A stretch of 63,316 nt of DNA, counting the filler, from Squatina squatina (taxonomy: Eukaryota): assembly GCA_031763465.1 (NCBI GenBank). It is 4 parts of 4 records of this genome, joined end to end, with 100 filler letters (N's around TTAATTAATTAA, not from the genome) between each part and the next. Parts side by side here need not be neighbours in the genome. Positions count along the whole stretch, not along the records: positions 50,036 to 63,316 come from JARFOE010916015.1; 3 more parts are not named here. The stretch is one strand, 5' to 3'. This document shows, piece after piece, positions 1 through 63,316 of the stretch. The position numbers and the translations under genes were made by a program. Each line of letters begins with the position of its first letter. The stretch's first letter is position 1. The notes under the pieces were generated by a model, which saw only the letters and a list, made by a program, of their open reading frames with translations, had not been told where the DNA came from and searched no databases.

Positions 1-406
1 CTCCAATGGCGAGTCACTTCCCTAAGGTTTATAAAGTAAACAAAAAGGTTGTGATTCTGACCAAATTCAAACGGTTAATGGCCGTACATCACCTTTAGTT
101 TATTCCTGTACTGTTCAATACCATTATTATATACTTAAGCTGCTTATAAATTCCAAATTTTCTTTAGTATAATTCTCCTGGCCAGCTGGAAATGCATTCC
201 GTCCTTTTGCCTGCTGGCATTTACTTGTCAGCACTTGTAAATGACATAATCTCATAATTTCAAGAGTAGGGATATTGCACTACACAATTTAAACAGTCAT
301 ATTGGAATTTATTTCATTGCTTAATTAATGTATGTATTGTACATGATGTACAGAAATTTAACTGCACTCTCAAGTTCTCGTAACCCTGACTATGAGACAT
401 GCTCAC

Positions 407-629
407 CAGTGAGGTAGAAGCAGCAGGGTGATTATATGGAAACCACCAAACTGTTTTGTAGATGTTAATGTACTGAACAAGGAGAGCCATCAGCAGGTAA
501 ATGAAAAAAAGGAGCTCAAAGACAAGGCATCCGTCCATCGGCAAGTCAGGGATACGGCAGTGACGGACGGGTTCCGGGGTAATCAAGGCAGTGATGGGAG
601 GGGCAGACAGACCAACGGCACTGCCATTC
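407..629 (-). CDS. TMEM39A: TMEM39A internal coding exon (223 nt)
   Basis: Pyrimidine tract + AG acceptor (631-630), GTGAG donor (406). Translation (R)[74 protein letters not shown] closely matches the recalled vertebrate TMEM39A N-terminal region. Confidence 0.9.
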
Positions 630-1016
630 CTAAACAGGGAAAAAGAAAAAAAATTGTAAAACCAAAAAAAAAGGAAAAAACAATTTTAAAGTAAGTAGTT
701 CAAAGCAGCGCCACTGATTTCTTCAAAACACGCATAAACGTTGAAATTTACTCAATGCCTGCAAAACTTCACTTTCAAAAAGAGATGAACCTTTGATCAG
801 AGAAATTTCATTAGATTTCAGAATTCTCTAATTTTCTAAATGGGCGAGTTCAAATAAAGGGACATCATCATTTTTCAATTTAGAGTGAATGGACAACCCC
901 AAATCTACTTAGACTGACAAAGTAGTTATTATTTACTATCTTAGTGGACAAGTCAAACCATAAACGAGAAAGCTCCACCCCATTTCTCTTTAGGGCCACT
1001 GCATGATTGATGAGCA

Positions 1017-1403
1017 AGGTAAAAATCCGAGATATCCAAGATATACAATCCGAGATGCCTACAAGTCGTATATTTCGGATTTTCGATATAGGTGACCTGA
1101 GGTCAGGTCAATTTGGTGACCTCTCCATTATAAGTCAATGGGGAAATATTAAAATGCTCCCTATTTGAAAGACAGGAATCGGATTAGTCTCATTTCTTCA
1201 GGATCATGGTATCTTTGTCAATTATTGATGACCCAAGTGCAACTTTTGATTCGTGACCCCTGTAAAGGTCATCTGAGGTCACCTTAGGTCACTTTCGCTT
1301 TTTTGCCAATAACTCTTGATAGAGGAGAGATAGGAACGTGCGAAAGATACCATTGCGTTCGTCTGACCAAGACGCATCGACTCATATGCATTATGACCCA
1401 ATT
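1017..1403. repeat. Interspersed repeat fragment rich in AGGTCA/TGACCT motifs, truncated by a gap
   Basis: Many GGTCA/TGACC motifs and more CpG than the flanking intron. Family not assigned. Confidence 0.45.
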
Positions 1404-1503
1404 NNNNNNNNNNNNNNNNNNNNNNNNNNNNNNNNNNNNNNNNNNNNNNNNNNNNNNNNNNNNNNNNNNNNNNNNNNNNNNNNNNNNNNNNNNNNNNNNN
1501 NNN

Positions 1504-1623
1504 GAGACAAAGAGGTCCTGCAGAAAGCCTGCCAAGGAGTGACCCATGTTATTCACACTGCTTCTGTGATTGACATCTGGGGTAACTTCACCAAAGAAGA
1601 ACTAATAGATATCAATGTTGAAG
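1504..1623 (+). CDS. HSD3B1: 3-beta-hydroxysteroid dehydrogenase/Delta5-4 isomerase, penultimate coding exon (5' part lost in gap)
   Basis: DKEVLQKACQGVTHVIHTASVIDIWGNFTKEELIDINVE(G), then phase-1 GT donor at 1624, compatible with the acceptor at 3738-3739. Confidence 0.85.
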
Positions 1624-2744
1624 GTACGACTTGAAGTGAAGGAGAGCAAGGCATAGAACAGTGCAGGATATGACTGCGTGTGAGAATGGGCTGAAATTTA
1701 GTTACTGTGCCCTGGTGATGCAAGCAGATGCTGGGTGCAGAAGCAGCACAAAACTGGGAGCAGAGGCCTTACATCAAATTTGCACTTGCTCCAGGTTTTC
1801 TGCTGAGCGTGCACTGGAGAACCCGGAGTTTCACGCTCAGTAGGGCACTAATTTTATATATTTGGGGAGGAGGTTTGGCTTACTATTGTGCAAGTTTGGG
1901 TGGGTTGCTTTACTGGCATGATGTCATTGCTGTACACTTGTAAAAACTGGAACACAGCACATTCCTGCAGGTGCACAGCTGAGAAATACTCTTCAAGCTG
2001 TCCTGCCTGACTCCTTTGCAGTGATATATGAGACCTCATATTTGGGCCTTTTTTGTGCTGTTTAAATTGCAATTTTGTTCTCAGAGCTTCTTTGGATTGG
2101 TTCATTAATTTGTTGCCTTTTATTGGCTAGAATTTAAGTTTTGCTTCTTTCCATTCAAGGTAGCTTGTCTGAGATAGGCACCTGCGTACTATGGATAGCA
2201 TGGGCATTCTCTTAGAAATTCACATTTTTAATTAGGATGGTTGAGAATAAAACAGAATTTTACAGTCAGGAGCAGAGGCAGGTATGCATGCATGGGGAGA
2301 TGACTCAGCAGACCTGAGTATAGATCATGCCACAGGTGCCTGAGGAGCTGTGTCTTTACTGGGATGCAGTCATGTAACAGTTATGTAACTCTGCTGTGTC
2401 CTACAACTGAACCTCCAAACTCCTCTATTACTGGAATGGATCTGCCCAAAGAAGTTAAAGTCATAAGCCTTGAACATCTATGCTGGCTTCTTACAGGAAA
2501 TTACAGGTGTCATCTGTTAGATTAGCCAGTATTCAGTGCATTGTTGCATACTGCAGGTAGCAGACATTGTTTTCCGGGGCCAATGACTTCATCACTTTTC
2601 CTATGAGGACGAGGAACATCAATAGAAGAGGGCTCTTCACTTTTTCAGAGTAGTTGGCTTCCCAAGAATCAAAGGTCACATCTACGCAGCCCATGTGGCC
2701 GTGCAGATTCCTTTCAACAATGCTATGGCAATTATAAACTTGAG

Positions 2745-2908
2745 ATCATCCAAAACTTTGCTGCCCGTATCCTAACTTGCGTCTCATTCACCCATCATGG
2801 CTCCTAATCCTGCAACAGCTCGATTTAAAAATTCTCATCTTTGTTTTCAAATCTCTCCATATCTGTGTAAACTCCTCCAGACCTACAACACTCCAAGATT
2901 TATGCACT
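2745..2908 (+). mobile_element. LINE2-like ORF2 3' fragment (decayed)
   Basis: Similar to other L2-like copies in the window (AARIL...FKILI.VFKSLH-type residual translation). Confidence 0.55.
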
Positions 2909-3739
2909 NNNNNNNNNNNNNNNNNNNNNNNNNNNNNNNNNNNNNNNNNNNNNNNNNNNNNNNNNNNNNNNNNNNNNNNNNNNNNNNNNNNNNNNNNNNN
3001 NNNNNNNNNNNNNNNNNNNNNNNNNNNNNNNNNNNNNNNNNNNNNNNNNNNNNNNNNNNNNNNNNNNNNNNNNNNNNNNNNNNNNNNNNNNNNNNNNNNN
3101 NNNNNNNNNNNNNNNNNNNNNNNNNNNNNNNNNNNNNNNNNNNNNNNNNNNNNNNNNNNNNNNNNNNNNNNNNNNNNNNNNNNNNNNNNNNNNNNNNNNN
3201 NNNNNNNNNNNNNNNNNNNNNNNNNNNNNNNNNNNNNNNNNNNNNNNNNNNNNNNNNNNNNNNNNNNNNNNNNNNNNNNNNNNNNNNNNNNNNNNNNNNN
3301 NNNNNNNNNNNNNNNNNNNNNNNNNNNNNNNNNNNNNNNNNNNNNNNNNNNNNNNNNNNNNNNNNNNNNNNNNNNNNNNNNNNNNNNNNNNNNNNNNNNN
3401 NNNNNNNNNNNNNNNNNNNNNNNNNNNNNNNNNNNNNNNNNNNNNNNNNNNNNNNNNNNNNNNNNNNNNNNNNNNNNNNNNNNNNNNNNNNNNNNNNNNN
3501 NNNNNNNNNNNNNNNNNNNNNNNNNNNNNNNNNNNNNNNNNNNNNNNNNNNNNNNNNNNNNNNNNNNNNNNNNNNNNNNNNNNNNNNNNNNNNNNNNNNN
3601 NNNNNNNNNNNAAGTTGCTTTCACTCTTCATTTCTGCTCACGGCATTCAGTGTATTTCTTTTTCATTATGTACTAGCATGGCTTCTGTTTCTTTTTTTAA
3701 ATCAGCCTTGAATTATATTGTTTCATTTTGATTTGGCAG

Positions 3740-4554
3740 GAAGTCGTCTTTTGCTAGAAACCTGTATTCAGCAGAATGTGAAATGCTTTATCTACACCAG
3801 TAGTGTAGAGGTGATGGGACCAAATGAAAGAGGCGATCCTATCTGTAATGGCGATGAAGACACAGTCTACCTTAGCAAACTAAAGTTTTGGTACAGCAAA
3901 ACAAAATACACAGCAGAAAAATTAGTCCTGACAATGAATGGATGCCTCTTACCTAATGGTGAGCGAATAGTAACATGTGCCTTACGCCCCATGTATATCT
4001 ATGGAGAAAATTGCCGCTTTATATTAGAACACATAGATGAAGGAATCATTAATGGAGATGTTCTGCAGAGAACTTCCAAGAAACAGGCTCTCGTGAACCC
4101 AGTGTATGTTGGCAATGTGGCTTGGGCCCATGTTTTAGTGGCCAGAGCCGTGAAAGATCAGGCCAAGAAGAAAATTGTTGGTGGAAAGTTCTATTACATC
4201 ACAGATGATACCCCACACATGAGTTACTCAGATTTTAACCATGAGCTGATGGGCCCGTTGGGGTTTACAATTCCAGAAAAGCTAAGCATGCCTCTGCTGC
4301 TCATGTACTTCATCGCTTTCATACTGGAAATGGTGGCATTTTTGTTAAGGCCATTTATCAGATATACTCCCAAAATAACCCGATACCTCATCATAATGCT
4401 CAACACAAAGTTCACCTTTACCAGCCACAAAGCCCAGAATGATTTTGGCTACATACCCCGTTACAGTTGGGAGGTGGCAAAAAAGAAGACCATTACCTGG
4501 TTGGCTTCAAGTATACAAGAGCGGAGAGATTTTTTAAATAAAAAACAACGCTAA
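3740..4554 (+). CDS. HSD3B1: 3-beta-HSD large terminal coding exon
   Basis: TTTGGCAG acceptor. Extended-SDR motifs FIYTSSVEV, catalytic YSKTK (YxxxK), TCALRPMYIYGE, NPVYVGNVAWAH, YYITDDTPH; stop TAA 4552-4554. One large last exon fits HSD3B1/2 rather than HSD3B7. Confidence 0.92.
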
Positions 4555-5043
4555 AGCTACAGGTGTAAAAGCATAAATCTTTGGGGTGAGGTGTTTGAAA
4601 TTCTGAGTGACTACTTTGGTGTACTGGTTAATGTCTTTCTGTAAAATTATGTATAAAGTTAAAAAAACATACACACAACAATTCGGTCTATAAATAGTAT
4701 TCAGCAGTATTTCTACTGTTATAAGGATTTAATTGACAAAACTTCCCANNNNNNNNNNNNNNNNNNNNNNNNNNNNNNNNNNNNNNNNNNNNNNNNNNNN
4801 NNNNNNNNNNNNNNNNNNNNNNNNNNNNNNNNNNNNNNNNNNNNNNNNTGGACATTTTTTTAAAAGTTGGTGAGGTTACAGGGATTGCTGCTGCAAGTGG
4901 TGAATGCCTTGGTTCTGACTTCAAGGGTTCTGGTCAGACCACTGACTCCCAGCCAAGGTTGCTGCAGTTGTCATCCCCCTTGGCCTGCAGTATAACAGGG
5001 TGATGGAGCAGAAACAGCGAAAAAGAGGACAAGCTGCTCACAA

Positions 5044-5945
5044 ATGGAGAAGGATGTGGGGAAGAAGGGCTCTAAGCCTTACCTACCTAGGATTTTCCGA
5101 CAGCAATTCTCTTACCTCAGCCTGAGCCAGGAGCAGTGTGTGAAACGTCTGCACTTTACAAAGGAGGTGCTCACAGAACTCTGCCACCTCTTGCAACCAG
5201 ATCTGCAGCTTCACAGCAGGGCAAGGACAGCATAGCTATGAAGGTGACCGTGGCCCTGAATTTCCTCATGTTGGGATCCTTCCAGCTGGAGCAGGTGACA
5301 TCTGTAACATCTCACAATTCGCTGTCCATTGCTGCATGAGAGGTGACAGGAGCTCTTAATGCCAGGAGAGGGGACTTTATGGTCTTCTCTCTGACCAGAG
5401 AGAAGCAGGCAGAGTGTGCACCTGGCTTTGCCAAGACAGCAGGCTTCCCCATGGTGCAGGGCGCCAGCGACTGTACGCACGTGGTTTTGAAGGCACTGCA
5501 TCTAAATGCTGAGATGTACCGCAACTGCAAAGGTTATCACTCGCTGAGTGTGCCATTCGTATGCAACCATCCCCAGCACATCATGATGGTGAATGCCCAG
5601 TATCCTGGCAGCAGTCATGATGCTTTAATTCTGTGCCAGTCCACTATTCCCTCAGTCTTTGTGCCACCACGACAAATCAGAGGGTGTCTAGTGGGTGACA
5701 AGGGCTAACCGCTGACCACCTAGCTCATGACTCCGCTCCACAACACAACTACACATAAACAGCATGCGTACAATAAGAGCCATGCTGCCACATAGAATTT
5801 GCTAGAGCACACCATTGTCGCTGCCTGGATAGCTCTGGGGGAGTCCTGCAGTACTCACCAGAGCGTGTCTCAAGATTCGGCGTGGTCTGCTGCATGTTCT
5901 ATGTGCTCATCATCATGAGGACATAGCCCTTGCCACCAGGCATAC
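5044..5945 (+). mobile_element. PIF/Harbinger transposase (HARBI1-like, DDE_Tnp_4) pseudogene, copy 1
   Basis: Frameshifted pieces PYLPRIFRQQFSYLSLSQEQCVKRLHF, VKVTVALNF...GSFQ, AGFPMVQGASDCTH, YPGSSHDA, GDKG*P with in-frame stops. Confidence 0.85.
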
Positions 5946-6099
5946 AGCGGCCCGCTAAGGAAGAGGAGAAAGCAAAAGGGAGGAGGCAACCCAGACATCC
6001 CCTTTCTCCCTGGGCTGTTGGTGATTGACTCTTCGAATTGTGGTACTAGTGAACGCAATCCCAATCTCCCATTCAACATTAGTCCCTTTACTTTTCCTC

Positions 6100-6670
6100 A
6101 GTTACTGACCTTCCCAGCGTCCTATTGATGACATGCTGAAATAAAAGCAACCACAAAAGCAACATTCCAATCCAGCTTTGTACATCAAGCCATCACTTCT
6201 GTACTGGAAAGGATGGGCTCCAAGCTCTGCGCAAAGCCCTGTGCCAGGTTGGTGCCAGACCTCTCCATGCTCCTTGGCTTTCTGGCAGGCCTGCCAATGC
6301 ACCAAACATTTAATTGTGCATACCCATCAGCATTCTTCTGTAGGCTGCCCCATCCAAGTTCTCATCTGAGTCTTCTGCAGCAGAATGCATGTGCCACCTT
6401 GTCCTCGGCAGAGCTGGCACCCGTGCTACACTTTCCCCCTGCTCCAGCTGTAGCTCACTTGTGCCCAGTGACTCCCCACATGCAGATCCCGCCTCTAGGC
6501 TACGCTCTAGAGTCTGCCAGTATCTGAACTTGTGGCTGCGAGTGTTAGATCGAATGATGGTGTTTCTTCTTCATCATCACTCTCCTTTCCCTCATCTTCT
6601 TGCACCATTGGATGGGCAGGTTGGATTTCTTGAATCTCTGAAATGAGAATGACCCAAGGATAGGTTTGTG
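6100..6670 (-). mobile_element. Possible remnant of the Harbinger second (Myb/SANT-like) ORF, convergent with the transposase
   Basis: GC-richer, decayed coding-like sequence with an acidic stretch (EDEGKESDDEEETPS) directly downstream of the transposase. No Myb motif is visible. Confidence 0.35.
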
Positions 6671-6770
6671 NNNNNNNNNNNNNNNNNNNNNNNNNNNNNN
6701 NNNNNNNNNNNNNNNNNNNNNNNNNNNNNNNNNNNNNNNNNNNNNNNNNNNNNNNNNNNNNNNNNNNNNN

Positions 6771-7321
6771 ATGGAGGAGAGGCGGTGAAGAAGGGGACAA
6801 GCTGCTTGCAGAGGGAGGAGGAGGAGAAGGGCTCTCAGCAGGAGACCTTGTCCACCTAGGGTCTTCAGAGAGCAATTCTTTTACCACAACCTGAGCCAGG
6901 AACAGTGTCTGAGGCACCTATGCTTAACGGAGGAGGTGCTCACATAACTCTGCCACCTCTTGCAACCAGACCTGCAACCTCACGCCAGGACAGTTGCTGT
7001 GAAGGTGGCCATGGCCCTGAATTTCCTCACGTCTGGATTCTTCCAGGCTGGAACAAGCACAATTTGCTGTCCACTGCTGCATAAGAGAGGTGACAGAAGC
7101 TCTTTATGCCAGGCGAGGGGACTTCATTGTATTCTCTCTGACCAGAGAGAGGCAGACAGAGCATGCACATGGCTTTGCCAGTAGAGTGGACTTCCCCATG
7201 GTGCAAGGTGGCATCGACTGCACACACATGGCTTTGTGGGCACCGTAAAGAACCGTTGAGTTGTACCACAACTGCAAAAGGTACCACTCGCTGAATATGC
7301 AGTTGGTGTATGACCATGCTC
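6771..7321 (+). mobile_element. PIF/Harbinger transposase pseudogene, copy 2
   Basis: Colinear and clearly similar to about 5000-5575 (ctctgccacctcttgcaaccaga, gtgaaggtggccatggccctgaatttcctc, ttccccatggtgcaaggtggcatcgactgcacaca); bounded by gaps. Confidence 0.85.
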
Positions 7322-7839
7322 NNNNNNNNNNNNNNNNNNNNNNNNNNNNNNNNNNNNNNNNNNNNNNNNNNNNNNNNNNNNNNNNNNNNNNNNNNNNNNN
7401 NNNNNNNNNNNNNNNNNNNNNAACCTGGGCCACTATAGCTGTTGAAGCTGGATTATCTTGTCAAATCTGGGCTCTTACTAGTCTGTATAACATGACTTAA
7501 TTGCTAATTAAATTCTGTGACTCATGAGGAGAATATATGTTAAAAATTAGTGCTATCATAATGAATATACACTCCACAAACTAATTAAAAATCAGGAATC
7601 TTGATAAAGATTCAATAGGATAAATGATAATCATTCCAAAGAATTTTCTACAATACCAGATATATATTTGACATAATCCTACAATTTGTAAAATATGTCA
7701 TTAAGTGATATAGGTTTTAATATAAAACATAATGTACACAAAACCAAGTTTTTTTAGAGCAGTCCGTGTGGTGGTCCCACACTTACAGTAAACTCAATGT
7801 ATGGCTTTACAAGGGTACAATTAAAGTACAATTTGCATT

Positions 7840-10800
7840 TTATTTGTTTAAAAGCGTTTTAAGTGAACGGGTTAGTGTGCTTACGATAGCCGTCATGGTA
7901 ATTGAATGTCGCGCTAAAACCTTAACATTAGGGTCGATGGGGGCTGCTCCAAATACTGCTTCAGCAGCTCTCAGTAGACAAATATAGTTCATTACAACCT
8001 CGTCTACCTTAGCAACAATTTCCTGTTGCTGTGTTTCAGAATTCATTACTTTAACTAATCGCATGCAGGCTTCTGTTAAGCAACACAGTACTTGGAAGCT
8101 GGAAGTCATAGCTGAGAGCATTTCCTCTGGGCTTTTTTCTGCGGCAGCCATTTTCCTGCAAGCACTTCCCAACTCTCTCGATTCAACTGACAACAGTTGG
8201 TTGTATTGGTTAAATCGGAGTTGATAAAGATCNNNNNNNNNNCTGGTTTTCCATGTTCTTTTTTTCCAATGCTTGCCTGCAATAGAGACAGCAGTTCGCT
8301 GGCATCTTTCTGTGCTGTAAGAAATCCATCTGGCAATGCATACACCTTGTCCTTCAGAGCATTGATTCTGGCAATCCTGCTGTCAAATGCCATGTCATTA
8401 AGGTTAATGCCTGTGCGTTCCTGCTCTTTGCCACTGTTGCTACCAGTCTCCCTGCGAGGCGCCACAGTAGGTCCCACAGCTTTCCTGGCATTTGCAATGC
8501 TGGAGGATGTACAGAATGCTTCAGATGCACTGGAGAACAGATGATTTTGGTCCAAGTGACACAACTGGCCCTTACTGCCATAACCATCATCATCGTCATC
8601 AGCATCATTGTCTTTATTAAGGAAACAATAGGTAAAAGGACCATGACACTTCCAGTTGCTCGTCTCCACCTTTGGGAAAGGCATCGGCCTAATGTGTCGA
8701 AAATCCTTGTGCACTGAAAATATCTGTGATGATCTCCGACTCTCCTTTCCATCTGCAGTAGTGGAGCAGCAGGGTGAATTCATCGCCACTGATTCTTGAG
8801 AGTGGCTCTTGGATAATCTCTCGCCCAGAGGAAGTTCAACTCTTTTCTGTACAGGTTGAGGATTGGGTACTTCGGGGAGATCAGAATATTGGAATCCTAT
8901 GGAACTCTTTGATTTTTCTAATAGGGTTTCTACGCTTCCCATTCCTGGTGTAACACTGCTGCTGCAACGCCTCAGCACCTTCCTTCTGGGAGGAATTTTA
9001 AGGCTTCCTCCACCAACATCACAGGCCTTTCTATGAAGTGCTGTTGCACGCACTTGCTCTACTTTGGGAAGATCAGGTGATTCTTGGCAGGTACTTGGCA
9101 CCTCTGTATCATTGCAAATGTGTGATGGCNNNNNNNNNNGCTTTGAATTGATTAGTGGGAGCTGAAGTTGCACCTCCTCTTCCTCCTTGCTCAGGCTCTG
9201 TGCAAGCTACACTATGGGTGGCAGAAAAACACAGAGAATCATTAAGCATCTCCTTGACAACATGCTGCAATTTACAATCTGGGTTGCACTGCTTGTCCTT
9301 AGCAGAGAGCTGCTTCTCATGAAAACCTCCAGGCAGAGCTTTATCATTCTCACTGGCAGCTCCTTTACTCAGACTGAGACATTGCTCAGAATGCNNNNNN
9401 NNNNNNNNNNNNNNNNNNNNNNNNNNNNNNTGTCTCCTTTCCTTATTAATTGTTTCCTCAAGCTGCCTAGGTTTTTGAGTCCTCTGTTTAGCTAAGTCAT
9501 TCTCTCTCCTCAACTTGGATGGTAAAGATGTAAAAAGAATATTTCTAAAGTTATATAGTGAATTCTTACTTTTACTCGAAGCAAATAAATCCTGGTGTCT
9601 AATATGGCCTGGGTCTTTTGATCTTGAAACTAATGAAGGGAATGTTAATGTGTTAGACCTATAATATTTAGAAAATTCCTGATGATCTTTAACACAGTCA
9701 TTTTCATTTGGGAAAGTGATTGATGTGCTTTTAAGATTAGGAAATGTGCTGAGTTTAATTTCTTGAGATGAACTACTACCATCATCAGCCTTGGACTTAC
9801 TTGTTCTTTCCACCATATCTGTATTACAATTTTGAGAGCTAACTTCACGAGATGAACCTGACAAAAGAGGATTAGTTTCTTGATCTCGAAAATAATCATT
9901 CCCTTCACTCTCTATCTTACTTTCAAATCTTAAATGTTGCAGCTCAACATCTGCGTAAATATTATCTCTGTTTACTGAGGTACCTGTGGTTTCTTTAATC
10001 TTGGGTACTCGGTGGCACCCATCACGTATGGTACCAAATATTGGTTCAGCATTTGAAGGCGCATGCGTATTATGGGCTGTTCTTCTATGACACATGGATT
10101 CAGCTTGNNNNNNNNNNNNNNNNNNNNNNNNNNNNNNNNNNNNNNNNNNNNNNNNNNNNNNNNNNNNNNNNNNNNNNNNNNNNNNNNNNNNNNNNNNNNN
10201 NNNNNNNNNNNNNNNNNNNNNNNNNNNNNNNNNNNNNNNNNNNNNNNNNNNNNNNNNNNNNNNNNNNNNNNNNNNNNNNNNNNNNNNNNNNNNNNNNNNN
10301 NNNNNNNNNNNNNNNNNNNNNNNNNNNNNNNNNNNNNNNNNNNNNNNNNNNNNNNNNNNNNNNNNNNNNNNNNNNNNNNNNNNNNNNNNNNNNNNNNNNN
10401 NNNNNNNNNNNNNNNNNNNNNNNNNNNNNNNNNNNNNNNNNNNNNNNNNNNNNNNNNNNNNNNNNNNNNNNNNNNNNNNNNNNNNNNNNNNNNNNNNNNN
10501 NNNNNNNNNNNNNNNNNNNNNNNNNNNNNNNNNNNNNNNNNNNNNNNNNNNNNNNNNNNNNNNNNNNNNNNNNNNNNNNNNNNNNNNNNNNNNNNNNNNN
10601 NNNNNNNNNNNNNNNNNNNNNNNNNNNNNNNNNNNNNNNNNNNNNNNNNNNNNNNNNNCTGAAACTTGAAACCACCTTTGTGTCTCTCTACGGAAAGTAG
10701 TGCTTTCTAAGTCAAAAGAAGTTGTGCGATGACAGTTCTTTGCAATCAGTGTGTTGTATTTGCTGCTGGATGACATATCATCACCCAATTCTGTCTTTTT

Positions 10801-11294
10801 GTTTGCATGTTGCCTTTTCATTGATACATTACCATCAAAAGCTATCTTGATACTAGTATCACCTGCCTTGCTTTTTTGCTTACTTGGGCATGAATACATC
10901 AGAGATCCCATCTGCAGTTTGCTGAAGTAGTCTGTAACAGATTTTGTCTCCATTGTCTCTGGCTCCATTTCAATTTCCTCAGAAGGAAGAATTTGTTTTG
11001 AAGGCACAGCTTTGGACTTTGCATTGCTTCCTCGTTGAGCAGTCAAGGAATGTGTTGCTTTTGGAATCATTTTGGAAGTGGGCCCTACATTCTCATTCTG
11101 AGAGATTGGGAATTCAGTTTGCTCTTCTTGAAGTTGCTGATAGCCTTCACTGGTGGCCACAAGCATATGCATGGAACCCTCAGAATGCTTCTGTGCTGAG
11201 GCTACCTCAGAGCTTTCAGTCATTTCAGAGGAGTTTGTTTCATTGCCAGAATCCGATGACGACTCAGGACTATAAGCTCTTAATATCACTACAC
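7840..11294 (-). CDS. FRMPD4: FRMPD4 (Preso1) 3' coding region with long C-terminal extension; interrupted by four N gaps
   Basis: Acceptor at 11296-11295, then (G)[61 protein letters not shown]. Ends in a helical domain [28 protein letters not shown]...[13 protein letters not shown] (TAA 7842-7840). Frame changes coincide with 10-N gaps. Confidence 0.88.
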
Positions 11295-11585
11295 CTGTAT
11301 GCCATAAGAGAATAAACAGCCAATTAATTACTTCATCAATAATGGTGGNNNNNNNNNNNNNNNNNNNNNNNNNNNNNNNNNNNNNNNNNNNNNNNNNNNN
11401 NNNNNNNNNNNNNNNNNNNNNNNNNNNNNNNNNNNNNNNNNNNNNNNNNNNNNNNNNNNNNNNNNNNNNNNNNNNNNNNNNNNNNNNNNNNNNNNNNNNG
11501 TTCTGGAATGTTTCCAAGTTGTTAACAAGTTTACAGATGGAACATTATGACAGTCAATGAATAAATGTTACTATGGTGAAAGAAC

Positions 11586-12659
11586 CTGAACTGTCATCTG
11601 TTTGTTGAACAGACTGCTCCTCAGAAGCTGCCAGCGCCTCCAGTGCTTGCAAAGTGGACACCACTGCATCATCCAATGCCTGCTCACCACTTTGGTCTTC
11701 AGCCTGTGTTGGAATAGCATCTATGAGTGACACAGGGATGTCATCACCTGGAGAGCATTTGGTTTGGCTGGTCTCTCCCGAACTGTGTGCCGGCTGATGC
11801 TGACCATCTTCTTCATCTGAGCTGTTGTCTCTGAAGCCAGGTGGAGGGGCAGCTATTGCTATATTCAGTGTGTGAAGAAGAAAATCATCTTCATCGTCAT
11901 CATCGCCTCCAGGTGGAGGAAGTGACGTTAAGTCAATTATGTCATCACTAGATCCAGAAATATTCAGAATGTCAGTTTTGTCTGCCTCCCCAAGTGGTAT
12001 ATCTTCCTCACAGCTGGCCTCATCTTCATCCTCAGCATCGTCTGTGGTCTCTGAGTAACAGATGTCATGTAACAACGGCTCTTCAATGCTTTCTGCATTT
12101 GCAAACATTCTGCTATCGTTTATGTTTGCATAAACAGCATTCGTATCAATGTTATCTACATCGATCCCTGGGAACGAGAACTCTGAGCATTTAACGTCAC
12201 TTGCATTGGCCAAGTACATAGATGTCTGTTGGTCTAAATTGCTTGGACTATCATCCAGCAATCTTTCATATCCAAGGTTTCTTGGGTTAAAGGCAGCTAC
12301 ATTGTGATCCTCAAAGACAAAGGATACTTTTGCTCCTCTTGGAGATTCCTGTCCTGTTTTGGCAGGCTCTTTCCCAGAGGAGGACAGCCTGTTAAAAGCT
12401 GTGTTTTCAGCTTCCATTGCATCTATATACTCAGCACCTAGATGACTATGCTCATTAACATCTGTAATCTCAGTTATTAAAATCCCCCTGGAATCTTCAT
12501 GGTAAATTGGATCATCTGAGAAATCTACATTTTTCTGCTTTGTTTCTCTAATGGATGATGGCTGAGCATCTTCCTTTTTAGCCCTGACATGGCATGAGCT
12601 CTTCGGTAAATAGTTCCATTCTAAGCTGTGCGTGTTATGTTTAGTCTTGTAATCTGGGC
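11586..12659 (-). CDS. FRMPD4: FRMPD4 large internal exon (1074 nt)
   Basis: AG acceptor 12661-12660, phase-1 GT donor 11585-11584. QESPRGAKVSF, EEPLLHDICY, SGSSDDIIDLTSLPPP, Homer-ligand-type PPPGFRD and IPVSLIDA match recalled FRMPD4. Confidence 0.92.
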
Positions 12660-13487
12660 CTAGGTTAAAAGAAAGAGAGAATTGTTCACAAACATTCAGC
12701 ATCACTGATTAACACATAAAATACGGAATGCTTTAACAGTAACAATTATACAAACAAGCGAGTCGTTCTCCTGTAGTGTTGCGCAGGAGGGTGAAAATCA
12801 AGTGCAGGCTTCAGCTGAAATGGAGTGAGAGGACGCAGGATAATTTCACCACAGTTCATGGAGCAACAGCACTCTCCCATTCCTTCCACTTCCAGATCCT
12901 CATGCTCATGGTGCTGAGTGTTTCACCCAGCAAAAACCTTCTGACTCACAAGCTACTACTCCTTGAATGGGTGTTTCTGGGCTGGCGCTTGGGCAGGTAA
13001 GATNNNNNNNNNNGGATAATTTCACCACAGTTCATGGACATAATTCGGTCTCTGTTTTAAAGTCATACATTCTGTTCTTGTTTTAATACTTTCATAATAA
13101 ATTCCCACGTCCACATTTATAATGGAAGCTGTTCATGTCGTCTGGTTACGCAGTAATTACACCTGCCTGCCAGTGGTAGGCATGCTGCACCTCCAGTAGG
13201 GGAAGTAATTTCCAGACTATTAACTTTATATTTTTTCTCTCCATGGTAACCTATGCTATATTTTCCTCATCCTTTTTCCCTTGAAGGAAGCTGTAAAACC
13301 TTATTCTTGCTTCTTCTTCCTCCCACTAATGACTATGAAAATGACAGTAATTTAAAAATGAATTAGTGTTTCATTGGTTAAAATCTAGGCACAAAGACTG
13401 ATTTTTTTCAGTCAGTCAAAAGCCCAGGCACCGAATGCATAGAATTTGCAATATGGAAACAGGCCCTCTATGGCTCATCTGTGTCAG

Positions 13488-13587
13488 NNNNNNNNNNNNN
13501 NNNNNNNNNNNNNNNNNNNNNNNNNNNNNNNTTAATTAATTAANNNNNNNNNNNNNNNNNNNNNNNNNNNNNNNNNNNNNNNNNNNN
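13488..13587. other. Artificial linker N44-TTAATTAATTAA-N44
   Basis: Palindromic 12-mer (13532-13543) giving TAA stops in all six frames, centred in exactly 100 positions. Confidence 0.97.
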
Positions 13588-13800
13588 CCCGCGCCGTCCT
13601 TCTCTCTCTTCCCCCCCCTCCTGTGGACACACCTTCGTCCTGAGGCCCGGTGTGGGGAATGCAGAGAGAAAGAGAGAGGAAAGGAAATTAAGAGCATATT
13701 TTCATAAGAATTCTCTTCTGTATTCTTTTTGATGCACCAGAAGAAGGCTTGATTGCAAAAAAAAAACTCCCCACACACAGACGCCCGCAGTTTTTTTTTG
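13588..13800. promoter_or_regulatory. CpG-enriched contig start, possibly a gene 5' region or intron 1
   Basis: cccgcgccg start and raised CpG content continuing for about 1 kb; lies upstream of the RAB6A exons in the same segment. Confidence 0.3.
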
Positions 13801-16753
13801 ATTCAATCATTTTGCGGTTGTGTTCATGATGGGTTTTGACTTGTGCATTTATTTATTCGAAGATTTATCTTTTAGTTCTAAATTTACTTTTTTTTGTGTG
13901 TAAAGTGAACACGTCGTTATTGCAACTAGGATGCAAATATTTAAATCCATACGTCTTTTGGGCAGATATTTCAGGACTAAAAAGCTGCTTTCAAATTCAT
14001 CCGCATTTTGCTGCTGTCTTGCTGTGCACCAATTTACTATTGACTAACCCTGTTTACACAATAAGGGCGTTTTTAAAAAAAATGGTTTTAATTGTCTCAA
14101 TCGTAATTACCTCAAATCGAGACCTAGATTTTGGTAACATCTTTGTGCAACTGATTCTGCTCTGGAGGGTAAAGTATGCTGGAAGAGATTTTTTATCTTC
14201 CAGCACTGATCTGATAGTTAATTGAAATCTGGCCTACTAACGAGTGTAGCGTTATCTTGGAGATCCAAACAACAGAACCTGAATCGGTTTTGTCTAGTCC
14301 TAAGAATAAGTAGTCTCATCATTTTTCTGTAAATGATATTAAAACGATTGTGTCCTACAAATATTGTTGTGTAATGGTTTCATTGAAATGTGCCTCAATC
14401 AGATTCAGCACAGATAATTTGCATTTTATCAGCGCATGAAACGGGCAAGGCTGCCACTCATTTGAGTCCACATCTTCATTGCGAATCTCGATTATGCAGC
14501 AACGTAACCCCATATTAAATAGGCAGATTAACTAGGAAGTAAATATTGCGTTTGCTCAATGTATCGGTTTCCGAAATATGAATGCAGCTCGTAAANNNNN
14601 NNNNNNNNNATATTAACACATAATTTGATTTCGATAAAGCTGGGATGTAATGGAAATGGCCTATTGATTTGCGAGTAGAGATCGCCACATTTTAATTTTG
14701 ATTAAACGGTGTCCTGGGTTTTATGTGTTAACGACGCAGACATATGTTGCCGGCTGACGAAGTTGAGTAAGAACAATTTTGTACAATTAAGGCATAGCCT
14801 TTTTCATGAATCGCCTTTCCGACAGTCATTCAGTACATTCGTCGTCATGAATGCCTAGATATAAAATCGTTATATATTCCCATTGAAGTGTGTTTATTTT
14901 ATAACAATTTTTTGTGTTGTAGTGTGTACCCTACTCTTAAAATGTTGACCGTTAAGGTAATGAAAATTGTATTATAGAAGCATTAAAGGCTTCTGGAAGA
15001 ACAATAATGAAAGCAAAACGTTCACTCGTTACTTTGATTAAAAGAGCCCAGATAACTGGAATCTGGGCGTGGTGAGTCAGTCTGCATCATTCACAGCACA
15101 GAATACAGTAGCACAGGTCGATATTTTATTGTTTCTAGACACTAAAACTAACCACAACATTGTACACCAATGCGCCCTCGATTTTGTGTACTATATCAGT
15201 AGACTGAAGTGTTTCCTATCGGAGGACCTTTTAAAGCTATTACCTTCTATAAAAAAAACGGAGGTTATTTTTGTGCACATCAATGCTTTGCAATAATTGT
15301 GCAGTTTATCTGGACAATTTGTGGAAATACCCCTGTTTATTCAAGTGAATAATTACAATAACTGATCTACGTTCATTTCAACATTGTACTGTAAGAAATG
15401 CTTGGCGTTCCAGACAGTTGGGTTAACCTGCCATTTTGGATAAATGGTATTTGGGTAAAGAGCTTACTACTGTAATCTTTTCCCAATTTTTACTCTCCAC
15501 ATATATTGTGAAATCATTTGTGAAGGGAAAGGGAGGAAAAGCCAGACAGACGAGTGGTCAGGGCCTCACTGCCTCATAACCATTGTCAAATCATTTGAGC
15601 TTGAGTGCTCATCTGATGGGAGCTCCACTTGATTTGTGATAATCAAATTTACTGCTTATCTTTTCTGTTTAGGTTGCCATATGCACACATCATGAAATAT
15701 CAACACTGAACCTGCTATGAAGCTGTAGGCTGACACAACAATTATTTTTTGCTTGCAATTCCAAGCTGTAATGTTTAAGTTAACTCTACATGTTTCAATG
15801 ACCCAAAAAATAATACATTTTTATGTTGCAAGTAAGTGCACCGTTGAGTTTTTCCTGAGAAAATAACCCCCAACCAGAGATCACTCTTGTCCAAAGTTCA
15901 GAATTTGAAGGAGGGAATCACATGCTGCCCCACACAAGTTCCATAAATGTCACTCCTCTATGAGATGACTGTATGAGAAACTGCAAAATATTGTGGTTAT
16001 TCACCATCATTTAGCCATTCTGCATGGCGGTCAGGGATAATCCACGGATCATGACGGCCTCCTCAAGTCCACAGAATGCAGCCCATTGCTCGTTGCTGCA
16101 ACCTTGCTATAGTGCAGACTCGGCACATTCAGGTTTTTATTTCTATGGGCCATGTGTCCATACAATGGAGCCCCAAGAGCCACATTTAAAGTTTAAATGA
16201 ATGTTCCCATATCTTGGGCAACTGATTAGGATTTATTTGCCAGTGAAGCAGCAATTCTAAAAGCAGTCCTTTCAAACCTCCAAGGCCATAACATTCAAAC
16301 AACACAGACCAAGAAATAAATAGACGAGCAAGTAGGATTGAGTTGCCTGGGCTTTGGGAACTGCCGCAGGCTGAATACTTCTGATGTGGACCTCCAAGCA
16401 GCAAGCATGGGTGACACACCTGTCAGACACATCCAAATCCAAACAAATTATGTTTGGGCTTCACCTAGAACTCGAGAACCTGCAACCCGGCTTTGAACAA
16501 ACCCTTTCCTACACATCAAGCCACGTCGCAAGAGGAGAAAGCAAATCTGCAATAGCGACTGACCCACAGATGAGCACAACAGCAACCCCAACCAAAAGTG
16601 GGCAGGACCCCTTTGTTTCCTCAATCCCAGATGCCTAGAACAGTCTGTTTCTGCNNNNNNNNNNNNNNNNNNNNNNNNNNNNNNNNNNNNNNNNNNNNNN
16701 NNNNNNNNNNNNNNNNNNNNNNNNNNNNNNNNNNNNNNNNNNNNNNNNNNNNN

Positions 16754-17010
16754 NCTCCTACTTCTCCCTCTCTTCCCCTTCACTCCTCCCCCACCACATC
16801 TCCCCTCTCTCCTCCTTCTCCTTCCCCTCTGCTCTTCCTCACTGCTTATTCTCTCTCCACTCCCATTTCCTTTCTTCCTCTCTACTCACTTCCATCTCTT
16901 CCACCTTTTCGCCTCTCGCCCCTTTTTCCCTCACTTCCCCCATCCTGTACTTGCGCCTCTCTCCTTTTCCACTCCTCTCTATCTTCCTCTCACCCTCTCC
17001 ATCTCTGCTC
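16754..17010 (+). repeat. CT-rich low-complexity tract
   Basis: Almost pure pyrimidine sequence. Confidence 0.85.
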
Positions 17011-18076
17011 TGAGGGTGAATGCTGAGTAGCTATGACTTGGAGTAGAAATAAGGTTAAAATGTTCACTTGCCCATTTGAAAAGAGGAAGAATTGATGCTC
17101 AGAATTTTCTCTTTAATTTCAATAGTGTTTCAAGGGCAATAGTGTATTTTTGGTGATGGAAATATCAAAATAGGTCACTGGATATTACGAGTTATACTGT
17201 TCAGCGTAGTACACTATCCAGGAATTTCAATCTGCTGCCAAAAGGTATTCTTCAGTTAGATTTGAGTGCACAAAACTTAGCACATTTGAACACTGCAGAG
17301 ATCCTTTTTGTTCTATAGCCCTTCCTCTGCAAATGTTGCTGTATTTATGTACAGTAGAAGCATTCACGCCTACTACCATATTGATGCATCTGGACAAATC
17401 TCTGCTTTACATATTCCTGCAGTCGCAAGTGGATGTTAATGATTCTTATCTATTGGTCTATTACTTTTTGGTCAGTATTTTGTACTTTGGGAACATAAAT
17501 TGCCTTACAAGGTTGACATTCACAGAATTCTGAAATTCCTGTTGATTAACATACACTGCAGAATTGGCACTGTGCTTATTAGTAATGACTCCTGTTTGAA
17601 CAATCTAGAAAGCTGTGCTGCATCTGCTCCTAACCCAGAGCAGTTGTGGATGGGAAATCTGACACTTTTCCAGGAAGACTGTTTTGTTTTATCATCTTTA
17701 TACATTATTATAAAGCTGCTTTTATATTTGTGTCAGTGGGTTGGATGCACAACGGAGTGCTGAAATATGGGTCCAGCACGTACTGCTAGCTCTGAGGCTC
17801 ACAGTTTGGGAGCTGATGGTGCAAGCTCTCCACTGACACCAATATTAAAGCAACTTAAGTTGGTCCAAGTTATATTATTTGCATGTGCAAATGATGAAAC
17901 TATGCAATGGAGATGATTCCACACTTTTTCCAGTCCTTGATTGTATGACACCATACCATCTTGCTAGATATGAGTTTAACACTGATTCCACATAATGGTT
18001 TTCCAGTCTCTGGCCATTATGTTTTTTACTCCCTGCATTAGCTTTTTTTCTTTTTCCTTTACTTTGTGTATTTTAG

Positions 18077-18247
<171 letters not shown>

Positions 18248-18320
18248 TGATGTTCAAAAGGGAACAGCCCTTGATGTTCTTATTCCTCCCTTTTCTTGCT
18301 GTTGTTTGCCTGATGACTAG

Positions 18321-18406
18321 GTGCGGTTGCAGTTATGGGACACAGCAGGTCAGGAGCGGTTCAGGAGCTTGATTCCTAGCTACATTAGTGACTCTACTGT
18401 TGCAGT
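18321..18406 (+). CDS. RAB6A: RAB6A mutually exclusive exon, RAB6A type (3' end lost in gap)
   Basis: TAG acceptor 18318-18320. [28 protein letters not shown](V) carries the V62/T87/V88 signature. Confidence 0.9.
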
Positions 18407-19599
18407 NNNNNNNNNNNNNNNNNNNNNNNNNNNNNNNNNNNNNNNNNNNNNNNNNNNNNNNNNNNNNNNNNNNNNNNNNNNNNNNNNNNNNNNNNNNNNN
18501 NNNNNNAAAAGATGTTTCCATCTCTGTGATGACTCATACCTTTTCAAGGTAATGTCCTCCTGATCTGTGATGTGTCTCAGTAATTTGATTTGGATTTGTG
18601 AGAGATCACTTGTTTCTAGGAATCCCAACTTCCTCCATCAGCATTTCAGCACTGCTGCTAGGTTTTTGTTATGCTCCAGTTTTGCCACAAATCAGAGTAT
18701 TATCAATGTCACTAATAACACTGGGTACACCACCGAGCACTTATGACAATTTCCTTTGGAAATGTTCTGCTGCAGCTGAATTCTAAGTGGGAGCCTTGAG
18801 AAACAGTAATTGTGCAAATTACATACCAGCTCGAAAGCCAAGCATTTCAAAAACAACTTGCATTTATATAAGCACACCTAACATGCAGGAAGTTGTCTCA
18901 AATTACTTAACATTGAGGAAAAAATGGATAGTATTGCATACTGGAAGAGTACCTCAGATTCTTGCGTGGCTTTTAATATTTTATAGCCATATTATAAATT
19001 ATAAAATTCATAAATGTAACAATTTGTTCAGTTCATTACTGTGCTACGGACTAAAATAAACGAAGTCCTTGTCAGAATATTCTTGGAGAATTGTATATTC
19101 ATCCTTTTGTCCTATAACATTGGCAAAAAAAAATCTACTGACCTAATTTAGTAACAAACATCCATAACTGTGCCCTAGCGTCGTACACCTGCATATCGTT
19201 AGTTCTAGAAATAGTGGACATAGCCCTTTGTTAAATCTTTTGTTCCTTACGTCGGGAATTCTGGTCTTAGCCAAAAATTTGTTACCTTGTGATATTTAAA
19301 CAATATTGGATGCAGTAACATCTCAATAGCATGTACTCTAAAATCAAAATATAATTTTGGCTTTTACCAGAAATCAGACATCCATTTCTTTTTCAGTGCA
19401 GCTTTCTACATGCCTGTTAATTTAATTTGAAGCTACAGTATTGGGCTGGGATCATCTATAATTTTGTTTGGTTCATCACTTTATTACACATGCCTTACTT
19501 GACATCACAACAGGCTCTATATACATGTTCCTGTTCCCCAAAGTTCCCGTGCAATACTTGATTCATCTTCCCCATTCACACCTGCTACACTTGATTTAA

Positions 19600-19728
<129 letters not shown>

Positions 19729-20023
19729 TAGGAGTACGCTGCAGGATTTGCTTGTTTCTGTGGCTACAGTAGTAAACCAAAGCTGCTTTTTATTTTGCTG
19801 TTAGTGTGTTTGGGTCAGGGGTTCCTGAAGAGCGAGCTTTATGCAGTCACAGGCAACCCCATTGTCAGACTGAAATTCGCTAATGATAGCATCGAGAAAG
19901 ACCAGTTTTTTGAGCTTTCTGGANNNNNNNNNNNNNNNNNNNNNNNNNNNNNNNNNNNNNNNNNNNNNNNNNNNNNNNNNNNNNNNNNNNNNNNNNNNNN
20001 NNNNNNNNNNNNNNNNNNNNNNN

Positions 20024-20075
20024 CCTGACTTTTTCCAGCATTTTTTGTTTATATTCTAGATTAGAGCATCCGCAG
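20024..20075 (-). repeat. Fragment of the same family as the palindromic element at 61791-62030
   Basis: ttccagcattttttgtttatattctagattagagcatccgcag is close to the reverse complement of 61805-61848; cut by a gap. Confidence 0.7.
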
Positions 20076-20185
20076 AATTTCACTTCTTTATTTAATTTAA
20101 GTTGCTCATTTGGTAATTGCTAGCTGTAAAGGCTTTATGTTTGAAGAGAAAAAGCTTTAAATGTAAAAATTGGTAAAGATAAAGT

Positions 20186-20194
20186 TTCCTTAAC
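20186..20194 (+). promoter_or_regulatory. U12 (minor spliceosome) type branch site TTCCTTAAC
   Basis: Exact consensus, branch A 16 nt upstream of the acceptor G (20209), with no classical pyrimidine tract. Confidence 0.75.
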
Positions 20195-20209
20195 ACAGCT
20201 GACTTCCAG

Positions 20210-20274
20210 TGATCGATATAAAACTGGAAAAGACCCAAGAGCAACCAGTCAGTGAGGGGGGCTGCTCCTGCTAA
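20210..20274 (+). CDS. RAB6A: RAB6A terminal coding exon
   Basis: (M)IDIKLEKTQEQPVSEGGCSC*, ending in the CxC geranylgeranylation motif typical of RAB6A. Confidence 0.93.
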
Positions 20275-22468
20275 TACTGGCTCTACAGGCCACTGCTTTT
20301 TGTCATTACCATCCACCACAGTGTGAATATTGGCTAGTAATCTTACCCTGTTGGTAAAGTATTGCAATTCATCATTGCTGGCTGTCTTGTAATTGATCTA
20401 TTAGCTTCACAAGCACAAACGTGGAGAAAATGTCAGTGTCTTCATTGGAAATAAATACAAAAAAATGTAATTGCCAAAACTCAACTTGCATCAGTTTACT
20501 TTTAATTGGAAGACACATTTTGTTCTTTGCGTTGTATAATATTGCACTTTTAATGATGGAACTCTGTAACTGTTTAGTGTAAAGGACAGTTTATGCAGAT
20601 AACATCTGAATGCTAAGTGGCTTTATGACAGTGACTACATTATCTGAACAATGAGACACCAGTGAATTGGATCTTTTTAATTGCTTCTAAATGATAAGTT
20701 TCTCAACCTAATCTNNNNNNNNNNGGTTTCTCATTGCGATCTGTTGACAATAACTAAATTTCTCAAGGGTGCAAGGAGAACTAAAACATTTTTTTTACAC
20801 CAAACATCACTTGCAACTTTACAAAAACCTGTTAGTTTTAACAGCAGTTCCAGTATGAGATATAATGCCCAAATCTATCATGTGCATGATTCATCTATAA
20901 TGCCGTTTTTTTTCCCTGTTCCTTATCAGCACCTTCTGAGCCCAACATCTTTTATANNNNNNNNNNNNNNNNNNNNNNNNNNNACGAAGATGGTGATGGC
21001 CACTCAGATGTGCATTTTCAAATAATTATGCATTATTTCCAACTAAAGGAATTTGCATTTGAATGGGCAGAAAATGATCAGAAACAAGTCTTTGTTGTGC
21101 TGTGGATGGTGGAAAGTTCTCTTTGCTCACTTGCACACAGTTTTTTAAAAAAAAGTCATCTAGCATACAGATATCACTTCAATTGTGCATTTGAAGGAAG
21201 CAAAACTTTCACATGCAGGACTTGTAAAATTATGCATCTTTTATGCCTTTTTGTTCTTGGGCTTCCATATTGGTTAGGATTTTGTAATTCTGTGTAGTTT
21301 GATTAACCTACCCAGAATAATATGATTTAGCATTTTTATTTAACTGGATTGTTTTATCTCCCTTTAATTTATTTCTGTACTCCAGTTTTTAAGTATTTTA
21401 GATAAGTGCGACCAATTTGATTAATTTTTTTGTCATATTAGGTTTTTCTCCATAGAACACTATAGCTTTATTTTACTTGTGACTTTCTTTCTGATCCAAG
21501 TATCAAAGTATGTTTAGACTAACTGGTTGTGGGGTGGAGAAACTGTTTCCAGTTAATGCTGTACACCGCTTATTCTGTATTTCCTATTGGAGAAAGTAAA
21601 ACCATATGAAACTGTGTCATGCCCTCCAGATAGGATTTTTTGCATCCTTTAAGTGCCTACACCCCATGCGTTGTTAAAGTAGGGCTGCAGGTATAGTTGG
21701 TCTCACTGTTGCTAAGAATCATAATTCTGCCTTACTTTTGGTGTGGCATACACAGGCATAGAGATTTCCTAGTCTTCACGAAACTTGACCCTGTCTATCA
21801 AATTCAAGATGTTGCCTGGAAATGGCTACTTTCCCCCCTGCATGCCAGAGCTGTAATGTACTGCAGATTTTTGCTTATCCATTGTTAGATTACTAATTTT
21901 TTCCATAATTTTGCTACTGAAAATACTGTAAGATGGTGTGGCTTGGGTTCTTTTTGTGTTTTGCCATTTGTATTTTTTTATGTAATAACATTTTTCTTGG
22001 GAGTACAAGAAAATAACACTAAATGGATTGACCATGCAATTTATTTTCGCCGAAATATTTAAACAATTATTCAAGCTCAACTGGGGAAGTTCTTTGACCA
22101 AACAAGAGCATGCTGATTTTTATCAGAACTTCTTTAAACACTGACAAAACTAACAAGCTTGTGAACACTGTTTCGAGAGCAGCATTTTTCTTTTACGTAT
22201 GAATGAAAATTCTTTCACAAGCTGAGCTCTCAAGGCTTCTGTGGTGCAGTAGTGTGCAGTTTCAGTAGTACTGGTTTTTGAACAGAATATGGCTTACTTG
22301 GCTTGACTGTTGTACCCATGCGACTGTATATTCATTACTACTTTTACGTATGTCTTGTTACTATGATAACCCTTGAAGTTACAAAAAAAAGGAAAATTTT
22401 GTCCTGGAATATCACTAGTACCTCAGCTCTGTTTGATAATGTAAAAAAAAAACCCAAAGCCTGAACAA

Positions 22469-22474
22469 AATAAA
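22469..22474 (+). terminator. Probable distal poly(A) signal of RAB6A (proximal candidate at 20450-20455)
   Basis: AATAAA followed about 17 nt later by a GT/T-rich element (gtgtgtttttttg), ending about 2.2 kb of AT-rich, repeat-free UTR-like sequence. Confidence 0.55.
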
Positions 22475-24911
22475 CACCTGCCTATTGAAAGTGTGTTTTT
22501 TTGCCTTCTATTTCTTATGGTCTAAACTGCAGACTCAAAAGTTGTCTAATTTTATGGTTGAAATATCATTTGAGACTTGTGCTCATGAGTAGCTTTGTAC
22601 TTCACTAGGGGAAGAGTGACGAAACATGACCATACATTTTAAGTATGAACAGAGGCGAGGTATTTGCAATGCACTCGACATATATCTTTGCATATTCCTG
22701 AAACAGGAAGATACATATGCTCAATTCAGAAATGTTCCACATCTGAACATTTTGATCTTTTTCACAAAAGTGAGAACTAAGGCATTTAGTTTACTGACAA
22801 GACTAACTTTCAACTTCACATTGACACGGAGACCACCATTTTACCACATTTCTCACATTTTGTGGTGCATAGGACTTACTTATGATTTGGTTTAGAAACC
22901 TAGAAACAGGAGTAGGCCATTTGGCGCATTTGAGTCTGCTGTACCATTTTGTTATGGCATCTCTATCTTTTAATCCCAATTCCTGTCCCCTCAAATCCCT
23001 GAATACCANNNNNNNNNNNNNNNNNNNNNNNNNNNNNNNNNNNNNNNNNNNNNNNNNNNNNNNNNNNNNNNNNNNNNNNNNNNNNNNNNNNNNNNNNNNN
23101 NNNNNNNNTTATGTGATCTGAATAAATAACAAAAATGTATCTAACAACATTTTCTCAAGGCACCCCTGTGCATACACTTATGCAAATACAAATCCTAACC
23201 CATCCTTTTTCTGCTACTCCTACGTGGTTCAACCTATGTGGCTTCAGCAGAGATAGAGGCAGGCTGCTCAGATCCCTCTGACTGTGGAGATGCTCTTGGC
23301 TGAATTCCTCTGCATTTTGGAGCCCATGAGGGCCCTGCCAAAGACTGTTATACCTGGACCTGCACAGAGGCAGACTCGGCCATCGGGAGGTGAGGCAGCA
23401 TGTGGGCTACTAACTGAGAGGTAGGCTGTGGGTGGGAAGTCATAAAGTGCTTTGAATGGAATCCAACTTCCATGAACCGTTTCGCATTCATCCTCTCATG
23501 GCCCTGATACCACTGTGCTGGAGAACACTTTGGTGCAGATCAGTGCGGCCCTGTGAGGCCAAGTTTAAGGTATCTGTCAACCTATTTAAGGTGGTGGATG
23601 CGTTGGCATCCAGAATCTGCATGGTGGTGTTAAAGGTGTGTATGGATTCAATTGTTTGGAGCGTATGTTAGTCCATGGCGCTGGCCACTTTATCCATGGA
23701 AGAACACATCATCTCACTGGCCTGTGACGTCACCCCTCCTCCCCCCCCTCACTNNNNNNNNNNNNNNNNNNNNNNNNNNNNNNNNNNNNNNNNNNNNNNN
23801 NNNNNNNNNNNNNNNNNNNNNNNNNNNNNNNNNNNNNNNNNNNNNNNNNNNNNCAGGTCTGCCAAAAGACTTCTTGTTACCATAGCGATGGCTGCCTGCT
23901 GTTTTTGGGAAGGCTGCCAGAATAGTGCACAGAGAGATAGCTGCTAAAATGAATTTTATATGCAGTATTGATATTATTCCAAATTGGTTATTTTCTGGGA
24001 TACTGCGATAATTGATACCTGTGCGGTGAATTGTTACCCTCGGATGGTCTATTCAAGTGTTAAGCAGTGGTGACAAGATTTGTGACAAGAGACACCTACG
24101 CACAATTGCTATCTAAAACGCTGGGTCTTCATGGAAAACCTTTTTGAAAAGCTTCATTTTCCACATGCTCAGATACAATGAAGGTGTTTGCATCAAAACA
24201 CCTCATCATGCCTCAATGAAGTAATTGTACTCCTTATGCATGAAACAACTATTCTACCTGCTCAATGTTCCTTTGAAGGAGATTTCAAAAAGAAATATTG
24301 CAGAATGAACTTTGTTCATTTCGAAATTGCGGGCCTTTATTTCAAATGCAATATTATTTTTAAAGCCTACACCTTTTCCTGGTTCATTATAGGCAATTGC
24401 CAATTTAATTTATTTTTACTCAGTAATGCAAACTTGCATCCACAAATATATTATACATATACTAGTTGATCTCCCAAGGTATTACACATAGGTAGTTAAG
24501 ACTGTAGGCTTTAGTTAAATGGAAGGAGGCCAGGGATATTTGGACCTGGGCATGCAGACATAGTTCAGTCAGTCTTACATTCTGATCTCATTTTTACATT
24601 TTCATTAAAAATTCCTATGTCCACAGTTATACATCACTTCTACTGTGGAGAGGGTGTAATTACAATGTGAGAAGTTTAAATGGGCAGTATCCATTATAAA
24701 TGTGGACATAGAAATTTACAATGGAGAAAGTGGACTAGAAGTGCGCACCGACACAAGATTTATTATATTAGATAGTGATGTTTATCCATCAATAGTTATT
24801 TTAACATTAATNNNNNNNNNNNNNNNNNNNNNNNNNNNNNNNNNNNNNNNNNNNNNNNNNNNNNNNNNNNNNNNNNNNNNNNNNNNNNNNNNNNNNNNNN
24901 NNNNNNNNNNN

Positions 24912-25020
24912 GCCGCATTTCCTACATTACAACTGCGACTACACTTCAAAAGGTACTTCATTGGCTGTAAAGTGCTTTGAGACATCCGGTGGTTGTGAAA
25001 GGCACTATATTAATGCTATA
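24912..25020 (+). mobile_element. DeuSINE/AmnSINE-like SINE 3' tail
   Basis: ttcctacattacaactgcgactacacttcaaaaggtacttcattggctgtaaagtgctttg...gtgaaaggcactatat resembles the recalled L2-derived SINE tail; a diverged reverse copy lies at about 37813-37910. Confidence 0.65.
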
Positions 25021-26879
25021 TAAAGTATTTCTTTATAAATCAAAATCAGTCAGAATCTCTGCACTGTGTGCAATCTGAATGGCCCCAATCATTTCTATTT
25101 TATCTCTCACAATCATGTTTTAAAAACTATTTTTATAGGATTCTAGTGTTCCTCCATTTAGCCCTTCCCAACCTCTGTCAGGTAGTCATGTTGGCATAAT
25201 GTGCTTTTCCATAAAGATCTATTTCTAACCAGAGATTGTTAACTCCCAGTTATTGAGCAGCTCCTTTTCCAAAGGTATGCTTTTCAACATATTTTTGGTT
25301 GCAAACAGCACCATCAGTTTAAAGTGGCTGTTGGTACAGTAGGTTCCATGAAAATCTTTCCCAATGGTTTAGCTGGAATAGCCTCGCTGCAATGATACCT
25401 CAAGGTGACATTGTCAACAGTACTGATACATGTATTATCTGAAACAATTAAAATTATATTGACATTGTTACCTATGCCACATTAATCCATGCTCTCTTAT
25501 AGCGCATTGTTAATAGGATGTAGATTAAAATATAGTGCAATTTTAGTGTTGTTTTAAATAGCATTAGCACCATGATCAAAGTACTGATTGTAATAAGCCT
25601 CTAGTATCTTAGCAACATAGACATTCAATGCACAAGTTCCACTTTGAAAAATTCCAGGGGAAAACTCGGCGCTATTGTCAATGATTTGATTGATTACACG
25701 TGTTCCAAATTTCCCAATGGCTTAGAGGACTCGGTCTCCTTGAAGCTTTAAAGCATAGATTCAAATAAATGATTTTTCTACTACAGCAATTTAGATATAA
25801 TCCATCTATATGTCACTGTNNNNNNNNNNNNNNNNNNNNNNNNNNNNNNNNNNNNNNNNNNNNNNNNNNNNNNNNNNNNNNNNNNNNNNNNNNNNNNNNN
25901 NNNAGTCCACAGATGGCTGCCTGAATGATTGCGCAGATGCAGTTGGTGGATTCTACACGCTAGTAGCAAAACCTTGCAAGCTGTTTTCAGATTCATTAAA
26001 GTATAAAATGTAATATATTTCCTGTAAACTATGATTCCTATTTTGCAATAAGTGATCTCAAGCTGATTAGTGACAATGCTAAGAGTAAGGTAGAAAGGGA
26101 CATAGTAACAAACACAAATTATGATGCCAAAATATTCTTTCAATATTATAACAGCAACAGCAAGAATGAAGTTAAGACCCCAAGAGAGTTGAAAATTACG
26201 ATCAACAGGAGATAATAGACATGCTAAATGATTGCTTCTTTGAGGTTTTTAACCTGGGAGGACACACACTATATACCATCCAACATCAAACACATTGTGA
26301 GAGCTCTGGGACTTTCACATTTGTAAAGCAGAAGTTCTGGATAGGCTCAAGGAGCTGAAAACCAATAAATCCCCTCAGACAGGTGACCTATGTCCTAAGG
26401 CACTTAGACAAGGGTGGAAATTTGTGAAGCACTGAAGGTCAGTCAGCACTGGGAAAGTTCCAACAGACTGGAAACAGGTAAATGTAGCTGTTATATTTAT
26501 AAAGGAACACATACCCAGACCTGACAAATACAACCCTGTTAGCCTGATTTCAACAATTGAAAACTTAATAGAATCAATATACAGAAGCAAAATTGAAGAG
26601 TGCCTGTGTGAAATAAACTACTATATAAAATCTCACTACCACCTTCTTGAGCAGAGCCTGCATCCTCAGCCCTTTCTCTGGCCATACATTCAGTGCTGGA
26701 CCTCCTAGCAGGATTTCCCAAGACCTGCAAGAAAGCCTACTGTAGAGAATCNNNNNNNNNNNNNNNNNNNNNNNNNNNNNNNNNNNNNNNNNNNNNNNNN
26801 NNNNNNNNNNNNNNNNNNNNNNNNNNNNNNNNNNNNNNNNNNNNNNNNNNNGCCCACGATGTTGTGCCGAACCTTTGTC

Positions 26880-27105
26880 CCAGATCTTGTAGGGCTGAAG
26901 GAGATTACAGAGATAGGGAGGGGCAAGGCCATGAAGTGATTTGAAAACAATGAGAATTGTAAAATCGAGGTGACGCTGGACCAGGAGCCAATGTAGGTCA
27001 GCGAGCATAAGGGTGATAGGTGAACGGGACTTGGTGCGAGTTAGGACACAGGCAGCAGAGTTTTGGATGAGCTCAAGTTTACAGAGGGTGCAAGGCGGGA
27101 GGAAA
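26880..27105 (-). mobile_element. LINE2-like ORF2 C-terminal fragment
   Basis: LCKLELIQNSAACVLTRTKSRSPITLMLADLHWLLVQRHLDFTILIVFKSLHGLAPPYLCNLLQPY is a typical L2 ORF2 C-terminus. Confidence 0.85.
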
Positions 27106-28029
27106 AGCATTGCTCAAAGAGCCCTTAATGCCTGAAGTGCAAATTTGCACCTGGCAGTAATTGGGCGATAAAATTACCGGTATTCCCATATCTCCCCAGG
27201 TCTCGTAACATTTATAACCTCTTCCTGTTTTCTGATCTGCAAACTTCAAAAGGAAGTTTCAAGTCTTTTAATTTTTATTGATATAAATTTCCTCTTGACC
27301 TTTCAAAATATAGAGAAAACATTGAACAATTATATGAAGTATTGAATATCATTATAATCTTGAAAAGGAACCGATTAGTAATCTGTGAACAGACTTTAAT
27401 TGCGCCGCTTCGATTAGGACTGTGCAATATGAGTCTGAAGCTCTTTTGAAGTTCACATCACCATAAAGACAACAGAGGCCTGGGAGCAGGATGTCTGCCA
27501 ATCCTCACAGTTTTTAACTTTTAATTTACATGCTTACTTAATTTCTTCAGCTTTTTAAGCATCTGCGTACCATGCACAACCATTCCCGCATTAAGAGAGC
27601 CTGCAGGCACCCTGCTCCCAGGCCTAAGCTGTTGCCACTTAGTAACTGCCCACTAGAAGGTGCATAAAAACACAAAGAGGTTTTGCTCTTCCCTCAGACG
27701 GGACTTCCATTTGTCTCTTTTACCTTGTTCATCTTCATTGACCTTCCCTTTTATTCTTTCCTCCTTCTCCTCCCCCCTTTCCCTGCCCCTGCACTTNNNN
27801 NNNNNNNNNNNNNNNNNNNNNNNNNNNNNNNNNNNNNNNNNNNNNNNNNNNNNNNNNNNNNNNNNNNNNNNNNNNNNNNNNNNNNNNNNNNNNNNNTCCT
27901 TGGTTAGCCATGGTTGGTTCATCCCTCCCTTAGAATCTTTCCTTCTCACTGGGATATATTTTTGCTGAGAGTCTCACTGTCTGCTTTTCCCTCCATCACT
28001 AGCCCACCTGATTTCCTATGGGATAGTGG

Positions 28030-28727
28030 AGGGAAATCGAGCCCAGTGTGTCTGAGTAGAATTAATAAATAGTAAGGGATCTGTAATCGCACTGGGAGTA
28101 CCTTATAAAACATCAGACAGTGAGAAAGAAATTGAGGATGGGATTGATCGACAATTTAGAGAGATTTGCAATGGTAACAGAGTTTTAATTATGGGGGAGT
28201 GTAATTATCCTTATCCTAATGTGGATAGGATAAGACAAGTGTTCATGGTCAAACTGTGAAAGAGTTCTTAGAATGCATCTAGGACTAGTTCCTAAATAAA
28301 AATGTTGCCTGTCCAACAATGAAGGATATAGTGCTACATCCAGTTCTGCTTAATGAAGCAGGGCAAGTATGTGACCTGATGATAGGAGAACTCTTGGGAA
28401 ACAGCCTAATTAGGTTCACATTGAAAATAGAAAAAGAGGAGAGCAAGATAAAGGTGTTGGAATGGAAATTAACTAATTTCAGTAACATGAAAGGGGAGCC
28501 ATCCCAAATTAATTGGTTTGAAAAAATTGGCATATCAAACATCCGACCACCAGTGTGAGATATTAAATATGAAATGGATGAAGTACAAGTTAGGATTAAA
28601 GGGAGTGCATCAAAGATAGGGGCTGTATGGATAAATAGATAGGTTAGAGCAAAATTAGATGTTTTTAACAATAGGCATATGATAAATACAGGGGCACTAA
28701 TACAGATGAAAACTAAAAATTGTGAGA
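28030..28727 (+). mobile_element. Decayed CR1-like LINE ORF2 (end of endonuclease domain and linker)
   Basis: Residual translation EICNGNRVLIMGECNYP (cf. IMGDFNYP), purine-rich strand bias, many stops. Confidence 0.6.
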
Positions 28728-28827
28728 NNNNNNNNNNNNNNNNNNNNNNNNNNNNNNNNNNNNNNNNNNNNNNNNNNNNNNNNNNNNNNNNNNNNNNNNN
28801 NNNNNNNNNNNNNNNNNNNNNNNNNNN

Positions 28828-29520
28828 CCACCCCCCCCCCCCCCCCACACACACACACACACACACTCAAGCAAGTATTAATAATATCACGGGAGGGGTT
28901 GCGGAGATTTTATTTGTTTGGAGTTTCACTCCCCGCTCGGTGTGAAAGGAGAAGTGAGGAGCAGGGGGTGGTGGGGGTGAGGAAATAATAATTAAAAATA
29001 AAATGGACGTTTGCTGAGTTTTTATTTTGCTGGCGCAGGAAGCATTCCCCCCTCCCCCTCCTTGATCACTGACTCTCATTCCCAGAGATGATGAAGGGTT
29101 TTCTCTCTCTCTCACCTCAGGAATGCAGCGAGGCGCGGAAATAGCCGCAAAGCTGTGGCAAAAAAAAGGATAAAAAAGATTTTTTTTTCCCTTCCCTACT
29201 TTTAAAAAAAATTTAACTNNNNNNNNNNAACTCATTATTTTTCCAAACCTTAACTTTTTTTTGCCACAAGAATTGAACTTTTTATTTATTTTCCTTTTCC
29301 TGCAGTAATCGCTTTTTGTTTGCACCCCCCTCATCTCCTCCTCCTCCTCCTCCTTTCTCTCACTCACCAATCTTGTGGGAAGTCCAGCGATCAGGGATAG
29401 TCTACATTTTTTTTTGTGTGTTGTGTTTTTTTTAAAATGGACGGTTGTTGGGGCTGTGGAGCTGACTTAAAGGGCGCACGGTTGCATCTAAAGCACGATT
29501 AACATAAAACCCATTCGCCG
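28828..29520. promoter_or_regulatory. CpG/low-complexity-rich region resembling a gene 5' end; includes poly-C, (CA)n at about 28845-28865 and (CCT)n at about 29336-29353
   Basis: Local CpG enrichment and homopolymer tracts; gene not identified. Confidence 0.35.
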
Positions 29521-32500
29521 TCCCAGTGTCGATGAAAGCCAGCTTTTGATGGCATTGACTCGATTTGTGGGCAGTGTTTTCTTTGTGATGGCGACAATAT
29601 TTTCTTTTCAGTGAGCGAATAGCCCCTCACAAAAAAAACTACAAATGTAAAAATGGTCGGTATCGTTCTGCTGAGACCGAGCTGCAGATGCATAACCAGT
29701 TTTTTTTTCTAAAACAACAAAATATACAGTGCGATTTGAAATTTTTTTTATAAATGTTATGAATTTTGAAGCTGTGCCAACACTTTTTAATTCCTTGTTT
29801 CTGCTGTTTAGGAGCATGATACGAATGCTCAAAATGGACGGGTTATGGCTGCTGCTTTTTAAGAATTGAAAGGCATTAAAATCTAATAGTTTTATTTGTG
29901 AACGCTGTCAATTGCATTTTTATGCGTCTGCCATTTGGTGCATTTAATAGTTTCCCGCGAATTTGTCCCTTTTTGAACATTGGAGAAAGCTTTCATAAAC
30001 TCAAGGGACGGTTTGCATTGCTCTTTCGACTGTCCCTTGTGAGTCTAAAAATTCCTTCAGTTTTTTTTCCCCTTTCATTATCTGATGCAACTGCGCTAAC
30101 TCGGACACGTCAATCCGTTGTGTGTAGATATACATACATAAAAATAACAGAAGTTTATCCCTAGTTTTGTGTAAATACTAAGTCGCTTCAACAGGAATAA
30201 AATTGGCTCGAAAACGTTTTTGAATCGGAAGAGGTTACCAGAAGGGTTCGTTCTTTTCCTCGGGCATGGGTGNNNNNNNNNNNNNNNNNNNNNNNNNNNN
30301 NNNNNNNNNNNNNNNNNNNNNNNNNNNNNNNNNNNNNNNNNNNNNNNNNNNNNNNNNNNNNNNNNNNNNNNNCTGATCTGATTCTGGCCTCAACTCTACT
30401 TTCCTACCTGTCCCCCTCCTCTTCTCTGTCCCCATTGTTTTTTCTCTTCTGGCTTCCCTCCTTGCCCCATCTCACCTAACCTGTGCTGGTTCCCCTTTCC
30501 TATGAGCCCAATTATCTCACTGCTTTCTAACCTGAATAAGGATTTGTAGGGTGATTAACTACGATCTTGAAAAACAACCAAGACAGAACATGCTTTCACA
30601 AATGTAATTTCCAAGTGTGCACCAACAAAGGGAATGTTATCTCTAAGCAGCCTGGTTCAAAGCTGTGACATCCCTATTATAGCAGCACCACTGCTGTAGC
30701 TGGAACAATTCTGCATGTCAGTGCATCCTAATTTTACTGGAATGTCACCACAGGGTTTTACTGGCATGTCACCACCTCCTAATACCTGCTAGACAGTTCT
30801 AGTTTAATGCAGTTATGAATTATTGTTTTATTTCTCTCATTAAGCTTGAATGAATCATCTGAAGTGCTTTTATTTGCTGATAATTTGAGGTGGTTTGCCA
30901 ACCATTCAGTCTCATCAAATCTGGCAGTAGTGTGGCAGATTTGATGATAAAACATGTTACTGGAGATCATTTCTGTGGCTGTGCATTCAGATAATAAATG
31001 TCCTGCTGCAGTGAGGAGAACGATGGCCTTATCTTTGCAACCTTAATTTGAAAGGAATATTTGCTGCAGAATTGTCTAACTTCGAGTTTCATCTTCTGTC
31101 CTACCTACTGCATAGAGATCAACTGCATGATTGTCGTTGTGCTCTCTACAGTGTGCTTGACCTCTGCTGCTTTGACATAGCTGACCATGCCATCCTCCTC
31201 TACCCCCTCTCTTCTATTTCACTGCATATTCATGTTTCCACCCCTACAGCAAGTACATCTCCTTCAGTGGTGTCTTCATCCTTGGCTCTTCCTATTGCTC
31301 ATCCATATNNNNNNNNNNNNNNNNNNNNNNNNNNNNNNNNNNNNNNNNNNNNNNNNNNNNNNNNNNNNNNNNNNNNNNNNNNNNNNNNNNNNNNNNNNNN
31401 NNNNNNNNTTGCAAATCTTGCATGGAGAGACTAAACAGTCTGCTGGATCTCAAGATCTTGTGCAACTTTTACAGCATTTCCATTTATGGGATTCATTCCA
31501 TCATAGGATTGCTGCTGGGGACTGCAAGAACACAAGCTAAGTATTGCTTCAGTTTGTTATGTACTCCCTAATTCACAAGTTAATTAGCAAGGATATTTTT
31601 TTTTAATTATCTACGCATGAAAATGTAAGTATTTGTCTTAACATCATCCATAGCCTTCCCATCAGAGCAGAACATCCTCGCTTGTGGTTTATCTCGTTTC
31701 TTTGGTGAGAACTTGTCTATTGTTGCAGTTTAACTCATGATAACTGTCGCCTTAGAGGGCAAGCTGTACCATAACAAACTGGTGTTCCCAGCCAATCGTA
31801 ATGTGAATATTGGCTTGTTACACACTGGAATCTAATTTGCAAGATATCACAGTGGCAGCTGGGGCAGGTCATATTTTTAGGGTGAAACAAAGATTTTTTT
31901 TAAAATTCTGATTGGTTCCCTTGCACAAAAGGGAGAAGAATGCTCTGAATATAGAACCTTCAGTTTAAGATAATTTTCTAAGCTGATGAATTTAATTTAT
32001 CTGATGGCATTTAGCTGTGGGCATTTGGAATGTGTGGCTGAAGCAGATCTGTTTCCAGTATCTCCAAAGCTATTTGTAGCTTAGTGTTAATGTGCTGAGA
32101 ATGTAAAAACAGTTTATAAAAAAAAAAGGATTTATGTGGATCTAATTTACTTGTTCCTAGAGACAGAGTAATTAGCATTCCAGTGGAGAAGTGGTTACTA
32201 TGGCAGTAGATATTGGTGAAATATGGTTGATGCAAGTGGGTTGCCTGGGTCAGTGGAATATGTTTTGAACCAGTCTTGGTTGCATTGAATTGTGATCATC
32301 CCCACCCTAAGCATGAATAGTGTGATGGTTTTAATTTTGCATTTGAGCAATGTGTGCATTACGCACAAGATAAATTTAAGAAAGAAAGATCCACTTTACA
32401 TTGAATTCATGTCTTAATAAAATAGCATTGAGAGGAGAATGCAGATTTTTGAATGTTAATCCAGACTTGGATAGCCAGAAACATTCTTCTATACAACACT

Positions 32501-33601
32501 AATGAACTTCACGTATCCAAAACGGGCTGAGAAATTACAATACAGTACCAGCAACCATCAAACCTAGCAATCCATAGTCTCTGAATATGAGGTCCAGCAT
32601 AGTAACAGATACTGTAAAATGTAGCTGCCAACCATTTTGAAAGTTGCTAGCATAACTGTATGCTTATTGAATTCAGTATGAAAGTCAGGCTTCTACAGAA
32701 TCTTTCAAGNNNNNNNNNNNNNNNNNNNNNNNNNNNNNNNNNNNNNNNNNNNNNNNNNNNNNNNNNNNNNNNNNNNNNNNNNNNNNNNNNNNNNNNNNNN
32801 NNNNNNNNNGAGCACAACAGTGAAATTAGAACACTGAGTAGAGAAGCTGCAAAATTGTTCAAGGGTTTAAAAAGGAATCGCTTATCTCCTGTGGTTGTGC
32901 ACAAGGGCAGTGAGGACTACATGTAGTTTTCCAATGATGCAGGGTTGGAGGATAAACCCTACTTTAAACTTCTACGTTCTGTCCTTTTGTTTTGCCATTG
33001 TAACTTCTTGCATCCCCAGTTATAATGGGGACTAGGTATGTCGGCGCTACATGCTGCAGTTTTCCATCACTGCTGATGTTTCAGCGCCCCTACTAATGGG
33101 AGGGTGTATTTACAATGTAACAGGTTTACGTGGGAAGTTTCCATGATAAATGTAGACAAAAATGTATAATGGAACAGTTGACAGGAAATGCACAAATGCA
33201 CACAGATGTTAAGATTTTTAATACCTTAATAGAAGAATTGCTGGATGCCTTTTCTTTCATAAAACAATCTGCTTTTCTTTTTGATGCTAGTAGCAATCTG
33301 AAAGTCACCTGAAGAAAGGTTTTTCATACTTCGGTGAAATGATTTGTGCAATGTCTCAAAAAAAAATACATGACAAGTTTGAATGTTGGAATCTTAGCTT
33401 TGTGATCAAAAATCAGCTGATTCCTGTAAATGCTGGACACGAAGACCAATATGCCATCTGGTCATGAATCATTGCATTGTTAAAAATGTTGAGACCAATT
33501 TTATGTTGTAACACCCTTTTCTGTCTTTGCAAGCTTTATTCATGATGAGGCAGAGCTGGCCACAGACATCAACTTCTGGTGCCTCTGAGGGAACTTATGA
33601 C

Positions 33602-34074
33602 CTCCCAGTCGATGCTGGCACTCTTTGCCCAATCCCAGTCAAAGCTGATACCTTTTGCTCACTCCCAGGCAATGCTGAAACTCTTTGCCCATTCCAGTCA
33701 ATGTGCACACAATTTCCTCACTCCCAGTCAATGCTGACACTCTTTGTTCACTCCTCCTCAATGCTGACACTCTTCACTCACTCCCAGTCAAGGCTGACAT
33801 GCTTTGCTCGCTCCCAATCAATGCTGACACTCTTTGTTCACTCCTCCTCAATGCTGACATTCCTCACGCACTCCCAGTCAATGCTGACACGGTTTGCTCA
33901 CTCCCAGTCAATGCTGACAATATTTGCTCACTCCCCCTCAATGCTGACACTCTTTGCTCACTCCCAGTCAATGCTGACACGCATTGCTCACTCCCAGTCA
34001 ATGCTGACACTCTTCACTCACTCCCAGTCAAGGCTGACATGCTTTGCTCGCTCCCAATCAATGCTGACACTCTT
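33602..34074 (+). repeat. 30-bp minisatellite, about 16 units, consensus CTCCCAGTCAATGCTGACACTCTTTGCTCA; truncated by gap
   Basis: Directly visible 30-nt periodicity with more degenerate units at the 5' end. Confidence 0.95.
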
Positions 34075-36234
34075 NNNNNNNNNNNNNNNNNNNNNNNNNN
34101 NNNNNNNNNNNNNNNNNNNNNNNNNNNNNNNNNNNNNNNNNNNNNNNNNNNNNNNNNNNNNNNNNNNNNNNNNNAAGTCTTGTATAAATTTGGGTTAGGA
34201 AAAGCAAATTGTGGATGGAAACCTATTTGGAGATGGAAAGCAATTTACTATTTTGAAATTATAAGTGCGTACCAATTATAGGTAATTGTCAAATTCATAG
34301 TGACTACCTATTTTTCTATATTTCCGAATAAATTAAACTTGACTTGATCATTAGAAAATGGACAGAGGCCAGAGCAAATTCCATTTTATATTCACAAGCT
34401 TAATAAAATGCTTAAGTTTAGTGTGCAATACTTGAGGCAAGAGAGAAACCAACTTAAAAGGTATTAAAAACCATGGAGGATAAATAATTCTGGTTCCCTA
34501 TAAGCTGTCTAAAATTAAGGTGGAAATCTTGCCCAGCTTTAGTTAGGCCAAGTCTCTTCTGCACATCTGTAGAGATGGTAATTTATCTCGTAGAGAAATT
34601 TGTTTTTAAATACTATCTCGAGGACGTAAATAACTAAAAATCTCAAACTACTTTCTGTGCTGTTACGTGCTGAACTGCAAATACAATCCTTGCTTTCTGA
34701 AGTATACTTGGGGTAGAATAAACTCAAAATCCATTGCATAAGTTATACTTTGCTAAACTCAGATTTTTTGTATTGTGCATTAAATTTGTACATTCAGTAT
34801 ACTGAAGAGGCTATCTATTATATTAGTGTTAATTGTAGAGAAGTCTTATTTGCATTGGGATATGAAATGAGATGAATCCAGAAAACCACTGCAACTCTGG
34901 CAGAATATATAGCATCAGAGTGCACAATTGTTTTTTTTTTAAATCTTGTACTGTTCCATAGATTTGTAGATCCTTAACCTGATTTAATGACGAGCACAGT
35001 TTACTGTGATTTACTCTATTCCCTTTCATAATCATAACTCCCAGTGTAAACAGACCAAAAAAGGCACCATGTTCTATTTAAACTGGTACAGTATTTATTT
35101 ACTGTTGTATTCCAATATACTAGTGAAGTGTGTAGCCAAATTCACCTATAGAGCCTAATTTTCTATTTGCCCACAATCACAGGCTACCTTGTTTTGACTA
35201 AATATATGAGAGAGAAGCAAGAAGAGAGAACTGTTGTGCAGTGCTAACGCAGTTGTGAATTTAAAAGAACGTTACAAATCAGTTCACTCCTGGAGTCCTT
35301 GATGAGGCTGTCTAGTGCAATATTTGTAATTTCTAATGCAATTTTCACTAAACTGTGATTAAAATTTGTAAAAAAAAAAAAATTATTCAGCCCCAATGTA
35401 ATAACTAAAGTGCAAGAAATTACACCTGATTTCATACTTTAGCAACATTAGTGACTGGAAATGGGACTGCGTATCTTCCAAAGTGAGAATTGTGGTAATA
35501 TTTACAATATAATGTCCTCCCCTTACCTAGGTATTAAAAACCTCTTGCCTGGTAGGAAATATTTGTATTTTTAATCTTCTTGCCTGTATTTCTCCTTTTC
35601 CCTTTCCGTTTCCCCATTTCTTCCCCACCCTACCTCAAATAGACTCCTCCTATTTCACGTTGAAACAGTGTACTGCTCCACTGAACATAGTTGGTGGACC
35701 GTCCACAGGAACTCCTCAATGTTGGGCATCTGAGCTGCCATTGGAGGAGCGCTCTCCCTATTATTTGTGGAGGAAAAACATTGCAAATATTCATATCTTC
35801 CAGATTGAAGGTTTTTTTTCTAATTTCTTTCAGAATACCTAGCAGGAACAAGCAAATTATATTGTGTCTGACCTAAATTCCATTTTCCCTAATATAATGA
35901 AAATTGGGCAGGGCCAAATATTTTAAAATGATTGTAGATTATATTTGTGGACAGGTTGTACTGTACGCATGACTTTTTCCAAAAGGCTGGCCACGTCCAA
36001 TTTCTCTACATGAAGCAGGTAAGTCCTTTTTAAGAGGCAAGGTGATTTGCATTACCTAGTTAGTTGGGGTGTGAATGTGTGTGTGCATGTGAGAGATTGG
36101 ATATTTTAAGTGTAAATTAGCAGATAGACTAGATACTGAATTGTATTTGGCCAGGGGAGTATAATGACATTGAGCCCAGAGTATAAATTATGTACTGGGT
36201 GCAATTCTCTTAAACTTCACCCCAAGAAAGAAAG

Positions 36235-36334
36235 NNNNNNNNNNNNNNNNNNNNNNNNNNNNNNNNNNNNNNNNNNNNTTAATTAATTAANNNNNNNNNN
36301 NNNNNNNNNNNNNNNNNNNNNNNNNNNNNNNNNN
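36235..36334. other. Artificial linker N44-TTAATTAATTAA-N44
   Basis: Same linker; 12-mer at 36279-36290. Confidence 0.97.
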
Positions 36335-37911
36335 CTGTGTCGACTCCATTATTCCAAGAATAACCCAACCAACCCATGAACATAAAAACTCACTTAGCAT
36401 ATCAACCTCCAGAGTAACGCCATGTCCCAATTGAGCCAGGTTAGTGGGCACTCCCACTGTAGGGAGTCCCAGCCCCTGACAGCATTTGCCTTGAAAGGAA
36501 CAGGTGGAGGTTCTAGCCTTTACAAAGCATATTGGGAATTCCCAGGAATGGCAGAGACCCCCAGAGCAACTGGGTCTCTGTTGTTTTCCAAGGGTTTCCC
36601 ACCAGAACCTTGTGGTTTATTAGGCCCATTTTGCTTTTCTGTACCACGCTCTGGAAGATTTTCCAGTTCCCTACCTGTACAGTGATGCATCTTGTACTGG
36701 TGGAATTGAGAAACAATGAATGTATATCTGTCAACTGAGGACTGGTTAAACAAGAAAACACTTCCCTTACAGGCTTCAGTACTAGAGGGAAGAAGCCACA
36801 ATTTCCTTCAATCTCTAGCTGTTTTCCAGTGCAGCATGTGCCAATCAGTCACCATTCATTTTTTTCTAGTGCTCATGCTGTTTGGCTTTCAGTATTAAAG
36901 TCCTAAAGTATTTGAAATCTGCCTCAACCCAATTATTATACAATGAGAATTATTATAGATCCCCACTGGTGCTGAAAGCTGCTTGCTTTCAACTGATGAT
37001 GCCCCAAGATTTCTATTATTCTGTCCAAGATAAATTCTAACTGCATCACCACAGTCTTTACACTGGAAGTATCTCATTTTCTCGTCAATTGTCAAATGTC
37101 AATACCAGAGATATTAGTCTCATATTTACAAAGACTTGCAATTAACATAAATTAATATATGGCAAAATCTAATTGATGACTTAATCGCAAATATCTCTCC
37201 GATTAATGGTCTGATTTTTTTTTTTNNNNNNNNNNNNNNNNNNNNNNNNNNNNNNNNNNNNNNNNNNNNNNNNNNNNNNNNNNNNNNNNNNNNNNNNNNN
37301 NNNNNNNNNNNNNNNNNNNNNNNNNATGGGGACTACATGGCCTCTTTCTGTGTTGCAATCCTCTGGTTCTAAATTGCTTGCTGGAGAACGCATATGATGA
37401 TCTCTACTTCTCCGTTCAGAAGGTGGGAAATTTCCATGCCACAGACCTCTGTGTTCAAATGTATTCACCAATTTAAAAACAATAACAGAAACTAAAGAGA
37501 ATACAGATTTTAAAAAAAACTAAACAGCAGTGTACTTTTAAAAACTATTAACTATTCACAAAGGTTATAATCACTCTCTTCAGGGTAACACACTTCCGTT
37601 TCTTTGGTTGAATTAATTTAAACAGTATGCAGTCTTAATCTTTTGGGCACAGATGTTACACGTGGAATATTATTACCCAGGAAGTTTAATGCATTTATAT
37701 CAGAATTAAACATTAGCTACATGACTTGCAACATTTATCCTGCTGACCCCTTGTGACAAAGCTATTTCATTGAGCATGCACGTCTTTGCACCATGAAAAC
37801 AATAATTTAATGAAAGAACGACCTTGCATTCACATGTACCTATCATGACTCGGGATGTTCCAAAGTGCATCATAACCAGTGAAGTACTTGAAGTGTAGAC
37901 ACTGTTCTAAT

Positions 37912-38330
37912 TCATGAAAAACAACTTTTTTTTTTTATATGGCGCCTTTTAACGTAGTAAAACATCCCAAGGTACTTAACAGGAGCAGTTAAAATTTGAC
38001 ACCAAGTCACATACGGAGATATTAGGACAGGCTTGGTCAAAGAGCTAGGTTTTAAGGAGCGTCTTAAAAGGAGAGAGAGGTAGAGAGGCTTAGTGAGAGA
38101 ATTCCAGAGCCTAGGGACCAGGCAGCAGAAGGCACGACTGCCAAATGGGAAGCGATTAAAATCTGGGTTGTGCAAGAGGTCAGAATTGGAGGAGGGATCT
38201 CGGAGAGTTGTAGGGCTGGGGGAAGTTACAGAGATAGGCGAGGCCATGGAGGGATTTGAGTACAAGTGTGAGAATTTTTTTTAATCGAGGCAGTGGTAGA
38301 CTGGGAGCTAATGTAGGTCAGCAAGCACAG
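37912..38330 (-). mobile_element. LINE2-like 3' end fragment
   Basis: Residual GSRAFCCLVPRLWNSL motif plus 3' UTR; homologous to 41186-41430 and 56880-57410. Confidence 0.8.
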
Positions 38331-38777
38331 ATCCTGCTGTGGATGTGGCTGCACATGTGCAGTGGCATTCCAGTTTTGGGGAAAATCTGTGCATCTGGTA
38401 TGTGTGGTCGGGGTAATCTGGTATGCTGAACCTACTTACTGCTGTAATTCTATTAATTTCAGAACCAGATTTACACTGGTAGATAGATGTAGGGCAGGTT
38501 CAATGCATGTCATGATATATGCTGTCTCAGCTCAGGCTGGTAGGCTGGATTCGACAGCTGCACTATTCCATCAACGAGTTAACTGCTTGGGTGCCTCTTG
38601 GTGAAAGTTCTATCAGTGTTACAGAGAGATTTGTTTGATTCAAAATATGATTTTTCTGCCATTTGGCGCAATTCTGCATGGAAACCAGAGTATAATGAGG
38701 ATAGATGCTGTTGGCTCACCTGTGTCCCAAACACAGCAGCCTGGTGATACAATCATCGTGCATTGACATTAACATCT

Positions 38778-38957
38778 ACCTTATAGCCCCAATACATATC
38801 ATTCACTACAACCTGACGGTCTCTATGTATATAATTGACACCAACCTTACAGCTCTAATGTATATCATTGATTACTACCTTACAGTTCAACATATATCAT
38901 TGACCTTTCAGCCCCGACATATATCGTGGACCTGTCAGCCGAACTGTGTATCATGGA
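38778..38957 (+). repeat. Degenerate tandem repeat (about 26-33-nt units, core accttacag...tatatcattga)
   Basis: About six visibly related units. Confidence 0.55.
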
Positions 38958-40289
38958 TAGCTATGTTAGTGTGATGAATGCGCGCCTGAAGCTTGAATTT
39001 TTTTTTTCCAAGGGCACTGCAATTTTATGAGTATTGTTGGTATTATTCAATACAAACTGTCAAGGAATTTAGCTTCAAGGTGGTGGCTCTGCACTTTATG
39101 GCCTTGCAGGATTATTGCTGGAGCACAATAAATCAACAAAGTGAAAGTTACTTATAATGGCCACCATTGGGACAATACATGGCTGCTCTTCACAGATAGA
39201 TGGTTTCTAAATGCAGCTACAGGCCGGGGCTATTGGTGTATTGTCAAAACTGTTGGAAAATGATCACTAATGGGATATATGGATGTGAATATGCATGGCA
39301 TTGGTGATCACTAAAGTAGGTATCACCGTCGGACTTGCTTTGTAACTCTATGGACTGGGAGTGTTGATGTGTAATGGAAATGCTGGTATGTCAGAGATTT
39401 AGGAGTTTAAATACATTTTAAAGTAATTGCATATGACATAGAGTATTAGGAATTCATTTGTCCATAATTACACATTACACAATTGTATATACACCAGGTT
39501 TAGAACTGATGTGAATTAGAATAGTAATATTTCCTAATTGGTTTATTTCATGACAAGTGTTTAAATCCTTTGTTTTTCCTGGGATTGAATCAATGATTGA
39601 ATGCAGTTTAATTTCTTCAGACACAAACATGTTTACCATATAAAGCCTAACTATTAGGTTTTTATAGCTAACCTTATACAACAAAGCAAACCACTTTATA
39701 CACAAAGCATGTTATAAAGAGAGTGTCATAGATTAGAGACTACGGGGTCGATATTCATCTTTACCACTTGGACATAAATCATTGCTGGGACGAAACGCAG
39801 AAAGAATCATCTGCCAGCGAGGGTGGTACATCGGTAACAGAACCTTCCCCTCCATCCCCCCCACCACCCCCCACCCCTGCTGATTTTCCTTCCCTTGAAA
39901 TGAATGAAAAGGAAATAGGTGAGTTTTGTAGGAGCGTGTAATCCTCCACACTGTCCAGGCAATGCTTAACACCCAAGTGGTAAAGGTAAAAATTACTCGC
40001 GAGGTCTTTTATTTATCGACATTGTCTAAACATGTTGGGGCTTGTTTACTGCAGGGTGATGTCGGTAGTAACTGATTTTCCAAGGACAATACCCAGCCTT
40101 TCACCAGTGTGTCATTTTCCACTGTGCATCTACATCAGTTTTACCATTCTTGTGTATGTATCATGTTAATCAGGAGTGAATTAATAATGATTGATTCTCA
40201 CAATGATGCAGTCCATCACTTTTACCACCATTAAAGCTAACTGTTCCATATGGAGTGCTCTGTAATAGCCATCATTTTTCTACTCATAG

Positions 40290-40423
40290 GTTCTGAAATA
40301 GTTCCAACTGCAGCTGAGGAACAGCCTTTACTGTCTGGGAGTAGTCGGGGTGTGTCGCCATCACCACTGGTTAATGGACTGCACAATGATTCATCTATCC
40401 CTGGAGTGACGGCAGATATTGTG
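40290..40423 (+). CDS. Probable coding exon of an unidentified gene (3' end in gap)
   Basis: tttttctactcatAG acceptor followed by open frame (G)[44 protein letters not shown] with a GC step-up. Confidence 0.5.
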
Positions 40424-41185
40424 NNNNNNNNNNNNNNNNNNNNNNNNNNNNNNNNNNNNNNNNNNNNNNNNNNNNNNNNNNNNNNNNNNNNNNNNNNNNN
40501 NNNNNNNNNNNNNNNNNNNNNNNNNNNNNNNNNNNNNNNNNNNNNNNNNNNNNNNNNNNNNNNNNNNNNNNNNNNNNNNNNNNNNNNNNNNNNNNNNNNN
40601 NNNNNNNNNNNNNNNNNNNNNNNNNNNNNNNNNNNNNNNNNNNNNNNNNNNNNNNNNNNNNNNNNNNNNNNNNNNNNNNNNNNNNNNNNNNNNNNNNNNN
40701 NNNNNNNNNNNNNNNNNNNNNNNNNNNNNNNNNNNNNNNNNNNNNNNNNNNNNNNNNNNNNNNNNNNNNNNNNNNNNNNNNNNNNNNNNNNNNNNNNNNN
40801 NNNNNNNNNNNNNNNNNNNNNNNNNNNNNNNNNNNNNNNNNNNNNNNNNNNNNNNNNNNNNNNNNNNNNNNNNNNNNNNNNNNNNNNNNNNNNNNNNNNN
40901 NNNNNNNNNNNNNNNNNNNNNNNNNNNNNNNNNNNNNNNNNNNNNNNNNNNNNNNNNNNNNNNNNNNNNNNNNNNNNNNNNNNNNNNNNNNNNNNNNNNN
41001 NNNNNNNNNNNNNNNNNNNNNNNNNNNNNNNNNNNNNNNNNNNNNNNNNNNNNNNNNNNNNNNNNNNNNNNNNNNNNNNNNNNNNNNNNNNNNNNNNNNN
41101 NNNNNNNNNNNNNNNNNNNNNNNNNNNNNNNNNNNNNNNNNNNNNNNNNNNNNNNNNNNNNNNNNNNNNNNNNNNNNNNNNNNNN

Positions 41186-41430
41186 CTGATTATAATGGCT
41201 CAACCATTGGTGGCTGTGCCTTCTGTTGCCTGGGCCCTAAGCTCTGGAATTCCCTCCCTAAACCTCTCCACCTCGCTACCTCTCTTTCACCCTTTACAAC
41301 ACTCCTTAAAACCCACCTCTTCGACCAAGCTTTTGATCACCTGCCCTAATTTCACTTTATGTAGCTCGGTGTAAAGCGCCTTGGGACCTTTCACTATGTT
41401 AAAGGCGCTAGAAAATACAAGTTGTTGTTG
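41186..41430 (+). mobile_element. LINE2-like 3' end with (GTT)n tail
   Basis: gggccctaagctctggaattccctccctaaacct...aaaggcgctagaaaatacaagttgttgttg. Confidence 0.8.
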
Positions 41431-42289
41431 TAGTTGTCATCACTTCCAGTGGAAAATCTCAGCAGTGGTGGCAGATATCAGGGAGCTGGCAGAATGGCTC
41501 CCCATCACAATTGCCCCTTCCCTCTGCTCCAAATGGAGGAAAATCCAGGCAGGTTTCTGAAGGGAAGTAAACAGGGCCACTTTTAAAATGGCTGCTGCAC
41601 TAGAAAGCCTTTGTGACATTCTCCTCATGAAGTGTTCTTGTTGCCAGGGTAAATGTCAGAAGGAATTTTGCTTGCATTTTAATTTTTTTTTTTAAAGTTC
41701 ATGTGCCAGCACACTGAGTTCTGTAGCTTGCCAACCACTTTGACTCTTCCTGTTGTTAATGGAAATGACGTGAATAGCACATATATGTGGCAGCATGCAT
41801 ACATTTAAGCTGAATAATTTCACACGGGTGCAGAAGTTTCTCAGATCTGCAAATGTTTTCAAATTAGAGATGGTTTGAATTTTCACGAACTGTGTAAGTA
41901 ATACGTGCACCAGTTCATTCATCGTCAGTGCGAAGATTGTTTCTTTGACAAAGGTCACCTTTAAAATCTTTAAATGAACATGGTTCATTCTGGCTACACT
42001 GATACTTTGGTGGAAGTATTAAATATTGAAATTAAAAACACCTACAGAGATCCACAGTACCATTTAAGTGCTTCTGTAATCCTATATTAAAAAAAATGTT
42101 CTCACAGGACTGAGACCATATGATATCGGGCCGTAATCTGCAGCCCCTATGGGTGCGTACGAGGTGCGTATGCTCCTGTAGGGGACATGTAAGTTCCGGC
42201 TTAAGGCATGTGAAGTGCATGCGCTAACACCAGAACTTGTGACCTGTCAAGAATCTTCTCGACAGTTCGCACACACCTCCGGGAAAAGA

Positions 42290-42420
42290 CTCTTCCACTC
42301 TTCCCTCACCTTCACATGGTCCATCTCTGACTCTTCCCTTCCATTCCTCGACTTATCTGTCTCCATTTCTGGGGATAGACTCCTCACAAACATCTATTAC
42401 AAGCCCACTGACTCCCACAG
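42290..42420 (+). mobile_element. Penelope-like element reverse transcriptase fragment
   Basis: FHSSLTFTWSISDSSLPFLDLSVSISGDRLLTNIYYKPTDSH carries the PFLD and YYKPT motifs of the PLE RT C-terminal region. Confidence 0.8.
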
Positions 42421-45400
42421 NNNNNNNNNNNNNNNNNNNNNNNNNNNNNNNNNNNNNNNNNNNNNNNNNNNNNNNNNNNNNNNNNNNNNNNNNNNNNNNN
42501 NNNNNNNNNNNNNNNNNNNNTTTGTAAGCTGTACAGCTTCTGTCTGATCTCTTGCCAAGACACCTTCAGGCCTTGATGCCAGATTGACAAGGCCCAGTCT
42601 TAAATGCCCCTTGAGATATTTCGCAAAATTTTACAAACCCGGCAGATGGATCAACAAGATTTTCAGCTATACTATACCTGTAAAGTGGATCAATTTGTGA
42701 CGTACATCGTGATTGGGTGTGTTCTTCCTGTTCTCACTAATAGAATCACATTCTCGAGGAACTGTGCATTTCTAAATTGCCCAAATCTGTGATCGGTGGG
42801 TTGTAGATTTAGATTTAGATTAGAAACAATCATTTCTCCCATTTTTTCTTTACAAAGCAAAATATAGTCCTCAGTTTCAGGATCTCAATGCTCTCCTCTG
42901 ATTATGCTCTTGACATTATAAGGCTGTGCAGGGTACAGTGAATTTACCAAATTATAGCATAAAATGTAACACAAAAAAAAAATCGTGGCTGAGGTCAAAC
43001 AGTGCTGTAATGAGAGAGTATTTTGGTAATGATTAGTCCAGGGCTGACACTATTCTTACTGAATCAATGAATAACAGTGAAGTAGCTAGTGGCATTGAAT
43101 CAATCCATGGGTAGAACAGAAATGAAACCATTTTCTCTCTGATTTTTTTTTCTTCTTAGTATATTTGTCATCTTTTCTTTTAGTTACCCAAGGGAAGTCA
43201 ACCTTTATGGGGAAAAGTTTAATGGTGAAATGGAGTAGTGCTGCTGACGTCAAGGCCACCTTAATTACTCCAGCAATGATCCGCGCTGCCTGGAATGTAG
43301 CTGCAATGTGCTGATGATGTCATTATGCTCCCAGCATGCNNNNNNNNNNNNNNNNNNNNNNNNNNNNNNNNNNNNNNNNNNNNNNNNNNNNNNNNNNNNN
43401 NNNNNNNNNNNNNNNNNNNNNNNNNNNNNNNNNNNNNNNTGTCCTATTTCACCTCAGTGTTTGACGTCGTATTTCAATTTCCTCGAACTAGCAATTATGT
43501 TGGAAATGTCAAATTCATTTTGTAGTTGCCAAGGAGAAGAGATGTCAGTCTCCATTTTCTGGTGAATTTGAACCTTGCTGTCCAAAATAAATAGACAGAT
43601 TTACATAGCTTTGCATTAATTTTTCATTTAAGGCTGGTTGCTGTCGTGCACATCACTGTCATCATTACGCTGCATGCTCAGTCACAAGAGTAATGATTCT
43701 AATGCCGATAGTGGGATAGTATCAGTTTTTGCTGCCCTTGAGAATGAAATACTTTATTTCAGTATCTAACAGTTTGGCAAGGAACTAATATAAATGTAGT
43801 GAGGCATCTTCACAGTTCAGCTGACTCTAATGCAGTATGGTAATTGGCTGCCCATTACTGGTAATTAATATTATCATTCAAACTTTTCGAAGCAATTATG
43901 ATTGACAGATCAAAGCATTTGTTATGACTTGTATCTGGCTACAGATCATATTCAAACTAACTTCTTCGTCCCTCCAACAAATACCAACAGATGGATGACA
44001 CTACTCATTAACGTATAAAAGTCAAAACCTACAGCATTTGCCCTGTGGAAAAGACTGTGTGGATTTTCCTCTGCTGCTAATTGTAGCCTGCAGAATGAAA
44101 TTTAATATATTTTGACACAACCCAAATCCCTTGGTAACAGATGCTCTTTTAATGATAGCAAGTTGGCATCTGCAAGTTCAGTGCTTGTGATGGTGTTCTT
44201 GTCAGTCCTGACCCACTATTTGATCTCATGCTGTGAGGCAACACTGGGGAGCATCTGTCAGTCTGTGGAATCGTGAGATATCCCTGAGACAAGCTGACTT
44301 TCTGTTACTGAAATGTTATGCTATCTAACGTTTACTTGTGCGAACACTTAAGCTCCAGAATAGAACATATCCGTGTGCTATTATGATCTATGTATAATTA
44401 TATACACATAGCCAGTAGCAACTGAAATAAGAGAGGAAGAAAAGGGGGAACAATATCTTCAAATTGAAAAATAAAAACATTTTCCTCGGTTGCTGTTCCA
44501 GTCAGATACTGGAGTTGGGGAAGAAGAGAGTCTGGTACAGCAGTGTATAAACTGACACATCATTATAAGGTGTTGTTGTGCATAGATTCTACAGAATTGC
44601 TTGACAAAATATGGGGCCAAAAATTATCCAACATCCCGGTGCACTCCCGCTTTAACTCCAGCAGGAGTGTGGAAGAAGGGCCTCAAATGGCTGGGACCTG
44701 GATATGCTAGGTGACAGACTTACCCTGGGGTTTCCAATGGCCTGTGTTTGGGCTGGAGCCTCCAACTGTCTCAAATAAAGGTCACTTTTGCAAAGGGGTG
44801 GACACTNNNNNNNNNNNNNNNNNNNNNNNNNNNNNNNNNNNNNNNNNNNNNNNNNNNNNNNNNNNNNNNNNNNNNNNNNNNNNNNNNNNNNNNNNNNNNN
44901 NNNNNNGAAGAGAAATTAAGGATATCTCATAGGTGACAGTGACTTACTGGTGCCCCTTCAAGAACGTGAAGAAAACATAACTCACACACGCCACCAGTAA
45001 CTGGGTTATTAATATCTTCCACATAACTGAAGAAATACCTGGAAATTACTGACTTCAATCCTATTTGCATTACATTTAAGTCACCAACGTCTTGAGTTAT
45101 TTTACCAGAATAATCTCAGGATGTCGCAAGCAAAATTTAGCAAAGAAATAGCAAATTACTGAGGGTCTCAATATTGCCTCAATAACAATGATAGAGGTAA
45201 AGGCCTGCCATAAACAGCTACTAATTTTCTCCCCAATATTGTTTTGCAACATGAGTCCCGGTAATAATTTAGGTAATATATGAAGCAGGATGGAGGTTCC
45301 AGCACATTCTAATGTGTCATCACCATTATTCACAGCATGTTTATAACTTTTTTTCTACTTCAAAAATTCCACCATCAGTGCAGAAATGTCGAGTTTTTAT

Positions 45401-46237
45401 TGAATTATTGCCTTTGGAAAAAATTGCTAAGCTTTTATGAGGTGATTAGTTAGCTGTGAGAATATATTCTGTTTGTTCAATGGGAGTGGATGATTGTGGA
45501 ATTTTAGTGCAGACATTAATTCTGGGATAATGTGAATGGCTACCAACTGCTAAATGCTAATTTGCATGTGAGTATTGTCATTTTTATTTTTCATGTGGAT
45601 AAATTGTCTCTGTGCAATGAAAATAACATGTCCTCGTAAAATAAATTGTTGTTTCTCCCTGTGAATAAAATTCATGGTTGGCAGTTTGAATCTCAGCAGT
45701 GGCTGATGTTAAGACATGAGTGCCAATCAGTTTGATGGGCTTTGTCAGTTCTGGATGGGGGCAATTAGATGAGGCACCACCAAGTACAAAAATTAAAGAT
45801 CTCAAATGTTAATGAACTCCCTGTGAACATTATGCTGATGGGAAAGACTGAGGAGGATTCTGTAGATGATTTAAACTGCATTCGACACTAAAAGGTGAAA
45901 CACTGCGTGAGTTACACGAAAACCGTTTTCACACCTTGGGAGGTTTTTCTGTTTTTTTTAGACACATGGATAGGATATAAGAAAAGGTTTGTCATCTGAC
46001 AGGTGATCCTTCTCTCAATCTAAGCATCTAGCCTCTTTCTCTGTTGCAACCCTTCGTGTCTCTCTGGGAGTATTGTTCTAAGTCTGTGCTTCCAGTGGGC
46101 AACTACACCTGCCAGGAGCACATATCAGAAATCTGANNNNNNNNNNNNNNNNNNNNNNNNNNNNNNNNNNNNNNNNNNNNNNNNNNNNNNNNNNNNNNNN
46201 NNNNNNNNNNNNNNNNNNNNNNNNNNNNNNNNNNNNC

Positions 46238-46317
46238 AGTCATCTCAGAACCCACAACTCCGGAGTGGAAGCAAGTCATCCTCGACCTCGAGGGACTGCC
46301 TAAGAAGAAGAAGAAGA
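46238..46317 (+). mobile_element. Probable 3' end of a non-LTR retroelement with (AAG)n tail
   Basis: GC-rich segment ending gggactgcctaagaagaagaagaaga, abutting a gap. Confidence 0.4.
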
Positions 46318-49300
46318 TAATACTCATAGCACAATAAAACTTGCATATATGTAGTACAGATTTGTACCAAGATATCAAGGAAGAGAGATGCACCCTGTTC
46401 ATTCTCGTAAATGATCTGACCTAAAAATCGCACATACTCTTAATACGGAAGCATGGGCAAACTTGAAGTAAAAGTGCAATTTTATTACTCCAGATAAGCA
46501 ATACATTAACCAAATTTAGTCTTGAACTTCACTCAACTTAATCATTTTAATATTCGAGGAAATTAAAAAGATTGCTGCTTAGGCCACAAGTTATTGTTTT
46601 CCCTTAAGCACTTATTTTAATTGAATTTTCTAGCCTGTGCTCTTCACAAGCTTGTAAACTTTTACTTTTAGCCTCTGCTTTATGGCTAACTTTATCTGTA
46701 TTACAAGAGTGTTGTATATATTTTGACCTCTAATATTAGACACATAATACAACAAACTCTCTTGCCCACTCTCCCTTTTTTAGCTATAGTGAACCCTCCC
46801 CCTATTTCAATATCTGCTTTCCACATGCGTCTCAAAGGCAATTATAAAGGGCATCTGCTGTACTATAATTTATAACTGTTTACCCTGAGCTGCTTGTGCC
46901 CCCTGATTATTAGCTATCTACTTCATCACACAGGTTTCAGGCAGGCTTTGAGCCCTGCGTTTCCAGGGTGTAACATGGTGTCAAACCATTTTAATGCTCC
47001 CTGGAAAAAATCTAGACATGAGGGCAATCAGTGAGAATGAAACAGATTGAGTTATTATCCTCAGGGGCTCGAACCAACACTAAGCGTGTCCACTGAGGGG
47101 CTACTTAATGAATATTGTCATATGTTAGAACTCACTTGTGTCTTCACTGAGGTAAAGCACAGTAGAGATGACATTTTAGTGTTTGTGATTTTAAATTCTG
47201 TGTGTTTGAGATTACATTATAACGATATTGTACTGACTTCCCAAAGAAAGCTTCAAACCAGAAATTGAACTTGTTCACGTGACTCAGCAGAAAGGTATCA
47301 AATTAATTGTCTCACACTTCAATGTTCTACATTCTATACCAGGAAGCCTGGGACTTAACTGTAAATCGCATGTGACGAGTCTAACTCTTGCTGACTTTCT
47401 GCTTAGTAATGACATTCAAAAGTTCAGGATAATACTCAATTGGCATATCGTCAAACTGTCTGTACCATTCTTCTCATTCATAGACAACAATGGAGAGTAG
47501 AATTTCTGTCAGGTTTCTCCAATTTCCCACTGGAGCTTCAGAAGATCATCTGAAACCCCAGAGAAATATATAATGGGCCACTTAAGTCATTTCTGTGGTG
47601 CCGCCGGTTTTAAATTGAAGTTATGGTGGATGATCCTGGGAACACCCATGTAAATTAATCGTGCCTGCTTTTGAACAAAGTAATTCCTGTATTTTCTGTG
47701 TAATGGCTGCTTAGTTATATACTTATTTCCAGGTGCTTAGACCCAAATCGGTTAATTATATGTTGGCATTATGATCTTCTCCTTGAAGTACTCATCTTGC
47801 TCAATCAAACTTAGTTCCTACCCTGAGGAGCTACTGGTACAACAGCTGCTCTCACAAGGGACATTACCTGACCTACAACCTGCTGATAATGATCTCTTCC
47901 AGGATTACTAACAGCGGTGTGGCCAGATGTCTGCCCAGCCTTGTGGTTCACAGGAGCACAACTCAGAAAGAATCTGGTATGCCAACTAAGGTTAATCTGT
48001 AACAGTTATGGTATTATCATTAATTAATAGTGTAAGGAGCCCATGTATTCCCTTGTATAAGCAAATAAAATAAATCCCAATGTGCCACCCATAGTGAGTT
48101 TTCCATGACCGACTTCTGTGCTATGTGGGTAAATTATCTGAAACCCAGCTCACTTTTTGTTACACAAAAACACTTCAAAACCACAGGTGTGAAGTGAAGA
48201 AACATGAAAGCACTTGGAACCTGAGATTATATTGAGATAATATTGTGGCTATATTGAGATTATATGGTAGTGATTATTGCACATGTTCTGGACTGGGATC
48301 AAGTTCAGGAATTGACGATATTGAATGGACGGAACTAACATCACCAAAAGTTTCAGAGAGAGTCACCAGAATCTATTTCCACCTCAAGTTATGGCAGACT
48401 CAGGCCATTCGAAAGCAAATAACAGTCAGNNNNNNNNNNNNNNNNNNNNNNNNNNNNNNNNNNNNNNNNNNNNNNNNNNNNNNNNNNNNNNNNNNNNNNN
48501 NNNNNNNNNNNNNNNNNNNNNNNNNNNNNAATAGTATTAACCTTAATAGCTTTATATTGTTTTTACCCAGCTATTGGCTGTACTTTGTATTAATTCAATT
48601 CACAGAATAAAAAATATTTTGCAACCTGTTACCAAGTGTAACAAAAAAAAATCTATCAGACCACCGGTTTCTGATTAATTACAGTAACACTGCTAATATT
48701 GATATTATTGAAACAAATTATTTTAAGTTAAAAACATGGTCCGCATTTTCTTGATTTTGTTCGTCAGTTGAACTGATTACAAATAGCTATTTTGATTTGA
48801 AAACAATTGGCTAATCTTCAGTGAGGTTTGACTTCAGATCATTTCTTGCAAGTAATGAAAATAAATATTTAGACTTTCAGTTTAAGATCTACAGGCAATG
48901 GAGCATGGTAAATTGCAGCATGCTCATGACACAATGTTCAAACTAAAAATTGAAGCTTAGTTAGGCATAGTATGAGAAATTAGACTAGTAGAGGATGTTG
49001 TTTTCTGGATACTTAAACTAGATATTTTCCAGACGTTCAACTTCACCGGCTGTTCTGGTCAGCAGAATTTGAATCCCCTGTGAACTAGAGTGTGGTTATA
49101 CTGGCCCAATATCTTGATAAATGTAATGAGATCCGAGTCCTACAGTGGCAAGAGGCTCGTCTGGACCTGAATGACCTGTTTCTGTGCTGTAGACTCGATA
49201 GCCCTATTATTATTATAATCAAAATCTCAAAAGGACACTGCTGCACTAATGCTTCCCGCAATCATGATTCTTGAAACTTGGTCATTCAATTCTTGCATTG

Positions 49301-49935
49301 GGTAACATATGGCAGAACCTGTGAGTAGTCTGGTATCTCTCTTGGCTTCAGATTGACTATTGAATAAAAGTAGCCTCAGACCTTTGAAGAAATATTGAAA
49401 CAAAGGAGATTAAAAACTACTCCTCTCAACCGCATATGATTGATAGCCATATACCAGGTGTCAATTTCATAGGATGTTGCTCCAAACCATTTTGAATGGT
49501 CCGTGATTGCAGGAAATTAATACTTTGTCAAGTTATCTACTGGCAAGAATGATACCAATGACTGCATTCACCAGACATTGGCATATTAAAATCCCTTTTG
49601 CCTGATAGGGATAAACCACAGATGCATACTTTTGTTTTGAACATAGTAGCTTGAAAAAGTGCAGCACGCCATAACTGAATTTAACCCCATGTATGCTGGC
49701 TAACAAAAAAACGTCCAATAAATAAACCAACACAAATAAAAAACATGTATTTATTTTCACAGGGAGTGGTAGGGAATTCTAGGCAGCAATTGTGACTGCA
49801 AATGTTCCCACACAGACCACTGGACATGCTGAGGGAGTGCCGAAGAGCAGAATTGTGGCTGGAGTAAGCACAGATGAGGCTGCTGTCTCTTAAGGTGATA
49901 CCATAGCTGGTCCATCTAGCCCCATTTCTTACATT

Positions 49936-50035
49936 NNNNNNNNNNNNNNNNNNNNNNNNNNNNNNNNNNNNNNNNNNNNTTAATTAATTAANNNNNNNNN
50001 NNNNNNNNNNNNNNNNNNNNNNNNNNNNNNNNNNN
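49936..50035. other. Artificial linker N44-TTAATTAATTAA-N44
   Basis: Same linker; 12-mer at 49980-49991. Confidence 0.97.
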
Positions 50036-50610
50036 ATGATCATATTGAATGGCGGTGCAGGCTCGAAGGGCCTAATGGCCTACTCCTGCACCTATTTTCT
50101 ATGTTTCTATGTAAGATTATCCAAGCATACCCACTCCAATGCTATTTCTCTATAATTACGAAATTTTCACATTCAAGCCTTTATCCAATTTCTTTTGAAA
50201 GTTATTATCGAATCTGCTTCAACTCCGCTTTCAGGCAGGCATTGCAGATCACCACAATTCGCTGCATTATTTGTGCCCTCACGTTCACTCTGCTTAATTT
50301 GCAAGTTTCCTTAAATCTGTGTCTCTGGGAATCGAAACTTGGCCACTGGGCTAGCTTCTCCTTACTTATTCTGTCAAATGCGTTCATGATTTCGAACATT
50401 TGTCCCCTTACATCTAACAAGAACAACCCCAGCTTCACGAGTCTATCCATGTAACTGAAGTTGTTTTCACCCCTGGTACTTTTCCATAAATTCTCCCCTG
50501 CACCCCAACGAAGGCTTTGATCTCCTTCCGATTGTACAGTGCCCAGAATTGGCCACAGTACTCCAGCTGATGCCTAAACATTTTGTTATACAGGTTTAGC
50601 ATAACTCCCA
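50036..50610. mobile_element. CR1-like LINE 3' fragments (+ strand 3' tail at 50036-50110, then a - strand fragment)
   Basis: aatggcctactcctgcacctattttctatgtttctatg tail; minus-strand residual translation MDRLVKLGLFLLDVRGQMFEIMNAFDRI. Confidence 0.7.
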
Positions 50611-51029
50611 TAATACATGCATAATCAAGTCAACACTCGCACTGGCCATGTTACAGTTCATTGCGCAGTTAAGTAGTCTCCTCGGAAAAAACAATTGCGA
50701 TTGCACTTTGCAGTACAGCCTTGTGTCACTTTCCATTTCCCAGGCACACATAAGCGTAATAAACCCAGTCGCTGATGGATCTACTTTAGAGAGAAGCAGT
50801 GAGAAATCCCTTTATGCAGCGTAAAAGACCGCTCTGGATTTCCATCTTAGGAGGTGCAACTGCAAAACCTTGTCAATTCAGCGTTTCAATGGGATAAACG
50901 GACATCTTGTGAAGACATGTGAACAGGAAACAAGCTTGGGAATAAAATCAATCTTTAGAGAGGCAACACAAATTTGCTTAACTTCTCCAAATAGCAAACT
51001 AATAGCTTTGGGACATAGGTCATGTGAAT

Positions 51030-51375
51030 CATGACTTTCTATAGTGCGAATAATGAAACGCTGATGCCAGGGGTGAAGGATCGATAACCGGAGGAAACAG
51101 ACTGAAGATAATTAACCAAAGAACCAGTGGGGAGATGTCGAGAATTTCTGATTTTACACAGCGGCTTTTTTTGACCTGGAGTGCATTGCCTGAAAGGTTG
51201 GAGGAAGCTGCTTCAATGATAACGTTCAAAGGGGTATTGGATAAATGCTTGAATGGAAAATGAAAGTTTTCGGGGCGATGGAGTGTCTCCAATTTGCTTT
51301 GTCTTTCCAGAAGCAAGCACAAGCATGGTGGGCCGAATAGCCTCCATCTGTGCTGTATCTTTCTATGATTCTATG
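51030..51375 (+). mobile_element. CR1-like LINE 3' end
   Basis: Ends gggccgaatagcctccatctgtgctgtatctttctatgattctatg, the CR1-type terminal repeat. Confidence 0.75.
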
Positions 51376-52032
51376 TATTGGCACTATGGAGATTAAAGCA
51401 ATCTTCGGCCTGTCCATAATTTTTCTGTGCACAACCTGTTATAACATTTCCAATTATATCGTCATCTGTACAGATTGTAACGAGGAGACATTATGCTGTA
51501 ATTACTCCAGCTGGCCTGTAGAGCCTGTGTTTCGTGGCTGCTCCTTCCTCAGCCTGTATTGCAAAGAAGCTTCAATGAATTGTTCTTCTCGACTTCCAAA
51601 GTTGCGGCCAAATTTACAATCTAAAAGCAACGTTAAGACTTTCAAATGGCGCCTGAATAATATTCCACTCTCCAGTCCAGGATTTCCCAGCCCCATTCTG
51701 AAATATACTTTCAGCTGAAGGCATGGTCTGGATTCTCTATGGGTGGTCGCCTAATACCAACGTTGGCGATGGTTGCATTACGTTCCTCTAGATTTTCTTT
51801 TCCATTGAATTCAATTGGAGAGGAAATTCGGGAGCAGCATAACGCTGGCTTCCGATATCCTTTTAGCACTACTCGTTGAGATCAATTTCACTCCCTTTAT
51901 TCTTCACTAGCCCAAAATCTGCTAATTTGTCAGCTTCGCTTTGAGATTCTCCTTAAATATACGCCAGTTCCCGTTGCCTGAAGTTGTCTTATGTCTAAAT
52001 GTCCTAAACATTCTCTTGCCACTGATCCACAG

Positions 52033-52158
52033 ATGTACCGTTTCAATCTCGTACTCATTCTATACCTGCTGGCTTTCTTGGATCTGCTGATATCGATTCT
52101 CGCTTCCATTTTCATAGGCGCGGAGTTATGGAACCATTCCAAAATACAGCTCAATAAG
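52033..52158 (+). CDS. Candidate exon encoding one transmembrane helix, resembling TM4 of MS4A/TMEM176-type proteins
   Basis: CAG acceptor, AAG/GTTTG donor, 126 nt, phase 0-0: MYRFNLVLILYLLAFLDLLISILASIFIGAELWNHSKIQLNK. Confidence 0.5.
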
Positions 52159-52289
52159 GTTTGTAGTTTCATGACCAAAGTACCAATCAATATTTCCGGC
52201 TCTGCTGAATACTGACTCTAAAAAAGCATACTATATTATTCACCTCTCAAAGGTATTGCAGTGAAAAAAGTTTGCTTCAGGATTTAGAA

Positions 52290-53185
52290 ATATGGAAACA
52301 GAGAAAATAGGAGCAGGGCCATTTGGCCCTCGAGTCTGCTACGCCATTCCATATGATCAGGGCTGATCCTCTAACTCAGTACCATGTTCCCGCTTTCTCC
52401 CCATATCCCTTGATGCCTTTAGGATCAAAAATCCTTGAATATATTTATTGAGTTGATCTCCACGCCCACTTGTGGTAGAGAGTTCCACAGGTTCGCCACA
52501 CTCTGAGTGAAGAAGTTTCTCCTCATCTCAGTCCATATATGTTATACTCCTATCCTTATAATTTGACCCATGGTTCTCGACTCCCCAGCCAGAGGAAATA
52601 TCCTCCCTGCATCTAGTCTGCCAAGTGCTGTCAGAAGTTGAAAATGTTTCAATGAGGTCCCCTCTCATTCTTCTAAACTCAGGCGAATATAAGTTGAATC
52701 AACCCAATCTCGCTTCATACGTCAGTCCTGCCATCCCAGGAATCAGTCTGGTGAACCTCGGCTGCACTCCCTCTATGGCAAGAACATCCTCCCTCAGATG
52801 AGGAGACTAAAACTGCACAGAATACTCCAGCTGTGGTCTCACCAAGGCCCTATATAATTGTAATAAGACATCCTTGCTCCTCTATTAAAATCCTCTCGCA
52901 ATGAAGGTCAACATATCCTTTGCCTTCCTAACTTTTTGCTACCCCTACTTTCTTGCTTTCAGTGACTGAAGGCTTGGTGTCCACAAGGACACCAAAGTCT
53001 CGTTGCACCTCCACATTTCCCAATCTATCACCATTCAGATAAAAATCTGCCTTTCTGATTTAACTAACAAAGTGGATAACCTCACATTTGTCCACGTTAT
53101 ATTGCAGCTGCCATATATTTGCCCACTCACTCAACTTGTCTAAATCGACTTTGAGCCTCTTTGCATCCTCCTCACAGCTCACATT
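52290..53185 (-). mobile_element. CR1-like LINE, ORF2 C-terminus and 3' UTR
   Basis: Typical CR1 segments (aactgcacagaatactccagctgtggtctcaccaaggccctata; aacaaagtggataacctcacatt). Confidence 0.85.
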
Positions 53186-54061
53186 TACAGTAGCCAGCGG
53201 ACGAACGATGCCCACCATTCGTTCGACTTGGCCATGTCTATTTAATATCTATGACCTTTTAGTACCGGAAGCTGCAGTATGAGATCCAAACTTTGTGGTG
53301 CCTCTTCAGGGCATATGGGACCTGTGTGAATCAAGAAACAAACGTGCATCTCCTTCTCCAATCATATTTAATGATTGGAGATTGAACAGTGCTGATTCTA
53401 AAACAGGAAGTTTAACAAATTCTATGTCATATCAGGTAGGAAAGCGAAATGAAGAAAGGGAAAGAAAGATTGTATTCAGAGAGAAAAAAAGAGTCAGAAA
53501 GAAAGATAATATAATTGTTTTAAATTTAAATTTCAGGAATAATCTTTATCAAAAATCTGAAGAAATGAGAATCCAGATTCATAGAAGTTTATTATCAGTG
53601 CAGAGATATTTTTGCAGTAGCTAAATATTATTACACGTTTAAAAATTCCACTTCGACTGATACGGACAATCCCTTACTTTCTTTGGTGAATTTAAACCCT
53701 CTCTACCGTGCAATACAGGAAATTCACACAGCTAAATACATTTAAATGGGGAGCCAGACAGCAGATGTCATATTCGAGAAGCTTACAGAATAGCGCTCAT
53801 TCTCGGACAGCAACTCCAGGTTTTCCAGTTGGACTGCGCACCTGTGCTGGCTCGAGGTAGCTGTCTGATTTTGAATAAATAACAGTGAGCACCATTAGAC
53901 TCAGCGTTCTGGTTACCATAAGTTCCAGCCCATTATAAGTTATGGCGCGATTCATATTTATCGAGGAATTTCACACATCACCTGGAGGAAATCATCATAA
54001 TTTACCTCAACTTGTTTGTGACCGTATTTATTTATATGTTTATTTATTTACTGTTTTACAG

Positions 54062-54157
54062 CAATTCCGCTTTCCTTCTCAGCCTTCCTTTGAGCCCACT
54101 GATCAGGACAACACCTCTCCAACACCAGTCCCCGAGGTCCAACCTGCAACTGTCTGA
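54062..54157 (+). CDS. Candidate terminal coding exon, in phase with 52033-52158
   Basis: Strong T-rich tract + TACAG acceptor; QFRFPSQPSFEPTDQDNTSPTPVPEVQPATV*; AATAAA at 54271-54276. Confidence 0.5.
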   Translation, partial: QFRFPSQPSFEPTDQDNTSPTPVPEVQPATV

Positions 54158-54276
54158 TGCCAGCACCGTGATAGAAAGACTTTCAATGATACAATTGGAG
54201 GTCGTACAATGGGACACATTACAGATGAAAGAATTCATTTTTAGTTGAAGAATGTGTAGAATATTAATTTAATAAA

Positions 54277-55000
54277 ACGTACAATTTTAAATTGGGTGCA
54301 GGAACTGAGAGACCTGGGGCTTCAGAATCTCAAATCATTAAAGGTGGCAGGACAGGCTAATATAGTGGTGAACAAGCAGAGGAGAGAATTTGCTTTGTAA
54401 ATAGAGGCACATCGTAGGAAAGCACGGAGTTATGCGAAATCTTTGTAATTCATTGATTAGGCCTCAACTGCATCATTGTGTCCAGTTCTGGATACCATCC
54501 TTTAGTAAGGATAACAAGACGTTGGCGTTGGCACAGAGGAGATTTTCTGGAATGTGAGCAGGGAGGAGAGTTTTCAGTTATGTAGAGAGCCTAATGAAGC
54601 TGGAATTATTCTCCTTATAGCAGGGAAGGATAAGCGGAAATTGAATAGGTGTTCAGAATTATGAGGCGTTTTGATAAAATAAATCAGTCGAAGCTATTTC
54701 CACTGGCAGAGGAGTCGGTAACCATGGGATACCGATTTAAGGTAATTGGCAGAAGTGCAAGAGTGGAGATGAGGAGAAATGTATTGCACAGCGAGTTCTT
54801 GTGATCTGGAATACAATTTCCTGAAAGAGCGGTGGGAACAGATTCAACTTTCAAAAGGGAAGTGGAAAGAAACTTTAAACGGGAAAAAAATGCAGGGCTC
54901 TGGTAAATATGCAGGCGAGTGGGTGTATAGCTCGTTCAGAAAGTCACCACAGGCATGGTGGCCGGAATGGGCTCTTTCTACGATGTATCATTCTGTGATT
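54277..55000 (+). mobile_element. CR1-like LINE 3' portion (decayed)
   Basis: gagagacctgggg, ttaggcctcaactgcatcattgtgtccagttctgg and terminal ggccggaatgggctctttctacgatgtatcattctgtgatt. Confidence 0.85.
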
Positions 55001-55724
55001 CGACGATTCAGCAAAAATACTAGTTGTTGCATTGGTGTCTAAATCTATTTCATAAATTACATCATTTTTCTATCAAACAACACGTGTGAAGCTCAGAGTA
55101 TTACCTAAAAAAACACATACATAAATAGAATAAAGAGAAATATGAGACGTGTCACAGCTGTTTATAGTAGGAAAATTCCCCCTGGAATATAACAGTAACA
55201 AGATCTGATTCTTTGCACTTTCTGTCGCGAAGAACATTGTTGATCTATGATGTTGTAATTCATACGTTGTTTAAATGATTAAATAAACTAACAATGGCGC
55301 CATTACTTTCTTGACTGAAGACGCTCTTATTGTCTCCCGACACCTCCTGCCAATTCCCCGCGCCTCACCTTTCAACCATGATAAGCTTCATTACTTATTG
55401 GTGGAAGTTGATCATTTGGGCAATCGGGTGGGTGTCAATGCTACATTTCTCAGCCTGTCTGGTGAGTGATCACTCATCCGAGCTGGATTCCACCCCCCCA
55501 ACCCCGCCCCCCAACCTAACCATATACTCAGCCCTCGCACTGGAGCAATTTTAACATAACAGGGCAGGAATTTGAGAGGATTTGGTGGAAAGCCAGTTTT
55601 GCATTCTTCCCCATCCCCACCCCCCCTCCCCACACCCCCTCTCTATTACTCTCCGTTGGTTTCAATGTGAGTTAAATTAGGCGGCTTGCAAAACCAGCAT
55701 TCATCGAGACTCCTTCAGTTTTCC

Positions 55725-56279
55725 GGAACCAATCAGGTAGGATTATGTCCCGGTCTTACTTTTACAGATCTCTGTGATATATGGGAGATCTTTAGAAGCA
55801 TGTATGTGAGAAAATAAAACTACACAAGCACATCAAAAACCATTGTAAAAACCACTGCAACATGAAAATGTAATAAAATTATATGTAATGAGATAAATAA
55901 TATAAAAAATGAAATTTTAAAAAATCCTTTTAAATGTTTAAAAATATTTATACCTTAATGAAAGTGGTTTTTAAGTAATGTACCAATAATTTATTTTATT
56001 TTTACATTTTGAAAACTCTTACCTCGGTTTGCTTTCATTCTCGCTTTTACCACGTGCAAAAAATGTCAAGAGATTTCCAAGGGCAAGATTTGAGAAAATA
56101 CCCCAGCTCTCGGCCCAGGAAAGCTCTTTCCTTGTCCAGCCGCAGGATCTGTCAGGGCAATTCTCGACAGATCACAACCGCCGGGATTAGGAGCCTGCTC
56201 TTTGCAGAGAAACCCCCGGCAGCTGCGAGGCCTCCACGGGCAGGTGCGCACTTCGTACACGGTCCCAAATTCAGCCCCT
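55725..56279 (+). mobile_element. Diverged copy of the non-autonomous element at 58856-59598
   Basis: Shares ccaatcaggtagga and the AT-rich core (ggtttt(t)aagtaatgtacca...aactcttac); ends aaattcagcccct. Confidence 0.5.
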
Positions 56280-56344
56280 CAGTTTACATTGGTGACCACC
56301 TCCGCTAAAGAAGAGGAATGTCGCACGTTGCATTCTTCCTCCAG

Positions 56345-56523
56345 GACCACACACGGTCACGTCCAGCTCAGAGACACATGGATCTACAGGGAAATGATTG
56401 GACTCTTCAGACAGTTTGGGGAAATGGAACGGTGCTTGCTCATTTGGTCTAAATCTCCCAGCAAGTTATCAAAGTTATTCACAAGGAGTGACATGGCAGA
56501 GGCCTTCTTTTTGAAAGTATTTG
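56345..56523 (+). CDS. Candidate exon ending ...AEAFFLKVF-G(phase 1), possibly the first coding exon of another MS4A-like gene
   Basis: ttcttcctcCAG acceptor, G/GTAAGC donor, one open frame throughout. Family assignment is speculative. Confidence 0.3.
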
Positions 56524-56879
56524 GTAAGCACCAGAGGGCTAATTTAACCGATCCGGCCGGTCAAGTTCTGGTCACACGCTCCTTTTAAACAAGCCCGATT
56601 TTACTCTCCATTAAAACAAGGTCTAGATTAGCCCATTCTTTCTCCCCTATGTTTTGCTGCATAGTACTGGCATCGAAATGGTTAACTCACTCATTTTAAG
56701 CATCTTCGCCAGCCCTTCATGATAAGCCACCATTAAATTGGTGTGGACGGACCATTTACATGTTACATTTCAGATTTAGTCTGGTAATATCGCAAACAGT
56801 AATTTCTAGACTCACAGCGCATCATTCAGTTGCACACATTTTATCTGTTTCTGTGTGATAGTTTTCAGCTAAGTGTAGT

Positions 56880-57410
56880 GTTCAAACCCTCATCATGCTC
56901 TTGTTAACGCAAGTCTTTATTCAAATTTATCCTGGTCGGCCTTCCACCTTGTACCCCCGGTAACCTTCTGCTCATCCATCAGTCGCACCAATCCCAGTTC
57001 ATACATCACCCCCTGGACGGCCTGACCTACATTGACATCTGGTCCGTCAATGCACAATTGTGAAAATACTCATACTTGTTTTTAAATCCATTCATGTCCT
57101 CACCCCTCCCTATCGCTGCCACCTCCTCCAGCCCCACAACCCTGCGAAATATTTGTGTTCCTGCAATGCTGGCCCCTTGTGCATCCCAACTTTGGCAGTC
57201 ATGTGTTCGGCCGGCTAGGCCCTAAGCCACGGTAAATCCTCCCTAATCCTGCACAACACTCTATATATTGCACCTTCCTTAAGATGCTGCTTTAAACCTA
57301 TATCTTTGATCATCCCTTTGTTCAAAGGACTCTTTCTGCTTCACGGTGTCAAATTGTGTTTGATAATCGCCAGTTGAAGGCTCTATATAACTGAAATTTG
57401 TTGTTTTTGA
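56880..57410 (+). mobile_element. LINE2-like 3' fragment (decayed)
   Basis: Colinear with the other L2-like copies (gacctacattga, tttaaatccattcatgtcctcacccctccctatc, taggccctaag). Confidence 0.75.
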
Positions 57411-58419
57411 TGATGCAGATCAGCCGCCCTTCATTAGCACCGCCAGAATTTCATTCCCATTGTCAACGCTGGGAGGGAATTGGGCGACAAACCATCGTGT
57501 GTTTCAGAAGTGGAACATGCGAGCAAAGATTTGGGTCGAAGCTTCTGATAATTGTGCTTCGTGCTTTCTCTGCACAAAATCTGTGAGATCCGAACGCCAA
57601 CCGTCTGATGCAGCTCTCATCGGTTGGGAGAACATCAGATCCGGCAGGCTGGGCCAGCGAGCCAGCCCATGGGGAAGGGAGGCAGCTATCATGACTTGCC
57701 TTCTTTTGGCAGCCTCCCGAGGTCACGTGAAGGTTCAGTTTTTGGCCATTGTATACAGGGAAACAATGAGTGAAGCATTCACTGGGCATACGCCAACAAT
57801 TGGTCACGAATTTGGCAGCAAGATCCTGAACCAAGCGTTAGACCAATGATCCCGAGATTAGCATATCATATAATGTTTCGTGGGGTGGGGGTGCCGTCTA
57901 CACTTGGAAGACAGTTCCAGAGGTGGTCTGGCGTGAATACATTGTAACCCGAAATTCATCAGCAAATGCTCAGTTCTCGGCGAAAAACTTGAGCAGCGCT
58001 GCCCAATTATTCTCGTCAGTCTCTCAGATGCTGCCACTTGGAGTTTCCTAGAAGTTTGGCAAATCTCCCATCTTAACTTTACCAGAAACCTGGAAAAAAG
58101 ACAGCGTCAACTAGCCACTTGCCACGTGTTTTGTTCTGAACTTCCATTGGAATGAACGGAAAATGCCAAGGGGGAAACGTAGAATATGACTGTCACTGGT
58201 TAATGTCTATCTGTCTGTTCTCTCTGCTGTTTCTCCGACCTTGTTGTGTTTCTCATTGTTTGCCATCTCTGTATCTCTCACACTGGTCATTAGTGGCAAC
58301 AGGTTTGGGTGATCAAAGTAATACAGTTGGGAGTGATAACAATCAAGAAGTTAGGAATTTCTGCACTTTGGGCGAGGATTACACTCTGACATGGATGTTT
58401 GACTTGTATATTCTACATC

Positions 58420-58710
58420 ATCAATCTTTCTGTATCGCGATCTCTCTTTTCTCCATTTCTCTTTCTGTATTGCTCTCTATATCTGTCCTTCTCTTTCTAT
58501 TTATCTCTCTCTTTCTGTATCTCTCTCTCTCTTTTGCTTTCTTACACTTTCTATATCTTTATTTATTGTCAGCTCCTCTCTTTCTTCATCTCTTTGTCAC
58601 CTCTCTCTTTCTACAGTTCCTCTCTTTCTGCATCTCTTTCTCGTTGTCTCTCTCTATCTCTCTCTCTCTCTTTCTACTTTTCACCCGACTCTCTGCATTT
58701 TTCTCTTTCC
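58420..58710 (+). repeat. (CT)n-rich low-complexity tract
   Basis: Degenerate TC repeats. Confidence 0.9.
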
Positions 58711-58855
58711 TGGCGGAGGAGAAACACTTACAAGGACAGAGCGGGCAGGAGCAAGCCGTTTATCTAACTCAGGTGGCTAATGGCGGATTGAACAGTTGTA
58801 ATATCAGTCAAGGAGTTAATTCCATTCAAACAATCCAAAAAAAGAGATTGTTAAT

Positions 58856-59598
58856 GGCCCTGAAATTGCGGTCGGAGGCTTCCTGCCTGCAGAAGCCTCC
58901 GATGGCAGAAATATATAAGTACTTATCCTACAGTGCTTGCTCCATGCGATGGTGCGGGGTTCAGCCCACCTTTGAGTTGGAGTTTCGGAGCGGGGCTCTG
59001 TGGATTCCCGGGGAAGTCCAGCGAAAGGTCTGCACAGGTCACATGGGAGGCCCCAACCAATCAGGTAGGAGTAGGTTTCATTCAAGCTTTTGCCAGATAT
59101 GACCGCTCGGTCACAGCTTTAATGAAAGATGAAAATGAACAGAAACACATCCCAAAACATTTAAAATCCTATTCCAAAATTAAAATTTAATAAATAAGAG
59201 ATAAATAAAATATGTTTTTAATTTTAAAAAAATATTTTAAAATGTTTTAAAACATATTTACCTTCATGGGAATGGTTTTAAAGTAATGTACCATTAACTA
59301 TTTGATATTAAAAAATTTAACAACTCTTACACTGGTAAAACCGAGCATATACATTAGGTTTTACCCTGCATAAAAATAACTTGAATAGATTTCCGGTGCA
59401 TGTTTTCCAAAAATCTCGCAAAGCTAGGAGTTGGAAATCTGTTTTCCAGCCTAAGTGTTGCATCTGTCAAGAAACATCTGGACAGATCACAAATGCTGGT
59501 TCTGTGGGCTTGCACATTGCAGCCACAGAACCGGCATTTGCGATGTCTCCCCGGGTGTGTGGGAACATCGTACCCTCCCGAGATCGCTATTTCAGGCC
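58856..59598 (+). mobile_element. Non-autonomous DNA transposon (MITE-like) with imperfect terminal inverted repeats
   Basis: 5' ggccctgaaattgcggtcggag versus 3' ctcccgagatcgctatttcaggcc; GC-rich ends, AT-rich core, second copy nearby. Confidence 0.6.
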
Positions 59599-59888
59599 AA
59601 ATGTTTTTATCAAGAATTAGGACCAAGTATTGACGTTCGAAACTTGCACTCATGTGGCTTTAATGTTAATGTGAATCTTCTGGCGGGAGACCGCAAGCTC
59701 GGGTGCAACACAGGTTTCACATCCCGCCCAATATTGCTTCCGTTCATTTCGATGGAGTGTAAAATCGGTCTTGAAAGCCAGCTTTGCACCTGATTCTCTC
59801 TGTTTGTCGGTGGGCATGGATGGTTCATATAACTATTTTTATCTTTAAAAATAATGATAGTGCAATTGCTACTTCGTGTAATTCCAGT

Positions 59889-59894
59889 TTTATT
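59889..59894 (-). terminator. Candidate poly(A) signal of the NLR-like gene
   Basis: AATAAA on the minus strand about 140 nt after the stop codon. Confidence 0.45.
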
Positions 59895-60030
59895 TCAGAT
59901 ACCAAGAACTAGCTCTTTTTGATTAATTTCAAACTCGCGTGTGTTTCATTTCATCGCTTATAAATCTCAGCAAAACACATTTCAGGCTATGTTAACAGAA
60001 CGATTAACAACCGCTTCTTCGGCCCCCTGA

Positions 60031-60118
60031 TCACACAAACACTCGCAGTCCAGGCCTGCATTCTCTCAGCGACCTGAGATGTTTCTGTCCGTCTGAACTG
60101 AACTGATTCCTCCACACT
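60031..60118 (-). CDS. NLR-like (NACHT-LRR type) gene, terminal exon
   Basis: ttccctctttttCAG acceptor, phase 2; (Q)VWRNQFSSDGQKHLRSLRECRPGLRVFV*, TGA 60033-60031. Confidence 0.8.
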
Positions 60119-60802
60119 CTGAAAAAGAGGGAAGCAGAAAACTAATAGAATAGGCCAAAATTACACAAGCACTTTTAACATTTGAATCATACACAAATAT
60201 ACGGCCTTTAATACTTTCGAAAGGAAATCGGTTATAAACCTCTCAAGGGAAGATTTTCCAGGGATATAGAGAAAGACGGGGTGAGTGGGAATAATTTGAA
60301 AGCTCATTCAAAGAGCCAGCACAGGCATGATGGGCTGAATGGTCTCCTCTGTGCTGTAAGAATCTATGGGGTGGGCGTTATTTACGTTGTGTGCAACCGA
60401 CACAGAGTGCTCCTGTTATACAGAGCACCAGATATTCAGTTCCGGGAGCAATTTTACCTGAAACCATCTGCTGGGAAAGTGACAAGATTGGCTGCGACAC
60501 TGATTTTTCTTCCACCCTGATTTTATGATCTACTGAATGAAGTAGAGAGCAATATTGGGCAGTGTGTAGAACCGGTGTTCCTGCTCATCTTTTAGGATTC
60601 CTGCCCGGTGAGCTTTATTGAAATTATCCTCTGATATAATGGAATGGAATATTATGAGGATTACAATGGGCTACACATGCAGCTACATTCTATTCGTGAT
60701 ATTGCCCCAGAAGAATATCTAACCCTTATGATTCCATATCAGAAGACATTATCCACAGAACCAACGGTTATTTAGTATTTCAACATTAGCACAAGTACTC
60801 AC

Positions 60803-60970
60803 TGGAGCAGCTCTAAGGTTTTACAGCAGAGTATGAGTTTTCGCAGTTCGGGAAGACATTGGTCCGTGAACTGATTTCCGTCCAGGTACAGCATCGTCAC
60901 AGACTGGTTCATGCTGAATGCCGACCCGAGATCTTCAATGCAAGCAGCTGTCAGATTGTTATCCTGCAAT
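60803..60970 (-). CDS. NLR-like gene, 168-nt exon encoding two ribonuclease-inhibitor-type LRRs
   Basis: TAG acceptor, GTGAGT donor, phase 2-2; LQDNNLTAACIEDLGSAFSMNQSVTMLYLDGNQFTDQCLPELRKLILCCKTLELL. Confidence 0.87.
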
Positions 60971-61059
60971 CTAAAGATTAAAAATTAAAATCCGGATTCA
61001 GTCCAGCTCGAAAAGTCAGTCAGATTTTGCTTTCGGAACATTGAAGGGAACTTAAGGAA

Positions 61060-61620
61060 CTAGGAATGGGAGGAGGCCTCTCACCCCTCGATCGTCATCG
61101 TCTACTGTTAGATCATGGCTGATGTGTATTTTAACTCCATCTACCCGCCTTGGGTCCATAATCCCTTAATACCATTCGCTAGCAAAATCGATCACTCTCC
61201 TTTTTGAAATCTTCAATTGACCCTCCAGCCTCAAAAAAGGTTGGGGGGAGAGAGTTTGAGATTCTCACTACATTTTGTGTGAAGAAACATGACCTGAAAT
61301 CCAACTTGAACGGCCCAGCTCCAATTTAAAAATTATCCACCCCGATTTTGCACTACGGCCACCAGAAGAAATAGTTTCCCAGTGTCTACCCTATGAAATT
61401 GTTTCATCATCTTAAACACATCAGTTGGATCCCCTTTACGTTTAACGATCAAGGGAGTCGTAGCCTATTCTATGCAGAATTAAGTGTCCTCATAATTGGA
61501 CACCTTCAGCCTCTGTATCATTCTGCTGAATCTGCACTGCACTCACTCCAATGTCCTTTCTGTGGTACGGTGCAGTACTCCAGCTGAGGTCTAACCAGAG
61601 TTCTGTACAGCTGTAACATA
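61060..61620 (-). mobile_element. CR1-like LINE 3' fragment (intronic)
   Basis: Homologous to 52290-53185 (gatcatggctgat, cagtactccagctgaggtctaaccagagttctgtacagctgtaacat). Confidence 0.7.
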
Positions 61621-61888
61621 CTTTCCACAATAATGCACGATACTGCATCATATGCCAAGCACATCCGATTATTAAACCGAACCCGCCAGGCATTGATTGG
61701 TCAAAGATAAAATTGGGTGGGGTGTGAAACGGGTGCCCGACTCACGCGACCCGTTACTCCTGGGCTGGTGTGCAAGGTTAAAATCGTGAGACAGACGCGA
61801 AATACTGCGGATGTTGGAATCTAGAATACAAACAAAAAATGCTGGAAATACTCAGCAGGTCAGGAAGCATCTGTGGAGAGAAAAACAC

Positions 61889-61929
61889 AGAGTCAACGTT
61901 TCGGGTCGATGACCCTTCATCAGAACTCT
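61889..61929 (-). ncRNA. Minimal type-I hammerhead ribozyme motif (intact core)
   Basis: AGAGUU-CUGAUGA-a-GGGUC-auc-GACCC-GAAA-C-GUU/GACUCU: helix I AGAGUU:GACUCU, helix II GGGUC:GACCC, palindromic AACGUU in place of helix III. Confidence 0.72.
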
Positions 61930-61934
61930 TCGTC

Positions 61935-61975
61935 GGAGTTCTGACGCAGGGTCACCGACACGAAACGTTGACTCT
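61935..61975 (+). ncRNA. Degenerate minimal hammerhead motif (core change CUGACGC, helix II mismatch)
   Basis: GGAGUU-CUGACGC-a-GGGUC-acc-GACAC-GAAA-C-GUU/GACUCU. Confidence 0.55.
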
Positions 61976-62054
61976 GTTTTGTTCTCTCCACAGATGCTGC
62001 CTCACCTGCTGAGTATTTCCAGCATTTTTTGTTAAAATCGTGAGTGTCACTTAC

Positions 62055-62141
62055 TCCAATCTCTGTGTTTTACAGTCCTGGTGCCTCAGTGCTGCAGATA
62101 ATAATTGGACTCCTGTGTCTCCAATATTATTGTGATTCAAC
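62055..62141 (-). CDS. NLR-like gene, 87-nt single-LRR exon
   Basis: ttttCAG acceptor, GTAAGT donor, phase 2-2; LNHNNIGDTGVQLLSAALRHQDCKTQRL(E), a 29-aa RI-type LRR. Confidence 0.87.
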
Positions 62142-62384
62142 CTGAAAACCAACAGACACAGATTCAGAAATGAGGGAAGGGAAAAGTCTTTCTTCTCGTA
62201 AAATCCGTTCCATCTCACCAGAAATGTTCTCAAAAGGTTGCTGTAAGTTGCAGAGAAGAACACCAGACGGGTTCAAAATCAAAAAAATAAATTAAAAAGA
62301 GCAAATAAGGAGAAATTAGCATTAAGATCGATATCCAAAGAACACTGATATAGATTAATGGTCCAAAGATCCAGCGTGGAGCTG

Positions 62385-62620
62385 AGGAGAATGTTTCTCA
62401 TGAACAACGACTTGTTGTGATCTGGAAAGCACTGCCTGATGGGATTGTGGAAGCAGATTTAAAAGCACCTCCCAAAAGGCAATTGGATGAATAAAACACC
62501 ACCAACATTTCCAGGACTACGGGGAAAGTGCATGGGAGTGGGAATATTTCGACAGCTCTTTCAAAGAGCCGCCAGAGACAAGAGGGGCTGAATGGCCTCC
62601 CACTGTGCTCTATCATTAGA
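62385..62620 (+). mobile_element. CR1-like LINE 3' end (a similar fragment lies at about 60200-60365)
   Basis: gatctggaaagcactgcctga...gggctgaatggcctcccactgtgct. Confidence 0.7.
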
Positions 62621-63009
62621 TGATACTGTGAAATATTACTATCGGTTCAACTTAAAATTGGGCGTCCTTTAAATGCTTGACAGGAAACTGAAGGGGTTGT
62701 GCCCAATGCTATTTTTTACCCTTCACCTGGCATAAAACCCGATTGAAATTAACGATGAGTAAACTCGCGTGAGGCTTTAACTGGTTGCCGATTAAATACC
62801 CTCAATTTCCAGCTGGGTGGTTTAAGATAGAAGCCACTGCCGGGCAGACAATCTCCCTATGTAAGGAAAGTTTGAAAATTCAATCATGAAATAAATTCCT
62901 CTCTCCCTTAAGTTATTTGAGTTAACACGATAGGAGTGCAACACTTTGCAAGGCATATGCCTTATAATTTCACCTAGGGCACCGACAAAATTGAGGAACA
63001 GCGCATTGG

Positions 63010-63316
63010 TATCCCATTCTCCACTCCTCCCGAGCACCATCCCACATTCTCCACTCCCCCCGAGTACTATCCCCATTCTCCACTCCCCCGAGTACTATCC
63101 CCATTCTCCACTCGCCTGAGCACTATCCCCATTCTCCACTCCCCCCGAGCAATATCCCAATTCTCCACTCCCCCGAGCAATATCCCCATTCTCCAATCCC
63201 CCCGAGCACTTTCCACATTCTCCACTCCCCCCAAGCACTATCCCCATTCTCCACTCCCCTCGAGCTCTTTCCCCATTCTCCAATTCCCCGAGCACTATCC
63301 CCATTCTCCTCTCGCC
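63010..63316 (+). repeat. 28-29-bp C-rich minisatellite, about 11 units, consensus TATCCCCATTCTCCACTCCCCCGAGCAC; runs off the window
   Basis: Directly visible periodicity. Confidence 0.95.

What the first reader, a model, noticed from the sequence alone, without database searches (positions are those of the whole stretch)
61791..62030. Palindromic insertion carrying two oppositely oriented minimal hammerhead ribozyme motifs inside an NLR intron
Seen: about 100-bp inverted arms around a 7-nt loop. The minus strand of the left arm (61929-61889) reads AGAGUU CUGAUGA A GGGUC auc GACCC GAAA C GUU/GACUCU, which gives both conserved boxes, a 6-bp helix I, a 5-bp helix II and a self-complementary AACGUU instead of helix III. 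Predicted cut lies between 61895 and 61894. The + strand copy has CUGACGC and a helix II mismatch. Known: Penelope-like retroelements carry such minimal type-I hammerheads, thought to work as dimers through the palindromic helix III. Inference: this is a short non-autonomous PLE-derived element. Its intact ribozyme lies on the NLR pre-mRNA strand but downstream of its own antisense arm, so hairpin formation should compete with, and probably silence, cleavage.
Basis: partly seen in the sequence, partly recalled or inferred. Interest (0 to 1): 0.75.

Follow-up and report, generated by a model that had tools for sequence, protein, structure and literature searches.

The report
Fold-back Penelope fragment with silenced hammerhead
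A 240-base palindrome carrying two hammerhead-ribozyme motifs sits in an intron of a likely immune-receptor gene, but it is likely the ordinary head-to-head stub that a Penelope-like jumping gene leaves when it inserts, and its self-cutting RNA is predicted to be locked shut by the hairpin.

Summary
There are 98-bp inverted arms (90 of 98 matched), an intact minimal hammerhead on the minus strand, a damaged one on the plus strand, and an intron position between LRR exons. With the hammerhead, these are the published anatomy of Penelope-like element (PLE) insertions. The arm belongs to a high-copy repeat family in four other organisms' runs. That family continues upstream of the hammerhead and forms head-to-head copies with scattered junctions, while this junction is almost unshared. 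So this is likely a one-off, 5'-truncated fold-back insertion, not an amplified palindromic element. Two of the six helix I pairs come from junction filler. In the pre-mRNA the hairpin is predicted to beat the ribozyme fold by 45 kcal/mol. I could not link the family to a PLE coding region, and no run of the window's own species was available. The scan noted the same pattern before on other DNA (three head-to-head notes). One lead remains: the predicted cut lies beside a branch-point/acceptor/ATG motif. Verdict: new member of a known kind, low interest.

The parts
61777..61790 (+). Left copy of a perfect 14-bp target-site duplication (AT-rich)
   Evidence: (D5); chance of a 14-base match about 5e-9 per placement, about 1e-5 over 2500 placements
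61791..61830 (-). 40-nt 3' tail, present on the left arm only; the family's 3' end
   Evidence: no partner in the right arm; a second copy at 20025-20087 ends within 2 nt of the same point; family cover in run X1 rises from 59 to 14,401 to 108,662 across 61780-61806
61831..61927 (-). Left arm: 5'-truncated pseudo-LTR-like piece, sense to the host pre-mRNA
   Evidence: 4593, 192 and 9119 contigs laid in runs X1, X2, X5
61889..61929 (-). Intact minimal type I hammerhead motif; predicted cut 61895/61894 after GUU; helix I pairs 5-6 use junction bases 61928-61929
   Evidence: consensus in the supplement of PMC4209133
61868..61896 (-). Branch-point-like A (61893), pyrimidine tract, CAG acceptor-like site (61873-61871) and ATG (61870-61868) directly after the predicted cut; splicing inferred, not shown
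   Evidence: sequence; the four listed family variants in the tract keep or add pyrimidines
61928..61936 (.). 9-nt junction filler containing the 7-nt loop; near-copy of the hammerhead core (7 of 9 to either arm), forming a nested palindrome with 61941-61949
   Evidence: P about 0.001 for that one register; barely covered in related runs
61937..62030 (+). Right arm: inverted, tail-less partner with a damaged hammerhead (A9>C, helix II mismatch); its match to the left arm runs 3 nt on into the target duplication
62031..62044 (+). Right copy of the 14-bp target-site duplication; intron positions +11 to +24
62055..62141 (-). Host LRR exon (87 nt) upstream of the insertion; donor at 62054
60803..60970 (-). 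Host LRR exon (168 nt) downstream of the insertion, NLRP3-like repeats

Best explanation
This is a 240-bp insertion with a 14-bp target duplication, likely a one-off, 5'-truncated, head-to-head copy of the terminal repeat of a Penelope-like retroelement, whose hammerhead is predicted to be inactive in the host pre-mRNA. Shown: the duplication, the arms, the one-sided 40-nt tail, the junction palindrome, the intron position, and a high-copy family with other head-to-head copies. Inferred mechanism: an element-encoded endonuclease made staggered nicks 14 nt apart in an AT-rich site. Reverse transcription began at the tail end and ran through the hammerhead, 33 nt past the predicted cut, so the template was uncut or re-ligated RNA. 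It stopped at the 5' edge of helix I. The new DNA end re-copied 9 nt of the core, folded back on itself and copied its own strand for 98 nt, ending at a 3-nt match to the other target end. I favour this fold-back about 60:40 over two separately primed strands. Later point changes broke the right-arm motif. In the host transcript the antisense arm is made first and zips up the ribozyme and the acceptor-like site. With one motif per strand there is also no partner in cis for the dimer these motifs are thought to need. The element would be inert apart from adding a roughly 98-bp RNA hairpin 22 nt from a splice donor.
For: Anatomy matches published PLE units: an adjacent inverted 5'-truncated copy and a 30-40-bp tail at one end (PMC8557442 passages); inverted pLTRs with 8-10-bp TSDs, a 31-bp tail and palindromes at the inverted junction read as self-priming (PMC3846280); minimal hammerheads 100-700 bp apart on opposite strands (PMC4209133). 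The motif fits the PLE consensus, and many listed PLE motifs share its C-G-U-U arrangement. In vitro a lizard PLE starts at two sites that bound the tail and uses uncut RNA (PMC11167929). Family cover ends at about 61791 and about 61927; loose ends behind 61927 (57 contigs in X1, 86 in X5) show a longer parent. One search lists 15 joints from left-arm to right-arm positions with scattered ends (105 more not shown) and near-zero cover of this junction. Majority lines of loose ends in 5 of 6 contig runs show a G-C to A-U double change at the base of helix II, U-G to U-A in helix I, and a variable loop. Folding: helix II probability is at least 0.98 alone, 0.0 in all six pre-mRNA prefixes tested; forcing the ribozyme fold costs 45.5 kcal/mol. 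A PLE-type RT fragment lies at 42293-42418; its relatives carry weak RVT_1 or GIY-YIG matches, so PLEs exist in this genome.
Against: No RT or GIY-YIG coding region was linked to this family: three protein searches with the arm's open frame found nothing useful, and three DNA collection scans were empty. None of the runs is the window's species (best share 0.13), so an amplified palindrome private to this species is not excluded. The joints come from contigs laid at 80% likeness, where the tool warns of repeat artefacts, and the motif's own self-complementarity can mimic some. The covariation rests on majority lines with 0.53-0.63 agreement that do not cover C3-A6; the X2 line does not keep helix II. 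No empty-site joint was among those listed. Rfam recognises no hammerhead here. Six of the 8 arm differences are transversions while the duplication is perfect, which fits two templates as well as decay (P of 0 changes in 14 bp is 0.30).
Confidence: 0.78

Rival explanations
1. Same origin, different junction chemistry: both nicked target strands primed reverse transcription, one at each of the two start sites (with and without tail), possibly on two different RNA copies, and the two cDNAs were joined head to head through a templated filler.
For: The lizard PLE protein cuts and extends both strands and starts at two sites bounding the tail. The right arm ends 40 nt short of the left, which is tail length, with a 3-nt match to the target. 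Both states of one arm difference (61919/61945) occur in the family lines.
Against: Both arms stop at the same base (61927/61937), which fold-back gives automatically. Both share features that differ from the X1 majority (T at 61849, a 2-nt longer spacer). The 61919 difference is a CpG-type change.
Confidence: 0.3
2. The parent is a non-coding, hammerhead-bearing SINE or retrozyme-like family moved in trans by PLE proteins, and this is a truncated inverted copy of it.
For: No coding region was linked. Non-LTR retrozymes are reported in one cartilaginous fish and proposed to derive from pLTRs (preprint 10.64898/2026.07.22.740005).
Against: Retrozymes are head-to-tail tandems, mostly with canonical hammerheads; this copy is head-to-head with a minimal motif, a tail and a TSD.
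Confidence: 0.12
3. The palindrome is itself an amplified non-autonomous element.
For: It has clean ends and a perfect TSD. The window's own genome could not be searched.
Against: The junction is nearly uncovered in four related runs, other junctions are scattered, the ends are asymmetric by 40 nt, and the second copy in the window shows only the tail end.
Confidence: 0.06
4. The host has co-opted the insertion as a regulatory switch (cleavage, editing or splicing control) in the LRR gene.
For: It lies 22 nt from the donor and puts a long hairpin, a hammerhead and an acceptor-like site on the transcribed strand.
Against: It looks young (perfect TSD; CpG observed/expected 0.94 against 0.39 for the window). 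Related LRR-gene contigs stop matching at the insertion edge. The ribozyme fold is predicted absent.
Confidence: 0.03
5. The palindrome is an assembly or sequencing fold-back artefact.
For: No read or contig spanning this locus was available.
Against: The arms differ at 8 sites, a TSD brackets the unit, unique host sequence continues on both sides, and the flanking exons splice in frame.
Confidence: 0.02

Closest known systems
Insertion units of endonuclease-positive Penelope-like elements (Penelope/Poseidon, Neptune): pLTR plus adjacent inverted 5'-truncated copy, 30-40-bp tail, TSD (PMC8557442, PMC3846280, PMC2377424; passages read)
   Same: Head-to-head truncated copies, one-sided 40-nt tail, junction palindrome, short TSD, AT-rich target. 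The ATG lies 13 codons from the short end and 26 from the tail end; Pen2a has 12 and 22 residues.
   Different: No coding region between the repeats, so the whole unit is 240 bp. The TSD is 14 bp against the 8-10 bp seen in the rotifer passages. The parent ORF and clade are unidentified.
Minimal type I hammerheads of metazoan PLE pLTRs (PMC4209133; parts 1-2 of 4 and supplement parts 1-2 of 3 read)
   Same: Both boxes, an extra base after A9, G10.1-C11.1, palindromic 15.2/16.2, no helix III loop; opposite-strand pairs were already reported.
   Different: No cartilaginous fish appears in the Table S1 or Figure S3 text that I read. The two motifs here are only about 15 nt apart inside one hairpin, and helix I is lengthened by junction bases.
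PAc Poseidon element of Anolis (PMC11167929; parts 1-2 of 4 read)
   Same: The tail equals the span between two RT start sites, the cDNA passes through an uncut hammerhead, and targets are AT-rich.
   Different: In PAc the ORF starts in stem II, upstream of the cut; here the candidate ATG lies 24 nt downstream of the cut, behind an acceptor-like site. Nothing was assayed here.
Non-LTR retrozymes (PMC7229834 passages; preprint 10.64898/2026.07.22.740005 part 1 of 5 and passages)
   Same: Short, non-coding, type I hammerhead, proposed PLE origin.
   Different: Retrozymes are head-to-tail tandems that can cleave as dimers and circularise; this unit is head-to-head and self-blocking.
Conserved intronic hammerheads of amniotes (RECK, CTCL, DTNB; PMC6155905 passages)
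   Same: A type I hammerhead on the sense strand of an intron.
   Different: Those are canonical and deeply conserved; this one is minimal, apparently young, and buried in a hairpin.

Membership tests
Minimal type I hammerhead motif (PLE type) | CUGANGA and GAAA boxes with a base after A9 and G10.1-C11.1 | tested here: met
   left arm, against the consensus; the right arm fails (A9>C)
Minimal type I hammerhead motif (PLE type) | Helices I and II pair; palindromic 15.2/16.2; NUH at the cut | tested here: met
   pair probabilities 0.72-1.0 for the 41-nt motif alone; GUU triplet; a dimer fold can be drawn at -23.5 kcal/mol, against -13.5 for each monomer's own best fold
Minimal type I hammerhead motif (PLE type) | Helix pairing kept across family copies | tested here: inconclusive
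   one double change in helix II and one one-sided change in helix I in majority lines of 5 of 6 contig runs; no alignment of single copies was possible
Minimal type I hammerhead motif (PLE type) | Self-cleavage as dimer or with protein help | not testable with these tools
   needs an assay; no RNA run was listed
Rfam hammerhead families | Covariance-model match | tested here: not met
   no hammerhead family at E up to 10 on 60500-63316 or at gathering score in the window
Endonuclease-positive PLE insertion | Inverted 5'-truncated copy adjacent to the terminal repeat | tested here: met
   family continues upstream of 61927; other head-to-head joints
Endonuclease-positive PLE insertion | 30-40-bp tail at one end only | tested here: met
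   40 nt at 61791-61830; the family's second end is not a clean step in the depth tables
Endonuclease-positive PLE insertion | Short target-site duplication | tested here: met
   14 of 14 bp; an empty site was not seen directly
Endonuclease-positive PLE insertion | Parent family encodes a telomerase-like RT plus GIY-YIG frame 5' of the terminal repeat | tested here: inconclusive
   no link found; no genome held; a PLE-type RT fragment lies 19 kb away, unlinked
Non-LTR retrozyme | Head-to-tail tandem units, each with a complete hammerhead | tested here: not met
   head-to-head, one motif per strand
Amplified palindromic non-autonomous element or MITE | Many copies sharing both ends and the interior | tested here: inconclusive
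   junction nearly uncovered in four runs of other organisms; own genome not searchable
NLR gene (host) | NACHT domain 5' of the LRR exons | not testable with these tools
   it would lie beyond the window end; only LRR exons were seen, best match NLRP3

The most novel reading that the evidence does not exclude
In the parent element the hammerhead overlaps the branch point of its own 5' intron (cut at 61895/61894, branch-like A at 61893, then pyrimidine tract, CAG and ATG). Cutting and splicing would then exclude each other and sort transcripts into uncut templates and spliced mRNA. Sense-strand intronic copies would carry both a cut site and a cryptic acceptor, and fold-back copies like this one would be tolerated in genes because the hairpin masks both, so head-to-head copies should be enriched among sense-oriented intronic insertions.
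Probability: 0.15. Interest if true: 0.5.

Novelty: new member of a known kind. Interest (0 to 1): 0.15.

Why it matters
As it stands it matters little: it is a compact example of a known insertion pattern, in a lineage (likely cartilaginous fish) that my three paper searches did not show as covered for PLE hammerheads. Its use is as a record of mechanism. Both arms run 33 nt past the predicted cut, which fits the in vitro result that uncut RNA is the template, and the junction keeps a templated filler that can help tell fold-back from twin priming. If the overlap of cut site and branch point is real, it would give a testable role for PLE hammerheads, which the papers read call unclear, and tie it to the intron retention of PLEs.

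Tried and rejected
Rfam: no hammerhead match; the MIR408 match (26 bits, gathering score 64) reflects the hairpin only. No whole genome is held, so no copy count in this species. Degenerate motif scans of metagenome, viral and prokaryote contigs: 0 matches each. Sequencing runs: no RNA holder listed, best DNA share 0.13; this says nothing on expression. Raw-read run X10 gave only 6 reads on the arm. No empty-site joint was among the joints listed; 105 were not shown. Protein searches with the arm's 45-residue open frame: nothing among longer or similar-length proteins; the one profile hit, P0023, is a tandem-repeat translation and was rejected. tblastn of the 22 RT-fragment relatives against the insertion: P0016 gave a 14-residue match (E 0.009), but an unrelated stretch of P0011 scored E 0.010, so it was rejected as noise. 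ADAR-type origin of the arm differences was rejected as unsupported: the transitions are few (2 of 8). Clustering of 4 of 8 differences in the core and helix II has P 0.03 before any correction, so it was not used. Coding at the ATG is unproven: family variants downstream include replacement changes. The 2017 RNA Biology paper on dimer cleavage of such variants is not held; I know it from recall only and rest nothing on it. Paper searches for shark + Penelope + hammerhead (4 listed, none on topic by title or abstract), shark genome + Penelope + transposable elements + NLR (12 of 21 listed) and Penelope + hammerhead + intron + branch point + splice site (0 papers) showed no description of this family; Repbase and Dfam could not be searched. 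The script set the second exon 3 nt too long and printed a stop at the junction; the donor visible gives 168 nt and an open frame (worked out by hand, not re-run).

Full report
Observation. The palindrome is real: arms 61831-61928 and 61936-62033, 90 of 98 bases matched, 7 nt apart, with z = -21 against 200 shuffles. The minus strand of the left arm carries both hammerhead boxes, an extra A after A9, a 5-bp helix II, a palindromic AC/GU in place of helix III and a GUU cut site between 61895 and 61894. My descriptor found this one hit in the window and none in 40 shuffled windows. The plus-strand motif has A9>C and a helix II mismatch. Rfam does not recognise either. The motif does fit the consensus for PLE minimal hammerheads in the supplement of PMC4209133, where many entries share the C-G-U-U arrangement.

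Host context. On the minus strand an 87-nt exon (62141-62055), a 168-nt exon (60970-60803) and a terminal coding exon from 60118 encode leucine-rich repeats. The best solved-structure match is NLRP3; Pfam LRR scores stay under cut-off. The insertion lies in the 1084-nt intron, with the duplication at intron positions +11 to +24 and the hairpin starting at +22. 'NLR' is inferred, since no NACHT domain was seen in the window. The named hits of an RT fragment at 42293-42418 are from rays and a shark, so the host is likely a cartilaginous fish.

A perfect 14-bp direct repeat brackets exactly 61791-62030. The left arm is 40 nt longer than the right, and a second copy at 20025-20087 ends within 2 nt of the same point. 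The nine bases between the family-derived arms (61928-61936) are a near-copy of the hammerhead core, 7 of 9 to either arm, and form a nested palindrome. These features match published PLE insertions: an adjacent inverted truncated copy and a one-sided 30-40-bp tail (PMC8557442 passages), TSDs and palindromes at inverted junctions (PMC3846280 passages and Discussion), and minimal hammerheads close together on opposite strands (PMC4209133).

The family. No genome is held and no run of this species was listed (best share 0.13), so I laid seven distinct runs of related organisms (X1 twice) on the locus. The left arm drew 4593, 192 and 9119 contigs in X1, X2 and X5, and 6 reads in X10. The whole locus drew 4766, 23,976, 3327 and 20,109 contigs in X1, X4, X3 and X6. 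These counts are not copy numbers. In X1 cover begins at about 61791 and ends at about 61927, and loose ends behind 61927 show that the family continues with other sequence. Each arm is therefore a 5'-truncated piece, and helix I pairs 5 and 6 of this copy come from the junction; by those majority lines the family helix has 4 pairs. One search lists 15 joints from left-arm to right-arm positions with scattered ends, mostly in X4 and X6 (105 more not shown), while depth at 61935 is 0, 68, 0 and 27. The tool warns that such joints at 80% likeness can come from repeats. Majority lines of loose ends in X1, X3, X4, X5 and X6 show a G-C to A-U double change at the base of helix II, U-G to U-A in helix I, and variation at N7 and in the loop; the X2 line does not keep the helix, agreement is only 0.53-0.63, and C3-A6 are not covered. 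That fits an empty site but does not show one.

Mechanism (inferred). An endonuclease cut the AT-rich site with a 14-nt stagger. Copying began at the tail end and ran 33 nt past the predicted ribozyme cut, so the template was uncut or re-ligated. This agrees with the lizard PLE, which starts at two sites bounding the tail, extends both strands and uses unprocessed RNA (PMC11167929). The second arm arose either by fold-back of the cDNA or by priming from the second nick. Both arms stop at the same base and share traits that differ from the X1 majority, so I favour fold-back about 60:40. The arm differences do not decide it.

Function in the host (predicted). Alone, the motif forms helix II with probability at least 0.98. 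In all six pre-mRNA prefixes starting at the donor it is 0.0, even in the shortest, and forcing the ribozyme fold costs 45.5 kcal/mol. There is one motif per strand, so no dimer can form in cis. Published minimal motifs cut poorly even as dimers, or only with protein. The insertion looks young, with a perfect duplication and CpG observed/expected of 0.94 against 0.39 for the window.

What failed. I could not link the family to an RT plus GIY-YIG frame. PLE-type proteins exist in this lineage and a fragment lies 19 kb away, but it is unlinked. Membership in PLEs therefore rests on anatomy and the motif, and a non-coding family moved in trans remains possible.

A lead. Directly after the predicted cut come a branch-point-like A (61893), a pyrimidine tract, CAG and ATG. 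The four family variants listed within the tract keep or add pyrimidines, and the 61894 variant keeps the branch consensus (the consensus is recalled). Penelope of Drosophila has a 5' intron whose end abuts helix I, in a different geometry. One search found no paper with all five terms. Splicing here is untested.

Verdict. A real feature and a new member of a known kind. My reading before consulting the scan's notes was already a truncated PLE copy with an inverted partner; three notes on other DNA describe the same head-to-head pattern and a fourth a single short stub. They are not independent evidence. Figures of the papers were not visible, the third part of the 2014 supplement was not read, and the 2026 preprint's supplements were not seen; any of these could name this family. 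Interest 0.15.

Noticed in passing
window 20025-20087 (+): Second copy of the same family's 3' end including the tail, 86% identical over 63 nt, ending within 2 nt of the same point; its upstream part is not readable in the window.
   Followed up: yes
window 42293-42418 (+): Isolated fragment of a Penelope-type reverse transcriptase region, 64-86% identical to 22 proteins including those of rays and a shark.
   Followed up: partly
window 61868-61896 (-): Branch-point-like motif, pyrimidine tract, CAG and ATG directly after the predicted ribozyme cut; a second acceptor-like stretch lies in the tail near 61820.
   Followed up: partly
window 3712-4554 (+): Long terminal exon of a 3-beta hydroxysteroid dehydrogenase gene (Pfam 3Beta_HSD, E 1e-60).
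   Followed up: partly
window 8106-12708 (-): Several long open frames that look like large exons of one host gene; not identified with a tool.
   Followed up: no
window 63013-63316 (+): Tandem array of 28-29-nt units running off the window end, inside the next intron of the LRR gene.
   Followed up: no
window 33512-34281 (+): Tandem repeat of about 33-nt units giving repetitive open frames.
   Followed up: no
window 60260-60360, 61500-61630 and 62380-62620: Pieces that look like the common LINE/SINE 3' ends of cartilaginous fishes (recognised from recall, not tested).
   Followed up: no
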